Positions 1 through 46,031 of a stretch of DNA of 46,031 nucleotides are shown piece by piece; positions within the stretch are counted from its first letter, which is position 1; every line of letters starts with the position of its first letter. The notes beneath the pieces are model-generated. The model did not search any database. It worked only from the letters and a program-made list of their open reading frames with translations, and was not told the DNA's origin. A program made the position numbers and the translations under genes. Origin of the DNA: Candidatus Peregrinibacteria bacterium (lineage in GTDB: Bacteria > Patescibacteriota > Gracilibacteria > UBA1369 > LOWO2-01-FULL-3); assembly GCA_016206505.1 (NCBI GenBank), contig JACQRJ010000024.1:1-46031 (forward strand), read 5' to 3'.

Positions 1-18
1 CCCCCAACCCATAAACAA

Positions 19-54
19 TTGATTTCTGTATACAATTGATATAAAATGTATACA
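19..54 (+). promoter_or_regulatory. Sigma70-type promoter with two TGTATACA operator-like palindromes; probably a leaderless transcript
   Basis: TTGATT (19-24), a 17-bp spacer, TAAAAT (42-47), then ATG at 54. TGTATACA palindromes at 27-34 and 47-54. Confidence 0.7.
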
Positions 55-350
55 TGACTAAAATAATCAGTGTCCGTATAGATTCCGGCTTGGCCGCAAG
101 GCTGGATAAGACAAGCAAAAAGCTCAATCTCGATAAAACCGGCTTTGTTAGAATCGTTTTGACAAAGGGATTGAAAGAGCTTGAAAAATCGGATGCCCTT
201 GATAGCTACAAACGCGGCGAGATCTCACTCGGCAAGCTCTCCGAGTTGGTAGATATGAATTATTGGGATACCCTCGATTTGCTAAGTTCCGAAAAAATAC
301 CTCTAAATTATGGCAAAGAGGACTTTAAAGAAGATACTGAATATTTATAA
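54..350 (+). CDS. UPF0175-family putative antitoxin with N-terminal ribbon-helix-helix-like segment
   Basis: 98 aa. The N-terminus IISVRIDSGLAARLD is RHH-like. The C-terminus ALDSYKRGEISLGKLSELVDM is the UPF0175 pattern. It abuts the PIN gene. Confidence 0.8.
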   Translation: MTKIISVRIDSGLAARLDKTSKKLNLDKTGFVRIVLTKGLKELEKSDALDSYKRGEISLGKLSELVDMNYWDTLDLLSSEKIPLNYGKEDFKEDTEYL

Positions 351-821
351 ATGAAATTTGTTGCAGATTGTTCACCGCTGATTTTTCTGGCAAAACTTGA
401 TGTTTTTGATTTGTTGAATAAAGATGAGATCTTGATCACTTTTGAAGTGCAAGAAGAGCTGCTTATAAAAGAAAGCCCGGAAAAAGATAAAATCGTGAAA
501 TTTTTATCTCAAAAAAATGTCAAAATCGCAAAAGTGTTAAAGCCCGATAACTTCAGCGAAGTCCTTGGCAAGGGCGAACTGTCTACTATAAATCTGGCTC
601 TGGAAAAAAAGATTCCCAACGTTTTGATGGATGATCGCCGCGCCCGCTCACTTGCAAAAATACGTAATTTAAAACCCCGCGGAACTTTATGGCTAATTCT
701 GCGCGCCTATAAAAACGGCCTTTTAAACAAAACACAAACGCACGACTTGATCTACGATCTGCCATCAATAGGATTTCGCATCGATCAGGAATTTTTGTTC
801 ACAATTCTGAAAAATCTTTAA
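351..821 (+). CDS. PIN-domain protein (DUF3368 family), putative toxin
   Basis: VADCSPLIFLAK, LGKGELSTI, LMDDRRAR and GTLWLIL motifs are typical of DUF3368/PIN proteins. It starts immediately after the upstream stop. Confidence 0.85.
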   Translation: MKFVADCSPLIFLAKLDVFDLLNKDEILITFEVQEELLIKESPEKDKIVKFLSQKNVKIAKVLKPDNFSEVLGKGELSTINLALEKKIPNVLMDDRRARSLAKIRNLKPRGTLWLILRAYKNGLLNKTQTHDLIYDLPSIGFRIDQEFLFTILKNL

Positions 822-846
822 ATTCCCTTCCCCTCCCCACCTTTTA

Positions 847-855
847 TGCTAGAAT
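847..855 (+). promoter_or_regulatory. Extended -10 promoter (TGcTAGAAT) for ugd, leaderless
   Basis: TG-C-TAGAAT at 847-855, then 6 nt, then ATG at 862. No SD motif. Confidence 0.6.
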
Positions 856-861
856 CCGGCC

Positions 862-2316
<1,455 letters not shown>

Positions 2317-2329
2317 ATTTCCCTTTTCC

Positions 2330-3340
2330 ATGCAAAAAATCCGCTTCGGTATCGTCGGCTGCGGCAAAATTTTCGATCGACACGCGGAAGCGATCAAAGC
2401 AAACTCTGAAAATGCGGAGCTTTTTGCAGTCAGCGATAAAAATATGGAACGCCTCGAAGAAATAAAAAATCTTTACCCGACGGTCAAAACCTATGATTCA
2501 TATGAGGCTTTTTTGAATGACTCCGATGTCGACATGATAGTGATTTGCACCCCCTCCGGCCTCCATGCCCAAATGGCCAAAGCCGCATTGGAAAAAGGAA
2601 AGCATGTCCTCTGCGAAAAGCCCCTGGCCATGCACCCCGATGATTTAAAAGAACTAAACGCACTTGCCAAAGAAAAAAATCTTCACCTTTTCGAAGTCAA
2701 ACAAAACCGCTACAGCCCTGCCATCAAAATTCTCAAAGAAGCCCTACAACAAGGCCGCCTTGGCCGCATTCTCCTCGGCAATGCCACGGTCCGCTGGAAT
2801 CGTACTGAAGAGTATTACAATCAGGCCGACTGGTTCGGCACTTTAAAAATGGATGGCGGAGTTATTCTCAATCAGGCCATTCATCACATTGATCTGCTTT
2901 GTTTTATGATGGGAACGCCGAAATCCGTTATGGGCATCGCCGAAGTTTTGAATCATGATATAGAAGCCCCCGACACGGCGCTTGCCATTGTGCGATTTGA
3001 AGGAGGCAGCCTTGGAAATCTCGAATTAACCACCTGCGCCGCTCCTACAAACATCGAAGGTTCCATCACGATCATGGGCGACAAAGGCACTATAAAAGTC
3101 GGCGGCAAATCTTTGGACAATTTCGACATCTGGCAGGTTGAAAATTATGAAAAACCGCAAATCCCGGATGCCCAATTTTCCAATCACGCACTTCTCTACA
3201 AAGACATTATCTCTCTTTTCGCCGGTGAAAATATTGGCAACTTGATTAACGCGGAAGAAGCCCTAAAATCATTACAACTCGCTCAGGCGATTTTTGATTC
3301 CGCAAAAGAACATCGCGAAATAAATATCAATCCGGCATAA
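2330..3340 (+). CDS. Gfo/Idh/MocA oxidoreductase (WbpB/WlbA-like UDP-GlcNAcA 3-dehydrogenase)
   Basis: GIVGCGKI, HVLCEKPLA, VKQNRY and GGVILNQAIHHIDL motifs. Start moved to ATG 2330 (in frame with 2255) to avoid overlapping ugd. Confidence 0.85.
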   Translation: MQKIRFGIVGCGKIFDRHAEAIKANSENAELFAVSDKNMERLEEIKNLYPTVKTYDSYEAFLNDSDVDMIVICTPSGLHAQMAKAALEKGKHVLCEKPLAMHPDDLKELNALAKEKNLHLFEVKQNRYSPAIKILKEALQQGRLGRILLGNATVRWNRTEEYYNQADWFGTLKMDGGVILNQAIHHIDLLCFMMGTPKSVMGIAEVLNHDIEAPDTALAIVRFEGGSLGNLELTTCAAPTNIEGSITIMGDKGTIKVGGKSLDNFDIWQVENYEKPQIPDAQFSNHALLYKDIISLFAGENIGNLINAEEALKSLQLAQAIFDSAKEHREININPA

Positions 3341-3352
3341 AACCATCTTATC

Positions 3353-3973
3353 ATGCAAAACGATCATTCCCAAATTCACAACGTCGATTTTGCAAAAGCC
3401 GAAGCCACACCTCCGCAAATCGGCCATTTTTGTCTGATCGGCGATGAACAAGGCGGAAAAAACGCCATCGGCAAAAACGCCAAAATCCGCTCACACAGCA
3501 TCATCTACGGCGGCAACAAAATCGGTGACAATTTTCAGACCGGACATCACGTCATGATCCGCGAAAACAATATCATCGGCAATGATGTGAGTGTGGGCAG
3601 TTACTCCAATATCGAACATCACGTCACCATCGAAGATGGCGTAAGAATCCACTCCGGCTGCTTTATTCCCGAATATTGTCATTTAAAAAAAGACTGCTGG
3701 ATCGGCCCGAAAGTTTGCTTTACAAATGCCAGATATCCGCGCTCAAAACGCGTCAAAGACGAATTAAAAGGTGCAATAGTCGGCGAAAATGCCAAAATCG
3801 GCGCCAATACAACAATTCTCCCCGGAATCAAAATCGGCAAAAATGTTCTCATCGGAGCCGGTTCTGTAATTACCAAAGATATTCCCGATGACTCTGTCGC
3901 TTGTGGCAACCCGGCCAAAGTGGTAAAAAAAACCAGTGAATTATTTTATGAAGACGGTGAAAGTGTTTATTGA
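3353..3973 (+). CDS. Hexapeptide-repeat N-acetyltransferase (WbpD-like)
   Basis: Left-handed beta-helix repeats, IGPKVCFTNARYPRS, and IGAGSVITKD..GNPAK. Confidence 0.88.
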   Translation: MQNDHSQIHNVDFAKAEATPPQIGHFCLIGDEQGGKNAIGKNAKIRSHSIIYGGNKIGDNFQTGHHVMIRENNIIGNDVSVGSYSNIEHHVTIEDGVRIHSGCFIPEYCHLKKDCWIGPKVCFTNARYPRSKRVKDELKGAIVGENAKIGANTTILPGIKIGKNVLIGAGSVITKDIPDDSVACGNPAKVVKKTSELFYEDGESVY

Positions 3974-4047
3974 AATTTTTAGATTTTTATCTTCCGCCCT
4001 TACCATCTACATACGCAGACCACTTATCCTAACTTCTAATCCTCCCC

Positions 4048-5226
4048 ATGATCCCCTTCGTCGATCTGAAAACCCAATACCAAAGCCTCAAGCCCGAAAT
4101 AGATGCAGCTATTCAAAAAGTCATTGATGATTGCGCTTTTGTCCATGGTAAATATTGTGAGGAATTTGAAAATAATTTTGCCCGAGCTTGCGAAAAAGCG
4201 ATCTGCATCGGCACCAGCAACGGCACCACAGCTCTCGAACTTGCTTTGCGCGCCTACAGCATAGGTCCTGGCGACGAAGTTATCGTCCCCTCTCACACTT
4301 TTATTGCCACCGCCGAAGTCGTTTCCATCCTCGGCGCCACTCCTGTTTTCGCCGAAATAGACGAATCGACTTACACGATCGACCCAAAAGACATCGAAAA
4401 ACGCATTACGCCAAAAACCAAAGCCATTATCCCCGTCCATCTCTACGGCCAGGCCGCCGATATGGACAGCATTCTGGAAATTGCTCAAAAACACAATCTG
4501 AAAGTAATCGAAGACTGCGCCCAGGCTCATCTTGCAAAATACAAAGGCAAAACGGTTCCTGTAGGCGAAATCGGTTGTTTCAGTTTCTTCCCCGGTAAAA
4601 ACCTTGGCGCATACGGCGATGCCGGCGCAGTTGTCACCGACAATCCCGAACTCGCCAAGAAAATCTCGCAATTCCTGAATCACGGCCGCGAAAAAGGTGA
4701 AAAATACAAACATACCTCCATAGGAAACAACTACCGCATGGACGGCCTGCAGGGAGCAATTCTCAATGTAAAACTCAAATATCTGCAAAAATGGACCGAT
4801 CATAGACGAGCCGCAGCCCAAAAATACCGCGATGGCCTTTCGGCGCCAACGTCGACAAATACTGCTCTGCCACAAGGCGGATCCGTCCCTTCATCAGCGG
4901 CAGCACCCACTTTTGCGGCAAACTCGGAAGCCAACCCCCTTCTCCTGCCCTTCGAAGCTGACTACGCTTATCACGTCTATCATCTCTTTGTCCTCCGTTC
5001 TCCCCGCCGCGACGAAATCATCAAAAAACTCCGCGAAAATCAGATCGAATGCGGCATCCATTACCCAATCCCTCTACATCTCCAGCCAGCGTACGCAAAT
5101 CTCGGCTACAAAGAAGGAGACTTTCCCGTCACCGAAAAAATCGTCAAAGAAATCTTCAGCCTGCCGATCTGCGGGGAGGTCACCGATGAGTCAATAGAAA
5201 AAGTCATATCCGCCATCTCCATTTAG
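4048..5226 (+). CDS. DegT/DnrJ/EryC1/StrS aminotransferase (WbpE-like) carrying a ~28-aa low-complexity insertion
   Basis: MIPFVDLKTQY, IEDCAQAH, SFFPGKNLGAYGDAG (PLP lysine) and HYPIPLHLQPAY. Confidence 0.93.
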   Translation: MIPFVDLKTQYQSLKPEIDAAIQKVIDDCAFVHGKYCEEFENNFARACEKAICIGTSNGTTALELALRAYSIGPGDEVIVPSHTFIATAEVVSILGATPVFAEIDESTYTIDPKDIEKRITPKTKAIIPVHLYGQAADMDSILEIAQKHNLKVIEDCAQAHLAKYKGKTVPVGEIGCFSFFPGKNLGAYGDAGAVVTDNPELAKKISQFLNHGREKGEKYKHTSIGNNYRMDGLQGAILNVKLKYLQKWTDHRRAAAQKYRDGLSAPTSTNTALPQGGSVPSSAAAPTFAANSEANPLLLPFEADYAYHVYHLFVLRSPRRDEIIKKLRENQIECGIHYPIPLHLQPAYANLGYKEGDFPVTEKIVKEIFSLPICGEVTDESIEKVISAISI

Positions 5227-5334
5227 GCAAAAATATTTATTCCCTCGACTCTCGATTTCAACATTTCAAGCCGCATATTTGGGGAACTCATTATTTTATG
5301 ATTTGCGTGAATTTATCCTGAATGCAATTTTTAC

Positions 5335-6501
5335 CTATGCGCTTTTGTACTCGAGGAAAAAATTGTCAAATTGCGATCTAGCCGCTTGTATGTTGAGCCG
5401 CCAGCGATTTGGTTCGTCCAGTTCGTGGCGGATTACTCCGTGGTGGCAAAACTCGTGGTGAACTTCGCAGAGACCGACTAGCGATTCATGGCTTCTATTG
5501 AATGAAAATGGTATTTTGTGATGATAGTTTTCGATGGGTTTTACACAGTTTGGATAGGCGCATTTGTGATTTTGTTTGATGTCGATTTCGCGCTTTTTGT
5601 CGCGCGGGATGGTGTGGGAGGGAAATTTTGGCGGTTTGGTTGGAGTGGCTTTGGAAGCGGCGGGGAGGGGCGCGGCCGAGTGTTTTCTAATTTTGCACGG
5701 CCAATGTGTCGTGTTTACAGATGCTGTTTTTGAAATTTGATTTTCGGTAACTGGTGTGGTTGCCTGATTTTGAGAAACGTTCCCGGGAACGTCTTTAGAT
5801 TTCGATTTTTGGCTTGCTGATTGGGTTTTGCCTGACTCTTTCAACTTTTTCAAAATCATCCTCAATGCTTCTTTATTTGATAAATTTTCGCCATATTCCT
5901 TTTTCAACTGATTGAAGATGATCTGCATTTCTTCGTCAAGTTCAATGCTCACTTTCGGTACAACCGCACAGCATTTTGCCTCAAATTGCGCTGCGTCTTC
6001 AGCATTTTCGCCACTCGCTTCTTGCTTCACCTCTTCATCATTCCCCATTTTGCCGCTTTTCCTCACCTCCTTCGCAAACTCAAAAAGTACCGGTTTTCGC
6101 ATCCTCTGGACATGATCGGCGTAGAATTTTTCAGTTTCCGGCGTAGCCAATTTGGCCACCATCGCCACTTTGTAGATTCCTTTGCTTTCGATCTGTGCTC
6201 GAAGTAACGGTTTATCTTCAGTGTTTCTCAAAGTGCGCAGCGCCAATTGCACCGTTTCTTTTGAAAGTTTTGCGTATTTGAAGGCGTATTCATAGATTGT
6301 TGAGCAATTGTGTTTTTTGTAAATTTCCTGTTCATAAATTTCGAGAAGCAGCATCATCAAGCGGTTTTTCATCTTGTGAATGTCAAAAACGAGGGCGCGG
6401 AACTGGCGGTGGAGATCGGGCGAATTGTTCGCATTTGCGATCATTGCAGTGCCGATTTCATTTGCCGGTTTTGTCCTTTCTTTTTCAGCAATTTTTTCCA
6501 T
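5335..6501 (-). CDS. HNH-endonuclease-like protein with DUF222-like helical N-terminus
   Basis: C-terminal CAYPNC...HH...LCEVHH Zn/HNH pattern. Helical N-terminus with YKKHNCSTIYEYA. Low-complexity linker between the two. Confidence 0.7.
   Translation of the reverse strand: MEKIAEKERTKPANEIGTAMIANANNSPDLHRQFRALVFDIHKMKNRLMMLLLEIYEQEIYKKHNCSTIYEYAFKYAKLSKETVQLALRTLRNTEDKPLLRAQIESKGIYKVAMVAKLATPETEKFYADHVQRMRKPVLFEFAKEVRKSGKMGNDEEVKQEASGENAEDAAQFEAKCCAVVPKVSIELDEEMQIIFNQLKKEYGENLSNKEALRMILKKLKESGKTQSASQKSKSKDVPGNVSQNQATTPVTENQISKTASVNTTHWPCKIRKHSAAPLPAASKATPTKPPKFPSHTIPRDKKREIDIKQNHKCAYPNCVKPIENYHHKIPFSFNRSHESLVGLCEVHHEFCHHGVIRHELDEPNRWRLNIQAARSQFDNFFLEYKSA
5777..5792. repeat. Perfect 16-bp palindrome ACGTTCCCGGGAACGT inside the HNH gene
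   Basis: Read directly. The 12-bp core CGTTCCCGGGAA recurs at 6703-6714. Confidence 0.75.
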
Positions 6502-6690
6502 AGAATTTTTATTAGAAATTGCTACAAATCTAGCACAAATCCTTTAATCGAAACAGCTTAAACAAGCCGCAAAACATGATTATGACACATTTTCCCGGCC
6601 AAATTTATCACCCCGAAAATTACTCTCAAAACAGCCCTCAAATCGAGTTCGCTTTTTGTCCGAAAAGGGCGTCAAGTCGAAGTTGGCGCC

Positions 6691-6728
6691 GTTCTAAGAT
6701 TCCGTTCCCGGGAATGCAATCTTAGAAC
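6691..6728. repeat. 38-bp near-perfect palindrome overlapping the lhgO stop; possible terminator or operator
   Basis: GTTCTAAGATT-CCGTTCCCGGGAATGC-AATCTTAGAAC, with two mismatched pairs. Confidence 0.65.
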
Positions 6729-8110
6729 CTGCGGTCATTTAAAAAAACAGACTCCAAAGCTTCATTCCTCGATCTCAATAAACCAAGGCATCCTTCATTC
6801 TGCAAACGCTCCATCACAAGCCGCGTATACGCCGGTGCGCCGGTAGCTCCCGGGGAATTGTAATTCAAAATATGCAATGAATTTTCACCAAAAACCTGCA
6901 AAGCTTCCGGAACAAATTTCCCTTCTTTATCGACCAATGTACTGCGCACGCCGGCCTTTCCCGGCCCGCTTAAAAATTCATTTTTCACCGCCGGCATAAA
7001 TTGCTTAAGTCTCCCAACCATCATTTTATGCGAAATCGAACTGCGCCATTCGCTCCATGACAATTTCAAAAATTCCGGATTCAAAAGCAGCCTCATTTTA
7101 TTTCCTCGCGGCATCTCAAAAATCTTTTTCATAAAATCCGCAAAACTGTCGCTAAAACCCTTATATTTATAAGGCCCGATTACCGGCACCGCATTTGGCC
7201 CGATGATGACCTCACCGTTACTGCAAACCACCCAATGCGGATCAAGAAAAGGAAAAGCGCTGTTTTTTGGGACGGAATAAATATTGCGCCCGGACAAATT
7301 GGCATGTTCCGGCTTGATAACCCAGTATTCCCCACGAAAATTCAGATCACTATAATCCAAAGCAACCTTCATCATGTGGGCAAATTTCAAAGCATTTCCC
7401 CCTGCGCAATTCACCAAAAAATCAGTCACAATTTTCCGCCCGTCTTTGGCAACAAGCAGTCCTCCGTCATCCAAAATTTCCTCCACCTCAAAATCGGTCA
7501 CAAATCTTACGCCGTTTGCCTGTGCATCTGCTCGCAAAGCTCTTGTAAAAGCCCCAAAATCCACCGAAGTATCGGTCTTGCAATACAAAGCCGCCGGTGC
7601 TTTCACATTGGGCTCCAGCTCTGTCAATTGCTCATGCGATAAAAATTCCAGCTCACCATCCGACATGCCATTGTCCACTGCCCACTTTTGATATTTATGC
7701 AAAGTCGCTATTTGTTCATCATCCATAGCCACTTCCACAGTCCCGCATTCTTTCCAGGGAAGACCCCGAAAAGCGGCATATTTTTTCCACATATGATAAG
7801 ACTGCTCTGCCGCTTTTGCTATGGCGGCCTTGGCTATCGGATTCAAATAAAAAGGCCGATGAATCACTCCGGTGTTTCTGCCGCTCATATGCATCGCCAC
7901 GTCGGGCTCCTTTTCGAGTACTACGATATCTTTTCCCTCATAAAAAACCGAAAGCCAGTAGGCCAAAGTCGTCCCAAAAATTCCACCGCCCAAAATCACC
8001 AATGGGGACTCTGAAATTGATCGCAACCCGCCTAAGGCGGGTGGAGAATCAAACTTTTTCGACAACGCCATAGATGGTACTTTTTCAAAGTCCCCAAGTT
8101 TGCTTTGCAT
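6722..8110 (-). CDS. lhgO: FAD-dependent oxidoreductase, L-2-hydroxyglutarate oxidase (LhgO)-like, with an in-frame repeat insertion near the N-terminus
   Basis: VILGGGIFG, LEKEPDVAMHMSGRNTGVIH, FRGEY, IYSVP..FPFLDPH and NYNSPGATGA. Start chosen at ATG 8110, downstream of a minus-strand TACAAT (8124-8119). Confidence 0.75.
   Translation of the reverse strand: MQSKLGDFEKVPSMALSKKFDSPPALGGLRSISESPLVILGGGIFGTTLAYWLSVFYEGKDIVVLEKEPDVAMHMSGRNTGVIHRPFYLNPIAKAAIAKAAEQSYHMWKKYAAFRGLPWKECGTVEVAMDDEQIATLHKYQKWAVDNGMSDGELEFLSHEQLTELEPNVKAPAALYCKTDTSVDFGAFTRALRADAQANGVRFVTDFEVEEILDDGGLLVAKDGRKIVTDFLVNCAGGNALKFAHMMKVALDYSDLNFRGEYWVIKPEHANLSGRNIYSVPKNSAFPFLDPHWVVCSNGEVIIGPNAVPVIGPYKYKGFSDSFADFMKKIFEMPRGNKMRLLLNPEFLKLSWSEWRSSISHKMMVGRLKQFMPAVKNEFLSGPGKAGVRSTLVDKEGKFVPEALQVFGENSLHILNYNSPGATGAPAYTRLVMERLQNEGCLGLLRSRNEALESVFLNDRRF
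8004..8095. mobile_element. Internally shortened copy (92 bp) of the palindromic MITE-like element, in frame in lhgO
   Basis: TIRs GGGGACTCTGAAA / TTTCAAAGTCCCC (1 mismatch). The right half GAGAATCAAACTTTTTCGACAACGCCATAGATGGTACTTTTTCA matches the copies at 21195 and 34349. Confidence 0.8.
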
Positions 8111-8166
8111 CAGCGTGGATTGTAAGGCATAATCCGCCACAACTACAACTCTTTTTAAAACAACAA

Positions 8167-10566
8167 ATGCAATCACAATCCTCTTCAACAAACTTTGGCC
8201 CTTTTGAACTGCTCACATTATTTGTCGTCAACACGGGACTGGCTGGAGTTTTTTTGCTTACCCTGAATCATTTTGATTCGCTTTACAGCCTGCTTATCGG
8301 AGCATTCCTCACGGCCATTGTGATGAAATTTTTCAAATGCAAATTTACCCTAAAAGATGAACGCTTCGATATTTTTTTGCTGATAATATTGTTGATCGCC
8401 GCTTTTTTCCTGGCAAAACCGTATCTCTATGTCATGGGCGGACAGGATGAAGGCCTCTATGTAAACATGTCTACAACCTATGAAGCAACCGGTAGCACCT
8501 TCATTAAGGACTACTTTCGAGAGAGCCTGCCCGAAAACTACAAAATTATCTATGACGAAAACAATATCCTCAATAGAGTGGATATAAAAGCAGGAGAATT
8601 CGAAGGAAGTCATCTTCCAGGCATATACGTCAGAAACTTCGCCAATTCCGAGTATGTTTATCAATTTTATCCGACACATCCGGTATGGATGGCCATTTTT
8701 GCGAAAATTTTCGGCTCCGATAACAGAGTCTATTCTTTGGTATTCTTTGCACTGCTTTCTATTGTGACTTTTTTCCTTATTGCCTATGAATTTTCAAACC
8801 GAAAAAAACTGCCCGGATACCTTGTTGCTCTATTCTTGGCCATCAATCCACTTTTTATCTTTTTCGGTAAATTTCCCGTTTCCGAAATGGTTTCAGTCGC
8901 TTTTTCCAGCCTCGGTTTTTACTATCTCCTCAAATATTATAAAACCGCGCAAGAAGACTCCGAAAGCGCCAAAAATCCTCTCTACCTCCTCTTTTCATCA
9001 TTGGCTTTCTTGAATCTCTTTTTAAACCACATTTCCGGATTCCTTTACATTCCTTTTTTCTATCTGCTGTTATTAATGACCGTAGTTTTCATTAACGAAA
9101 AAAATCTCAAAAAAAATCTGATTATCTATTACCTTTCGATTTTCACAGCATATCTTCTCTCTTTATGGTACGGCCTGCATTACTCCTGGCCATATTCCTA
9201 TGACATCTACCGTCTGGAATTACAAAGATTTGCCATCATTGATTGGAAATTGCAACTGACGATTATGGTGACACTTATGACCGCACTCCCTTTTGTATTA
9301 TCCCGTTTCAAATCAAAAATAGTAGAATTGAAAAATCGCTTTCAGCCACACGCCTTGTCCATAATGGTTTTATTGATAATTTTGATGATTCCGCGAAATC
9401 TTTACATCCTCTATCAGCAGGGAATAGCCGAAAATAATCTTTTCTATTATCTTATCACTTCCACCAGTTACATCACCATGCTCTATCTGACACCGTTTGG
9501 CGCTTTGTTGTTTTTGCTTGGCCTCAACAAGCTCAGAAAATCAAAAGATGCTGCCGGTTTTGCCCTGCTGGCTTTCCTTTTACTGGTTTGGGCTATGAAG
9601 GTACACTTTGGAGTACGCATAAATTATCAATTCTACGCTTCACGTTATCTTTTTAATGAAGTGGTCGTTTATTCGCTACTTTTAATCGGAATTTACGGAG
9701 GATATTTACTTGAAAAAACGAATTACAAAAAGTATTTGGCCGCCCTATTCATAGCCGGAATGTCACTTTATTCCGTCTACTATACAGCCTATCAATTGCA
9801 GGGCCAGGAAGCTGACGGTGCAAATCAGGCACTCTCGCAGGTAGCGGCACATGTCAACGAAAAAGATCTCCTTTTGCCTACCTCTCTCGGGCATGAAATT
9901 CTCACTCCATTGCGCTATTACTATAGTTTGCCTGTTTTCGCTTTCAATCGTTTATCTCTCGACGATGCAGCTTTTGTCGAATATCTGATGGATACTTACA
10001 ACGATGTTTTCATCCTCGCTCCTGAACCGCTCTACAACACCAATTTGGAAATCATTGATATCATTGCTTACAAAGAGGGCATTTTTGAACATCCTGCTCA
10101 TAAAATCCCCACAGAATTTTTCTATCACAACACACTCAATCTCTACCTCTACAGAATCAACCGTTACGACTATTTCACCAAGAACAAAATCATTCGTCCG
10201 AAAAATTATCCGCTTACCAATTTTTATAATGATTCTTATTGGACTGACGGCAATGGCTTAATCGGCGGATTAAATTTAAAAATGCATCCCGATAACACAT
10301 ATCTCATTCTGAAAACCGGTGGCCATAACCCCTTGAGAGGTGATCTTGAAAGTCTTGGTCTGCAAATTTTCATCAACGATATCGAATTGAAATTCAGTAA
10401 AAAAGAAGGAGAAGATTATTATTTTGAAGTGAATCCCAAGATCAAGGAATTAAAAGAAATCAATGAAATTCGGATCAAATCATCAACATTCAAACCCAAG
10501 GATTTCGGCATCAATGATGACGAAAGACCGCTGGGCATAGATGTTAACTACATAATGATCAAATAG
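8167..10566 (+). CDS. Large polytopic membrane protein, possibly a GT-C-fold glycosyltransferase, with an extracytoplasmic C-terminal domain
   Basis: Many hydrophobic helices. A GGQDEGLY acidic motif in the first large loop and QFYPTHPVW. Start placed at ATG 8167 (in frame with 8074). Confidence 0.6.
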   Translation: MQSQSSSTNFGPFELLTLFVVNTGLAGVFLLTLNHFDSLYSLLIGAFLTAIVMKFFKCKFTLKDERFDIFLLIILLIAAFFLAKPYLYVMGGQDEGLYVNMSTTYEATGSTFIKDYFRESLPENYKIIYDENNILNRVDIKAGEFEGSHLPGIYVRNFANSEYVYQFYPTHPVWMAIFAKIFGSDNRVYSLVFFALLSIVTFFLIAYEFSNRKKLPGYLVALFLAINPLFIFFGKFPVSEMVSVAFSSLGFYYLLKYYKTAQEDSESAKNPLYLLFSSLAFLNLFLNHISGFLYIPFFYLLLLMTVVFINEKNLKKNLIIYYLSIFTAYLLSLWYGLHYSWPYSYDIYRLELQRFAIIDWKLQLTIMVTLMTALPFVLSRFKSKIVELKNRFQPHALSIMVLLIILMIPRNLYILYQQGIAENNLFYYLITSTSYITMLYLTPFGALLFLLGLNKLRKSKDAAGFALLAFLLLVWAMKVHFGVRINYQFYASRYLFNEVVVYSLLLIGIYGGYLLEKTNYKKYLAALFIAGMSLYSVYYTAYQLQGQEADGANQALSQVAAHVNEKDLLLPTSLGHEILTPLRYYYSLPVFAFNRLSLDDAAFVEYLMDTYNDVFILAPEPLYNTNLEIIDIIAYKEGIFEHPAHKIPTEFFYHNTLNLYLYRINRYDYFTKNKIIRPKNYPLTNFYNDSYWTDGNGLIGGLNLKMHPDNTYLILKTGGHNPLRGDLESLGLQIFINDIELKFSKKEGEDYYFEVNPKIKELKEINEIRIKSSTFKPKDFGINDDERPLGIDVNYIMIK

Positions 10567-10571
10567 CCTAA

Positions 10572-11528
10572 ATGTACCGCGACAAAAAAATAGCCCTCGT
10601 CATCCCCGCCCACAATGAGGAAAAACTCATCAAGCCGACACTTGAAAGTGTGCCTGAAGTTATAGACACAATTTATGTCGTCGATGACAAAAGCACGGAT
10701 AATCAAAATGAAGTAGTAAGAGAATGTGCAAAGAAAGATCACCGGATTCACCTGATCGTTCATGAGAAAAATTTGGGGCCCGGCGGCGCTATCATTAGCG
10801 GCTATTTGCGATCATCCGAAGACAATAATGACATCACTGTCGTGGTCGGCGGAGATCATCAGATGCCCTTACACGAAGTTTCTCATTTCTTGGATCCCCT
10901 TATCGACGAAAAGGCCGATTACACCAAAGGAAACCGCTTTCTTCTAAGTAAATTTGAAGACACCCTCCGAAAAATGCCAAAGATCAGGCTGATCGGTAAC
11001 TGGATCATCACTGCGCTCACAAAAATCGCTTCCGGCTACTACAAAACCATGGATGTAGTCGACGGCTATACCGCAATCACCAAAAGAGCCATCGACATCA
11101 TAAACTGGAAAAGAGCCTGGAAAGGCTACGGCTATCCGATGGATTTTTTGATCCGCTTAAACGCTTACGGCTTCAAAATCATCGACATCCCACGCACGGC
11201 AATCTACCTTCCCGGCGAAAAACAATCGCAAATCAAAGGCTTCAGCTACATGATGAAAGTTTCTCCAATGCTTATACGAGGCTTCTTTTGGCGGCTGAAA
11301 TTCAAGTATCTTTATATCAATTTCCACCCGCTCGTTTTTTTCTACTATATTTCCTTCGTCCTTCTGCCGACAGGCCTGATTTACAGCACATATCTGGTTG
11401 TAGACAAATTGGCCTACGGCGGCATCGGAGTCACTTCTTCCAGAGCAATCTTCGCCGCACTGCTCATCATAACCGGACTGCTTTTTTTGCTTTTTGCAAT
11501 GCTTTTTGATATGGAAGAAGGCAAATAA
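10572..11528 (+). CDS. Glycosyltransferase family 2 (DPM-synthase-like) with two C-terminal TM helices
   Basis: VIPAHNEE, VVDDKSTD, NLGPGGAI, GGDHQM and KGNRF. Confidence 0.9.
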   Translation: MYRDKKIALVIPAHNEEKLIKPTLESVPEVIDTIYVVDDKSTDNQNEVVRECAKKDHRIHLIVHEKNLGPGGAIISGYLRSSEDNNDITVVVGGDHQMPLHEVSHFLDPLIDEKADYTKGNRFLLSKFEDTLRKMPKIRLIGNWIITALTKIASGYYKTMDVVDGYTAITKRAIDIINWKRAWKGYGYPMDFLIRLNAYGFKIIDIPRTAIYLPGEKQSQIKGFSYMMKVSPMLIRGFFWRLKFKYLYINFHPLVFFYYISFVLLPTGLIYSTYLVVDKLAYGGIGVTSSRAIFAALLIITGLLFLLFAMLFDMEEGK

Positions 11529-11547
11529 AATCCTCAAATAATCAAAC

Positions 11548-12696
11548 ATGGAAGCCCATAAGCCTTTGAAAATTTGTTCCCGCTGCGTTTACGACATAAC
11601 AATTCCCGACATTGTCTTTGATGTAAACGGCATTTGCCAGTTTTGCAAAATGCACGATTTGATGGAGAAAAAATATCCCCACAACGCAGAAGGCGAAAAA
11701 AATCTGCAAAAACTGCTCGCAAAAATCAAAAAAACCGGCAAAAACAATCGCTACGATTGTGTCATCGGCGTAAGCGGAGGCACGGACAGTACCTACATGC
11801 TCCATTTGGCGGTCAAAGCCGGACTGCGTCCATTGGCCGTGCATTTCGACAACGGCTGGAATTCGGAAATAGCCGTGAGAAACATTCAAAATTCCACAAA
11901 CAAACTCGGCATCGATCTGGAAACTGTCGTCGCCGATTGGGAAGAATTCAAAGATCTGCAGCTGGCTTTCCTCAAGGCTTCCGTTTCCGACGCGGAAATC
12001 CCCACCGATGTGGCAATTCATGCGGTTTTGCACGACATCGCCGCCAAGGAAAACGTAAAATACGTCTTTTTCGGCCATTCCTTCCGCAACGAAGGTATTG
12101 TCCCCGTGAGCTGGACCTACATGGAAGGCAAATATTTAAACAGCGTCCACAAGAAATTCGGGCGCAAAAAAATCACAAGTTTTCCAAATATCACTTTAGG
12201 CAGTCTCTTCTATTATCGCTTTATCAAGGGCATAAAATCGATTCCCTTCATGAATTATTTTGAGTACGACAAATTGAAAGTCAAAGACCTTTTGGAAAAA
12301 GAACTAGGCTGGCGCTATTACGGCGGTCATCATCACGAATCGCTTTATACCAAATTTTTCCAGTCCTACTATTTGCCGAAAAAATTCAATATCGACAAAA
12401 GAAAGCTCGAATACGCCGCTTTTATCCGCAGCGGAATCATGACTAGAGAAGAAGCGTTGAAAGAAATCGCAGCCGAAGAATACCCCTACGACAAAGACCT
12501 GATCGGCTACGTGATCGAAAAATTGGGAATTACCAAAGAAGAATTTGATCAAATCATGAACGCAAAACGCAAAAGTTTTCATGATTATCCGACATATTAT
12601 CCGATGCTCAAACTTTTAAAACCTTTCCTTTTTCTCGGCTTTAAACTAGGCTTTGTACCGGAAATCATTTACTACAAGTATTTCTACAAAGCATGA
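11548..12696 (+). CDS. N-acetyl sugar amidotransferase (WbuX/WbpG family, PP-loop)
   Basis: CSRC..CQFC Zn motif, IGVSGGTDS PP-loop, VHFDNGWNSE and YYGGHHHES. Confidence 0.9.
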   Translation: MEAHKPLKICSRCVYDITIPDIVFDVNGICQFCKMHDLMEKKYPHNAEGEKNLQKLLAKIKKTGKNNRYDCVIGVSGGTDSTYMLHLAVKAGLRPLAVHFDNGWNSEIAVRNIQNSTNKLGIDLETVVADWEEFKDLQLAFLKASVSDAEIPTDVAIHAVLHDIAAKENVKYVFFGHSFRNEGIVPVSWTYMEGKYLNSVHKKFGRKKITSFPNITLGSLFYYRFIKGIKSIPFMNYFEYDKLKVKDLLEKELGWRYYGGHHHESLYTKFFQSYYLPKKFNIDKRKLEYAAFIRSGIMTREEALKEIAAEEYPYDKDLIGYVIEKLGITKEEFDQIMNAKRKSFHDYPTYYPMLKLLKPFLFLGFKLGFVPEIIYYKYFYKA

Positions 12697-13316
12697 TAGT
12701 TATCGTTGATTTTGGCATGGGCAACCTGCGCTCTATTTTGAAAAAATTTGAAATGATCAAAGTCGGCGCGGTCATTTCTTCAAAGCCGGAAGATATTTTG
12801 AATGCTGAAAAACTCGTTCTTCCCGGAGTTGGCAATTTCGGCCAGGGTATGAAAAACATCCGGCAATACGGCTTATTACCGGTTCTTGAGCGGGCCATTT
12901 TGATCAAGAAAATCCCGATTCTCGGCGTCTGCCTTGGTATGCAGCTTTTTGCACAGTTTAGTGAAGAGGGAGATTGTGCCGGTTTGGGCTTTATCAAAGG
13001 AAAAATTACCCATTTTAATTTTGAAAATTTACCGCAAACGCAAAATCTTCGTATCCCTCATGTCGGTTGGAATAATATAAAAATCAAAAAAGAAACCGAT
13101 TTACTCAAAAACATCCCTGAAAATACGCGCTTTTATTTCACTCATTCTTACCATTACACCAATGTCGCCGAAGAAAATATTATTGCCACCACCGATTACG
13201 GCTACGATTTTCCGTCAATCATCCGGCAGGAAAATATTTATGGCACACAATTTCACCCTGAAAAAAGCCATCTGCTCGGATTGGAAATCTACAAAAATTT
13301 TATCAACCACTGTTAA
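12693..13316 (+). CDS. hisH: HisH-like glutamine amidotransferase (glycan-associated WbuY type)
   Basis: DFGMGNLRS, LPGVG, GVCLGMQL, PHVGWN and QFHPEKS. Confidence 0.9.
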   Translation: MIVIVDFGMGNLRSILKKFEMIKVGAVISSKPEDILNAEKLVLPGVGNFGQGMKNIRQYGLLPVLERAILIKKIPILGVCLGMQLFAQFSEEGDCAGLGFIKGKITHFNFENLPQTQNLRIPHVGWNNIKIKKETDLLKNIPENTRFYFTHSYHYTNVAEENIIATTDYGYDFPSIIRQENIYGTQFHPEKSHLLGLEIYKNFINHC

Positions 13317-13318
13317 AT

Positions 13319-14083
13319 ATGCTCCTTCCGCGCGTTATTCCATGTTTGCTTTTGAAAGGTCTTGGTCTGGTCAAAGGAGTGCAATTCAAAGATCATCGTT
13401 ATATCGGTGATCCGATGAATGCCGTTCAGATATTCAATACGATGGAGGCCGACGAAATGCTCTTTCTGGACATTTTGGCAACAGCCGAAAACCGCATCCC
13501 CGATCTTGATTTAATTCAAAAAATCGCTGACCAAAGCCTAATGCCCTTCGGTGTCGGCGGAGGAATCCAAAATACAACACATATACGCGATATCTTAAGA
13601 GCCGGAGCTGAAAAAGTCTGTCTCAACACCTACGCCTTAAAAAATCCGGATTTAATAACTGAAGCCGCAAATATTTTTGGCCGCCAAAGTTTAGTCGTTT
13701 CCATCGATATCAAAAAACACAAAAAAGGCCATTATGAAGTCTATACAAACTGCGGCAGCAAGCTGTTTTCCGAAGATCTGCAAGGCGTTTGTGTATTGAT
13801 GCAGGAAAAAGGTGCCGGCGAAATCTTGCTAAACTCCATCGATAGAGACGGCACAATGTCCGGCTACGCCTTGGAAATCATTAGCGAAATGTCAAAGTAT
13901 ATTAATGTCCCGCTGATAATTTGCGGCGGCGCCGGCACAATCCGGGATCTCAAAGATGGCATCCATATAGGCCATGCCAGTGCGGTCGCCGCCGGAAGCA
14001 TGTTTGTCTTCCATGGCCCGAGACGCGCGGTCTTGATCAGCTATCCAGATGCAAAGGAACTGGCGGAAATTAGAGGAGAGTAG
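13319..14083 (+). CDS. hisF: HisF-like cyclase paralogue (WbuZ/AglZ type)
   Basis: PRVIPCLLL, YIGDPMNAV, GAGEILLNSIDRDGTMSG and AAGSMFVFHG..AVLISYP. Confidence 0.88.
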   Translation: MLLPRVIPCLLLKGLGLVKGVQFKDHRYIGDPMNAVQIFNTMEADEMLFLDILATAENRIPDLDLIQKIADQSLMPFGVGGGIQNTTHIRDILRAGAEKVCLNTYALKNPDLITEAANIFGRQSLVVSIDIKKHKKGHYEVYTNCGSKLFSEDLQGVCVLMQEKGAGEILLNSIDRDGTMSGYALEIISEMSKYINVPLIICGGAGTIRDLKDGIHIGHASAVAAGSMFVFHGPRRAVLISYPDAKELAEIRGE

Positions 14084-14122
14084 TACTTTATTGAAAACAT
14101 TTTTCTTAAAACAGCACGCCCA

Positions 14123-15880
14123 ATGATTCACAATAAATCCGTTCTTGCACTCATCCTGGCTCGCGGAGGCAGCAAGCGCCTTCCGGGAAAAAATATCAAA
14201 AATATAGGCGGCAAGCCCATGATCGCCTGGTCTATCGAGGCAGCAAAAAATTCCAAATATCTCGACCGCACAATTGTTTCGACTGATTCGCAGGAAATCG
14301 CTGAAGTAAGCAAAAAATACGGCGCAGATATTCCTTTTGAAAGACCGGCCGAGCTTGCCACCGATACTGCCGGATCAATCGACGTTGTGCTCCACGCAAT
14401 CAATTGGCTCAAGGAAAATGAAAAAAAAGAATATGACTATATTCTCTTGCTGCAGGCCACTTCCCCTTTACGAACTTCCCAACATATTGATGAAGCGATC
14501 GAACATATTGAAAATAAAAAAGAAATGGATGCTGTAGTCTCTTTTTATCCATGGGACAAAAAGCCCGAGTGGGTTTATTGCAAAAATCAAAACGGCTTTC
14601 TTGAGGCTTGCCTGGAGACAAAAGAAGAGTTCAAAACAGTTTCGCCGATGCTCATGCCAAACGGAGCAGTCTACATCATAAAAACCGAATCTTTTTTGAA
14701 AGAGAAAACTTTTTATGCCAAAAAGCTGGATGCCTATCTGATGGACAGAGAAGACAGTGCCGATGTTGATGAGCAATATGATTTTGATCTGGCCGAATTT
14801 TTCCTGAAAAAAAGAGACGCACAAAAAGCCTCCGTCTTTATCAACAATATTGAAATCAATGAAGGCAAAAAAGTTTTCATCATTGCCGAAGCCGGAGTAA
14901 ATCACAACGGAGAACTGGAGAAAGCCCTGGCCCTTGTAGATCTGGCGGCGGATATCGGCGCCGATGCCGTAAAATTTCAAACTTTCAAAGCGCATCAGGT
15001 TGTTACTGCACAGGGTGAAATGGCACAGTATCAGAAAAAGAATCTCGGCTTTGAAAAAAGCCAGCTTGAAATGCTTCAGGACATTGAGTTGCCGGAAAAT
15101 TTTTATCCACCGCTGATTAATCGCTGCAAGGAAAAAGGCATTCTTTTTCTGTCAACTCCTCACGGCGGCATCGAAAGCGTCAAATTTTTGGAAAGCATTG
15201 ATTTGCAAGCTTACAAAATCGGCTCCGGCGATATCACCAATTATCTCCTGCTGGATGCCGTTGCGCAGACCAAAAAACCGATAATTTTGGCTACGGGAAT
15301 GTCAACTCTCGAAGAGGTCAAAAGTGCTGTGGAATTTATCAGATGGAAAGGTAACGACAAAATTATCCTTTTACACTGCACCTCAAACTATCCCTGTCCC
15401 TCAAAAGATGTAAACATGGCCGCCATGAAAACTCTCATGACCGGGCTGAACTTGCCCGTAGGTTATTCGGACCACACACAAGGAAACGAAGCGGCTATTA
15501 TGGCTACCGCACTTGGTCAGGCGCTTTATGAATTTCATTTCACTTTGGATAAAAACTTGCCCGGCCCTGATCATGTGGCTTCGACTAGCCCTGAAGAAGC
15601 CCGCGAAAGAGTAAAGGCGATAAGACTTGCCTCTTTAATGATGGGAAGTTCGATCAAAGAGCCGACAATTGATGAAAAACAATTTACTCTGCCTATTGCA
15701 CGCCGCAGTCTTGTGGCATCAAAGGATTTAAAAGTCGGCCAGGTTATAACAGTGCTGGATCTGGAAGCCAAGCGTCCCGCCAACGGGCTATCAGCACAAT
15801 ATTTTGAACAGCTTATTGGTAAAAAGTTATTAAAGGATTTAAAAAAAGATCAACAATTCTCGCTTACGGATGTCGGTTAA
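14123..15880 (+). CDS. neuB: Fusion of a CMP-nonulosonate synthetase (NeuA) and a nonulosonate synthase (NeuB with SAF domain)
   Basis: N-terminal ILARGGSKRLPGKN and LQATSPLR. From about aa 250: FIIAEAGVNHNG, VKFQTF, KIGSGD, HCTSNYP, GYSDHT, HFTLDK and RRSLVA. Confidence 0.92.
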   Translation: MIHNKSVLALILARGGSKRLPGKNIKNIGGKPMIAWSIEAAKNSKYLDRTIVSTDSQEIAEVSKKYGADIPFERPAELATDTAGSIDVVLHAINWLKENEKKEYDYILLLQATSPLRTSQHIDEAIEHIENKKEMDAVVSFYPWDKKPEWVYCKNQNGFLEACLETKEEFKTVSPMLMPNGAVYIIKTESFLKEKTFYAKKLDAYLMDREDSADVDEQYDFDLAEFFLKKRDAQKASVFINNIEINEGKKVFIIAEAGVNHNGELEKALALVDLAADIGADAVKFQTFKAHQVVTAQGEMAQYQKKNLGFEKSQLEMLQDIELPENFYPPLINRCKEKGILFLSTPHGGIESVKFLESIDLQAYKIGSGDITNYLLLDAVAQTKKPIILATGMSTLEEVKSAVEFIRWKGNDKIILLHCTSNYPCPSKDVNMAAMKTLMTGLNLPVGYSDHTQGNEAAIMATALGQALYEFHFTLDKNLPGPDHVASTSPEEARERVKAIRLASLMMGSSIKEPTIDEKQFTLPIARRSLVASKDLKVGQVITVLDLEAKRPANGLSAQYFEQLIGKKLLKDLKKDQQFSLTDVG

Positions 15881-15886
15881 AAATTT

Positions 15887-17035
15887 ATGAAAAAGAAAAA
15901 AATCGCCTATGTCACCTGCACTCGAACGGATTATGGCCTGATGCTTCCCGTGCTTCAGGCTGTGCAAAATAGTCCGGAATTGGAACTGAAACTTTATTAT
16001 TCCGGCCTCCATTTGATGAAAAAATTCGGCAATACTCAAGCCATGGTGAAGAAAGATTTTCCTGCGGCAAAACTTGTAAAAGGAACTTTTAAATCCGACA
16101 ATCGCTTTGGAGTTACGGAATTTATTGGGACATTTATCAAAAATCTTGCGGCAAGTTTTGCCGCAGATCGTCCGGATTTTGTATTGAATATAGGAGATAG
16201 ACCCGAAGTGCTTGCGATAGCAACTGTTTGTGTATATTTGGGCATCCCCAGTGGCCACTTGCATGGCGGAGACAAAAGCTCAACAGTAGATGAAATCGCC
16301 AGACACGCCATTACAAAATTATCACACCTTCACTTCCCGGCCACAAAAGACGCTGCAACCAGAATAAAAAAAATGGGCGAAGAGCCATGGCGTATTCATG
16401 TATGCGGCGCCCCCGCTCTTGACTACATCATGCAGGAAAAATTACTGACCCGAAAAGAGCTCTGCGCAGATCTCCATCTTGATCCAAAATCGCAATTCAT
16501 TTTGATACTGCAGCATCCTGCCAGCGAAAATTATTCGCAATCCGGCGAGCAAATGCGACAAACTATTGCAGCCGCTAAAACATTCAAGCTTCCCATAGTC
16601 ATAATTTATCCAAATGGCGACCCCGGAAGCCGGGCAATGATCAATATCATACAAAAAGAAAAAGACAATTCCCTATTTCGCATTTTCACTAATCTTGAAT
16701 ACAAAAAATTTCTCACTCTGGAAAAAGAAGCGGCCGTTTGGCTTAGCAATAGCAGTGCGGCCATGATCGAATCTTCTTCATTCAAAACTCCCGTTGTAAA
16801 TATCGGAAATCGGCAAGATGGCAGACTCCACGGTAACAACGTAATTCACGCAGCCTGTAAAAAGGATGAAATCATGAAGGCCATCGAAAAATCATTATTT
16901 GATAAGACATATTTAAAAAGTTTGAAAACAATCAAAAACCCCTGGGGGCAGGGCAAGGCCGGTAAGCGCATAGCTCAAATACTTGCTGAAATTGAATTAA
17001 ATCAGGAATTGCTATATAAAAAGATTACTTTTTGA
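15887..17035 (+). CDS. neuC: UDP-N-acetylglucosamine/UDP-diNAcBac 2-epimerase (hydrolysing), copy 1
   Basis: TRTDYGL, GDRPE, HLHGGD, DEIARHAITKLSHLHF, SNSSA and IGNRQDGR. Confidence 0.92.
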   Translation: MKKKKIAYVTCTRTDYGLMLPVLQAVQNSPELELKLYYSGLHLMKKFGNTQAMVKKDFPAAKLVKGTFKSDNRFGVTEFIGTFIKNLAASFAADRPDFVLNIGDRPEVLAIATVCVYLGIPSGHLHGGDKSSTVDEIARHAITKLSHLHFPATKDAATRIKKMGEEPWRIHVCGAPALDYIMQEKLLTRKELCADLHLDPKSQFILILQHPASENYSQSGEQMRQTIAAAKTFKLPIVIIYPNGDPGSRAMINIIQKEKDNSLFRIFTNLEYKKFLTLEKEAAVWLSNSSAAMIESSSFKTPVVNIGNRQDGRLHGNNVIHAACKKDEIMKAIEKSLFDKTYLKSLKTIKNPWGQGKAGKRIAQILAEIELNQELLYKKITF

Positions 17036-17058
17036 TCGCATATAAGCTTGCATAAGCT

Positions 17059-17688
17059 ATGAAAGACATATTTATCTTTGGAGCCGGCGGACACGGCAAG
17101 GTTATTTTGGACATCCTTATGGAATGCGATTTGAAAATCCAGGGCTTTATTGACGAAAATCCGGAAAAGGTGGGACAAACCGTAAGCGGATATCCCATAC
17201 TTGGAGGCTGGGAAGTTCTCGAAAAGAGCAAAAATGCCGCCTTGTCTTTGGGGATTGGTAATAATATAATGCGCGAGAAAACTTTTGCAAAAGCGCAAAG
17301 CCTGGGATGCGATATACTATCGGCTATTCACCCCAGGGCTACGATTTCAAGAGACACCAAAATAGGTGAAGGAAGTGTAATTATGGCAAATGCTGTTATT
17401 AACCCCGGAGTAATCATGGAAGAAGGAGTAGTCGTAAATACGGGAGCCACGGTAGACCATGACTGTTTTTTAAAAAGATTTTGCCACGTTCACCCTGGAG
17501 GCAATCTTGCCGGAAGAGTAATTCTTGGTGAATTTTCTTATGTCGGTACTGGAACAGCAATCATTCAGACATTGACTATAGGTAAAAACGTCATTATCGG
17601 CGCTGGCGCCGCCGTCGTCAAAGACTTGCCGGACAATGTTACAGCCGTTGGCGTACCTGCAAAAATCATTAAACATCACACAGTATGA
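17059..17688 (+). CDS. NeuD/PglD-family sugar acetyltransferase
   Basis: FGAGGHGKV, IHPRA, NTGATVDHDC and GVPAK. Confidence 0.9.
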   Translation: MKDIFIFGAGGHGKVILDILMECDLKIQGFIDENPEKVGQTVSGYPILGGWEVLEKSKNAALSLGIGNNIMREKTFAKAQSLGCDILSAIHPRATISRDTKIGEGSVIMANAVINPGVIMEEGVVVNTGATVDHDCFLKRFCHVHPGGNLAGRVILGEFSYVGTGTAIIQTLTIGKNVIIGAGAAVVKDLPDNVTAVGVPAKIIKHHTV

Positions 17689-19091
17689 AAAATATTACAC
17701 TTAGTGACATTACCATTGGAGAAAATACGATTATTAAAGAAGCCATGAGGGTGATTGATCTACTCGGGCTGCGGCTTGTTTATATTGTTGATAAAGAAAA
17801 CAAACTGCTCGGAGTGGTAAGTGATAGCGAGATCAGGAAAGCCATCATCAAAGGTGTTGATATAAAAGAAAAAGTTACCGGCATATTAAATCCTGCTCCG
17901 CTTGTTTTGAAATCCGAAGATCTAAAAAACCCTTATCAAAGAAGCAGGATGGTGCGTGAATTGAGGAAAAAAATGCCTGGGAGCGAATACATCCTTGTGG
18001 TCGATAAAGATAATCATCCGACGGAATTGATCCCGCTAAAAAATCTTGATATTAAGCTGCTAAATGGAAAGCATAAAAATGGCGGCAACAATAAACATAT
18101 CCTCGTTGTCGGAGGTGCCGGTTATCTTGGCAGTGTTTTGACCGAAAAGCTTGTTGAAAGAGGCTACCGCGTAAGGATTTTGGATTTGCTGATGTACGGC
18201 GAAGAAAGTTTGAAAAACATTTCAAAGAATAAAAACGTGGAAGTCGTGAAAGATGATATGCGAAACATCTCCACCCTGGTAAAAGCGCTTGCGGATATTG
18301 ATGCAGTTGTAAATCTTGCGGCCCTGGTCGGAGATCCCATGTGCAAGGATAAGCCTGAAATGGCTATTGAAACGAACTATTTGGCAAACAAAGCTCTTGC
18401 CGACGCCGCAAAATATCATCAGATCAACAGATTCCTTTATGCATCAACATGCAGCGTTTATGGAGAATCCGATGACGATAAGGAGCTGGACGAAAATGCC
18501 TCTCTCAATCCGGTTTCTCTTTACGCAAGGTCCAAAATCCAATCTGAGGAAGCGCTTTTGGATCTTCAAGATGAAAATTTTGCACCGACAATCTTGAGAA
18601 TGAGCACTTTATATGGGCATTCACACAGGATGCGCTTCGATTTAGTGGTCAATACTATGACAAAAAACGCCGCGATCGATAAAAAAATCACCGTATTTGG
18701 CGGTGGTAAGCACTGGCGTCCACTGCTTCACGTAGAGGATGCGGCAGATGCTTATGTCAAATGTCTGGAGGCGCCATTATCAAAAGTGAAAGGCGAGATA
18801 TTCAACGTGGGCTCCAATCTGCAAAATTTTAGAATAATCGATATTGCCAATGCCGTTCATAAAATCATCCCCGATGCAGAGCTCTCTATCGAAGGTGAAA
18901 ATAACGATCCACGCAATTATGTTGTTTCATTTTCCAAGATAGAAAAAACGCTTGAATTCAAGGCCGTTCATTCGCTGGAATCATCAATTACCCGTATGCA
19001 CAGGGCTATTACACAGGGTGAAATCAAAGACACCAATGATCCATGTTATTATAATGTAAAATACAATTTTCATGCAAAAAGCGAAGAATAA
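17685..19091 (+). CDS. CBS-domain + NAD-dependent epimerase/dehydratase (extended SDR) fusion
   Basis: N-terminal CBS pair (LLGVVSDSEIRKAI), then GGAGYLGS, LAALVGDP, STCSVYG, YARSK and RMRFDLVVN. Confidence 0.88.
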   Translation: MKNITLSDITIGENTIIKEAMRVIDLLGLRLVYIVDKENKLLGVVSDSEIRKAIIKGVDIKEKVTGILNPAPLVLKSEDLKNPYQRSRMVRELRKKMPGSEYILVVDKDNHPTELIPLKNLDIKLLNGKHKNGGNNKHILVVGGAGYLGSVLTEKLVERGYRVRILDLLMYGEESLKNISKNKNVEVVKDDMRNISTLVKALADIDAVVNLAALVGDPMCKDKPEMAIETNYLANKALADAAKYHQINRFLYASTCSVYGESDDDKELDENASLNPVSLYARSKIQSEEALLDLQDENFAPTILRMSTLYGHSHRMRFDLVVNTMTKNAAIDKKITVFGGGKHWRPLLHVEDAADAYVKCLEAPLSKVKGEIFNVGSNLQNFRIIDIANAVHKIIPDAELSIEGENNDPRNYVVSFSKIEKTLEFKAVHSLESSITRMHRAITQGEIKDTNDPCYYNVKYNFHAKSEE

Positions 19092-20274
19092 AGCCAAAAA
19101 ACAACTCCCTGCCATTCTTGGAGGCCCTCCCGCATTTGAAAAAATCATACCGATTACCTGTCCGACAATTCCTTCAACCGCAGACCTTTTCAAAGAGTAC
19201 AAAAAGATTTTCAAAAGCGGCATGTTGACCAATGCCAGTTACGTGGAGGCCTTTGAGGAGGCAGTCCAAAAATATACGGGTGCAAAATATGCAATTGCTA
19301 CAAACAGTTGTACGAATGGCATGATGCTCACCATCAAGGCGCTTGGTTTAAAAGGCGAAGTTATTTTGCCAAGCTTTACTTTCCACGCTACTGCCCATGC
19401 GGCTGCCTGGAACGGCCTTAAGCTGGTCTTTGTAGATTGTGATCCGAAAACTTATAACATTGATCCCAAAAAAGTTGAGGCGGCAATCACTCCTCAAACC
19501 TGCGCAATCATGGCAGTATATATTTTTGGTAATCCGCCCGATATTGAAAGCCTGGAAAAAGTCGCCAAAAAACACAAATTGAAATTGATTCTTGATGCCG
19601 CGCACGGCTTTGGAACAAAATATCAGGGGAAATCGGCGGGAGGCTTTGGCGACGCTGAATCCTTCAGTCTCAGTCCCACAAAATTGCTGACTTCCGGTGA
19701 AGGAGGTCTTGTGACAACAAATGATCCCGACCTGGCTCGCAAATTAAAAACCGGAAGAAACTATGGTGATCCCGGCACTTATGACAGCGAATTTTCCGGA
19801 TTTAATGCCCGCATGAGTGAATTGCATGCCGCCCTGGGTCTCACGAGTTTAAAAGTTCTCACAAAGAATGTGCAAAGAAGAAATCAGATGGTGACACTTT
19901 ACAAAAAATTGCTTTCGCAAATCCCCGGCATCGACTTTCAGCAAATCGAAAAAGGAAATATCAGCAGCTACAAAGATTTCTCTATTCTTATTGATGCAAA
20001 GGCATTCGGCCTTTCCCGCGACCAGGCATATCAGGCCCTAAATAAAGAAAACATCATGGTAAAGAAATATTTTTACCCTGCGGTTCACAATCAGATTGCC
20101 TTTAGGGGCTACCCAAAAAGAGATACCGGACTCAAAAATACTAATTTCATAGCTGAAAATTCTTTGAGCCTTCCTTTATTTTCCCATATTACTGAAGCAC
20201 AAATCAGGAAGATTGTAAAAACAGTGGAAGTCCTGCATGTAAATGCCAATGCCATAAAAAAAAATCTCAAATAG
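19072..20274 (+). CDS. DegT/DnrJ/EryC1/StrS aminotransferase, copy 2
   Basis: PSFTFHAT, LDAAHGFG, SLSPTKLLTSGEGG and NARMSE. Confidence 0.92.
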   Translation: MQKAKNKAKKQLPAILGGPPAFEKIIPITCPTIPSTADLFKEYKKIFKSGMLTNASYVEAFEEAVQKYTGAKYAIATNSCTNGMMLTIKALGLKGEVILPSFTFHATAHAAAWNGLKLVFVDCDPKTYNIDPKKVEAAITPQTCAIMAVYIFGNPPDIESLEKVAKKHKLKLILDAAHGFGTKYQGKSAGGFGDAESFSLSPTKLLTSGEGGLVTTNDPDLARKLKTGRNYGDPGTYDSEFSGFNARMSELHAALGLTSLKVLTKNVQRRNQMVTLYKKLLSQIPGIDFQQIEKGNISSYKDFSILIDAKAFGLSRDQAYQALNKENIMVKKYFYPAVHNQIAFRGYPKRDTGLKNTNFIAENSLSLPLFSHITEAQIRKIVKTVEVLHVNANAIKKNLK

Positions 20275-20275
20275 G

Positions 20276-21955
20276 TCATTTCTGACAGCACAAAATCAAT
20301 TCACTGCCCAGATTATTCCGGCGCAACCAATCAAGATGTTGATCAAGAACAGCCTCATTTTTTAGAAAGTCATTTATTATCTCAGCTTCTGCTCTGGCAG
20401 CCATGGAGGAACTACATTCCGCTCCATACTTATACCAACGATCTTTTGTTTTCATGCCAACGCATTCATGATGTTCCGCAATTATTTTAAATCCGCATTT
20501 CGCCAGGATCGGTTCAAGCACTTTTCTGGAAAATATGGAAATATGCTCGCCTGGAGTAATCGCCCAAAAATCAAGCGCGTGACAATAAGGATTATCAAAA
20601 TCCGGCGTAGAAAAGACATAAATCCCCCCTTCCTTCAGAGACTTATAGATTTTGTTGAAATAATCCTCAAGTTTTTCAAGTGGCAAATGCTCTATCACTT
20701 CCCAATTAGTCACCAGATCAAGCTCCACATTTCCAAAGGATTCATTGAGAAAATCCGACTGTTTCATGTCTATCCGAAAAGGAGCCAAACCATTCTCAAT
20801 CAATGGAGAAATGCGATAATCCCAAAGCATTATCTGAAAATCCGGAAAATTTTGCCTCAAAAAAACCACAAACTCCCCATCCCCTCCGCCAAGATCAAGG
20901 ACTTTGGCATTGGAACTAAGCTTTTTAATATATGGCAAAGCTGCGACATAATTGTAAAAATGACTGGTATTTAAATGGTTCAAATTTTCATAATGAACCC
21001 TTAGAGTTTCGTCAGTCCATTCGGAAGCATCATAAGAATATCTATCATAATAACGCCAAAGTTCCTTTTCCGGCATCCGCGGATTAACAAAAACAAGCCC
21101 GCATTCATGACACAAAAAATAATATTCGGAAAAACGCGTCAAAAATCCTGTTAAAGGCTGGGAAACATCGGCATATACCGGACTGGTTGCTTTTGGGGGT
21201 TCTGAAAAAGTACCAGATACAAGGCGGCAGGAAAAGTCCGACCGCAGTGTACTGGCTTGTACAAGAGGATCGGACTTTTCCGACAACGCGGTAGATGGTA
21301 CTTTTTCAGAACCCTCTTTTGCACCGCAGAGAGGACAGGCTTCAAGATATTCCAGCCGGACATCTTCGCCATAGGCCAAAATAAATTCCGTCCCTTCCTT
21401 GCCACTGAAAAAATCCAAAATATCCTCGACGCTTTTCAGATGCAGATCTGCAATTTTTTCCACCAAAGCCCTGAAAATTTTCACTCTTCGCAGCCTTGCT
21501 AAATTTAGCTGTGAATTGTACTTACGCTGTAATACAGAATGAACGTAATATGTCTTGGAACCATCGCCAAAAACACCGGCCTTTGAAACAAGGCTGACCG
21601 CCGTACCCGGCACCGCACCTTTGGCTTCAATCCTCACATTTCTTGCTGCAGCTTCTTCAATCATCGTTCTTAGCAAAGGCAAATCCAAAAGTGGATTTAT
21701 CAAGGGAGTGATTACCATTATCTGTTCAGGGTCTTCTGCGTTGGCAATAAGCTTTTCATCATCATCCGCCCCCATTTGCTGAAATCCCAATGAATAATCG
21801 GAGAAAAAATGCTCCAGCCTCTTTTGTATAAACTGAAATAAAAATTGATCAAACTGCTCCGCCTCAAGGTGCTGACTGCTTCTGCAATAAATTTTCAATC
21901 GCTTCAACATAGAATGGTCAAATACTACTTTGGTAAGAAAATTTGTCCAGCTCAT
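20276..21955 (-). CDS. Class I SAM-dependent methyltransferase with a zinc ribbon and an N-terminal extra domain; contains an in-frame 42-aa repeat insertion
   Basis: CPLCG...CHECGLVFVNPR, VLDLGGGDG, WEVIEHLP, LKEGG and FSTPD. Confidence 0.85.
   Translation of the reverse strand: MSWTNFLTKVVFDHSMLKRLKIYCRSSQHLEAEQFDQFLFQFIQKRLEHFFSDYSLGFQQMGADDDEKLIANAEDPEQIMVITPLINPLLDLPLLRTMIEEAAARNVRIEAKGAVPGTAVSLVSKAGVFGDGSKTYYVHSVLQRKYNSQLNLARLRRVKIFRALVEKIADLHLKSVEDILDFFSGKEGTEFILAYGEDVRLEYLEACPLCGAKEGSEKVPSTALSEKSDPLVQASTLRSDFSCRLVSGTFSEPPKATSPVYADVSQPLTGFLTRFSEYYFLCHECGLVFVNPRMPEKELWRYYDRYSYDASEWTDETLRVHYENLNHLNTSHFYNYVAALPYIKKLSSNAKVLDLGGGDGEFVVFLRQNFPDFQIMLWDYRISPLIENGLAPFRIDMKQSDFLNESFGNVELDLVTNWEVIEHLPLEKLEDYFNKIYKSLKEGGIYVFSTPDFDNPYCHALDFWAITPGEHISIFSRKVLEPILAKCGFKIIAEHHECVGMKTKDRWYKYGAECSSSMAARAEAEIINDFLKNEAVLDQHLDWLRRNNLGSELILCCQK
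21195..21316. mobile_element. 122-bp palindromic MITE-like element with 4-bp TSD (TTTT), in frame in the methyltransferase gene
   Basis: Perfect 19-bp IR at 21197-21215 / 21296-21314. Inner 12-bp IR at 21230-21241 / 21270-21281. Apical TGTAC/GTACA hairpin. TTTT at 21191-94 and 21317-20. Confidence 0.9.
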
Positions 21956-21983
21956 TTTTCAGCATATATAAGCGAACGTCGGC

Positions 21984-22012
21984 TTGCTTCGCGGTGAACA
22001 TTTCTTTAGAAT
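21984..22012 (+). promoter_or_regulatory. Putative sigma70 promoter for the downstream operon
   Basis: TTGCTT (21984-89), 17 bp, TAGAAT (22007-12), in a divergent intergenic region. Confidence 0.5.
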
Positions 22013-22037
22013 TAGCCCGCTTAAACCAGAAATATTT

Positions 22038-22955
22038 ATGGCGAAACAGACAAAAGTCATGGTTACCGGTGCGGGCGGTTTTATAGGAGCGGAAATCTGT
22101 GATTTATTACTCAAAAAAGGGCTTAGGGTTTATGGCACGTATCATACTGATGCCAAAAGACTGAATCGGTTCAAAAAAAACAAGAATTTCAAAGCCTCAT
22201 CGCTGGATATCACTCATGCTGATTTGCTCAATCGTTTGATCAAAAAAATAAAACCACAAGCGGTATTTCATACCGCCGCCGCTCTCCCTGGCAAAGAAAT
22301 TGATGCGCAACTACTTTTCGGCAGCAACGTTCTTGGCACTTTAAACCTGCTTGAAGCCTGCCGCCTCAACAATGTCAAAAAATTCATTCATAGCTCTTCC
22401 ATGAGCATTTATGGCACAAACCCTAAATATCTCCCCGTTGACGAAAAACATCCGGCAAACCCCTACGATTTTTACAGCCTCAGCAAAAAAGCAGCCGAAG
22501 ATTTATGTGGATTTTACGCACAAAATTATAATTTGAATATTGTAATTTTGAGATATTCGGGCGTTTTCGGCCCAAGTCGCACTTCCGGCGCCGTCGGCCA
22601 ATTCATTCTCAATTCCCTTAAAGACAAGCCCCTAAACATAAATAACAATATCAGTTGGGACATAGTCGATGTTACGGATATTGCCAAAGCCAACTTCCTT
22701 GCTTATCAAAAAGCGGAAAAATTAAAGTATTCGGTAATAAATATCGGCCGGGGCCTGGATATCAATATTCTGGATCTGGCCAAAAAAATTCTCACACTGA
22801 GCAAATCAAAGTCGCAAATAAAGATCGGCCCCTCTTTCAATAAAAAGCCCTATCGCTTCTATTTTGATATTAAAAAAGCGGCAAAAATGTTAAATTTCAA
22901 ACCCGGCAGCCTTGATAGCAGCCTTAAGAAATACATCGATACTCTTAAAACATGA
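22038..22955 (+). CDS. NAD-dependent epimerase/dehydratase
   Basis: VTGAGGFIG, SSSMSIYG, YSLSK and LRYSGVFGP. Start moved to ATG 22038. Confidence 0.9.
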   Translation: MAKQTKVMVTGAGGFIGAEICDLLLKKGLRVYGTYHTDAKRLNRFKKNKNFKASSLDITHADLLNRLIKKIKPQAVFHTAAALPGKEIDAQLLFGSNVLGTLNLLEACRLNNVKKFIHSSSMSIYGTNPKYLPVDEKHPANPYDFYSLSKKAAEDLCGFYAQNYNLNIVILRYSGVFGPSRTSGAVGQFILNSLKDKPLNINNNISWDIVDVTDIAKANFLAYQKAEKLKYSVINIGRGLDINILDLAKKILTLSKSKSQIKIGPSFNKKPYRFYFDIKKAAKMLNFKPGSLDSSLKKYIDTLKT

Positions 22956-23650
22956 TCGTTACAATCCACCAACCGGAATATCTGCCTTATCTCGGCTTCT
23001 TTGACCGGATTATAGAGTCTGATGTTTTTGTAATACTGGATCATGTTCAATTCCAGAAAAGCGGTTTTATACATCGCAACAAAATCAAAACCCACAACGG
23101 CTGGCGCTGGCTGACAGTAACAGTGGATTCTAAAATGAAAAACATGCCGATCAACACTGTAAAAATCAAAAATGAATCCGGCTGGAGCAGTGAGCATTAT
23201 AAATTGCTAAAAATTTATTACCAAAAAGCGCCTTTTTTTGAACAATATGAGCAACTGCTACAGGATATTTATAATCGTGAATGGGAATACATAGTTGATT
23301 TGGACATATATTTACTTGAGCGCCTTTTGGCAGTGCTTGGAATCAAAACGAAACTTTACAGATCATCAGAATTAGACCTGGCAAAAGAATCGGAAGACTG
23401 GAATATTGATATTTGTAAGAAATTAAACGGAAATACATATTTATCCGGGCCCGGTGGCAAATTATATATGGATATGGAAAAATACAAAAAGGCAGATATA
23501 AAAACCACGTTCAGAGATTTTATCCACCCTGAATACAATCAATTATATATGAATGAATCAGGATTTGTGCCCTACATGTCTATTCTCGACTTATTATTGA
23601 ATCACGGAGAAGGGAGCCTTAAAATAATTCAAAAATCATGCGCAAAATAG
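22952..23650 (+). CDS. WbqC-family protein
   Basis: IHQPEYLPYLGFF, LDHVQF, RNKI, YLSGPGGKLY and SILDLL. Confidence 0.92.
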   Translation: MIVTIHQPEYLPYLGFFDRIIESDVFVILDHVQFQKSGFIHRNKIKTHNGWRWLTVTVDSKMKNMPINTVKIKNESGWSSEHYKLLKIYYQKAPFFEQYEQLLQDIYNREWEYIVDLDIYLLERLLAVLGIKTKLYRSSELDLAKESEDWNIDICKKLNGNTYLSGPGGKLYMDMEKYKKADIKTTFRDFIHPEYNQLYMNESGFVPYMSILDLLLNHGEGSLKIIQKSCAK

Positions 23651-24789
23651 CAGTTATCACTGGCATCAGGGCGGACTATGGAATCATCTATCCGGTCATC
23701 AAAGAGATACAAAAACACAGGGACCTGAAACTTGAATTGATTGTGGCAGGTACGCATTTGTCTCATGAATTCGGCTATACAATCAAAGAAATTGAAAACG
23801 ACAAATTCAAAGTTGCAGCAAAAGTTGACATGCTTTTGAGCGATAACACTGGCGCAAGAATGGGAAAATCAATAGGTGTCGGCATTTTGGGATTTACGCA
23901 GACTTTTGAAATTTTGAAACCGGATATTACTTTACTCATAGGGGATCGGGAAGAAATGCTGGCCGCCGCAGTAGCCTCTCTATGCATGGATATTCCGGTT
24001 GCACACATCCACGGTGGCGAAATTGGAACCGGAGGACACATTGATGAATCCGTACGGCACGCCATTACCAAATTTGCACATATTCATTTTGCTGTTACAA
24101 AGAAAAGCGCAGAAAGAATAAACAGGCTTGGTGAAGAAAACTGGAGAGTGCACTTTGTGGGAGCGCCATTTATGGATAATATCAAGCAAAAAAGATTTAC
24201 CGGATCAAACGAACTTAAAAAAAAAATCGACCTAGATCTTTCAGAACCCCTGATTGTTGTAATTCAGCACCCATTAACGCTGGAGTCAAAGAATTCAAAA
24301 ACCCACATGCAGATAACAATGGAAGCCGTTGCACATTTCAGATTACCGACAATAGTGATTTATCCGAATGCCGATGCCGGCAGTCAGGATATTATTCAGG
24401 TAATTAAACAATATGAAAGATACCCATACATTAAAGTTTTTAAAAATTTTACACCCCGGGATTATCTGGGAATACTCAAAATCGCCGGCGTTGTTGTGGG
24501 CAATTCAAGTTCAGGCATAATCGAAACTCCGGCTTTCGGATTGCCCGCCGTCAACATTGGAATACGCCAGCTTGGAAGAGAAATGTCTGAAAATATAATA
24601 AATGTAGGGTATGACAAAAAAGAGATTGAAAACGCTATAAGGCAATCGCTTTTCAACGAAGCCTTCAGAGTAAAGGCAAAAAATTGCCAAAATTTTTACG
24701 GTACCGGCGGTTCATCACAAAAAATAGTTAAAATTCTTGCCGACATAATCCTTGATAGCAAGCTATTACATAAAAAAATGACTTTTTAA
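23638..24789 (+). CDS. neuC: UDP-N-acetylglucosamine/UDP-diNAcBac 2-epimerase (hydrolysing), copy 2
   Basis: GIRADYG, GDREE, HIHGGE, DESVRHAITKFAHIHF, GNSSSGIIE and IGIRQLGR. Confidence 0.92.
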   Translation: MRKIAVITGIRADYGIIYPVIKEIQKHRDLKLELIVAGTHLSHEFGYTIKEIENDKFKVAAKVDMLLSDNTGARMGKSIGVGILGFTQTFEILKPDITLLIGDREEMLAAAVASLCMDIPVAHIHGGEIGTGGHIDESVRHAITKFAHIHFAVTKKSAERINRLGEENWRVHFVGAPFMDNIKQKRFTGSNELKKKIDLDLSEPLIVVIQHPLTLESKNSKTHMQITMEAVAHFRLPTIVIYPNADAGSQDIIQVIKQYERYPYIKVFKNFTPRDYLGILKIAGVVVGNSSSGIIETPAFGLPAVNIGIRQLGREMSENIINVGYDKKEIENAIRQSLFNEAFRVKAKNCQNFYGTGGSSQKIVKILADIILDSKLLHKKMTF

Positions 24790-24793
24790 AATC

Positions 24794-25918
24794 ATGGGGA
24801 AAAATCAACTTATACCATTAACAAGGCCTACACTGCCAAAAATTGAAAGCCTGACGGACAAAATTGCAGAAATTCTTAAGAGCGGCATGATAACAGACAG
24901 TAAATACGTCCGCCTTTTTGAAGAAGAGTGTGCGAAATATCTTGGCGTAAAATACGCAGTAGCAGTCAGTTGTGGTACAGATGCACTAATGATGGTACTG
25001 AAATGTCTCGACATAAAAGGTGAAGTTATTTTGCCCAGTTTCACTTATTCTTCAGGAGGACATGCTCTTTTATTGTCGCGTATCAAGCCTGTTTTTGTGG
25101 ATATTGAGGAAGAAACATTCAATCTCGATCCAAAAAAGATTGAAGCGAAAATTACAGGTAATACTGCAGCAATTATGCCTACTCATGTCTTTGGCAATCC
25201 ATGCGACATAGACAGAATTGAGGCTATTGGCCGTAAAAATAACCTCAAAATTATTTATGATGGAGCACACGCATTCGGTTCGTTATACAAAAATAAATCT
25301 GTAGCGAAATTCGGTGATGCAACGATCTACAGCTTCACGCCAACGAAAGTCCTTACAAGCGGAGAGGGCGGACTCGTCGTCACCGATGATAGAGAACTTG
25401 ATCGAAAACTTCGATTGGCAAAGTTAAACGGAGACAGTTTTAACCGTGATGAAGAATTTCTGGGATTCACGGCCCGTATGAGCGAATTACAGGCTATCCT
25501 TGGACTTGAGTCTTTAAAATTGCTTGATAAATCGCTACAAAAAAGATTCAAAATCATTGATTACTTTAAAAAAGTCATCAATTCTCTTGATGGCATCAGC
25601 TACCAAAAAATCGCACCGTCCTCAAAATCTGTCTACAAAGATTTTGCTATCATCATTGACGATAAAAAGACCGGATTTACCAGAAATGAGCTGCTTGCCG
25701 AATTCAAAAAAAACAATATCCAGTCCAAAGTCTACTTTGATCCTCCATTGCACAAAAAAAACGTATACGCAGCTTACAAATCACTGATACTGCCCAACAC
25801 CGACTATGTCTCAAGCCACATTCTGAGCCTACCGCTCTATTCGCACATGCCTCTATCTGAAGTGAAACGAGTTATCAAAGTTATTGTCAGATTATTCAAT
25901 AAAAACAAGAAAATATGA
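24794..25918 (+). CDS. DegT/DnrJ/EryC1/StrS aminotransferase, copy 3
   Basis: THVFGNPCD, YDGAHAFG, SFTPTKVLTSGEGG and ARMSELQA. Confidence 0.92.
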   Translation: MGKNQLIPLTRPTLPKIESLTDKIAEILKSGMITDSKYVRLFEEECAKYLGVKYAVAVSCGTDALMMVLKCLDIKGEVILPSFTYSSGGHALLLSRIKPVFVDIEEETFNLDPKKIEAKITGNTAAIMPTHVFGNPCDIDRIEAIGRKNNLKIIYDGAHAFGSLYKNKSVAKFGDATIYSFTPTKVLTSGEGGLVVTDDRELDRKLRLAKLNGDSFNRDEEFLGFTARMSELQAILGLESLKLLDKSLQKRFKIIDYFKKVINSLDGISYQKIAPSSKSVYKDFAIIIDDKKTGFTRNELLAEFKKNNIQSKVYFDPPLHKKNVYAAYKSLILPNTDYVSSHILSLPLYSHMPLSEVKRVIKVIVRLFNKNKKI

Positions 25919-26577
25919 AAGTTATCGTAATTGCTCCTCATGCCGACGATGAAACTTTAGGCTGTGGTGGAACTCTGCTCAAACATCGGGAACAAGGCGA
26001 TGAAATTTATTGGGTCATCATCACCACTCCCACTAAAGAATTCGGATATTCAAAAGAGCAATTGGAAAAAAGAGGAGAAGAAATAAAGGCGGTATCGCAA
26101 GCTTATGGATTCAGTGAAGTTGTTGAATTTAACTTACCTGTAACCAAAATAGATTTGCTCTACACCAGAGATCTGGTCTTAAAAATCAGAGAAGCTTTTG
26201 AAAAAATAAAACCGGAAATCGTCTACATTCCATTTTCACATGATGCTCACTCCGACCACAGAAAAACTTTCAGTGCCGCTCTCAATTGCATCAAGACTTT
26301 CAGATTCCCTTACATTAAGAAAATCTTCATGATGGAGATAATCAGCGAGACCGAATTTGCCGCACCAAATGATGCTGCTTTCGCGCCAAATTACTTTGTG
26401 GATATCACAAATTACATTGACAAAAAAACAGCGATCATGAAACTATACGAAAGCGAAGTTGATAAGAGACCTGCGCCTCGCAGCCTTGAAAATATTGAGG
26501 CCTTAGCCACCTTTCGCGGTTCGACGGCAAATTGTCAATATGCGGAAAGCTTTATGCTCTTAAAAGAAATATGGTAA
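25915..26577 (+). CDS. PIG-L/LmbE-family de-N-acetylase
   Basis: APHADDETLGCGGTL, DAHSDH, SETEF and ALATFRG. Confidence 0.9.
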   Translation: MKVIVIAPHADDETLGCGGTLLKHREQGDEIYWVIITTPTKEFGYSKEQLEKRGEEIKAVSQAYGFSEVVEFNLPVTKIDLLYTRDLVLKIREAFEKIKPEIVYIPFSHDAHSDHRKTFSAALNCIKTFRFPYIKKIFMMEIISETEFAAPNDAAFAPNYFVDITNYIDKKTAIMKLYESEVDKRPAPRSLENIEALATFRGSTANCQYAESFMLLKEIW

Positions 26578-27476
26578 ATCCAAAATTACTCAAGACATTC
26601 AAGGGCAAAAAAATCCTGGTCACTGGCGGAACAGGCTCAATTGGCAGTGAAATTGTGCGTCAGCTCCTCCAATTTGAACCCGCACAGATAAGAGTTTATT
26701 CGCGCGACGAGAGTAAGCATTTTTTCTTTCAGAAAGAACTGGAAAAAATTACTCACACATGCGAAGTACGCAACTTGATTGGAGATATCAGAGACAAGGA
26801 AAGGCTGGATAAAGCCATGGGCGGTATCGATATTGTTTTCCATGCTGCCGCGCTTAAACACGTTCCATTCTGTGAATACAATCCTTTTGAAGCGGTCAAG
26901 ACCAATGTCAACGGCACTCAAAACATCATTGATAGCGCTTTACAGCACAATGTCGAAAAAGTTATCGCTATTTCTTCAGACAAAGCCGTGTATCCATCGT
27001 CAATTATGGGCATTACCAAGCTATTGATGGAACGCATGATTATCAATGCCAATTACTACCTCGGCGAATCAAAAACTCAATTTTCCGCAGTTAGATTCGG
27101 CAATGTTTTACATTCCAGAGGATCTGTAATCCCCTTATGGATACATCAAATCCAAAATGGAGACCCGGTAACGGTAACCGATAAAAAGATGAAGCGATAT
27201 TTTATGTCTATTGCTGATGCGGTGAAGCTGGTCTTTATTGCCACTGCCAATATGAGCGGACGTGAGATTTTCGTTCTCAAGATGAAACAGAGAAATATCT
27301 ACAATCTGGCAAAAGAGGTAATTGCAAAATACAATCAGGGTCGAAAAAACGTTTCCATAAAAATAACCGGAGCCAGAGAAAGGGAAAAAATCTCCGAAAA
27401 GCTTTTTACCAAAGAAGAGCAAAGTATGATGGTGGAGAAAAAATCATATTATGTTGTTTATCCTGAAAAAGAATGA
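26571..27476 (+). CDS. UDP-N-acetylglucosamine 4,6-dehydratase family (polysaccharide biosynthesis protein)
   Basis: TGGTGSIG, SRDESK, HAAALKHVP, SSDKA and VRFGNVLHSRGSVIP. Start moved to ATG 26571. Confidence 0.9.
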   Translation: MVNPKLLKTFKGKKILVTGGTGSIGSEIVRQLLQFEPAQIRVYSRDESKHFFFQKELEKITHTCEVRNLIGDIRDKERLDKAMGGIDIVFHAAALKHVPFCEYNPFEAVKTNVNGTQNIIDSALQHNVEKVIAISSDKAVYPSSIMGITKLLMERMIINANYYLGESKTQFSAVRFGNVLHSRGSVIPLWIHQIQNGDPVTVTDKKMKRYFMSIADAVKLVFIATANMSGREIFVLKMKQRNIYNLAKEVIAKYNQGRKNVSIKITGAREREKISEKLFTKEEQSMMVEKKSYYVVYPEKE

Positions 27477-28327
27477 GCCAAAACATCAGAGTTATTCCAA
27501 AGCTGGACATCAAAGGCCCTAATCTTGTCAAAGGGATCCATTTGGAAGGACTTCGTGTTTTGGGCAAACCGGAAGATTTTGCAAAATATTATTATGAAGC
27601 TGGAGCCGATGAACTCATCTACATAGATGTTGTCGCCAGTCTTTATGGTCGCAACAGTCTTCATGACATCGTTGCAAAAACCGCCAAAGAAATTTTCATA
27701 CCCCTAACCGTTGCCGGAGGGCTTAGGACTATCGAGGACATTCGCAGCGTATTGCGTGCTGGAGCCGACAAAGTATCGATAAATACTGCCGCAATCAATA
27801 ATCCCTCACTCATCAGGGAAGCTTCCCGCGTTTTTGGTTCATCCACTATTACTATTTCCATAGAAGCTATCAAACAATCAGATGGAAGTTATCTGGCATA
27901 CACCGATAATGGCCGCGAACACACCGGAGTCGAAGTCCTTACCTGGGCCAAAACGGTAGAGGAATTGGGAGCCGGTGAAATTATGCTTACATCCATTGAC
28001 CGTGAAGGGACCGGACGGGGCTACGATCTTGAGCTGACAAAAGCCGTTAGCGAAAAGGTCTCCATACCGGTCATAGCCTGTGGCGGCGCCGGAAATAGTC
28101 AGCACGTTTTGGAAGCAGTAGAAGCCGGAGCAAACGCGGTAGCCATGGCATCGATTTTACATTATGGCTTTATTGAAAAGCACAAAAATCTTTCCGGATA
28201 CCATGAAGAAGGCAATATCGAATTTTTGAAAAGCGGACGCGAATATCTACCCGGAATTGACAAAGTTGACATCGGTGATGTAAAAAAATATCTGCACCAA
28301 CATAATGTTCCCTGCCGATATTCATAG
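27473..28327 (+). CDS. hisF: HisF-like cyclase paralogue (glycan-associated), copy 2
   Basis: RVIPKLDIKGPNLVKGIHLEGLR, DVVASLYGRN and GAGEIMLTSIDREGTG. Confidence 0.88.
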   Translation: MSQNIRVIPKLDIKGPNLVKGIHLEGLRVLGKPEDFAKYYYEAGADELIYIDVVASLYGRNSLHDIVAKTAKEIFIPLTVAGGLRTIEDIRSVLRAGADKVSINTAAINNPSLIREASRVFGSSTITISIEAIKQSDGSYLAYTDNGREHTGVEVLTWAKTVEELGAGEIMLTSIDREGTGRGYDLELTKAVSEKVSIPVIACGGAGNSQHVLEAVEAGANAVAMASILHYGFIEKHKNLSGYHEEGNIEFLKSGREYLPGIDKVDIGDVKKYLHQHNVPCRYS

Positions 28328-28432
28328 GCTTCAATAAATTTTCAACAACTTGTCAACCAGTATCCTGATTGCGTCTTGCTGGAGACAATATCGTTATAGT
28401 AAACTCATGGCCGACCTGTATAGCCATTTTCA

Positions 28433-29074
28433 GTGATTACAATTATAGATTATCAAATCAGCAACCTTTTCAGCGTCAAACACGCCTGCGATTTCCTTGG
28501 CATTGAGGCTGAAATTTCTTCCGATAAAAACGCCCTTTTAAAGAGTCAGGGAGCGATTTTGCCCGGAGTTGGCGCTTTTGGTGATGCAATGCACAATTTG
28601 GAAAAACTCGATCTCGTCGGGCCGATTAAGGAATTTATCGCTTCCGGAAAGCCTTTTATGGGCATCTGCCTTGGCATGCAGCTTCTTTTTTCCGAAAGTG
28701 AAGAATTCGGCATCAATCAGGGCTTGAATATTATTCCCGGAAAAGTGATGAAATTCCCTGCAAAAAATCAAGAAGGCGAAATAGTAAAAATCCCTCAGAT
28801 TGGCTGGAATCAGATTTATGAACCATCGGCCGAAAAATGGAAAAATACTCCACTTCAGGCCATCAAAAATAATGAATTTATGTATTTCGTACATTCATAT
28901 TATGCCAAGCCGGACAGGGACGAATCGATCCTTTCTCTGACAAATTACAAAGGCTTGGAATATTGCTCCAGCATCCTCCATGAAAACGTTTTTGCCACAC
29001 AGTTCCATCCCGAAAAAAGCGCCAAAGAAGGCATGAAAATATATAGTAATTGGGCTGCCACTACATTAAAATAA
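28433..29074 (+). CDS. hisH: HisH-like glutamine amidotransferase, copy 2 (GTG start)
   Basis: IDYQISNLFSV, LPGVGAF, GICLGMQL, FVHSY and QFHPEKS. Confidence 0.9.
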   Translation: MITIIDYQISNLFSVKHACDFLGIEAEISSDKNALLKSQGAILPGVGAFGDAMHNLEKLDLVGPIKEFIASGKPFMGICLGMQLLFSESEEFGINQGLNIIPGKVMKFPAKNQEGEIVKIPQIGWNQIYEPSAEKWKNTPLQAIKNNEFMYFVHSYYAKPDRDESILSLTNYKGLEYCSSILHENVFATQFHPEKSAKEGMKIYSNWAATTLK

Positions 29075-29085
29075 CCGAAACTTAA

Positions 29086-29207
29086 GTAAGTGCTGAAAAA
29101 CGATTTAATGCAAGGAGATGAGGAGCTTGCGACGTAGTCGTATGAAGCTATACGGCGAGGAGAAAGGGACGAAATCGACACCGCATTAAACGTTTTTCAG
29201 CGCTTAC
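29086..29207. repeat. Divergent intergenic 122-bp palindromic element related to the in-frame MITE
   Basis: IR GTAAGTGCTGAAAAACG / CGTTTTTCAGCGCTTAC (one G-T pair), extended by TTTAATGC/GCATTAAA. Apical GTCGTAT/ATACGGC hairpin flanked by CGTA..GAGGA. Same length and CTGAAAAA register as the other copies. Confidence 0.7.
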
Positions 29208-29240
29208 CCACACCTAAATTAAATATTAACCATTCATTCA

Positions 29241-30473
29241 ATGAATAATACCCAAGAATTGGAAGCCAAATACGGGCTGCCATCGAAAGTGATTTTTTGT
29301 AAACGCTGCGTTATATCAAATCAACGTCCGGCTTCAGAAGTAGAATTCAAACACAATATTAAGACCAAGAAGGTCACCATGAACATCGGTGAAGACGGCA
29401 TCTGCGATGCCTGCAAATATGCCGAGAAAAAAGAAGAGATTAGCTGGGAACAGCGCGAAAAAGAACTTGTTCAACTGCTGGACAAACATCGCAAAAACGA
29501 TGGCAGCTACGACTGCATTGTCCCTGGCAGTGGGGGTAAAGACAGCGTTTATGCGGCGCATATCCTGAAATACAAATACGGCATGCACCCACTGACCGTG
29601 ACCTGGCCGCCAATCCTCTATACCGATTATGGCTATCTGAATTTCAAAAACTGGATTGAAGTGGGTGGATTTGACAACATCACTTTCAAACAAAACGGCA
29701 AAGTAATGAAGCTACTTACCAGATTGTCATTCGAAAATCTTTTCCATCCCTTCCAGACTTTCATTCTCGGACAAAAAAATATCGCTCCCAAAATCGCCCT
29801 TAAATATAACATTCCGCTAATTTTTTATGGTGAAAACGAAGCCGAATACGGCAACCCAATTAAAGACAACAAAAGCTCCCTTCGCGACAAAGCCTATTTC
29901 AGTATGCAAAATCTGGATGAAATCTATCTTGGCGGAGTTTCCATTGGTGAACTTCGGGAAAAACATGCTGTAGATCTTGCAGATTTACAATGCTTTTTAC
30001 CGCCCGACTATAAAGAGCTGGAAAAATCCGACATTGAAGTTCATTACCTGGGTTATTATCTCAAATGGATTCCTCAGGAAGCTTACTACTACGCTGTCGA
30101 GCACGCCAATTTCCAGGCCCGCCCATTCAGAACAGAAGGCACCTACAGTAAATACGTCAGCATAGATGATAAAATCGACGATCTAAACTATTACAACATT
30201 TTCATCAAATACGGTATCGGCCGCTGCACTTACGATGCTTCCCAGGAAATCCGCAACAAGCATCTTACTCGTGAAGAAGGCATGGCCCTGGTAAAAAAAT
30301 TCGATGGTGAATTTCCTCAAAAATACTTTAAAGAAGTTATGAATTATCTCGGCATGGATCAGGATTATTTTTATGAATTACAAGATAAATTCCGCTCTCC
30401 TCATCTCTGGAAAAAAGTTGATGGAGAATGGAAATTGCGCCATACGGTAAACAAAGACGGAGCTGACGATTAA
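29241..30473 (+). CDS. N-acetyl sugar amidotransferase (PseA/PtmG/WbuX family), copy 2
   Basis: CKRCVISNQRP, CDAC, VPGSGGKDS, YGENEAEYG, SIDDKID and EIRNKHLTREEG. Confidence 0.9.
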   Translation: MNNTQELEAKYGLPSKVIFCKRCVISNQRPASEVEFKHNIKTKKVTMNIGEDGICDACKYAEKKEEISWEQREKELVQLLDKHRKNDGSYDCIVPGSGGKDSVYAAHILKYKYGMHPLTVTWPPILYTDYGYLNFKNWIEVGGFDNITFKQNGKVMKLLTRLSFENLFHPFQTFILGQKNIAPKIALKYNIPLIFYGENEAEYGNPIKDNKSSLRDKAYFSMQNLDEIYLGGVSIGELREKHAVDLADLQCFLPPDYKELEKSDIEVHYLGYYLKWIPQEAYYYAVEHANFQARPFRTEGTYSKYVSIDDKIDDLNYYNIFIKYGIGRCTYDASQEIRNKHLTREEGMALVKKFDGEFPQKYFKEVMNYLGMDQDYFYELQDKFRSPHLWKKVDGEWKLRHTVNKDGADD

Positions 30474-30477
30474 AGCC

Positions 30478-31449
30478 ATGAATAATATTTGCATTATCGG
30501 TGCTGGTCAGCTTGGCAGCCGCCATTTGCAGGCACTTCAAGCTCTCTCTATCCCACTCAATATTACAGTGGTTGATCCTTCGCAGGCATCATTGCAAACT
30601 GCTCGTGAGCGCTTTGAAGCGGTACAGGGCTCCGCAAACCACAGTATTGAATATGTGCAATCGCTGGAAAATACAGCTCACAATTTTGATCTGGCCATAG
30701 TCGCCACGACATCAAATTATAGACGTCAGGCTGTGGAAAGTTTGCTGCAATATTGCACGGCTAAATTCATGATTTTGGAAAAAATACTTTTCCAAAAACG
30801 CGAGGATTATGAAGCGGTGGGTAAACTTTTGGAGCAAAAAAATTGCAAAACTTGGGTAAACTGCAGCATGCGCACCATGACTTTTTATGCGGATTTACCC
30901 TCAAAGATCAGCAAATGCCCTCTGACATATCTGGTAACCGGCAGTAATTACGGGATGATTACCAATATCATTCATTATATCGACCATATTGCTTATCTTA
31001 CCGGGTGCTACGATTACGAAGTCACAACCGGCGCTCTTGATCCCAAGCCGGTAGCAAGCAAGCGTCCGGGCTTTCTGGAGCTCAACGGGACTTTGACAGC
31101 GCATTTCAAGGATGGCAGCCACGCGACTTTCAATTGCTTTGAAGACGGCGATGTCCCGTTTCTTGTGGAAATACACAGCAAAGAATATCGCTGCATCGTT
31201 CGTGAAAATGAAAGAAAAGCCTGGGAATCTTCACCAAAAAACGGTTGGCAATGGCAGGAAGTTGAAGCGGTGATCCCTTTTCAAAGTCAAATGACGGCTT
31301 CCTTAACCGAAAATATTCTGCAAACCGGTAATTGTCCACTCGTGCCCTATGAAAAAGCGGCAAAACTCCATCTCACATTATTGGAAGCATTGTCGGAATT
31401 TTTAAATAACAAAAGCGGCCAAAAATTCGACCTATATCCTTTTACCTAA
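30478..31449 (+). CDS. Gfo/Idh/MocA-family oxidoreductase
   Basis: IIGAGQLGSRHLQAL, ILEKILFQ, WVNC and IHYID. Confidence 0.82.
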   Translation: MNNICIIGAGQLGSRHLQALQALSIPLNITVVDPSQASLQTARERFEAVQGSANHSIEYVQSLENTAHNFDLAIVATTSNYRRQAVESLLQYCTAKFMILEKILFQKREDYEAVGKLLEQKNCKTWVNCSMRTMTFYADLPSKISKCPLTYLVTGSNYGMITNIIHYIDHIAYLTGCYDYEVTTGALDPKPVASKRPGFLELNGTLTAHFKDGSHATFNCFEDGDVPFLVEIHSKEYRCIVRENERKAWESSPKNGWQWQEVEAVIPFQSQMTASLTENILQTGNCPLVPYEKAAKLHLTLLEALSEFLNNKSGQKFDLYPFT

Positions 31450-31452
31450 ACT

Positions 31453-32415
31453 ATGCCTGCATCACCGATAATACTTGTTGGAACCGGACCGATGGCGGTA
31501 GATTACGCCAAAGTTTTAAAAGCCCTTAAATGCAAATTCTTGGCAATCGGACGAGGAGAGACTTCAACTAAAAAATTCACCGAAGAAACCGGACACGAAG
31601 CGCGCGCCGGAGGTATTGAAAAATGGCTTAAAGAAAATCCAAAAAAGTCAGTTACAGCCATAGTTGCCGTCACCGAAAATGAACTTGGAAAAGTCACACT
31701 GGCCCTCATGAAAAATGGCTATAGGAAGATTCTTGTAGAAAAACCCGGAGGCGCTTCCCTGCAGGAAATCGACAAAGTCGCGCACGCAGCCAAAACACAT
31801 GGTGCAAAAGTATATGTCGCCTACAACCGCCGCTTCAATTCTTCCACGCAAAAAGCCCGGGAAATTATCAGGAAAGATGGCGGAGTTAAATCTTTTAATT
31901 TTGAATTTACCGAATGGAGTCATGTCATAAAAGATCTCAAAAAAGCTCCGGGAGTGAAAGAGCATTGGTTTATTCATAACTCATCTCATGTCGTTGATCT
32001 GGCATTTTTCCTTGGAGGAAATCCTAAGAAAATTTCAAGCTACACGGCAGGCAAACTTCCCTGGCATCCCGCAGCCGCAATTTTTGCCGGAGCCGGCATA
32101 AGCGAAAAAGGAGCACTTTTTTCCTATCAGGCCAATTGGCAATCTCCCGGCCGCTGGGGCGTAGAAATTCTTACAAAAAAGCATCGCCTCATCTTCCGCC
32201 CTCTGGAGCAACTACAGATTCAGGAAATAGGCTCTGTAGGCATCAATCCGGTTGAGATCGATAACAAATTAGACCTCAATTTCAAGCCCGGCCTCTACAA
32301 AGAAGTCCAAAGCTTCCTTGGCAAAAACGAAGATCTTTGCATGATATCCGAGCAGCAAAGAAATCTCACCTTCTATAAAACAATTTGCCCGCCACAACGA
32401 CATTTGGGCCAATAA
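31453..32415 (+). CDS. Gfo/Idh/MocA-family oxidoreductase
   Basis: VGTGPMAVDY, LVEKPGG, AYNRRF, FEFTEWSH, NSSHVVDLAF and PGRWGVE. Confidence 0.85.
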   Translation: MPASPIILVGTGPMAVDYAKVLKALKCKFLAIGRGETSTKKFTEETGHEARAGGIEKWLKENPKKSVTAIVAVTENELGKVTLALMKNGYRKILVEKPGGASLQEIDKVAHAAKTHGAKVYVAYNRRFNSSTQKAREIIRKDGGVKSFNFEFTEWSHVIKDLKKAPGVKEHWFIHNSSHVVDLAFFLGGNPKKISSYTAGKLPWHPAAAIFAGAGISEKGALFSYQANWQSPGRWGVEILTKKHRLIFRPLEQLQIQEIGSVGINPVEIDNKLDLNFKPGLYKEVQSFLGKNEDLCMISEQQRNLTFYKTICPPQRHLGQ

Positions 32416-33796
32416 GCAAAACTCCGGCCAAAATCACCGCCAAAATCTTCAGCATAAAAGACGACCAAAATCCCAGCCCGATGACAAAATAATAAGCAAC
32501 CACAAAAGGCACCAATAAAGCTAAAATTTTCAGAATCGGCCAAAGCGGCACGCAATAAATTTTTAGAACTTTTTTACTCACAATAAAAGCAAAAACTGCC
32601 ATCGCAAAATACGACACAGCCGTGGTATAGGCCGCAGCGATATAACCAAAATCCGGAATAAACAGTGCATTTAAAATCACATTCAAAACTCCCGCGGCCA
32701 GTACCACCAGAGATAAATATATATTTTTTTTCTCGTATTCGATATTCCAACCGTAAAACATAAAAATTGCATTAAAGATTTACCCTATGACAATTATCGG
32801 TATCACGGGCAAAGCTTCATAAAAACTGCTGGAAGAAAGCAGCATGCCGATTTCCTGGCCGAAAAAAATCAATCCCAAAGCGCAAAAACTCACGATTTTA
32901 AAAATTCTGTAAGCATCGATATTTAATTGCTGATAGTTTTTCTCATCCATATATTTGAAATAATCCGGATTCCAGGCCTGAAACATCGCACTGCTAAAAA
33001 CGGTTAAAATCGAGCCTACGATGGCCGCAAAAGCATACAAACCTGCCATAGAACTTCCGAGGTACTTATTGACCATTATCTTGTCAAACTGTGCCAAAAT
33101 CACTCCACTCAACGAATAAAAAATCAGAGGAACTCCATAATGCAGAAAATACTTCATATGCTTCATTTGAAAAGACAGCTTCAAATACGCTTTCAAATCA
33201 AAAGCATAATAAGCAAAAAACAAACCTCCGACGATCATCATCGCATAAATCTGGCCCAAATATTTATTCTCATTCAAAATCAAAATCAGCACAACCGACA
33301 AAACAAATATCGCATAAGCTTTTACCACATTCCTCACGGCGATTTTCCGACTCTGTTTTTGAGGCACATATATTTGCTCAAACCATGAGCCGCTGACATA
33401 AATCAACACTGCCGGAACAATGTAAAAAATCGTATTCACCGGCAATCCCAAAAGCACCGCAGCCTCTTGTCGAAAGATGACAAAAAGCAAAAAAGCTACA
33501 AAAAGCATAAACAGTATGAAAATCAAAATGGTCCCAAAAAACTCCTTGAAATCTTCCTTTTTTTCATAATAATACCGCCCCAGAGCGACATAGCAATTTA
33601 GCGTCAGTAAAGCCACAAATACCCCCTGATAACCTGTAAAAACGGCCAGTATGCCATAGTCTGAAGTCGAAAGCATTCTTGTCAAAACCGGCAAAGACAA
33701 AAATGCCAGAGCGCCGGTTGCCATATTGCTCAGAAAATAATTCTTCGAATGTCTCAAAAACTCATAAAACTCACTTTTTTTGAAAGCTCTAATCAT
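32366..33796 (-). pseudogene. wzx: Wzx-type oligosaccharide flippase interrupted by one in-frame TAA (32782-32780)
   Basis: The 338-aa and 131-aa ORFs are in the same frame: ...PIIVIG*IFNAIFMFYGW... They join to ~476 aa with Wzx motifs (LPVLTRMLSTSDYG, DKIMVNKY, GLYAFA, LNALFIPDFGYIAAA). Confidence 0.8.
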
Positions 33797-35310
33797 TCGT
33801 GTTTTTTTGTTAAATCATCTATAGCCTTTAGTAAGCGCAAATGCCCTTTGCTGTCAAGCACTCCCCATTTCAACGCCGCAACTTTTTGCATTTCAAGTAT
33901 CTTCGCATAAAATTTTTCATCATTTGCAAATTTCACCAAAAGATTCTGAAATTCCTTTTTTTCTTCTGTATAAACTATCCCTCTATAATCCTCGAAATCA
34001 CTATACCGATACCTGTAAACGTCATAATTCAAAACAGGTTTCCTGCAAGCCGTAGCCCAATAAATAGTCCCCGACATGGCCGAAACAAAAAGATCGCATA
34101 AAGGTATCAGATCGATACTTTTCTGCTTTGCAATCTTCACGCCAAAATCTTCAATATATCTGATTTCTTCATACTTAATGGCTGGATGAAGCGAAATAAC
34201 GACATTGTAATTCTTAATCGCAACAAGCGATTTTATCCAAAATATAACCAGATCATCATATTTCTTAAAATCACACTCCGGCCGTGAGTAGCCATACAAA
34301 ATATTCGGCGGCAGAGCGCAGAGCAAAATCTGCTTCTTTTTATCCAATGAGGACTCTGCAAAAGTACCAGATACAAGACGGCAGGAAAAGTTCGACCGCA
34401 GTGTACTGGCCTGTACATGAGAATCGAACTTTTCCGACAACACAGTAGATGGTACTTTTGCAGAGTCCTCCAATTTCAATTTTTCGCAAAGCTCATTGCG
34501 ACGTATATCAAAATGTCTGAGATGATCTGCCATGATATCGTTTGCCAGGGAACCGGTAAGCAATATCTGGCGCGCAGGAATCCCCTCTTTAATCATAAAT
34601 TCCTTCACCGCTTCGCATTCCACCATGATTTTATCTGCATGACTGCTGTTTACGATCCATGGCAATGGAGGCTTGAGACCAAAAATTTTCATTGCCAAAA
34701 TCTTAAAAGCCGGCCAACGCAGCAATTTTTTCCCCTTATGCTTATAGACCCATTTCGGCTCAAAATAAGCCAAAATTCGATTGCTAAATCTCCTGCAGTC
34801 GTGAGCCGGATTATAAAAATAGGCTTCAGCCGCTTCCACCGGACCGGTTGTGAACATCGGAATTATTGCGGAAGGCACGCCATATTTATGTCCGACTTTT
34901 ATCAAAATATCCGTATTGTGACCTGTATTGTCACCCGAGATTATGATTATAGCGGGCTTCACGTTCTTAATCAGACGTTTGATTTTTTTAAATTCCCTGA
35001 AATAAGCCAAAAATTCATATGCAAAACCGACAAAAAAGTTGCGATACACCATCAACAAAAACTTCTTCACGGCATTTTGCCGTGGATTTAATCTCGACGC
35101 GTCTGCGCCTTGAATATCGGCTTTTTCAAAGCCGCAAACATATTCCATCCCTTCTCTCTCACAAATTTTCAGATCCTGCCGATATTGAGGATAAGGTTGA
35201 GGGAAATAAAAAACCGGCTTATATCCGGATTCTTTCTTCAACATTCTCCCTATTTCCACCAGACCGATGAAATACGTCATTGTATTGACCGCCAGCAATG
35301 CTTTCTTCAT
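33793..35310 (-). CDS. Putative GT-B glycosyltransferase / capsule-biosynthesis-like protein with an in-frame 42-aa repeat insertion
   Basis: QILLTGS, VVISLHP and LIPLCDLFVSAMSGTIYWATACRKPVL are GT-B/epimerase-like C-terminal motifs. Start chosen at ATG 35310. Confidence 0.6.
   Translation of the reverse strand: MKKALLAVNTMTYFIGLVEIGRMLKKESGYKPVFYFPQPYPQYRQDLKICEREGMEYVCGFEKADIQGADASRLNPRQNAVKKFLLMVYRNFFVGFAYEFLAYFREFKKIKRLIKNVKPAIIIISGDNTGHNTDILIKVGHKYGVPSAIIPMFTTGPVEAAEAYFYNPAHDCRRFSNRILAYFEPKWVYKHKGKKLLRWPAFKILAMKIFGLKPPLPWIVNSSHADKIMVECEAVKEFMIKEGIPARQILLTGSLANDIMADHLRHFDIRRNELCEKLKLEDSAKVPSTVLSEKFDSHVQASTLRSNFSCRLVSGTFAESSLDKKKQILLCALPPNILYGYSRPECDFKKYDDLVIFWIKSLVAIKNYNVVISLHPAIKYEEIRYIEDFGVKIAKQKSIDLIPLCDLFVSAMSGTIYWATACRKPVLNYDVYRYRYSDFEDYRGIVYTEEKKEFQNLLVKFANDEKFYAKILEMQKVAALKWGVLDSKGHLRLLKAIDDLTKKHE
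34349..34470. mobile_element. 122-bp palindromic MITE-like element with 4-bp TSD (CAAT), in frame in the GT-B-like gene
   Basis: Perfect 21-bp IR at 34349-34369 / 34450-34470. Inner IR GGAAAAGTTCGA/TCGAACTTTTCC. CAAT at 34345-48 and 34471-74. 107/122 identical to the copy at 21195. Confidence 0.92.
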
Positions 35311-35315
35311 ATTTG

Positions 35316-36320
35316 TTATTTCAAAAACCACTTTTTAAGCCTACCGATAATCCCATCACCTTCGGAAAATTTCAAATAACGCCTCATCAAAGCTACTCGC
35401 CAATATTTCAAATACGGCTTCCACTCGGGATTCACCTCTGCGGCCCATTTTTTAAATTCCTTCCAATTAAGTTTCTTCATTTCCAGAAGTCTCGCCAGAT
35501 CCAGAGAAATCCACGCTGCCAGATATGGCGTCGGCTTAAGATATTTTACCACCCCATGTGCCTGCATCGTGCTTGCTCGTAGCAATTCTTCTTTACTCCA
35601 CTCCATCTCCACAGAAACCTTTTTAATCTTTCGCGCCCACGGACTGTTTTTATGAATCAATTGATGATAATGAAAAACTTCATCCACAAAGCCACACTTG
35701 CCTCCGCCTTTATTGACCACATTTTCAAAAACATAATCCTCCTGCCGATAAACATAATCATCATCGATTTCCCCCAAATGAGCCATAAAAGCCTCCTTTT
35801 TCCCAATCTGTGTTCCTGCAAAAGGACGTTTTTTCGTCTTATTATTTTCATCCGAAAATTCCAGCATCGCGGTTATCTGCATCTGGCAGCCAAACCAGTC
35901 ATATTGATTCCTATACTTTTTCATCACATCAAACCAGTCTTCCGGTATAAAAACATCCGAATGAAAATAAGCGAACCACCCGCTATCGACCTCCTCAATC
36001 AGCTTTCTGATGCTGAATCCCAAAGTTTTGTATTGCCTGTGATCGAAGAGCTCCACTCTCGGAAACTTTTTTACGATTTCTATGGAATTATCCACGCATC
36101 CTCCATCTCCGATTAAGAGCCTTTTCACAGGGATTTCGCGATAAATCGATCGCAAATTGGCCTCCCACATCTCATTTGTATGAATAATTGGTATAATAAT
36201 CTCCAAAGCATCCTTATCATCTTCCAAAAAACGGTCTTTGAACTCTTCCGGATTATAGTAACGGTAAAATATCGATACATCGCTTTTTGCAGAGTCATCA
36301 TTTTTATCTTTTGTATTCAT
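35316..36320 (-). CDS. GT2/GT-A-like glycosyltransferase
   Basis: IIIPII, LLIGDGGCVDNSIEI, YFHSDV and RQED. Confidence 0.7.
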   Translation of the reverse strand: MNTKDKNDDSAKSDVSIFYRYYNPEEFKDRFLEDDKDALEIIIPIIHTNEMWEANLRSIYREIPVKRLLIGDGGCVDNSIEIVKKFPRVELFDHRQYKTLGFSIRKLIEEVDSGWFAYFHSDVFIPEDWFDVMKKYRNQYDWFGCQMQITAMLEFSDENNKTKKRPFAGTQIGKKEAFMAHLGEIDDDYVYRQEDYVFENVVNKGGGKCGFVDEVFHYHQLIHKNSPWARKIKKVSVEMEWSKEELLRASTMQAHGVVKYLKPTPYLAAWISLDLARLLEMKKLNWKEFKKWAAEVNPEWKPYLKYWRVALMRRYLKFSEGDGIIGRLKKWFLK

Positions 36321-36335
36321 TGTTTACATATTCAA

Positions 36336-37583
36336 TTAGACAACCTCCAATTTCGGCAATGGAAAAAACAAATGTCCGCCTCCAGCAAGATAATCCTGTT
36401 CTCTTCTCACTATATTATCGCGAAAATGCCAGGGCAAAACCATAAACAAATCCGGATTCATCTTTTTTGCTTCCGCTTCGGAAATAATCGGAATTTTTGA
36501 TCCCGGAGTAAAGCTGCCAAATTTATCTTCATTCACTTCTGCGATATATGGAATATCTTTTTCCGTAATGCCGCAATATTGCAAAATTACATTGCCTTTT
36601 GTTGAAGCGCCATAGCCAAAAATACTCTTTCCCGTCGCTTTTTGTTCCTGAATAAAAGCCAGCAAATCCGCTCGATGTTTTTCAATATTTTTCTGAAATT
36701 CCTGATAAGGCTTTAATATAGAAAGCCCTCTTTCCTCTTCCTGATGCAATATTTGATTCACCAAGTCTTCATTTGCCGGAATCGAAGAAGTATTTTTTGC
36801 AACCATCACTGAAAAACTCCCGCCATTGACCGCATTAAACTCAACATCGACAATTTTCAAACCGACCTTATCCATCATGTATTTGATCTGCTTCAATGCG
36901 TAATACTCCAGATGCTCATGGCAGATTGTGTCATAAGCGTTCATATCAAGCATCGTGGGCATATAGCTCTGTTCAAAAACCCAAACTCCCTCATCGTCCA
37001 GAGCGTCATAAATATTTTGTACAAATTCTATCGGCCGCTCCAGATCATAAAACATTGCAATCGAAGTGATAATCTTTACTTTCGCTCCGGCCAGCCTCTC
37101 GCGCAGACGCTCGCATGGGAAAAAATCCACAATCAAATCTATATGTTCCGGATAATAACGAAAAAATTTCGCTCCGGTCGGATCAACTCCTATAAGATTC
37201 ACCCCATCCTTCGGATATGCCTGAAGCAAAGTACTGTCATTGCTGCCAATATCGATGACAAAATCCCCGCTTTTCAAATCCACCCTTGCGAGAATTTTCC
37301 CCACTTTCGCATGCAGATGCTCCACCATCGACTTGTTCAAGCCTGATCTATAGCCATAGTTCAGCCCATAAAGCTGGTCCAGCGCAAAATCATGCTTCAG
37401 TTGCACAAGACCGCAACCACGGTCAGATCCCTCCTCCGCACATTTGCAAAGCTCAAGCGGCCCGCGGGAAGCAGATGCCCTTTCCTTAGGAAAAATTCCG
37501 GTCAATTCCAAAATTCCCAGATTGACCAGTGGTATCAAATTTTTGTTACCACAAATACGACATTGAGTTATTTCTCTATACAT
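36336..37583 (-). CDS. NDP-hexose C-methyltransferase family (Zn-binding N-terminus + class I SAM domain + C-terminal domain)
   Basis: CRICG, GLVQL, YGYRSGLNKSM, DIGSNDST, DTICHEHLEYY, NGGS, YGASTKGN and LPWHF. Confidence 0.9.
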   Translation of the reverse strand: MYREITQCRICGNKNLIPLVNLGILELTGIFPKERASASRGPLELCKCAEEGSDRGCGLVQLKHDFALDQLYGLNYGYRSGLNKSMVEHLHAKVGKILARVDLKSGDFVIDIGSNDSTLLQAYPKDGVNLIGVDPTGAKFFRYYPEHIDLIVDFFPCERLRERLAGAKVKIITSIAMFYDLERPIEFVQNIYDALDDEGVWVFEQSYMPTMLDMNAYDTICHEHLEYYALKQIKYMMDKVGLKIVDVEFNAVNGGSFSVMVAKNTSSIPANEDLVNQILHQEEERGLSILKPYQEFQKNIEKHRADLLAFIQEQKATGKSIFGYGASTKGNVILQYCGITEKDIPYIAEVNEDKFGSFTPGSKIPIISEAEAKKMNPDLFMVLPWHFRDNIVRREQDYLAGGGHLFFPLPKLEVV

Positions 37584-37656
37584 TGTACGACCAATATGTC
37601 AAAACTGCATGTTGCAGTCAACAACACTTTCCACTATCTTATAGCCCGTAAAAAAT

Positions 37657-38562
37657 ATGATGAAGCAAATCGGATATAAACTTTATAGATTCCTTGCATT
37701 TTATGCCGTCGCGGTCCCCAGCGTATTTGCAATCCTATTCAATAAACGCAAAGAACCGTTCTTTAGTCTCAAATGTCTTTGGCTTTACCTTTTGAAACGT
37801 GATTTTTTCCCTTTTTACAATCAGAAAAGTTTTCGGCATACTTTCAGTTTTCATGCCGACAAGGAATTTCCCTACATACTCCACAAAGGCGACAAATATA
37901 TTTATTCAAACAATTGGTCAAAAGAGCTTATCATCGACAATTTTAACAGCACTTTAAATGAGCAAAATGTCGGCTGTCCGCATCGCTATTTTACTGTTGA
38001 TGAGATCAGGCCGCAATGGGTGATCTATGATGTTGGAGCCGCCGAAGGTTTGCAGGCGAAAGAATGGGCGAAAAAAGCGAAGAAAATCATCATTTTCGAA
38101 CCGGATCAAAAACAATGCGAATCTCTTCGTGAAACTTTCGAAGCCGAAATCAAGCACGATAAAGTCAAAATTGTTCCCGAAGGTATTTCCGATAAATACA
38201 AAGAGCTGAAATATGGCAAACACACAATCATCGTCGATAGTCTGCCAAATCTTGTTAAAAAATACGATTTGCCAAGTCCGCATTATATAAAGGCGGATAT
38301 TGAAGGTGAAGAGATGCACATGCTGCAGGGGGCAAAAGATCTTTTCAGGCATGGACATTTTGAAGCCGCTCAAATTACGACTTATCACCGTCCTCACGAC
38401 GGCAAAAACATATCCGAATTTTTTTCCCAGTTCCCGGGCAAAGGAGAATTTAGCGAAGGAGTTACAATGGTAAATCGGGATGGCCTCCCTACGGTTATTT
38501 TCACTTTTTACCATCCCATTATCAGAAAAGCGCTCTACACCTATAGATTTAATCGTCCATGA
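37657..38562 (+). CDS. FkbM-family methyltransferase-like protein
   Basis: YDVGAAEG, FEPD, IKADIEGEE and TYH. Confidence 0.8.
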   Translation: MMKQIGYKLYRFLAFYAVAVPSVFAILFNKRKEPFFSLKCLWLYLLKRDFFPFYNQKSFRHTFSFHADKEFPYILHKGDKYIYSNNWSKELIIDNFNSTLNEQNVGCPHRYFTVDEIRPQWVIYDVGAAEGLQAKEWAKKAKKIIIFEPDQKQCESLRETFEAEIKHDKVKIVPEGISDKYKELKYGKHTIIVDSLPNLVKKYDLPSPHYIKADIEGEEMHMLQGAKDLFRHGHFEAAQITTYHRPHDGKNISEFFSQFPGKGEFSEGVTMVNRDGLPTVIFTFYHPIIRKALYTYRFNRP

Positions 38563-40001
38563 AGGCCGAAAAAATTATCGCCCTCTTAAATGAGATTGAA
38601 AAAAAGTTCGAAGTGGAGAACTGGATTGTTGATGATATTCATATTTGGCCACTTATCCGTCTGGATTTGATGATGAATTTGCACTTCAATGAATCGCAAA
38701 ATTTGCAGACAAAAATCAATCTGCTTTTCAAAATACGGCAGGTTTTTGGCATGATGAGAGGCTACGTCAAATATCTTTTCAAATTGCTTCTGGATTATAA
38801 AAAAAACGCCCGTTTACAGCAAGCCGATGCCGTTCTCCTCGGCGACGGAATATCCAGAGTTTTATTGAACGGCAAATGGTACGACCGTTTTTGCGATCCG
38901 CTAAGATATACACTCGAAAAAGAGGGCAAAAAAAGCTTAATGATCGAACCGCTGCATAATTATCTCATTCCGCGCTACAGTCCCTCGCTTTTCATCCAGC
39001 CATCCCTGGATTTTTCATTATTAAAAAATGTTCTCTTCTTTCATAAAAATTTCAAAAATATTCAATTAAACGGCTTCAGCGAATTCGTGGAATTTATCAA
39101 AGCCCGAAAATTAAACATCCCCATTCCCGATGAATCAAGATTGAAAACCATTGTTCTCGCCATCAAATCCTACTCCGAATATTACACAAAAATCCTCAAA
39201 ACCATCAACCCCACACAAGGCTTTGTAGTAAGCTATTACGGCCCCAAAGGACTCGCCTTCAATCTGGCATGTTATCGACTGAAAATTCCTTCGGTCGATG
39301 TTCAGCACGGTGTCGCCGGAGAATTCAATCCCGCATACGGACGCTGGAGCAAAGTTCCACAAAACGGCTACGAAACATTGCCATCGCTTTTCTACTGCTG
39401 GACAAAAGAGGATGCACAAGCGATAGAACGCTGGAATACAAAAGTGCAAAAATGGCACAAGCCGATTTTGAAAGGCAACATGCTTGTCGATTTTTGGAAA
39501 AACAATGCCGTAAATGACAAAAGTGCCGCCTCTGATCTTGAAGATAAAAAAGGCACGGCCAATATTTTGCTCACCCTTTCATCCGTAGAAGATCATAACG
39601 TAGTTCTCCTTTCAAAAATCATGAAAGTCATCAAACAATCGGATAAAGACTTACAATGGTGGATCAGATTGCACCCATGTCTGGCTGACAGAAAAAATGA
39701 AATAGAAAAGATATTTCACAAAGAAGACATAAGAAATATCGAAATTGATCAGGCTACAGATCTCCCGCTTTACGCACTTTTGGGACATATGAATCTCCAT
39801 GTCACATACGTTTCAGCTACCGTCACGGAAGCGCGCATGTTTGGCTTGCACTCAATAGTTACAGGCGAAGATGCTTTGCAATATTTTGCCGATGAAATCA
39901 AAACCGGCTGGGCGATTTATGCCACCACGACCGATGAAATTGAGAAAGCGATCAATAAATTTCTTAAACTTCGATATCATTCTTCGCCGACATCAAATTA
40001 A
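38559..40001 (+). CDS. Hypothetical surface-glycan protein, GT-B-like
   Basis: IWPLIR, DVQHG, WWIRLHP and HVTYVSATVTEA resemble capsule/GT-B proteins. Locus context supports this. Confidence 0.55.
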   Translation: MKAEKIIALLNEIEKKFEVENWIVDDIHIWPLIRLDLMMNLHFNESQNLQTKINLLFKIRQVFGMMRGYVKYLFKLLLDYKKNARLQQADAVLLGDGISRVLLNGKWYDRFCDPLRYTLEKEGKKSLMIEPLHNYLIPRYSPSLFIQPSLDFSLLKNVLFFHKNFKNIQLNGFSEFVEFIKARKLNIPIPDESRLKTIVLAIKSYSEYYTKILKTINPTQGFVVSYYGPKGLAFNLACYRLKIPSVDVQHGVAGEFNPAYGRWSKVPQNGYETLPSLFYCWTKEDAQAIERWNTKVQKWHKPILKGNMLVDFWKNNAVNDKSAASDLEDKKGTANILLTLSSVEDHNVVLLSKIMKVIKQSDKDLQWWIRLHPCLADRKNEIEKIFHKEDIRNIEIDQATDLPLYALLGHMNLHVTYVSATVTEARMFGLHSIVTGEDALQYFADEIKTGWAIYATTTDEIEKAINKFLKLRYHSSPTSN

Positions 40002-40653
40002 CGCCTGAAACACCTTTATTTTCACTTAAATTCAATACAAACTCTTCGCTCATATTTTTGTCTTTGAAATGAATATTAAATGTAAATTCAAGAGTATGGC
40101 CGTCTTTGATAGCCTGAACATTGAGCATGGAATGCGATTTGCAATATTTTTTAAACAAAGCTTTAAAAGCTTCGTCATCGCCGATTTTTCCATCAAAAAC
40201 AAATGTAAGAATATATCCATAGCGTCTTATTGAAGCAAAATTCATCTTATAAAAAAGATAGAAAAGCCCAATCATAAAAATCACCCCGATTAAAGCGATT
40301 TTATAACTTCCCGTCCCCACGCCAAGGCCGGCGACCAGCGCCAAAAAGATGTAAACCATATCTTTCACATCCTTTATCGGTGTTCTGAAACGTATAATTG
40401 CAAAAGTTCCCAAAAGTGCAAAAGCGCTCACGATATTATTGCCAATAATCATCATTGCGACTGTGGAAACAACCGGTATCAACGCTATAGAGATAACAAA
40501 AGACTGTGAATAAGAAAAACCTCTATGCGTTTGCTTGTAGAACCATGCCAAAGCGGCGCCAAGCAAAGCGCTTAGCAATATATTAAAAACTATCAATTCA
40601 ACGGAAAAATTTGAATGGGCAACATCCGTCAAGGCTTTCATCAATTCCTGCAT
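39964..40653 (-). CDS. DUF4956-domain membrane protein
   Basis: GFSYSQSF, MMIIGNNI..AFALLGTFAIIRFRTPIKD and GLGVGTG, plus a soluble C-terminal domain. Confidence 0.88.
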   Translation of the reverse strand: MQELMKALTDVAHSNFSVELIVFNILLSALLGAALAWFYKQTHRGFSYSQSFVISIALIPVVSTVAMMIIGNNIVSAFALLGTFAIIRFRTPIKDVKDMVYIFLALVAGLGVGTGSYKIALIGVIFMIGLFYLFYKMNFASIRRYGYILTFVFDGKIGDDEAFKALFKKYCKSHSMLNVQAIKDGHTLEFTFNIHFKDKNMSEEFVLNLSENKGVSGVNLMSAKNDIEV

Positions 40654-40677
40654 ATTTTAAAAGTTAGAAATATAAAA

Positions 40678-41400
40678 CTAAACAAATTGTGGATAAGAGG
40701 CCTCAACGCCTGCGCAATATTTTGAATAAGAATCCGCCTTAAGCCCGTACTTTTGTATAATATCATGCACCCAATTAGGCAAGACGTTATTAAATTTAAC
40801 CTCCATTATGAGCATGTCTTTCAATATCGGACGTGTTTTCTTGGCAAAATCTACATACCCCAAAGAAGTTGCCTGAATGTCATAATCAAATGTGATTCGC
40901 AGCTTATCTTCATTTGTGCCCACCAAAGCACGCCTTTTATAGGCCACGAGTGTATTTGGACGCATATTGAAATATTTTTTTTCAAAAACAAATTCTTCTA
41001 TCACTTCAAGCTCATCATTTGCGAAATGAAACTTCTCAAAATTTCCGGAAATAATCTCGGTAAAATCGCCACTGTCAACTATCAACCTGTCCTTTTTTAC
41101 AACCTGCCCATGTTTTCTTTTAATTTCAAAGAAAAGCCGCTCATCATCATTGCCATAAATTCTGATCCTCAATTTTTTCCTCTTTTCAAAGCCGTCAATC
41201 TTCTCATGATAAGCTCTGAAATCGATACTATCAAAATAAATTGATCTAACTTCATAGTACATTTCGTTATTCTGCAATTGTGCATTTTGATCAAATTTCA
41301 TATGTAGCAATAATGCCGGCACCAGCCTATCGGCGAGTGCCAAAGGAAGCTGATATTTCATTTCAAAACGCTGAAAATGTAATTTCGGATTTTTGTTCAT
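40678..41400 (-). CDS. VTC-domain (polyphosphate polymerase-like, CYTH/TTM fold) protein
   Basis: RFEMKY, VRSIYFD, RKKLRIRIY, FEIKRK, YKRRA, RITFD, MEVKF and SKY. Confidence 0.9.
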   Translation of the reverse strand: MNKNPKLHFQRFEMKYQLPLALADRLVPALLLHMKFDQNAQLQNNEMYYEVRSIYFDSIDFRAYHEKIDGFEKRKKLRIRIYGNDDERLFFEIKRKHGQVVKKDRLIVDSGDFTEIISGNFEKFHFANDELEVIEEFVFEKKYFNMRPNTLVAYKRRALVGTNEDKLRITFDYDIQATSLGYVDFAKKTRPILKDMLIMEVKFNNVLPNWVHDIIQKYGLKADSYSKYCAGVEASYPQFV

Positions 41401-41406
41401 AATATT

Positions 41407-44400
41407 CTATTGCATAGAAAAATGTTTAGGCAAAAAAAGCAGGCCGATCCTTTGATCTGATATATCATCAAGCCAAAAAATGTCTTTTCCAATTTCTTCG
41501 GATACATTGCCGGAATTCCAGACAAAATATCCATCAATATTCGAGTCCAAAATATCAACCTTGCTTAAATCATTATAAATAACGTCAATTGAATCCGAAT
41601 CATCAATATTTCCAAAAAAGACATCATCAATATTATCATCGAAAATAGTTCGCATAACCTTACCGTCAGCCGGACCAAAATGCAGTTTTTTCTGAAATAC
41701 ATTTATGCCAACTTTATTATCCCTTATCACATCATTTGCTATCACGGCATAAGAAAGATCCTTAATTGCCACGCCGATTTTGCATTTTTGAAGCAGATTG
41801 TTGATAATCACCGGCCTGCTCGCCTCTCCCACGCTGATACATTTATCACCCGCGCCATCTATCAGATTATTTCGTATTACGATTTTGCTGCCGGACAAAT
41901 CGATTCCATCGCCGCCATTTTCAAGAAAACGATTATTAGAAATTTTCCCGTCGACAAAATCAAAATCAATCGCATCGGAAGAATTTTTTGAAAAAACAGA
42001 ATTTTTTATTTCGCCGCTTACGTATTTAAAATTCAAAGCATCATCGGCTTTGGCCAGATTAAAGCTCGAATTTTCTACGGAAATATCACCGGCATTATAA
42101 ACATCAAACATTCCGGAAAAAAATATTCCGTTAATATATGCCTCACTGCCGTTTTCAACATTAAAATAATTAAATCGGCTTCCACTCACTTCTTGCCCCG
42201 TCATCGCAAAAACTCCAAAAGGCTCATTTGAATTACTTGAAAAAACACTTATAGGCTGATTTCCATTGCCCAAAGCCATTACTGGAGAATATGAAACAAG
42301 CGAACTGCCCGGAGCAATAGCAATGGAAGTACCGGCTTTTATAAGCAACTTTGTATCATATGGAATAATAATTGTTTCTTGAATTTGCACTTCATCCTTG
42401 AGCACGAGATTACTACCTTCCACTTCAAAAATACCATAGCGCCTTGCCGTTTCTTCGGGACTGAAAAATTTTTCATCCTGAAAAAAGTCTTCACCGTTGC
42501 CGATTACATAAACAATATCTTCACTCGTGCTGAAGGCGCCGGTAACTATATTTTGGACTTCAAACAAAGCTGTCTGAAAACTTGGCACCTTCTGATTGCC
42601 AATGAAATCAACCACAATACGATATTTGGCTGGAATTAAAGACGTTTCCGACCGCTCACTGCTGAAGTCAAAATCGTCGAAAATGGAAGTTAAATTCAAA
42701 GCCGACCCACTGCTTGCAATTCTGATTGATCTTTCTTTGATAAGTTTTCCGGAAAGATCGTAAATTTTTAAATTCAAAAACTGCCCCTTGGGAATGACAT
42801 TATCAAAATTTAAAACAAATTTTGTAAAGCTCAGTTTTGCAAGTGTAATCGGCAAAATCTCAAATTCAATCACACTGCCTTTTCGCAGGATATTTATCCG
42901 GATTTTATTTGAAGATATTTCATATCTGGCCAAATCAATCTGATATGGATAATTTAGGGTGCCGGCATAATAACCGATCAAACTCGATAAGGCTTCCACA
43001 TTATCTGCTGCGAAAGAAGCAGCGTCCGTTATCTCTTCTTGCAGCTTTTGCCATAGCTCAGAATATAAAATTTCCAATCGTTCCTTCCGATCTTCATTTA
43101 TCGGTTCAGGCTTTGGCAAATCCTGACCGCTCTCGAAAATCATTTGATAATTAAAATTACGGCGCAAAAGATCATTGGCAAACTTTTTATAGTCATTCTC
43201 TTTTGGGAAAATATGAATATTGTCTTGCTCCAAAGCTTCTTCCGTAACTGTATTAAAAGCCGCAATTTCATCGATGTCTTTAATGGCAAATGCTCCTTTG
43301 ACAGTCACGGTCACCTCGTTAAAATTTGGGAACATACTGGAAGTCAAGCCAAGTGCCATCGGAAAATCAAAATATTTTGCCAGATCGAGTTCAGAGGTAC
43401 TTTTCTCAAAATTTATATTTTGAGAAATACTGTCTCCTCCCGCATCGATTTTCAAAGCTATAGATGAACCTGCCGCAATAGGTTTTTTAAAGCGAATTAT
43501 CATTTTTTCAACATCCAGAGCCGAAAGTGAAAGTGGATTCAGCTTAATCTGATACCCACCGGATACTTTTGTCATCAGCAACAGAAGATTCCCGCTTCCC
43601 AGCTTGTTTTCAAGCAAATTCAGATTATCGATTACCAGCCTACTGGAGATTCTGGAATTCTCGACTCCTGCATAATTCGCCACGTCCAATTTTTTCAGAC
43701 TCTTATGAAACAAATTCAACATGCTTCCAAGTCCTATGACATTATTTGGATCTTTGATTAATTTATACAAATATCTGTATTTTGCCTGCCTGAAATTCGA
43801 ATCCTGATTTATTTTTGAAAAAAATCTGAATAAATCGCCCACGCCCCCGGTTCTGTTTGCATTGCTTTCAAACAGATCGGTACCATACCGATAAACGATT
43901 TCACCCCCCGGAACGGGATAAATCTTGCCGGTCGATTCACTGTAAATCAAACTTAAATTATCTCCATCAACATCATGAAATGTTAATAATATATCTCTCA
44001 ATGCTTCAAATTTAGCCAGGTATTCAAAATCAAAAAAATCCAGCAATTTTTTTGTGTCAGCATCGGTACGAATAGCTTCTTCCAGTTTATAAAAAACATA
44101 AGCGGCTTTTTGCTTATCAACAAGGCCGTCCTGAATCTCCTGATTACTCATTTCATAGTCAATGAAGGTTCTGTGGCCTGGCACATGGCCTGTTGTTGTA
44201 ATCATCATTCTCAAAAGTGGATCATCAAAAAACTCTCTCTTAACATAAGCAGAATTTGAAAATTCATTATTTTCCAAAGTTTCAGAAGTTTTTGAATCAC
44301 GTAAATAGTAAAGATTGTAATCTCCACCATTTACAGATACCAAAACCAATCTATGTTCGAGCATCATTAAATCAAGCGCCTTACTGAAATAATAATTGAT

Positions 44401-45195
44401 AAGCGCATTGTATTCGCGTTCCGCAAAAAGGATTAATCTAAACTGCTTCTTGCCATCTATGGTTTTGTTATCTTTCAGTTTGATAAAATAAGATTGAAAA
44501 TGACTGTCGGTATCTCCATGTATTCTCAATTTTGCCTTCTGTAAAGGCAAGCCATTATAAGAAAGTTTTATTTTTCTCCAGTCGTTATATTCATATTGCC
44601 TGAATCCCGCTTCAGTGGTTTTTTCCTTAAACAGGTGTATTGCATTCAGATCATTTTGTGACAACTGCAAATCAAATTTATCAAAATCCAAAGTTTCCGA
44701 TTTCAAAGATGTTCCCTCGACCTCAACTGAAGCTTCGATTCTGTCTCCAAACCAGCGCACACCCTCCTGCACCATTTGAAAATTCAGATTATAACGACCT
44801 TTCTGATTTGGAGCTATAAGCAAAAATTTCAATTTAACCTTATCCCCCGCCATAACCATCTTTGGCACTGCTGCGCGATAAAGATAAAAATCAACAGCAT
44901 CCGACTCTGCTCCCAGAAAAAAATTATTGCCCACAAGCCATGGCTTATCGCCGGTATTTTTAAAAGTGAAAGAAACGATCAAAATCTCGCCGCCATTTAG
45001 TTCTTTTGGAATATCCGAATCCACAAACTCCGCATTATAGCCATCCATTGTTGCAGTTTTGATAATCTGCATTGAACCGTCATTTTGCGGATCATTTTGA
45101 AGTGGATCATAAAAAAAACTTGTATATACAAAAATAGCCACTATTCCAACAAATACCATGGTAACAACAAAATAATAAAAACTCTCAAATTTCAT
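41407..45195 (-). CDS. Large membrane-anchored protein: NBR1-Ig-like domain + CotH-kinase-like region + duplicated beta domain + right-handed beta-helix
   Basis: N-terminal TM. FTFKNTGDKPW...APNQKGRYNLNFQMVQEGVRWFG (Ig-like). KLRIHGD..H, VSVNG..NLYY and DNLSLIY (CotH-like). DDALN, SDAIDFDF, GDGIDLSG and DKCISVGE repeats (beta-helix). Confidence 0.7.
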   Translation of the reverse strand: MKFESFYYFVVTMVFVGIVAIFVYTSFFYDPLQNDPQNDGSMQIIKTATMDGYNAEFVDSDIPKELNGGEILIVSFTFKNTGDKPWLVGNNFFLGAESDAVDFYLYRAAVPKMVMAGDKVKLKFLLIAPNQKGRYNLNFQMVQEGVRWFGDRIEASVEVEGTSLKSETLDFDKFDLQLSQNDLNAIHLFKEKTTEAGFRQYEYNDWRKIKLSYNGLPLQKAKLRIHGDTDSHFQSYFIKLKDNKTIDGKKQFRLILFAEREYNALINYYFSKALDLMMLEHRLVLVSVNGGDYNLYYLRDSKTSETLENNEFSNSAYVKREFFDDPLLRMMITTTGHVPGHRTFIDYEMSNQEIQDGLVDKQKAAYVFYKLEEAIRTDADTKKLLDFFDFEYLAKFEALRDILLTFHDVDGDNLSLIYSESTGKIYPVPGGEIVYRYGTDLFESNANRTGGVGDLFRFFSKINQDSNFRQAKYRYLYKLIKDPNNVIGLGSMLNLFHKSLKKLDVANYAGVENSRISSRLVIDNLNLLENKLGSGNLLLLMTKVSGGYQIKLNPLSLSALDVEKMIIRFKKPIAAGSSIALKIDAGGDSISQNINFEKSTSELDLAKYFDFPMALGLTSSMFPNFNEVTVTVKGAFAIKDIDEIAAFNTVTEEALEQDNIHIFPKENDYKKFANDLLRRNFNYQMIFESGQDLPKPEPINEDRKERLEILYSELWQKLQEEITDAASFAADNVEALSSLIGYYAGTLNYPYQIDLARYEISSNKIRINILRKGSVIEFEILPITLAKLSFTKFVLNFDNVIPKGQFLNLKIYDLSGKLIKERSIRIASSGSALNLTSIFDDFDFSSERSETSLIPAKYRIVVDFIGNQKVPSFQTALFEVQNIVTGAFSTSEDIVYVIGNGEDFFQDEKFFSPEETARRYGIFEVEGSNLVLKDEVQIQETIIIPYDTKLLIKAGTSIAIAPGSSLVSYSPVMALGNGNQPISVFSSNSNEPFGVFAMTGQEVSGSRFNYFNVENGSEAYINGIFFSGMFDVYNAGDISVENSSFNLAKADDALNFKYVSGEIKNSVFSKNSSDAIDFDFVDGKISNNRFLENGGDGIDLSGSKIVIRNNLIDGAGDKCISVGEASRPVIINNLLQKCKIGVAIKDLSYAVIANDVIRDNKVGINVFQKKLHFGPADGKVMRTIFDDNIDDVFFGNIDDSDSIDVIYNDLSKVDILDSNIDGYFVWNSGNVSEEIGKDIFWLDDISDQRIGLLFLPKHFSMQ

Positions 45196-45300
45196 AGATG
45201 TCGAAAACGTTTAAGAATTCTTAATCTATCTTCCTATATCATATCCATTGTATAAAATACAAAATTTGATCTTTAGACTGCTAAATGCTACCTTTCGCAC

Positions 45301-46031
45301 ATGCAAAACCGCTCAGACATTCCAGTTATCATATTTTGCGGAGGCAAAGGCACCCGCCTCAAGGAAGAAACCGATTTCAAGCCGAAACCGATGGTAAACG
45401 TCGGTGGAATGCCGATTCTTTGGCATATTATGAAAATTTACTCCACTCTGGGCTTTAACAATTTTATCCTCTGTCTGGGCTACAAAAGCGAATATATCAA
45501 AGATTTCTTCCTTAGGCAGAAGCTGCGTGAAAATGACATCTCTTTGAGCCTCAAAAGCGGCCAAATTGATTACCTCACAAATCATTCGGAGGATTGGAAC
45601 ATTACATTTGCAGAAACCGGAGAGGATGCGCTGACCGGAGAACGCCTGCATAAAGTCGCAAAATACATTACGCACGACCGCTTCATGGTCACTTATGGCG
45701 ATGGCGTGGGAGAAATCGACCTTCATCAACTTCTCGATTTCCATGAAAAACAACGCACAATAGGCACGATTACCGGTGTTCATCCCTATTCCAAATGGGG
45801 ACTTGTTGATACCGATGAAAAGAACCTTATTCAGCTATTTAGACAAAAACCAAAGCTAAACGAATATGTAAATGGCGGGTTTATGGTCTTTGAAAAAGCC
45901 GCCCTGGGGCTTCTAAGAGAAAACACTATTATTGAAGATATGTTCGATAAACTCGTCGCCCAAAAACAGCTTTCACTTTATCGCCATGAGGGTTTTTGGC
46001 ATGCAATGGATACGTATCAGGACGTGGAGAC
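45301..46031 (+). CDS. rfbF: Glucose-1-phosphate cytidylyltransferase (truncated by the window end)
   Basis: Manually translated: MQNRSDIPVIIFCGGKGTRLKEETDFKPKPMVNVGGMPILWHIMKIY...LCLGYK...TGERL...TYGDG...NGGF...GFWHAMDT. It is absent from the ORF track because no stop falls in the window. TGcTACCTT lies 6 nt upstream of the ATG. Confidence 0.9.
   Translation, partial: MQNRSDIPVIIFCGGKGTRLKEETDFKPKPMVNVGGMPILWHIMKIYSTLGFNNFILCLGYKSEYIKDFFLRQKLRENDISLSLKSGQIDYLTNHSEDWNITFAETGEDALTGERLHKVAKYITHDRFMVTYGDGVGEIDLHQLLDFHEKQRTIGTITGVHPYSKWGLVDTDEKNLIQLFRQKPKLNEYVNGGFMVFEKAALGLLRENTIIEDMFDKLVAQKQLSLYRHEGFWHAMDTYQDVE

Follow-up and report, generated by a model that had tools for sequence, protein, structure and literature searches.

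A family of 122-bp palindromic sequences, E1, two full copies of which are inserted in frame into unrelated protein genes of the window (the whole stretch of 46,031 nucleotides that was analysed), is most probably, with about three chances in four, a non-autonomous MITE that forms a hairpin, inserts through a 4-bp staggered cut and leaves in-frame survivors filtered by selection, with consequences like those of the Rickettsia palindromic elements (RPEs). E1 is an addition to a known kind of element. The features of the window on which this reading is based are the following.

6722..8191, minus strand, lhgO-like FAD oxidoreductase frame (Pfam DAO, residues 64-461), the first ~70 codons of which include the shortened E1 copy
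8004..8095, plus strand, shortened E1 copy, 92 bp, internal deletion (nhmmer E 1.5e-11, model positions 44-121)
20276..21955, minus strand, host gene A, class I SAM-dependent methyltransferase with a four-Cys motif (Pfam Methyltransf_23)
21191..21194 (left) and 21317-21320 (right), no strand, direct repeat TTTT of copy A, read directly from the flanks
21195..21316, plus strand (orientation of the family model), E1 copy A, 122 bp (nhmmer E 1.3e-36, hairpin -73.3 kcal/mol)
29088..29216, plus strand, intergenic copy of the second family, E2, alignable with E1 (nhmmer, 42 matches in the host genome)
33793..35331, minus strand, host gene B, glycosyltransferase-like (weak BFO_1060 match)
34345..34348 (left) and 34471-34474 (right), no strand, direct repeat CAAT of copy B, read directly from the flanks
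34349..34470, plus strand, E1 copy B, 122 bp (nhmmer E 2.8e-37, hairpin -68.8 kcal/mol)

Pairwise comparison of copies A and B showed that they are identical at 107 of 122 positions, at the coordinates that the earlier note had given for two 122-bp copies. Each copy folds into a single long imperfect hairpin (z of about -11) that none of 200 shuffles equalled in stability, in agreement with the palindromic form proposed there. The copies end in GAGG...CCTC or GGGG...CCTC, and their arms, each some 21 bp long, pair with one another over their whole length as terminal inverted repeats (TIRs). The different 4-bp direct repeat (TSD) claimed for each copy, TTTT and CAAT, was found at the flanks, and element plus TSD amounts in both cases to 126 bp, exactly 42 codons, as had been proposed. 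Both copies lie within minus-strand ORFs in a common orientation and frame, and both peptides of 42 residues, like the junctions with host sequence (CPLCGAK/ATSPVY and LCEKLKL/DKKKQILL), match the earlier description exactly. The third, shortened copy that had been placed in lhgO is present, with a deletion in its left half, but it is located right at the 5' end of the frame and has no perfect flanking repeat. It lies directly before the GxGxxG motif, the DAO match beginning at residue 64 of the 489-residue frame, and judging from the sequence it may be translated or may sit just upstream of the true lhgO start.

The 42 added residues fall between two CxxC pairs of the methyltransferase and in an inter-domain linker of the glycosyltransferase-like protein. 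Comparison with homologues revealed precise empty sites, as the proposal of an insertion predicts: exactly the 42 columns are missing from all 10 homologues aligned for the methyltransferase and from all 11 for the glycosyltransferase-like protein. The same was seen for rsmH, which contains the third internal in-frame copy of the host genome; in each of 24 other genomes with a match, query residues 112-140 are left uncovered and the two matching pieces adjoin. Structure models of both window hosts (pTM 0.78) predicted the insert to be a low-confidence coil, with a pLDDT below 50 in host A and, over residues 282-320, in host B. In related genomes, in-frame E1 copies were found in mnmA, at the C-terminus of rplD and in a Wzy-like (Wzy_C) membrane protein, the mnmA insertion occupying an identical site, with the frame kept, in two species of one genus. 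The claim that internal genic copies keep the frame stood; these copies are stop-free in six independent events, and no disrupted genes were seen. The RPE-like outcome stood as well, with in-frame insertions into conserved genes for the methyltransferase, the glycosyltransferase-like protein, rsmH, mnmA, rplD and the Wzy-like protein.

A search of the host genome with nhmmer (a 1.146-Mb assembly, genome of ~1.15 Mb) detected 11 full E1 copies, one partial copy and weaker fragments. The closest pair of copies is 95% identical and no two are the same, while 21-bp remnants consist of both element ends joined, one of them flanked by CATA/CATA. E1 is also present in 7 of 40 relatives, and a pattern scan of one genome each of 185,579 species returned 79 loci and showed that its core is kept in 35 assemblies of several phyla, among them Deferribacteraceae, Bacteroidota, Desulfobacterota and others; viral contigs contained no match to the core pattern, and no E1 match was found in the plasmid collection. 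Perfect TSDs at the exact aligned ends were observed for 10 of 82 distinct copies from many genomes and for 9 of the 25 best-scoring ones, compared with a mean of 1.0 of 82 (0.25 of 25) when the flank pairs were displaced by 5-14 nt, and the flanking 4-nt repeat is thus more frequent than expected by chance. The repeats were TTTT, CAAT, ATAA, CACC and CTAT in the host genome and TTTA, ACTA, TGAA, TAAA and TTAT in relatives.

E1 has the features of a MITE: it is shorter than 300 bp, has no transposase coding capacity, is multi-copy and possesses TIRs, a TSD of fixed length and empty sites. The copy number, TSD, TIRs and empty sites uphold the non-autonomous MITE family of the earlier note, but its addition of peptides to proteins concerns a minority, as 3 of the 11 full copies of the host genome are internal to genes. 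The idea that length plus TSD preserves the frame fared likewise. It holds for the Peregrinibacteria-type subfamily, whose modal length is 122 bp, but copies of other phyla are mostly 123-125 bp long, and because of these lengths and of the small genic fraction, the frame may be kept not by design but through a permissive accident on which selection acts as a filter. Of the 150 frames of the 25 best copies, 50 are open, compared with about 13.5 in shuffles. The CPR copies showed no orientation bias relative to host transcription (14 sense and 12 antisense); an apparent preference of E1 for the plus strand of contigs (8 of 9 contigs) was dismissed, contig orientation being arbitrary and orientation relative to genes balanced. 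A cis-regulatory RNA was likewise rejected, because 10 non-CPR copies have unrelated genes beside them.

The related family E2 is more abundant in the host genome than E1. Its in-frame genic copies are located in ksgA, tgt, nrdJ, recX and an FAD protein, and its TSDs are TTAG, CTAA, TTAT and CTTG. At least eight genes, including those of rRNA- and tRNA-modification enzymes, are affected by at least two related element families in this single 1.15-Mb genome.

No transposase is present in the window, as the earlier note had stated. The insertion sequence with matching ends for which it proposed a search was not found in five element-bearing genomes (the host genome G000, G005, G072, G073 and G074), which like all the genomes compared are incomplete metagenome bins, in which insertion sequences often go unassembled. 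The host genome gave no match to DDE_Tnp_1, DDE_Tnp_1_2, DDE_Tnp_4, Y1_Tnp or TnpB-type proteins, and none of DDE_Tnp_1, DDE_Tnp_1_2, DDE_Tnp_4, Y1_Tnp, the TnpB zinc ribbon and rve was common to the five genomes, Y1_Tnp being present in one of them. Over 41 genomes, DDE_Tnp_1 did not track E1 (both in 2, element only in 6, transposase only in 5). The copy-rich Deferribacteraceae genome (26 pattern-positive loci) had none of the scanned transposase families above the cut-off, and its left and right E1 arms occur only as pairs of ~85 bp. Several candidates were examined and rejected: the only IS3-like element of the host genome (contig C1) and the IS5-type elements of G005 have unrelated ends, solo E1 arms in the host genome are not insertion sequence ends but low-complexity matches or remnants of 21 bp left by deletion, and the multi-copy HNH protein adjoining lhgO is lacking in three of the five genomes that carry the element.

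Earlier descriptions treat in-frame protein-coding palindromes as peculiar to Rickettsia and, later, to Wolbachia as well. In reviews, RPEs (RPE-1 to RPE-8) are palindromes of ~105-150 bp that a small genome carries between genes or in frame within conserved housekeeping genes; the inserts bring the same peptide into proteins at tolerant sites, and no transposase is known for them. One end of an RPE is reported to be CGTC (Di Nocera 2013, PMC3733652) and the TSD is entered as "?" in the table of Delihas. E1 is a hairpin of the same size class and likewise sits in frame in conserved genes of a small genome, but it has a clear 4-bp TSD, it lacks the CGTC tag, and its hosts are Peregrinibacteria-type CPR bacteria and sporadic members of other phyla rather than Rickettsiales.

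Correia/NEMIS (in its 107-bp form) and ERIC elements are reported (PMC2229807) to be MITEs with TIRs, TSDs and long-hairpin transcripts, and frames within them are fused in frame to host ORFs. E1, with its variable 4-bp TSDs, is set apart by description from these elements, which have TA-type duplications, TA termini and other hosts, and also by a negative Rfam search. At the gathering score, Rfam 15 gave no match in the window, and at E<=1 the sole match over four loci was PVT1_3, unrelated and away from the element; the comparison with Rfam that the earlier note had suggested thus yielded no relevant family at either threshold. IS5-family MITEs leave a 4-bp TSD, and IS5 has a YTAR target and G-rich ends. 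The TSDs of E2 presumably fit this target in part, and the G-rich ends presumably fit those of IS5. The E1 duplications (TTTT, CAAT, CACC and others) depart from YTAR, and the host genome and the copy-rich Deferribacteraceae genome contain no IS5-type transposase. REP/REPIN-RAYT and IS200/IS605 elements are not known to leave a TSD and need a Y1 HUH transposase. E1 is like REP/REPIN elements and IS200/IS605 PATEs in being a hairpin repeat whose structure is maintained over its sequence and in the GTAG word conserved in its right half; however, a REPIN is a doublet of short GTAG-tagged hairpins, while E1 is one long hairpin with a TSD and its host genome lacks Y1_Tnp.

Analysis of the aligned copies showed that all six helices of E1 covary, with double changes in 36 of 38 pairs. 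Paired cells reached 90.8% compared with 69.5% in shuffles (83% in helix 1), and the covariation score was 0.593 compared with 0.197 in shuffles and at most 0.165 in slid controls. The internal loops are asymmetric and more than 90% conserved in sequence across phyla, whereas the extreme terminal bases differ between lineages and the arms covary even among the copies of one genome. Covarying arms with unconserved termini are unusual for TIRs that are read as sequence, and this was counted against the MITE reading. In the inner helices, G-U pairs outnumber A-C (87 to 12, compared with 42 to 40 in the outer helix), these counts being made on related copies and not on independent events, and the G-U of columns 64/84 occurs in 45 of 82 copies. 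The excess over A-C hints that one strand folds by itself.

These observations are the main grounds for supposing that the unit under selection is a folded single strand, RNA or single-stranded DNA, and that E1 is a functional structured nucleic acid whose mobility is incidental, whether as a small RNA gene, as a site of protein binding or processing, or as a hairpin read by a structure-reading recombinase. Such a unit would account for the covarying helices and the G-U bias, as well as for asymmetric loops, which symmetric TIR binding does not predict, and the failure to find a matching transposase in the five element-bearing genomes agrees with it. We nevertheless consider it unlikely, as there is no Rfam match, no consistent neighbour gene and no orientation bias in the CPR copies, the relatedness of the copies weakens the G-U counts, Y1_Tnp is missing from four of the five genomes, and the variable 4-bp TSDs are the mark of a staggered double-strand cut. 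No TSD of this kind is known from the transposases that read single-strand hairpins (IS200/IS605, RAYT). A bolder form, equally doubtful in our judgement, would unite E1 and E2 in a cross-phylum superfamily moved by a recombinase that reads the folded strand and its asymmetric loops, the stems serving only to pair, and that still leaves a 4-bp TSD; this superfamily would be the source of the ~42-residue loops in housekeeping proteins of Peregrinibacteria-type CPR bacteria (rsmH, ksgA, mnmA, tgt, nrdJ, L4). To our knowledge, recognition of a folded strand combined with a 4-bp TSD has not been described for any bacterial transposon family.

True homology of E1 to a family of Rickettsia palindromic elements is very improbable. 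The two have their size class, hairpin and in-frame insertion into conserved genes in common, and the only source of a likeness in sequence is the core resemblance proposed in the earlier note, for which we obtained no support: four open-frame translations spanning copies A and B matched no NCBIfam model at E<=10, TIGR01045 (RPE1, the only RPE peptide model individually confirmed in the library) gave no match at E<=1 when the host genome was searched in six frames, no Rickettsia record occurs among the 79 loci of the scan whose pattern included the proposed core words, and the plasmid collection gave no match. The CGTC end reported for RPEs is also not present in the GAGG...CCTC ends of E1. 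These searches gave no evidence for E1 as a member of an RPE family. It is just as improbable that the segments are intervening sequences removed by RNA excision or translational bypass, leaving the proteins unaltered. The hairpins are very stable in either strand and the inserts are predicted to be disordered if translated, which removal would suit, but the internal genic copies are always stop-free and, with the TSD, a multiple of three in six independent events, which counts against removal because such a constraint is needed only if the segment is translated. The in-frame mnmA insertion of two species, the intact state of the genes seen and the failure to match any ribozyme or intron family argue in the same direction.

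If E1, which encodes nothing of its own, is a non-autonomous MITE, it would be moved in trans by a transposase, most likely of the DDE type, and it would insert through a 4-bp staggered cut of the target, as the variable 4-bp duplications show. Since the unit of 126 bp is a whole number of codons and the Peregrinibacteria-type subfamily is poor in stop codons, a gene would stay open after insertion, and a tolerant surface loop or linker would gain a probably disordered peptide of ~42 residues. Disruptive insertions would be purged by selection, leaving intergenic copies and a minority of in-frame genic ones, and copies would then gather point mutations and lose sequence through deletions across the hairpin, the shortest being stubs of 21 bp. 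Because arms and inner stems covary while internal loops stay conserved, we infer that a copy must fold back on itself, or offer a matched pair of arms, in order to propagate and that the mobilising protein reads the loops.

RPE-like in-frame palindromes thus occur in an unrelated, free-standing lineage with a small, gene-dense genome, which suggests that they arise generally where palindromic MITEs meet compact genomes and are not peculiar to rickettsiae. RsmH, KsgA, MnmA and L4, with their insert-free orthologues, are natural experiments on the effect of a 42-residue disordered insert. The conserved core and covarying stems make the E1 family a usable marker of horizontal transfer and a good candidate for finding the enzyme that moves it. 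In CPR genomes, inserts of this kind inflate protein lengths, break assemblies and can mislead annotation and the placing of domain boundaries. At the population level, no joint skipping the 126 bp was found in the assembled contigs of four DNA runs, which terminate within or adjoining both window elements.

The two full copies of E1, the 122-bp hairpin element, share orientation and frame relative to the reading frames that hold them:

20276-21955, minus strand: host frame A, 559 codons, holding copy A
21195-21316: E1 copy A, 122 bp, flanks TTTT/TTTT
33793-35331, minus strand: host frame B, 512 codons, holding copy B
34349-34470: E1 copy B, 122 bp, flanks CAAT/CAAT

The coordinates, length and identity (107/122) of these copies were reproduced. 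The results of our folding showed that each copy forms a single long imperfect hairpin, of -73.3 and -68.8 kcal/mol on the plus strand and of -66.8 and -67.4 kcal/mol on the minus strand for copies A and B, respectively. The z-scores were about -10 to -11 and an equally good fold was found in 0 of 200 shuffles, which bears out the palindromic form described earlier.

The 42-aa peptides and host junctions quoted in the earlier note were recovered in protein alignments of both hosts. Host A is a class I SAM-dependent methyltransferase (Pfam Methyltransf_23), and a search of 5.8 billion proteins gave 18 full-length relatives, which are about 480-508 residues long versus 544 for the window protein. 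The exact 42 columns were missing in all 10 relatives aligned (a chosen set, 42-69% identity), and the insertion point is located between CxxC pairs 1 and 2 of an invariant four-Cys motif. For host B, which is glycosyltransferase-like (its match to BFO_1060 is weak), there were 152 relatives, and the exact 42 columns were missing in the 11 of them that were aligned (44-68% identity). Judged from these alignments, the 42-residue segments are insertions and not native parts of hosts A and B, and the homologues supply the empty sites that the earlier note had advised seeking. Orthologues of the two insert-bearing hosts were found in none of 55 genomes of the same family. AlphaFold models built from these alignments reached pTM 0.78 for each host, and most of the low-confidence coil in them is the insert (residues 201-238 of host A and 282-320 of host B, pLDDT <50); the lack of any insert homologue in the alignments is enough in itself to lower the confidence there.

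Perfect 4-bp repeats flank E1 copies in G000, the genome assembly holding the window, as TTTT, CAAT, ATAA (contig C54), CACC (C21) and CTAT (C53), and flank pairs with one mismatch were seen on C42 and C32. Over all genomes, a perfect repeat was found exactly at the aligned ends of 10 of 82 distinct copies, nine of them among the 25 best-scoring, while in control flank pairs shifted by 5-14 nt the mean was 1.0 of 82 copies (0.25 for the best 25). Because the repeats vary between copies, they are true target-site duplications (TSDs), as had been proposed, and not a fixed target word. A search of G000 with the terminal arm alone returned several "solo" matches with 0-1 mismatch. At least two of them are, in context, 21-bp palindromes built from both ends of E1 (C17:32411-32427, flanks CATA/CATA; C31:22172-22188, flanks TAGT/AAGT). 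They resemble remnants of full copies after deletion across the hairpin rather than IS ends.

Tabulation of E1 over the whole assembly (1,146,228 bp, 68 contigs, G+C 41.7%, completeness 84%) was carried out by profile search and gave 11 full-length copies at E<=4.6e-22, on C8 (the window, two copies), C54, C21, C42, C53, C23, C20, C32, C67 and C17. The same search picked up some weak fragments and, at C8:8004-8095, a shortened copy. Three of the 11 are internal to long frames and in frame, namely the two window copies and C32:27861-27982, whose host is rsmH (Pfam MraW). E1 codes for residues 103-143 of this protein; rsmH was matched in 24 of 25 other genomes, none of which covered query residues 112-140, and in those 24 the N- and C-terminal pieces adjoin in the DNA. 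Four copies are at or just upstream of a frame start (lhgO, C42, C54, and C53 ahead of recX), and five are intergenic. The third, shortened copy reported in lhgO is present, but it has an internal deletion, lies at the frame start directly before the GxGxxG motif, lacks a perfect duplication and may be translated. On C21, an extra partial E1 arm sits directly beside the full copy (8581-8725; composite hairpin -97 kcal/mol).

A second, related and more abundant palindromic family, E2, was noticed through depth spikes in metagenome contigs over the window, where a hairpin element occupies 29088-29216. The summed contig depth over the cores of both elements (window 21236-21264 and 29129-29168) is several-fold higher than at the flanks, for example 64-157 versus 8-14, with many variant letters, and related copies are thus abundant in the same communities. 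The E2 profile had 42 hits in G000 (the window copy and 41 other places), and weak E1-profile matches fall on E2 copies. E2 can be aligned distantly with E1 over its whole length, with shared blocks. E2 ends in GGRAC...GTYCC and has 4-bp duplications including TTAG, TTAT, CTTG and CTAA. It is found in frame in ksgA, an HI0933-like FAD protein, the class II ribonucleotide reductase gene nrdJ and recX, and as an in-frame remnant in tgt. Empty sites were seen for ksgA, which was matched in 18 other genomes and aligned in 17 of them as two pieces with the insert left out, and in one (G029) as one piece; residues 184-212 of the HI0933-like protein were covered in 0 of 14 other genomes. Taken together, E1 and E2 have left in-frame inserts in at least eight genes of a single 1.15-Mb genome. 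At C53:12798-13260, a stretch of about 460 bp that spans part of recX and the DNA ahead of it holds an E2, an E1 and another E2 copy, so that the recX frame reads through three element-derived segments.

Outside G000, E1 was found in frame in mnmA of two congeneric species (G003 and G066, sense orientation, identical site), at the C-terminus of rplD (G041) and in a Wzy_C membrane protein (G005). Independent internal events number six, three in G000 (including rsmH) and three outside; four of them use the antisense frame that begins E-[DG]-S-x-K, and the other two use sense frames. Among the 25 best-scoring copies the modal length is 122 bp, and for most copies from other phyla it is 123-125 bp. 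Stop-free frames numbered 50 of 150 in the best 25 copies (about 13.5 expected from shuffles) and 43 of 342 in the other 57 (about 25 expected). Since lengths and stop counts differ by group, the 126-bp stop-poor property is a feature of the CPR subfamily, not of the family as a whole. The view that length plus TSD is designed to keep the frame is unsupported.

BLAST with copy A, a search of relatives that the earlier note had advised, covered 41 genomes from the family or order of G000 and detected E1 in eight, G000 included, with 13 matches in G005 alone. A degenerate core pattern, which matches 20 of 25 known copies and had no chance match in window shuffles, was scanned over 185,579 species, each represented by one genome, and returned 79 stretches, 77 of them confirmed by the E1 profile. 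Counted by record prefix, these come from 35 assemblies, of which 18 are titled Peregrinibacteria, Peribacteria, Gracilibacteria or Patescibacteria group, one has no label and 16 are from other groups (Deferribacteraceae or Deferribacterales, Rikenellaceae, Bacteroidaceae, Fluviicola, Balneolaceae or Rhodohalobacter, Pseudodesulfovibrio, Desulfohalobiaceae, Desulfobacterales, two "Deltaproteobacteria", Myxococcales, Nitrospirales and Legionella). The Bacteroidaceae match has no hairpin and is probably due to chance. Single contigs in bins of other phyla could be binning errors, an explanation that cannot hold for one Deferribacteraceae bin with 26 of the 79 loci. None of these 26 loci is an internal genic copy. 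On a single contig of a Deferribacteraceae record (L073), two E1-type copies (3767-3827 and 5337-5416) point the same way and are separated by about 1.5 kb.

Alignment of the 82 distinct copies gave a consensus of six nested helices, with both-sided changes in 36 of 38 pairs and 90.8% paired cells versus 69.5% in shuffles. The covariation score was 0.593 versus 0.197 in shuffles (reached by 0 of 500; slid controls <=0.165). The terminal bases vary between lineages, and the arms differ with compensation even within G000. The inter-helix loops are conserved and asymmetric, the 5' loop containing CAAGGCG and the 3' loop CAACGCAGTAGATG, and the words ACCGCAG and GAGGAT flank the apical stem, one per side. 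Wobble is strand-asymmetric in inner helices 3, 4 and 6 (G-U 87 versus A-C 12) and not in the outer arm (42 versus 40), counts that overstate independent events because the copies are related to one another.

Rickettsia palindromic elements (RPEs) are described as palindromes of 105-150 bp that lie in frame within many genes of Rickettsia (PMC10969869, PMC2229807, PMC3733652), with a CGTC tag at one end (PMC3733652) and a TSD status given as "?" (PMC2229807); ERIC and the 107-bp Correia form also occur in frame (PMC2229807). E1 resembles RPEs in behaviour, being palindromic and in frame within genes, but unlike them it has no CGTC end. The E1 peptides had no NCBIfam match at E<=10, the RPE1 model had none in G000, and no Rickettsia record was among the core-pattern loci from the 185,579 species. 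The RPE likeness proposed earlier thus stands for behaviour, while homology failed every test run, by peptide models, pattern scan and end tag. The reading as a miniature inverted-repeat element (MITE) is supported in behaviour by TSDs, empty sites and multi-copy hairpins. Our literature search found no paper that reports elements of this type from Peregrinibacteria or from CPR bacteria, and E1 is a new family of an already known kind of element.

The 4-bp duplication suggests that E1 was moved by a DDE-type staggered cut; the IS5, IS701, IS1380, IS21 and IS3/IS407 groups make duplications of this length. No transposase was found in the window by ORF list, Pfam or NCBIfam scans, as first noticed, and five element-bearing genomes were scanned.

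Counts in the transposase scan, in the order G000, G005, G072 (Deferribacteraceae), G073 (Rikenellaceae), G074 (Peribacteria)
DDE_Tnp_1: 0, 2, 0, 1, 0
DDE_Tnp_1_2: 0, 1, 0, 1, 0
DDE_Tnp_4 (above cut-off): 0, 0, 0, 0, 0
Y1_Tnp: 0, 0, 0, 0, 1
TnpB zinc ribbon: 0, 0, 0, 0, 0
rve: 1, 0, 1 (below cut-off), 0, 2

The only transposase found in the G000 assembly is that of an IS3-family element (OrfA and rve OrfB) at a contig end (C1:3948-5293). Its ends are unrelated to the arms of E1 and E2, and those of the G005 IS elements to the arms of E1. The left and right arms in G072 were found solely as pairs of about 85 bp. An IS with matching ends, which the earlier note had suggested seeking, was found in none of G000, G005, G072, G073 and G074. 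Among the 41 relatives, DDE_Tnp_1 and the element occur together in two, the element alone in six and the transposase alone in five. Metagenome bins often lack IS elements because these do not assemble, and the missing partner is therefore weak negative evidence. The core conserved across phyla with its fully covarying stems, and the lack of a recognisable partner, are worth follow-up.

The window is mostly a sugar/nonulosonic-acid biosynthesis cluster (UDP-glucose dehydrogenase, a NeuB/PseF-like fusion, aminotransferases, WbuX and several methyl- and glycosyltransferases). At 5335-6501 on the minus strand it encodes a 388-residue protein with an HNH-like Cys/His motif at the C-terminus and no Pfam match, with a non-coding stretch upstream (6502-6716). 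Paralogues lie on C28, C17, C25, C5, C12, C18, C43 and C68, and the protein is found in at least 10 places of the genome. Three copies are 83-88% identical in DNA, about 230 bp of upstream non-coding sequence included. The paralogues may form a family of selfish or homing genes in their own right.
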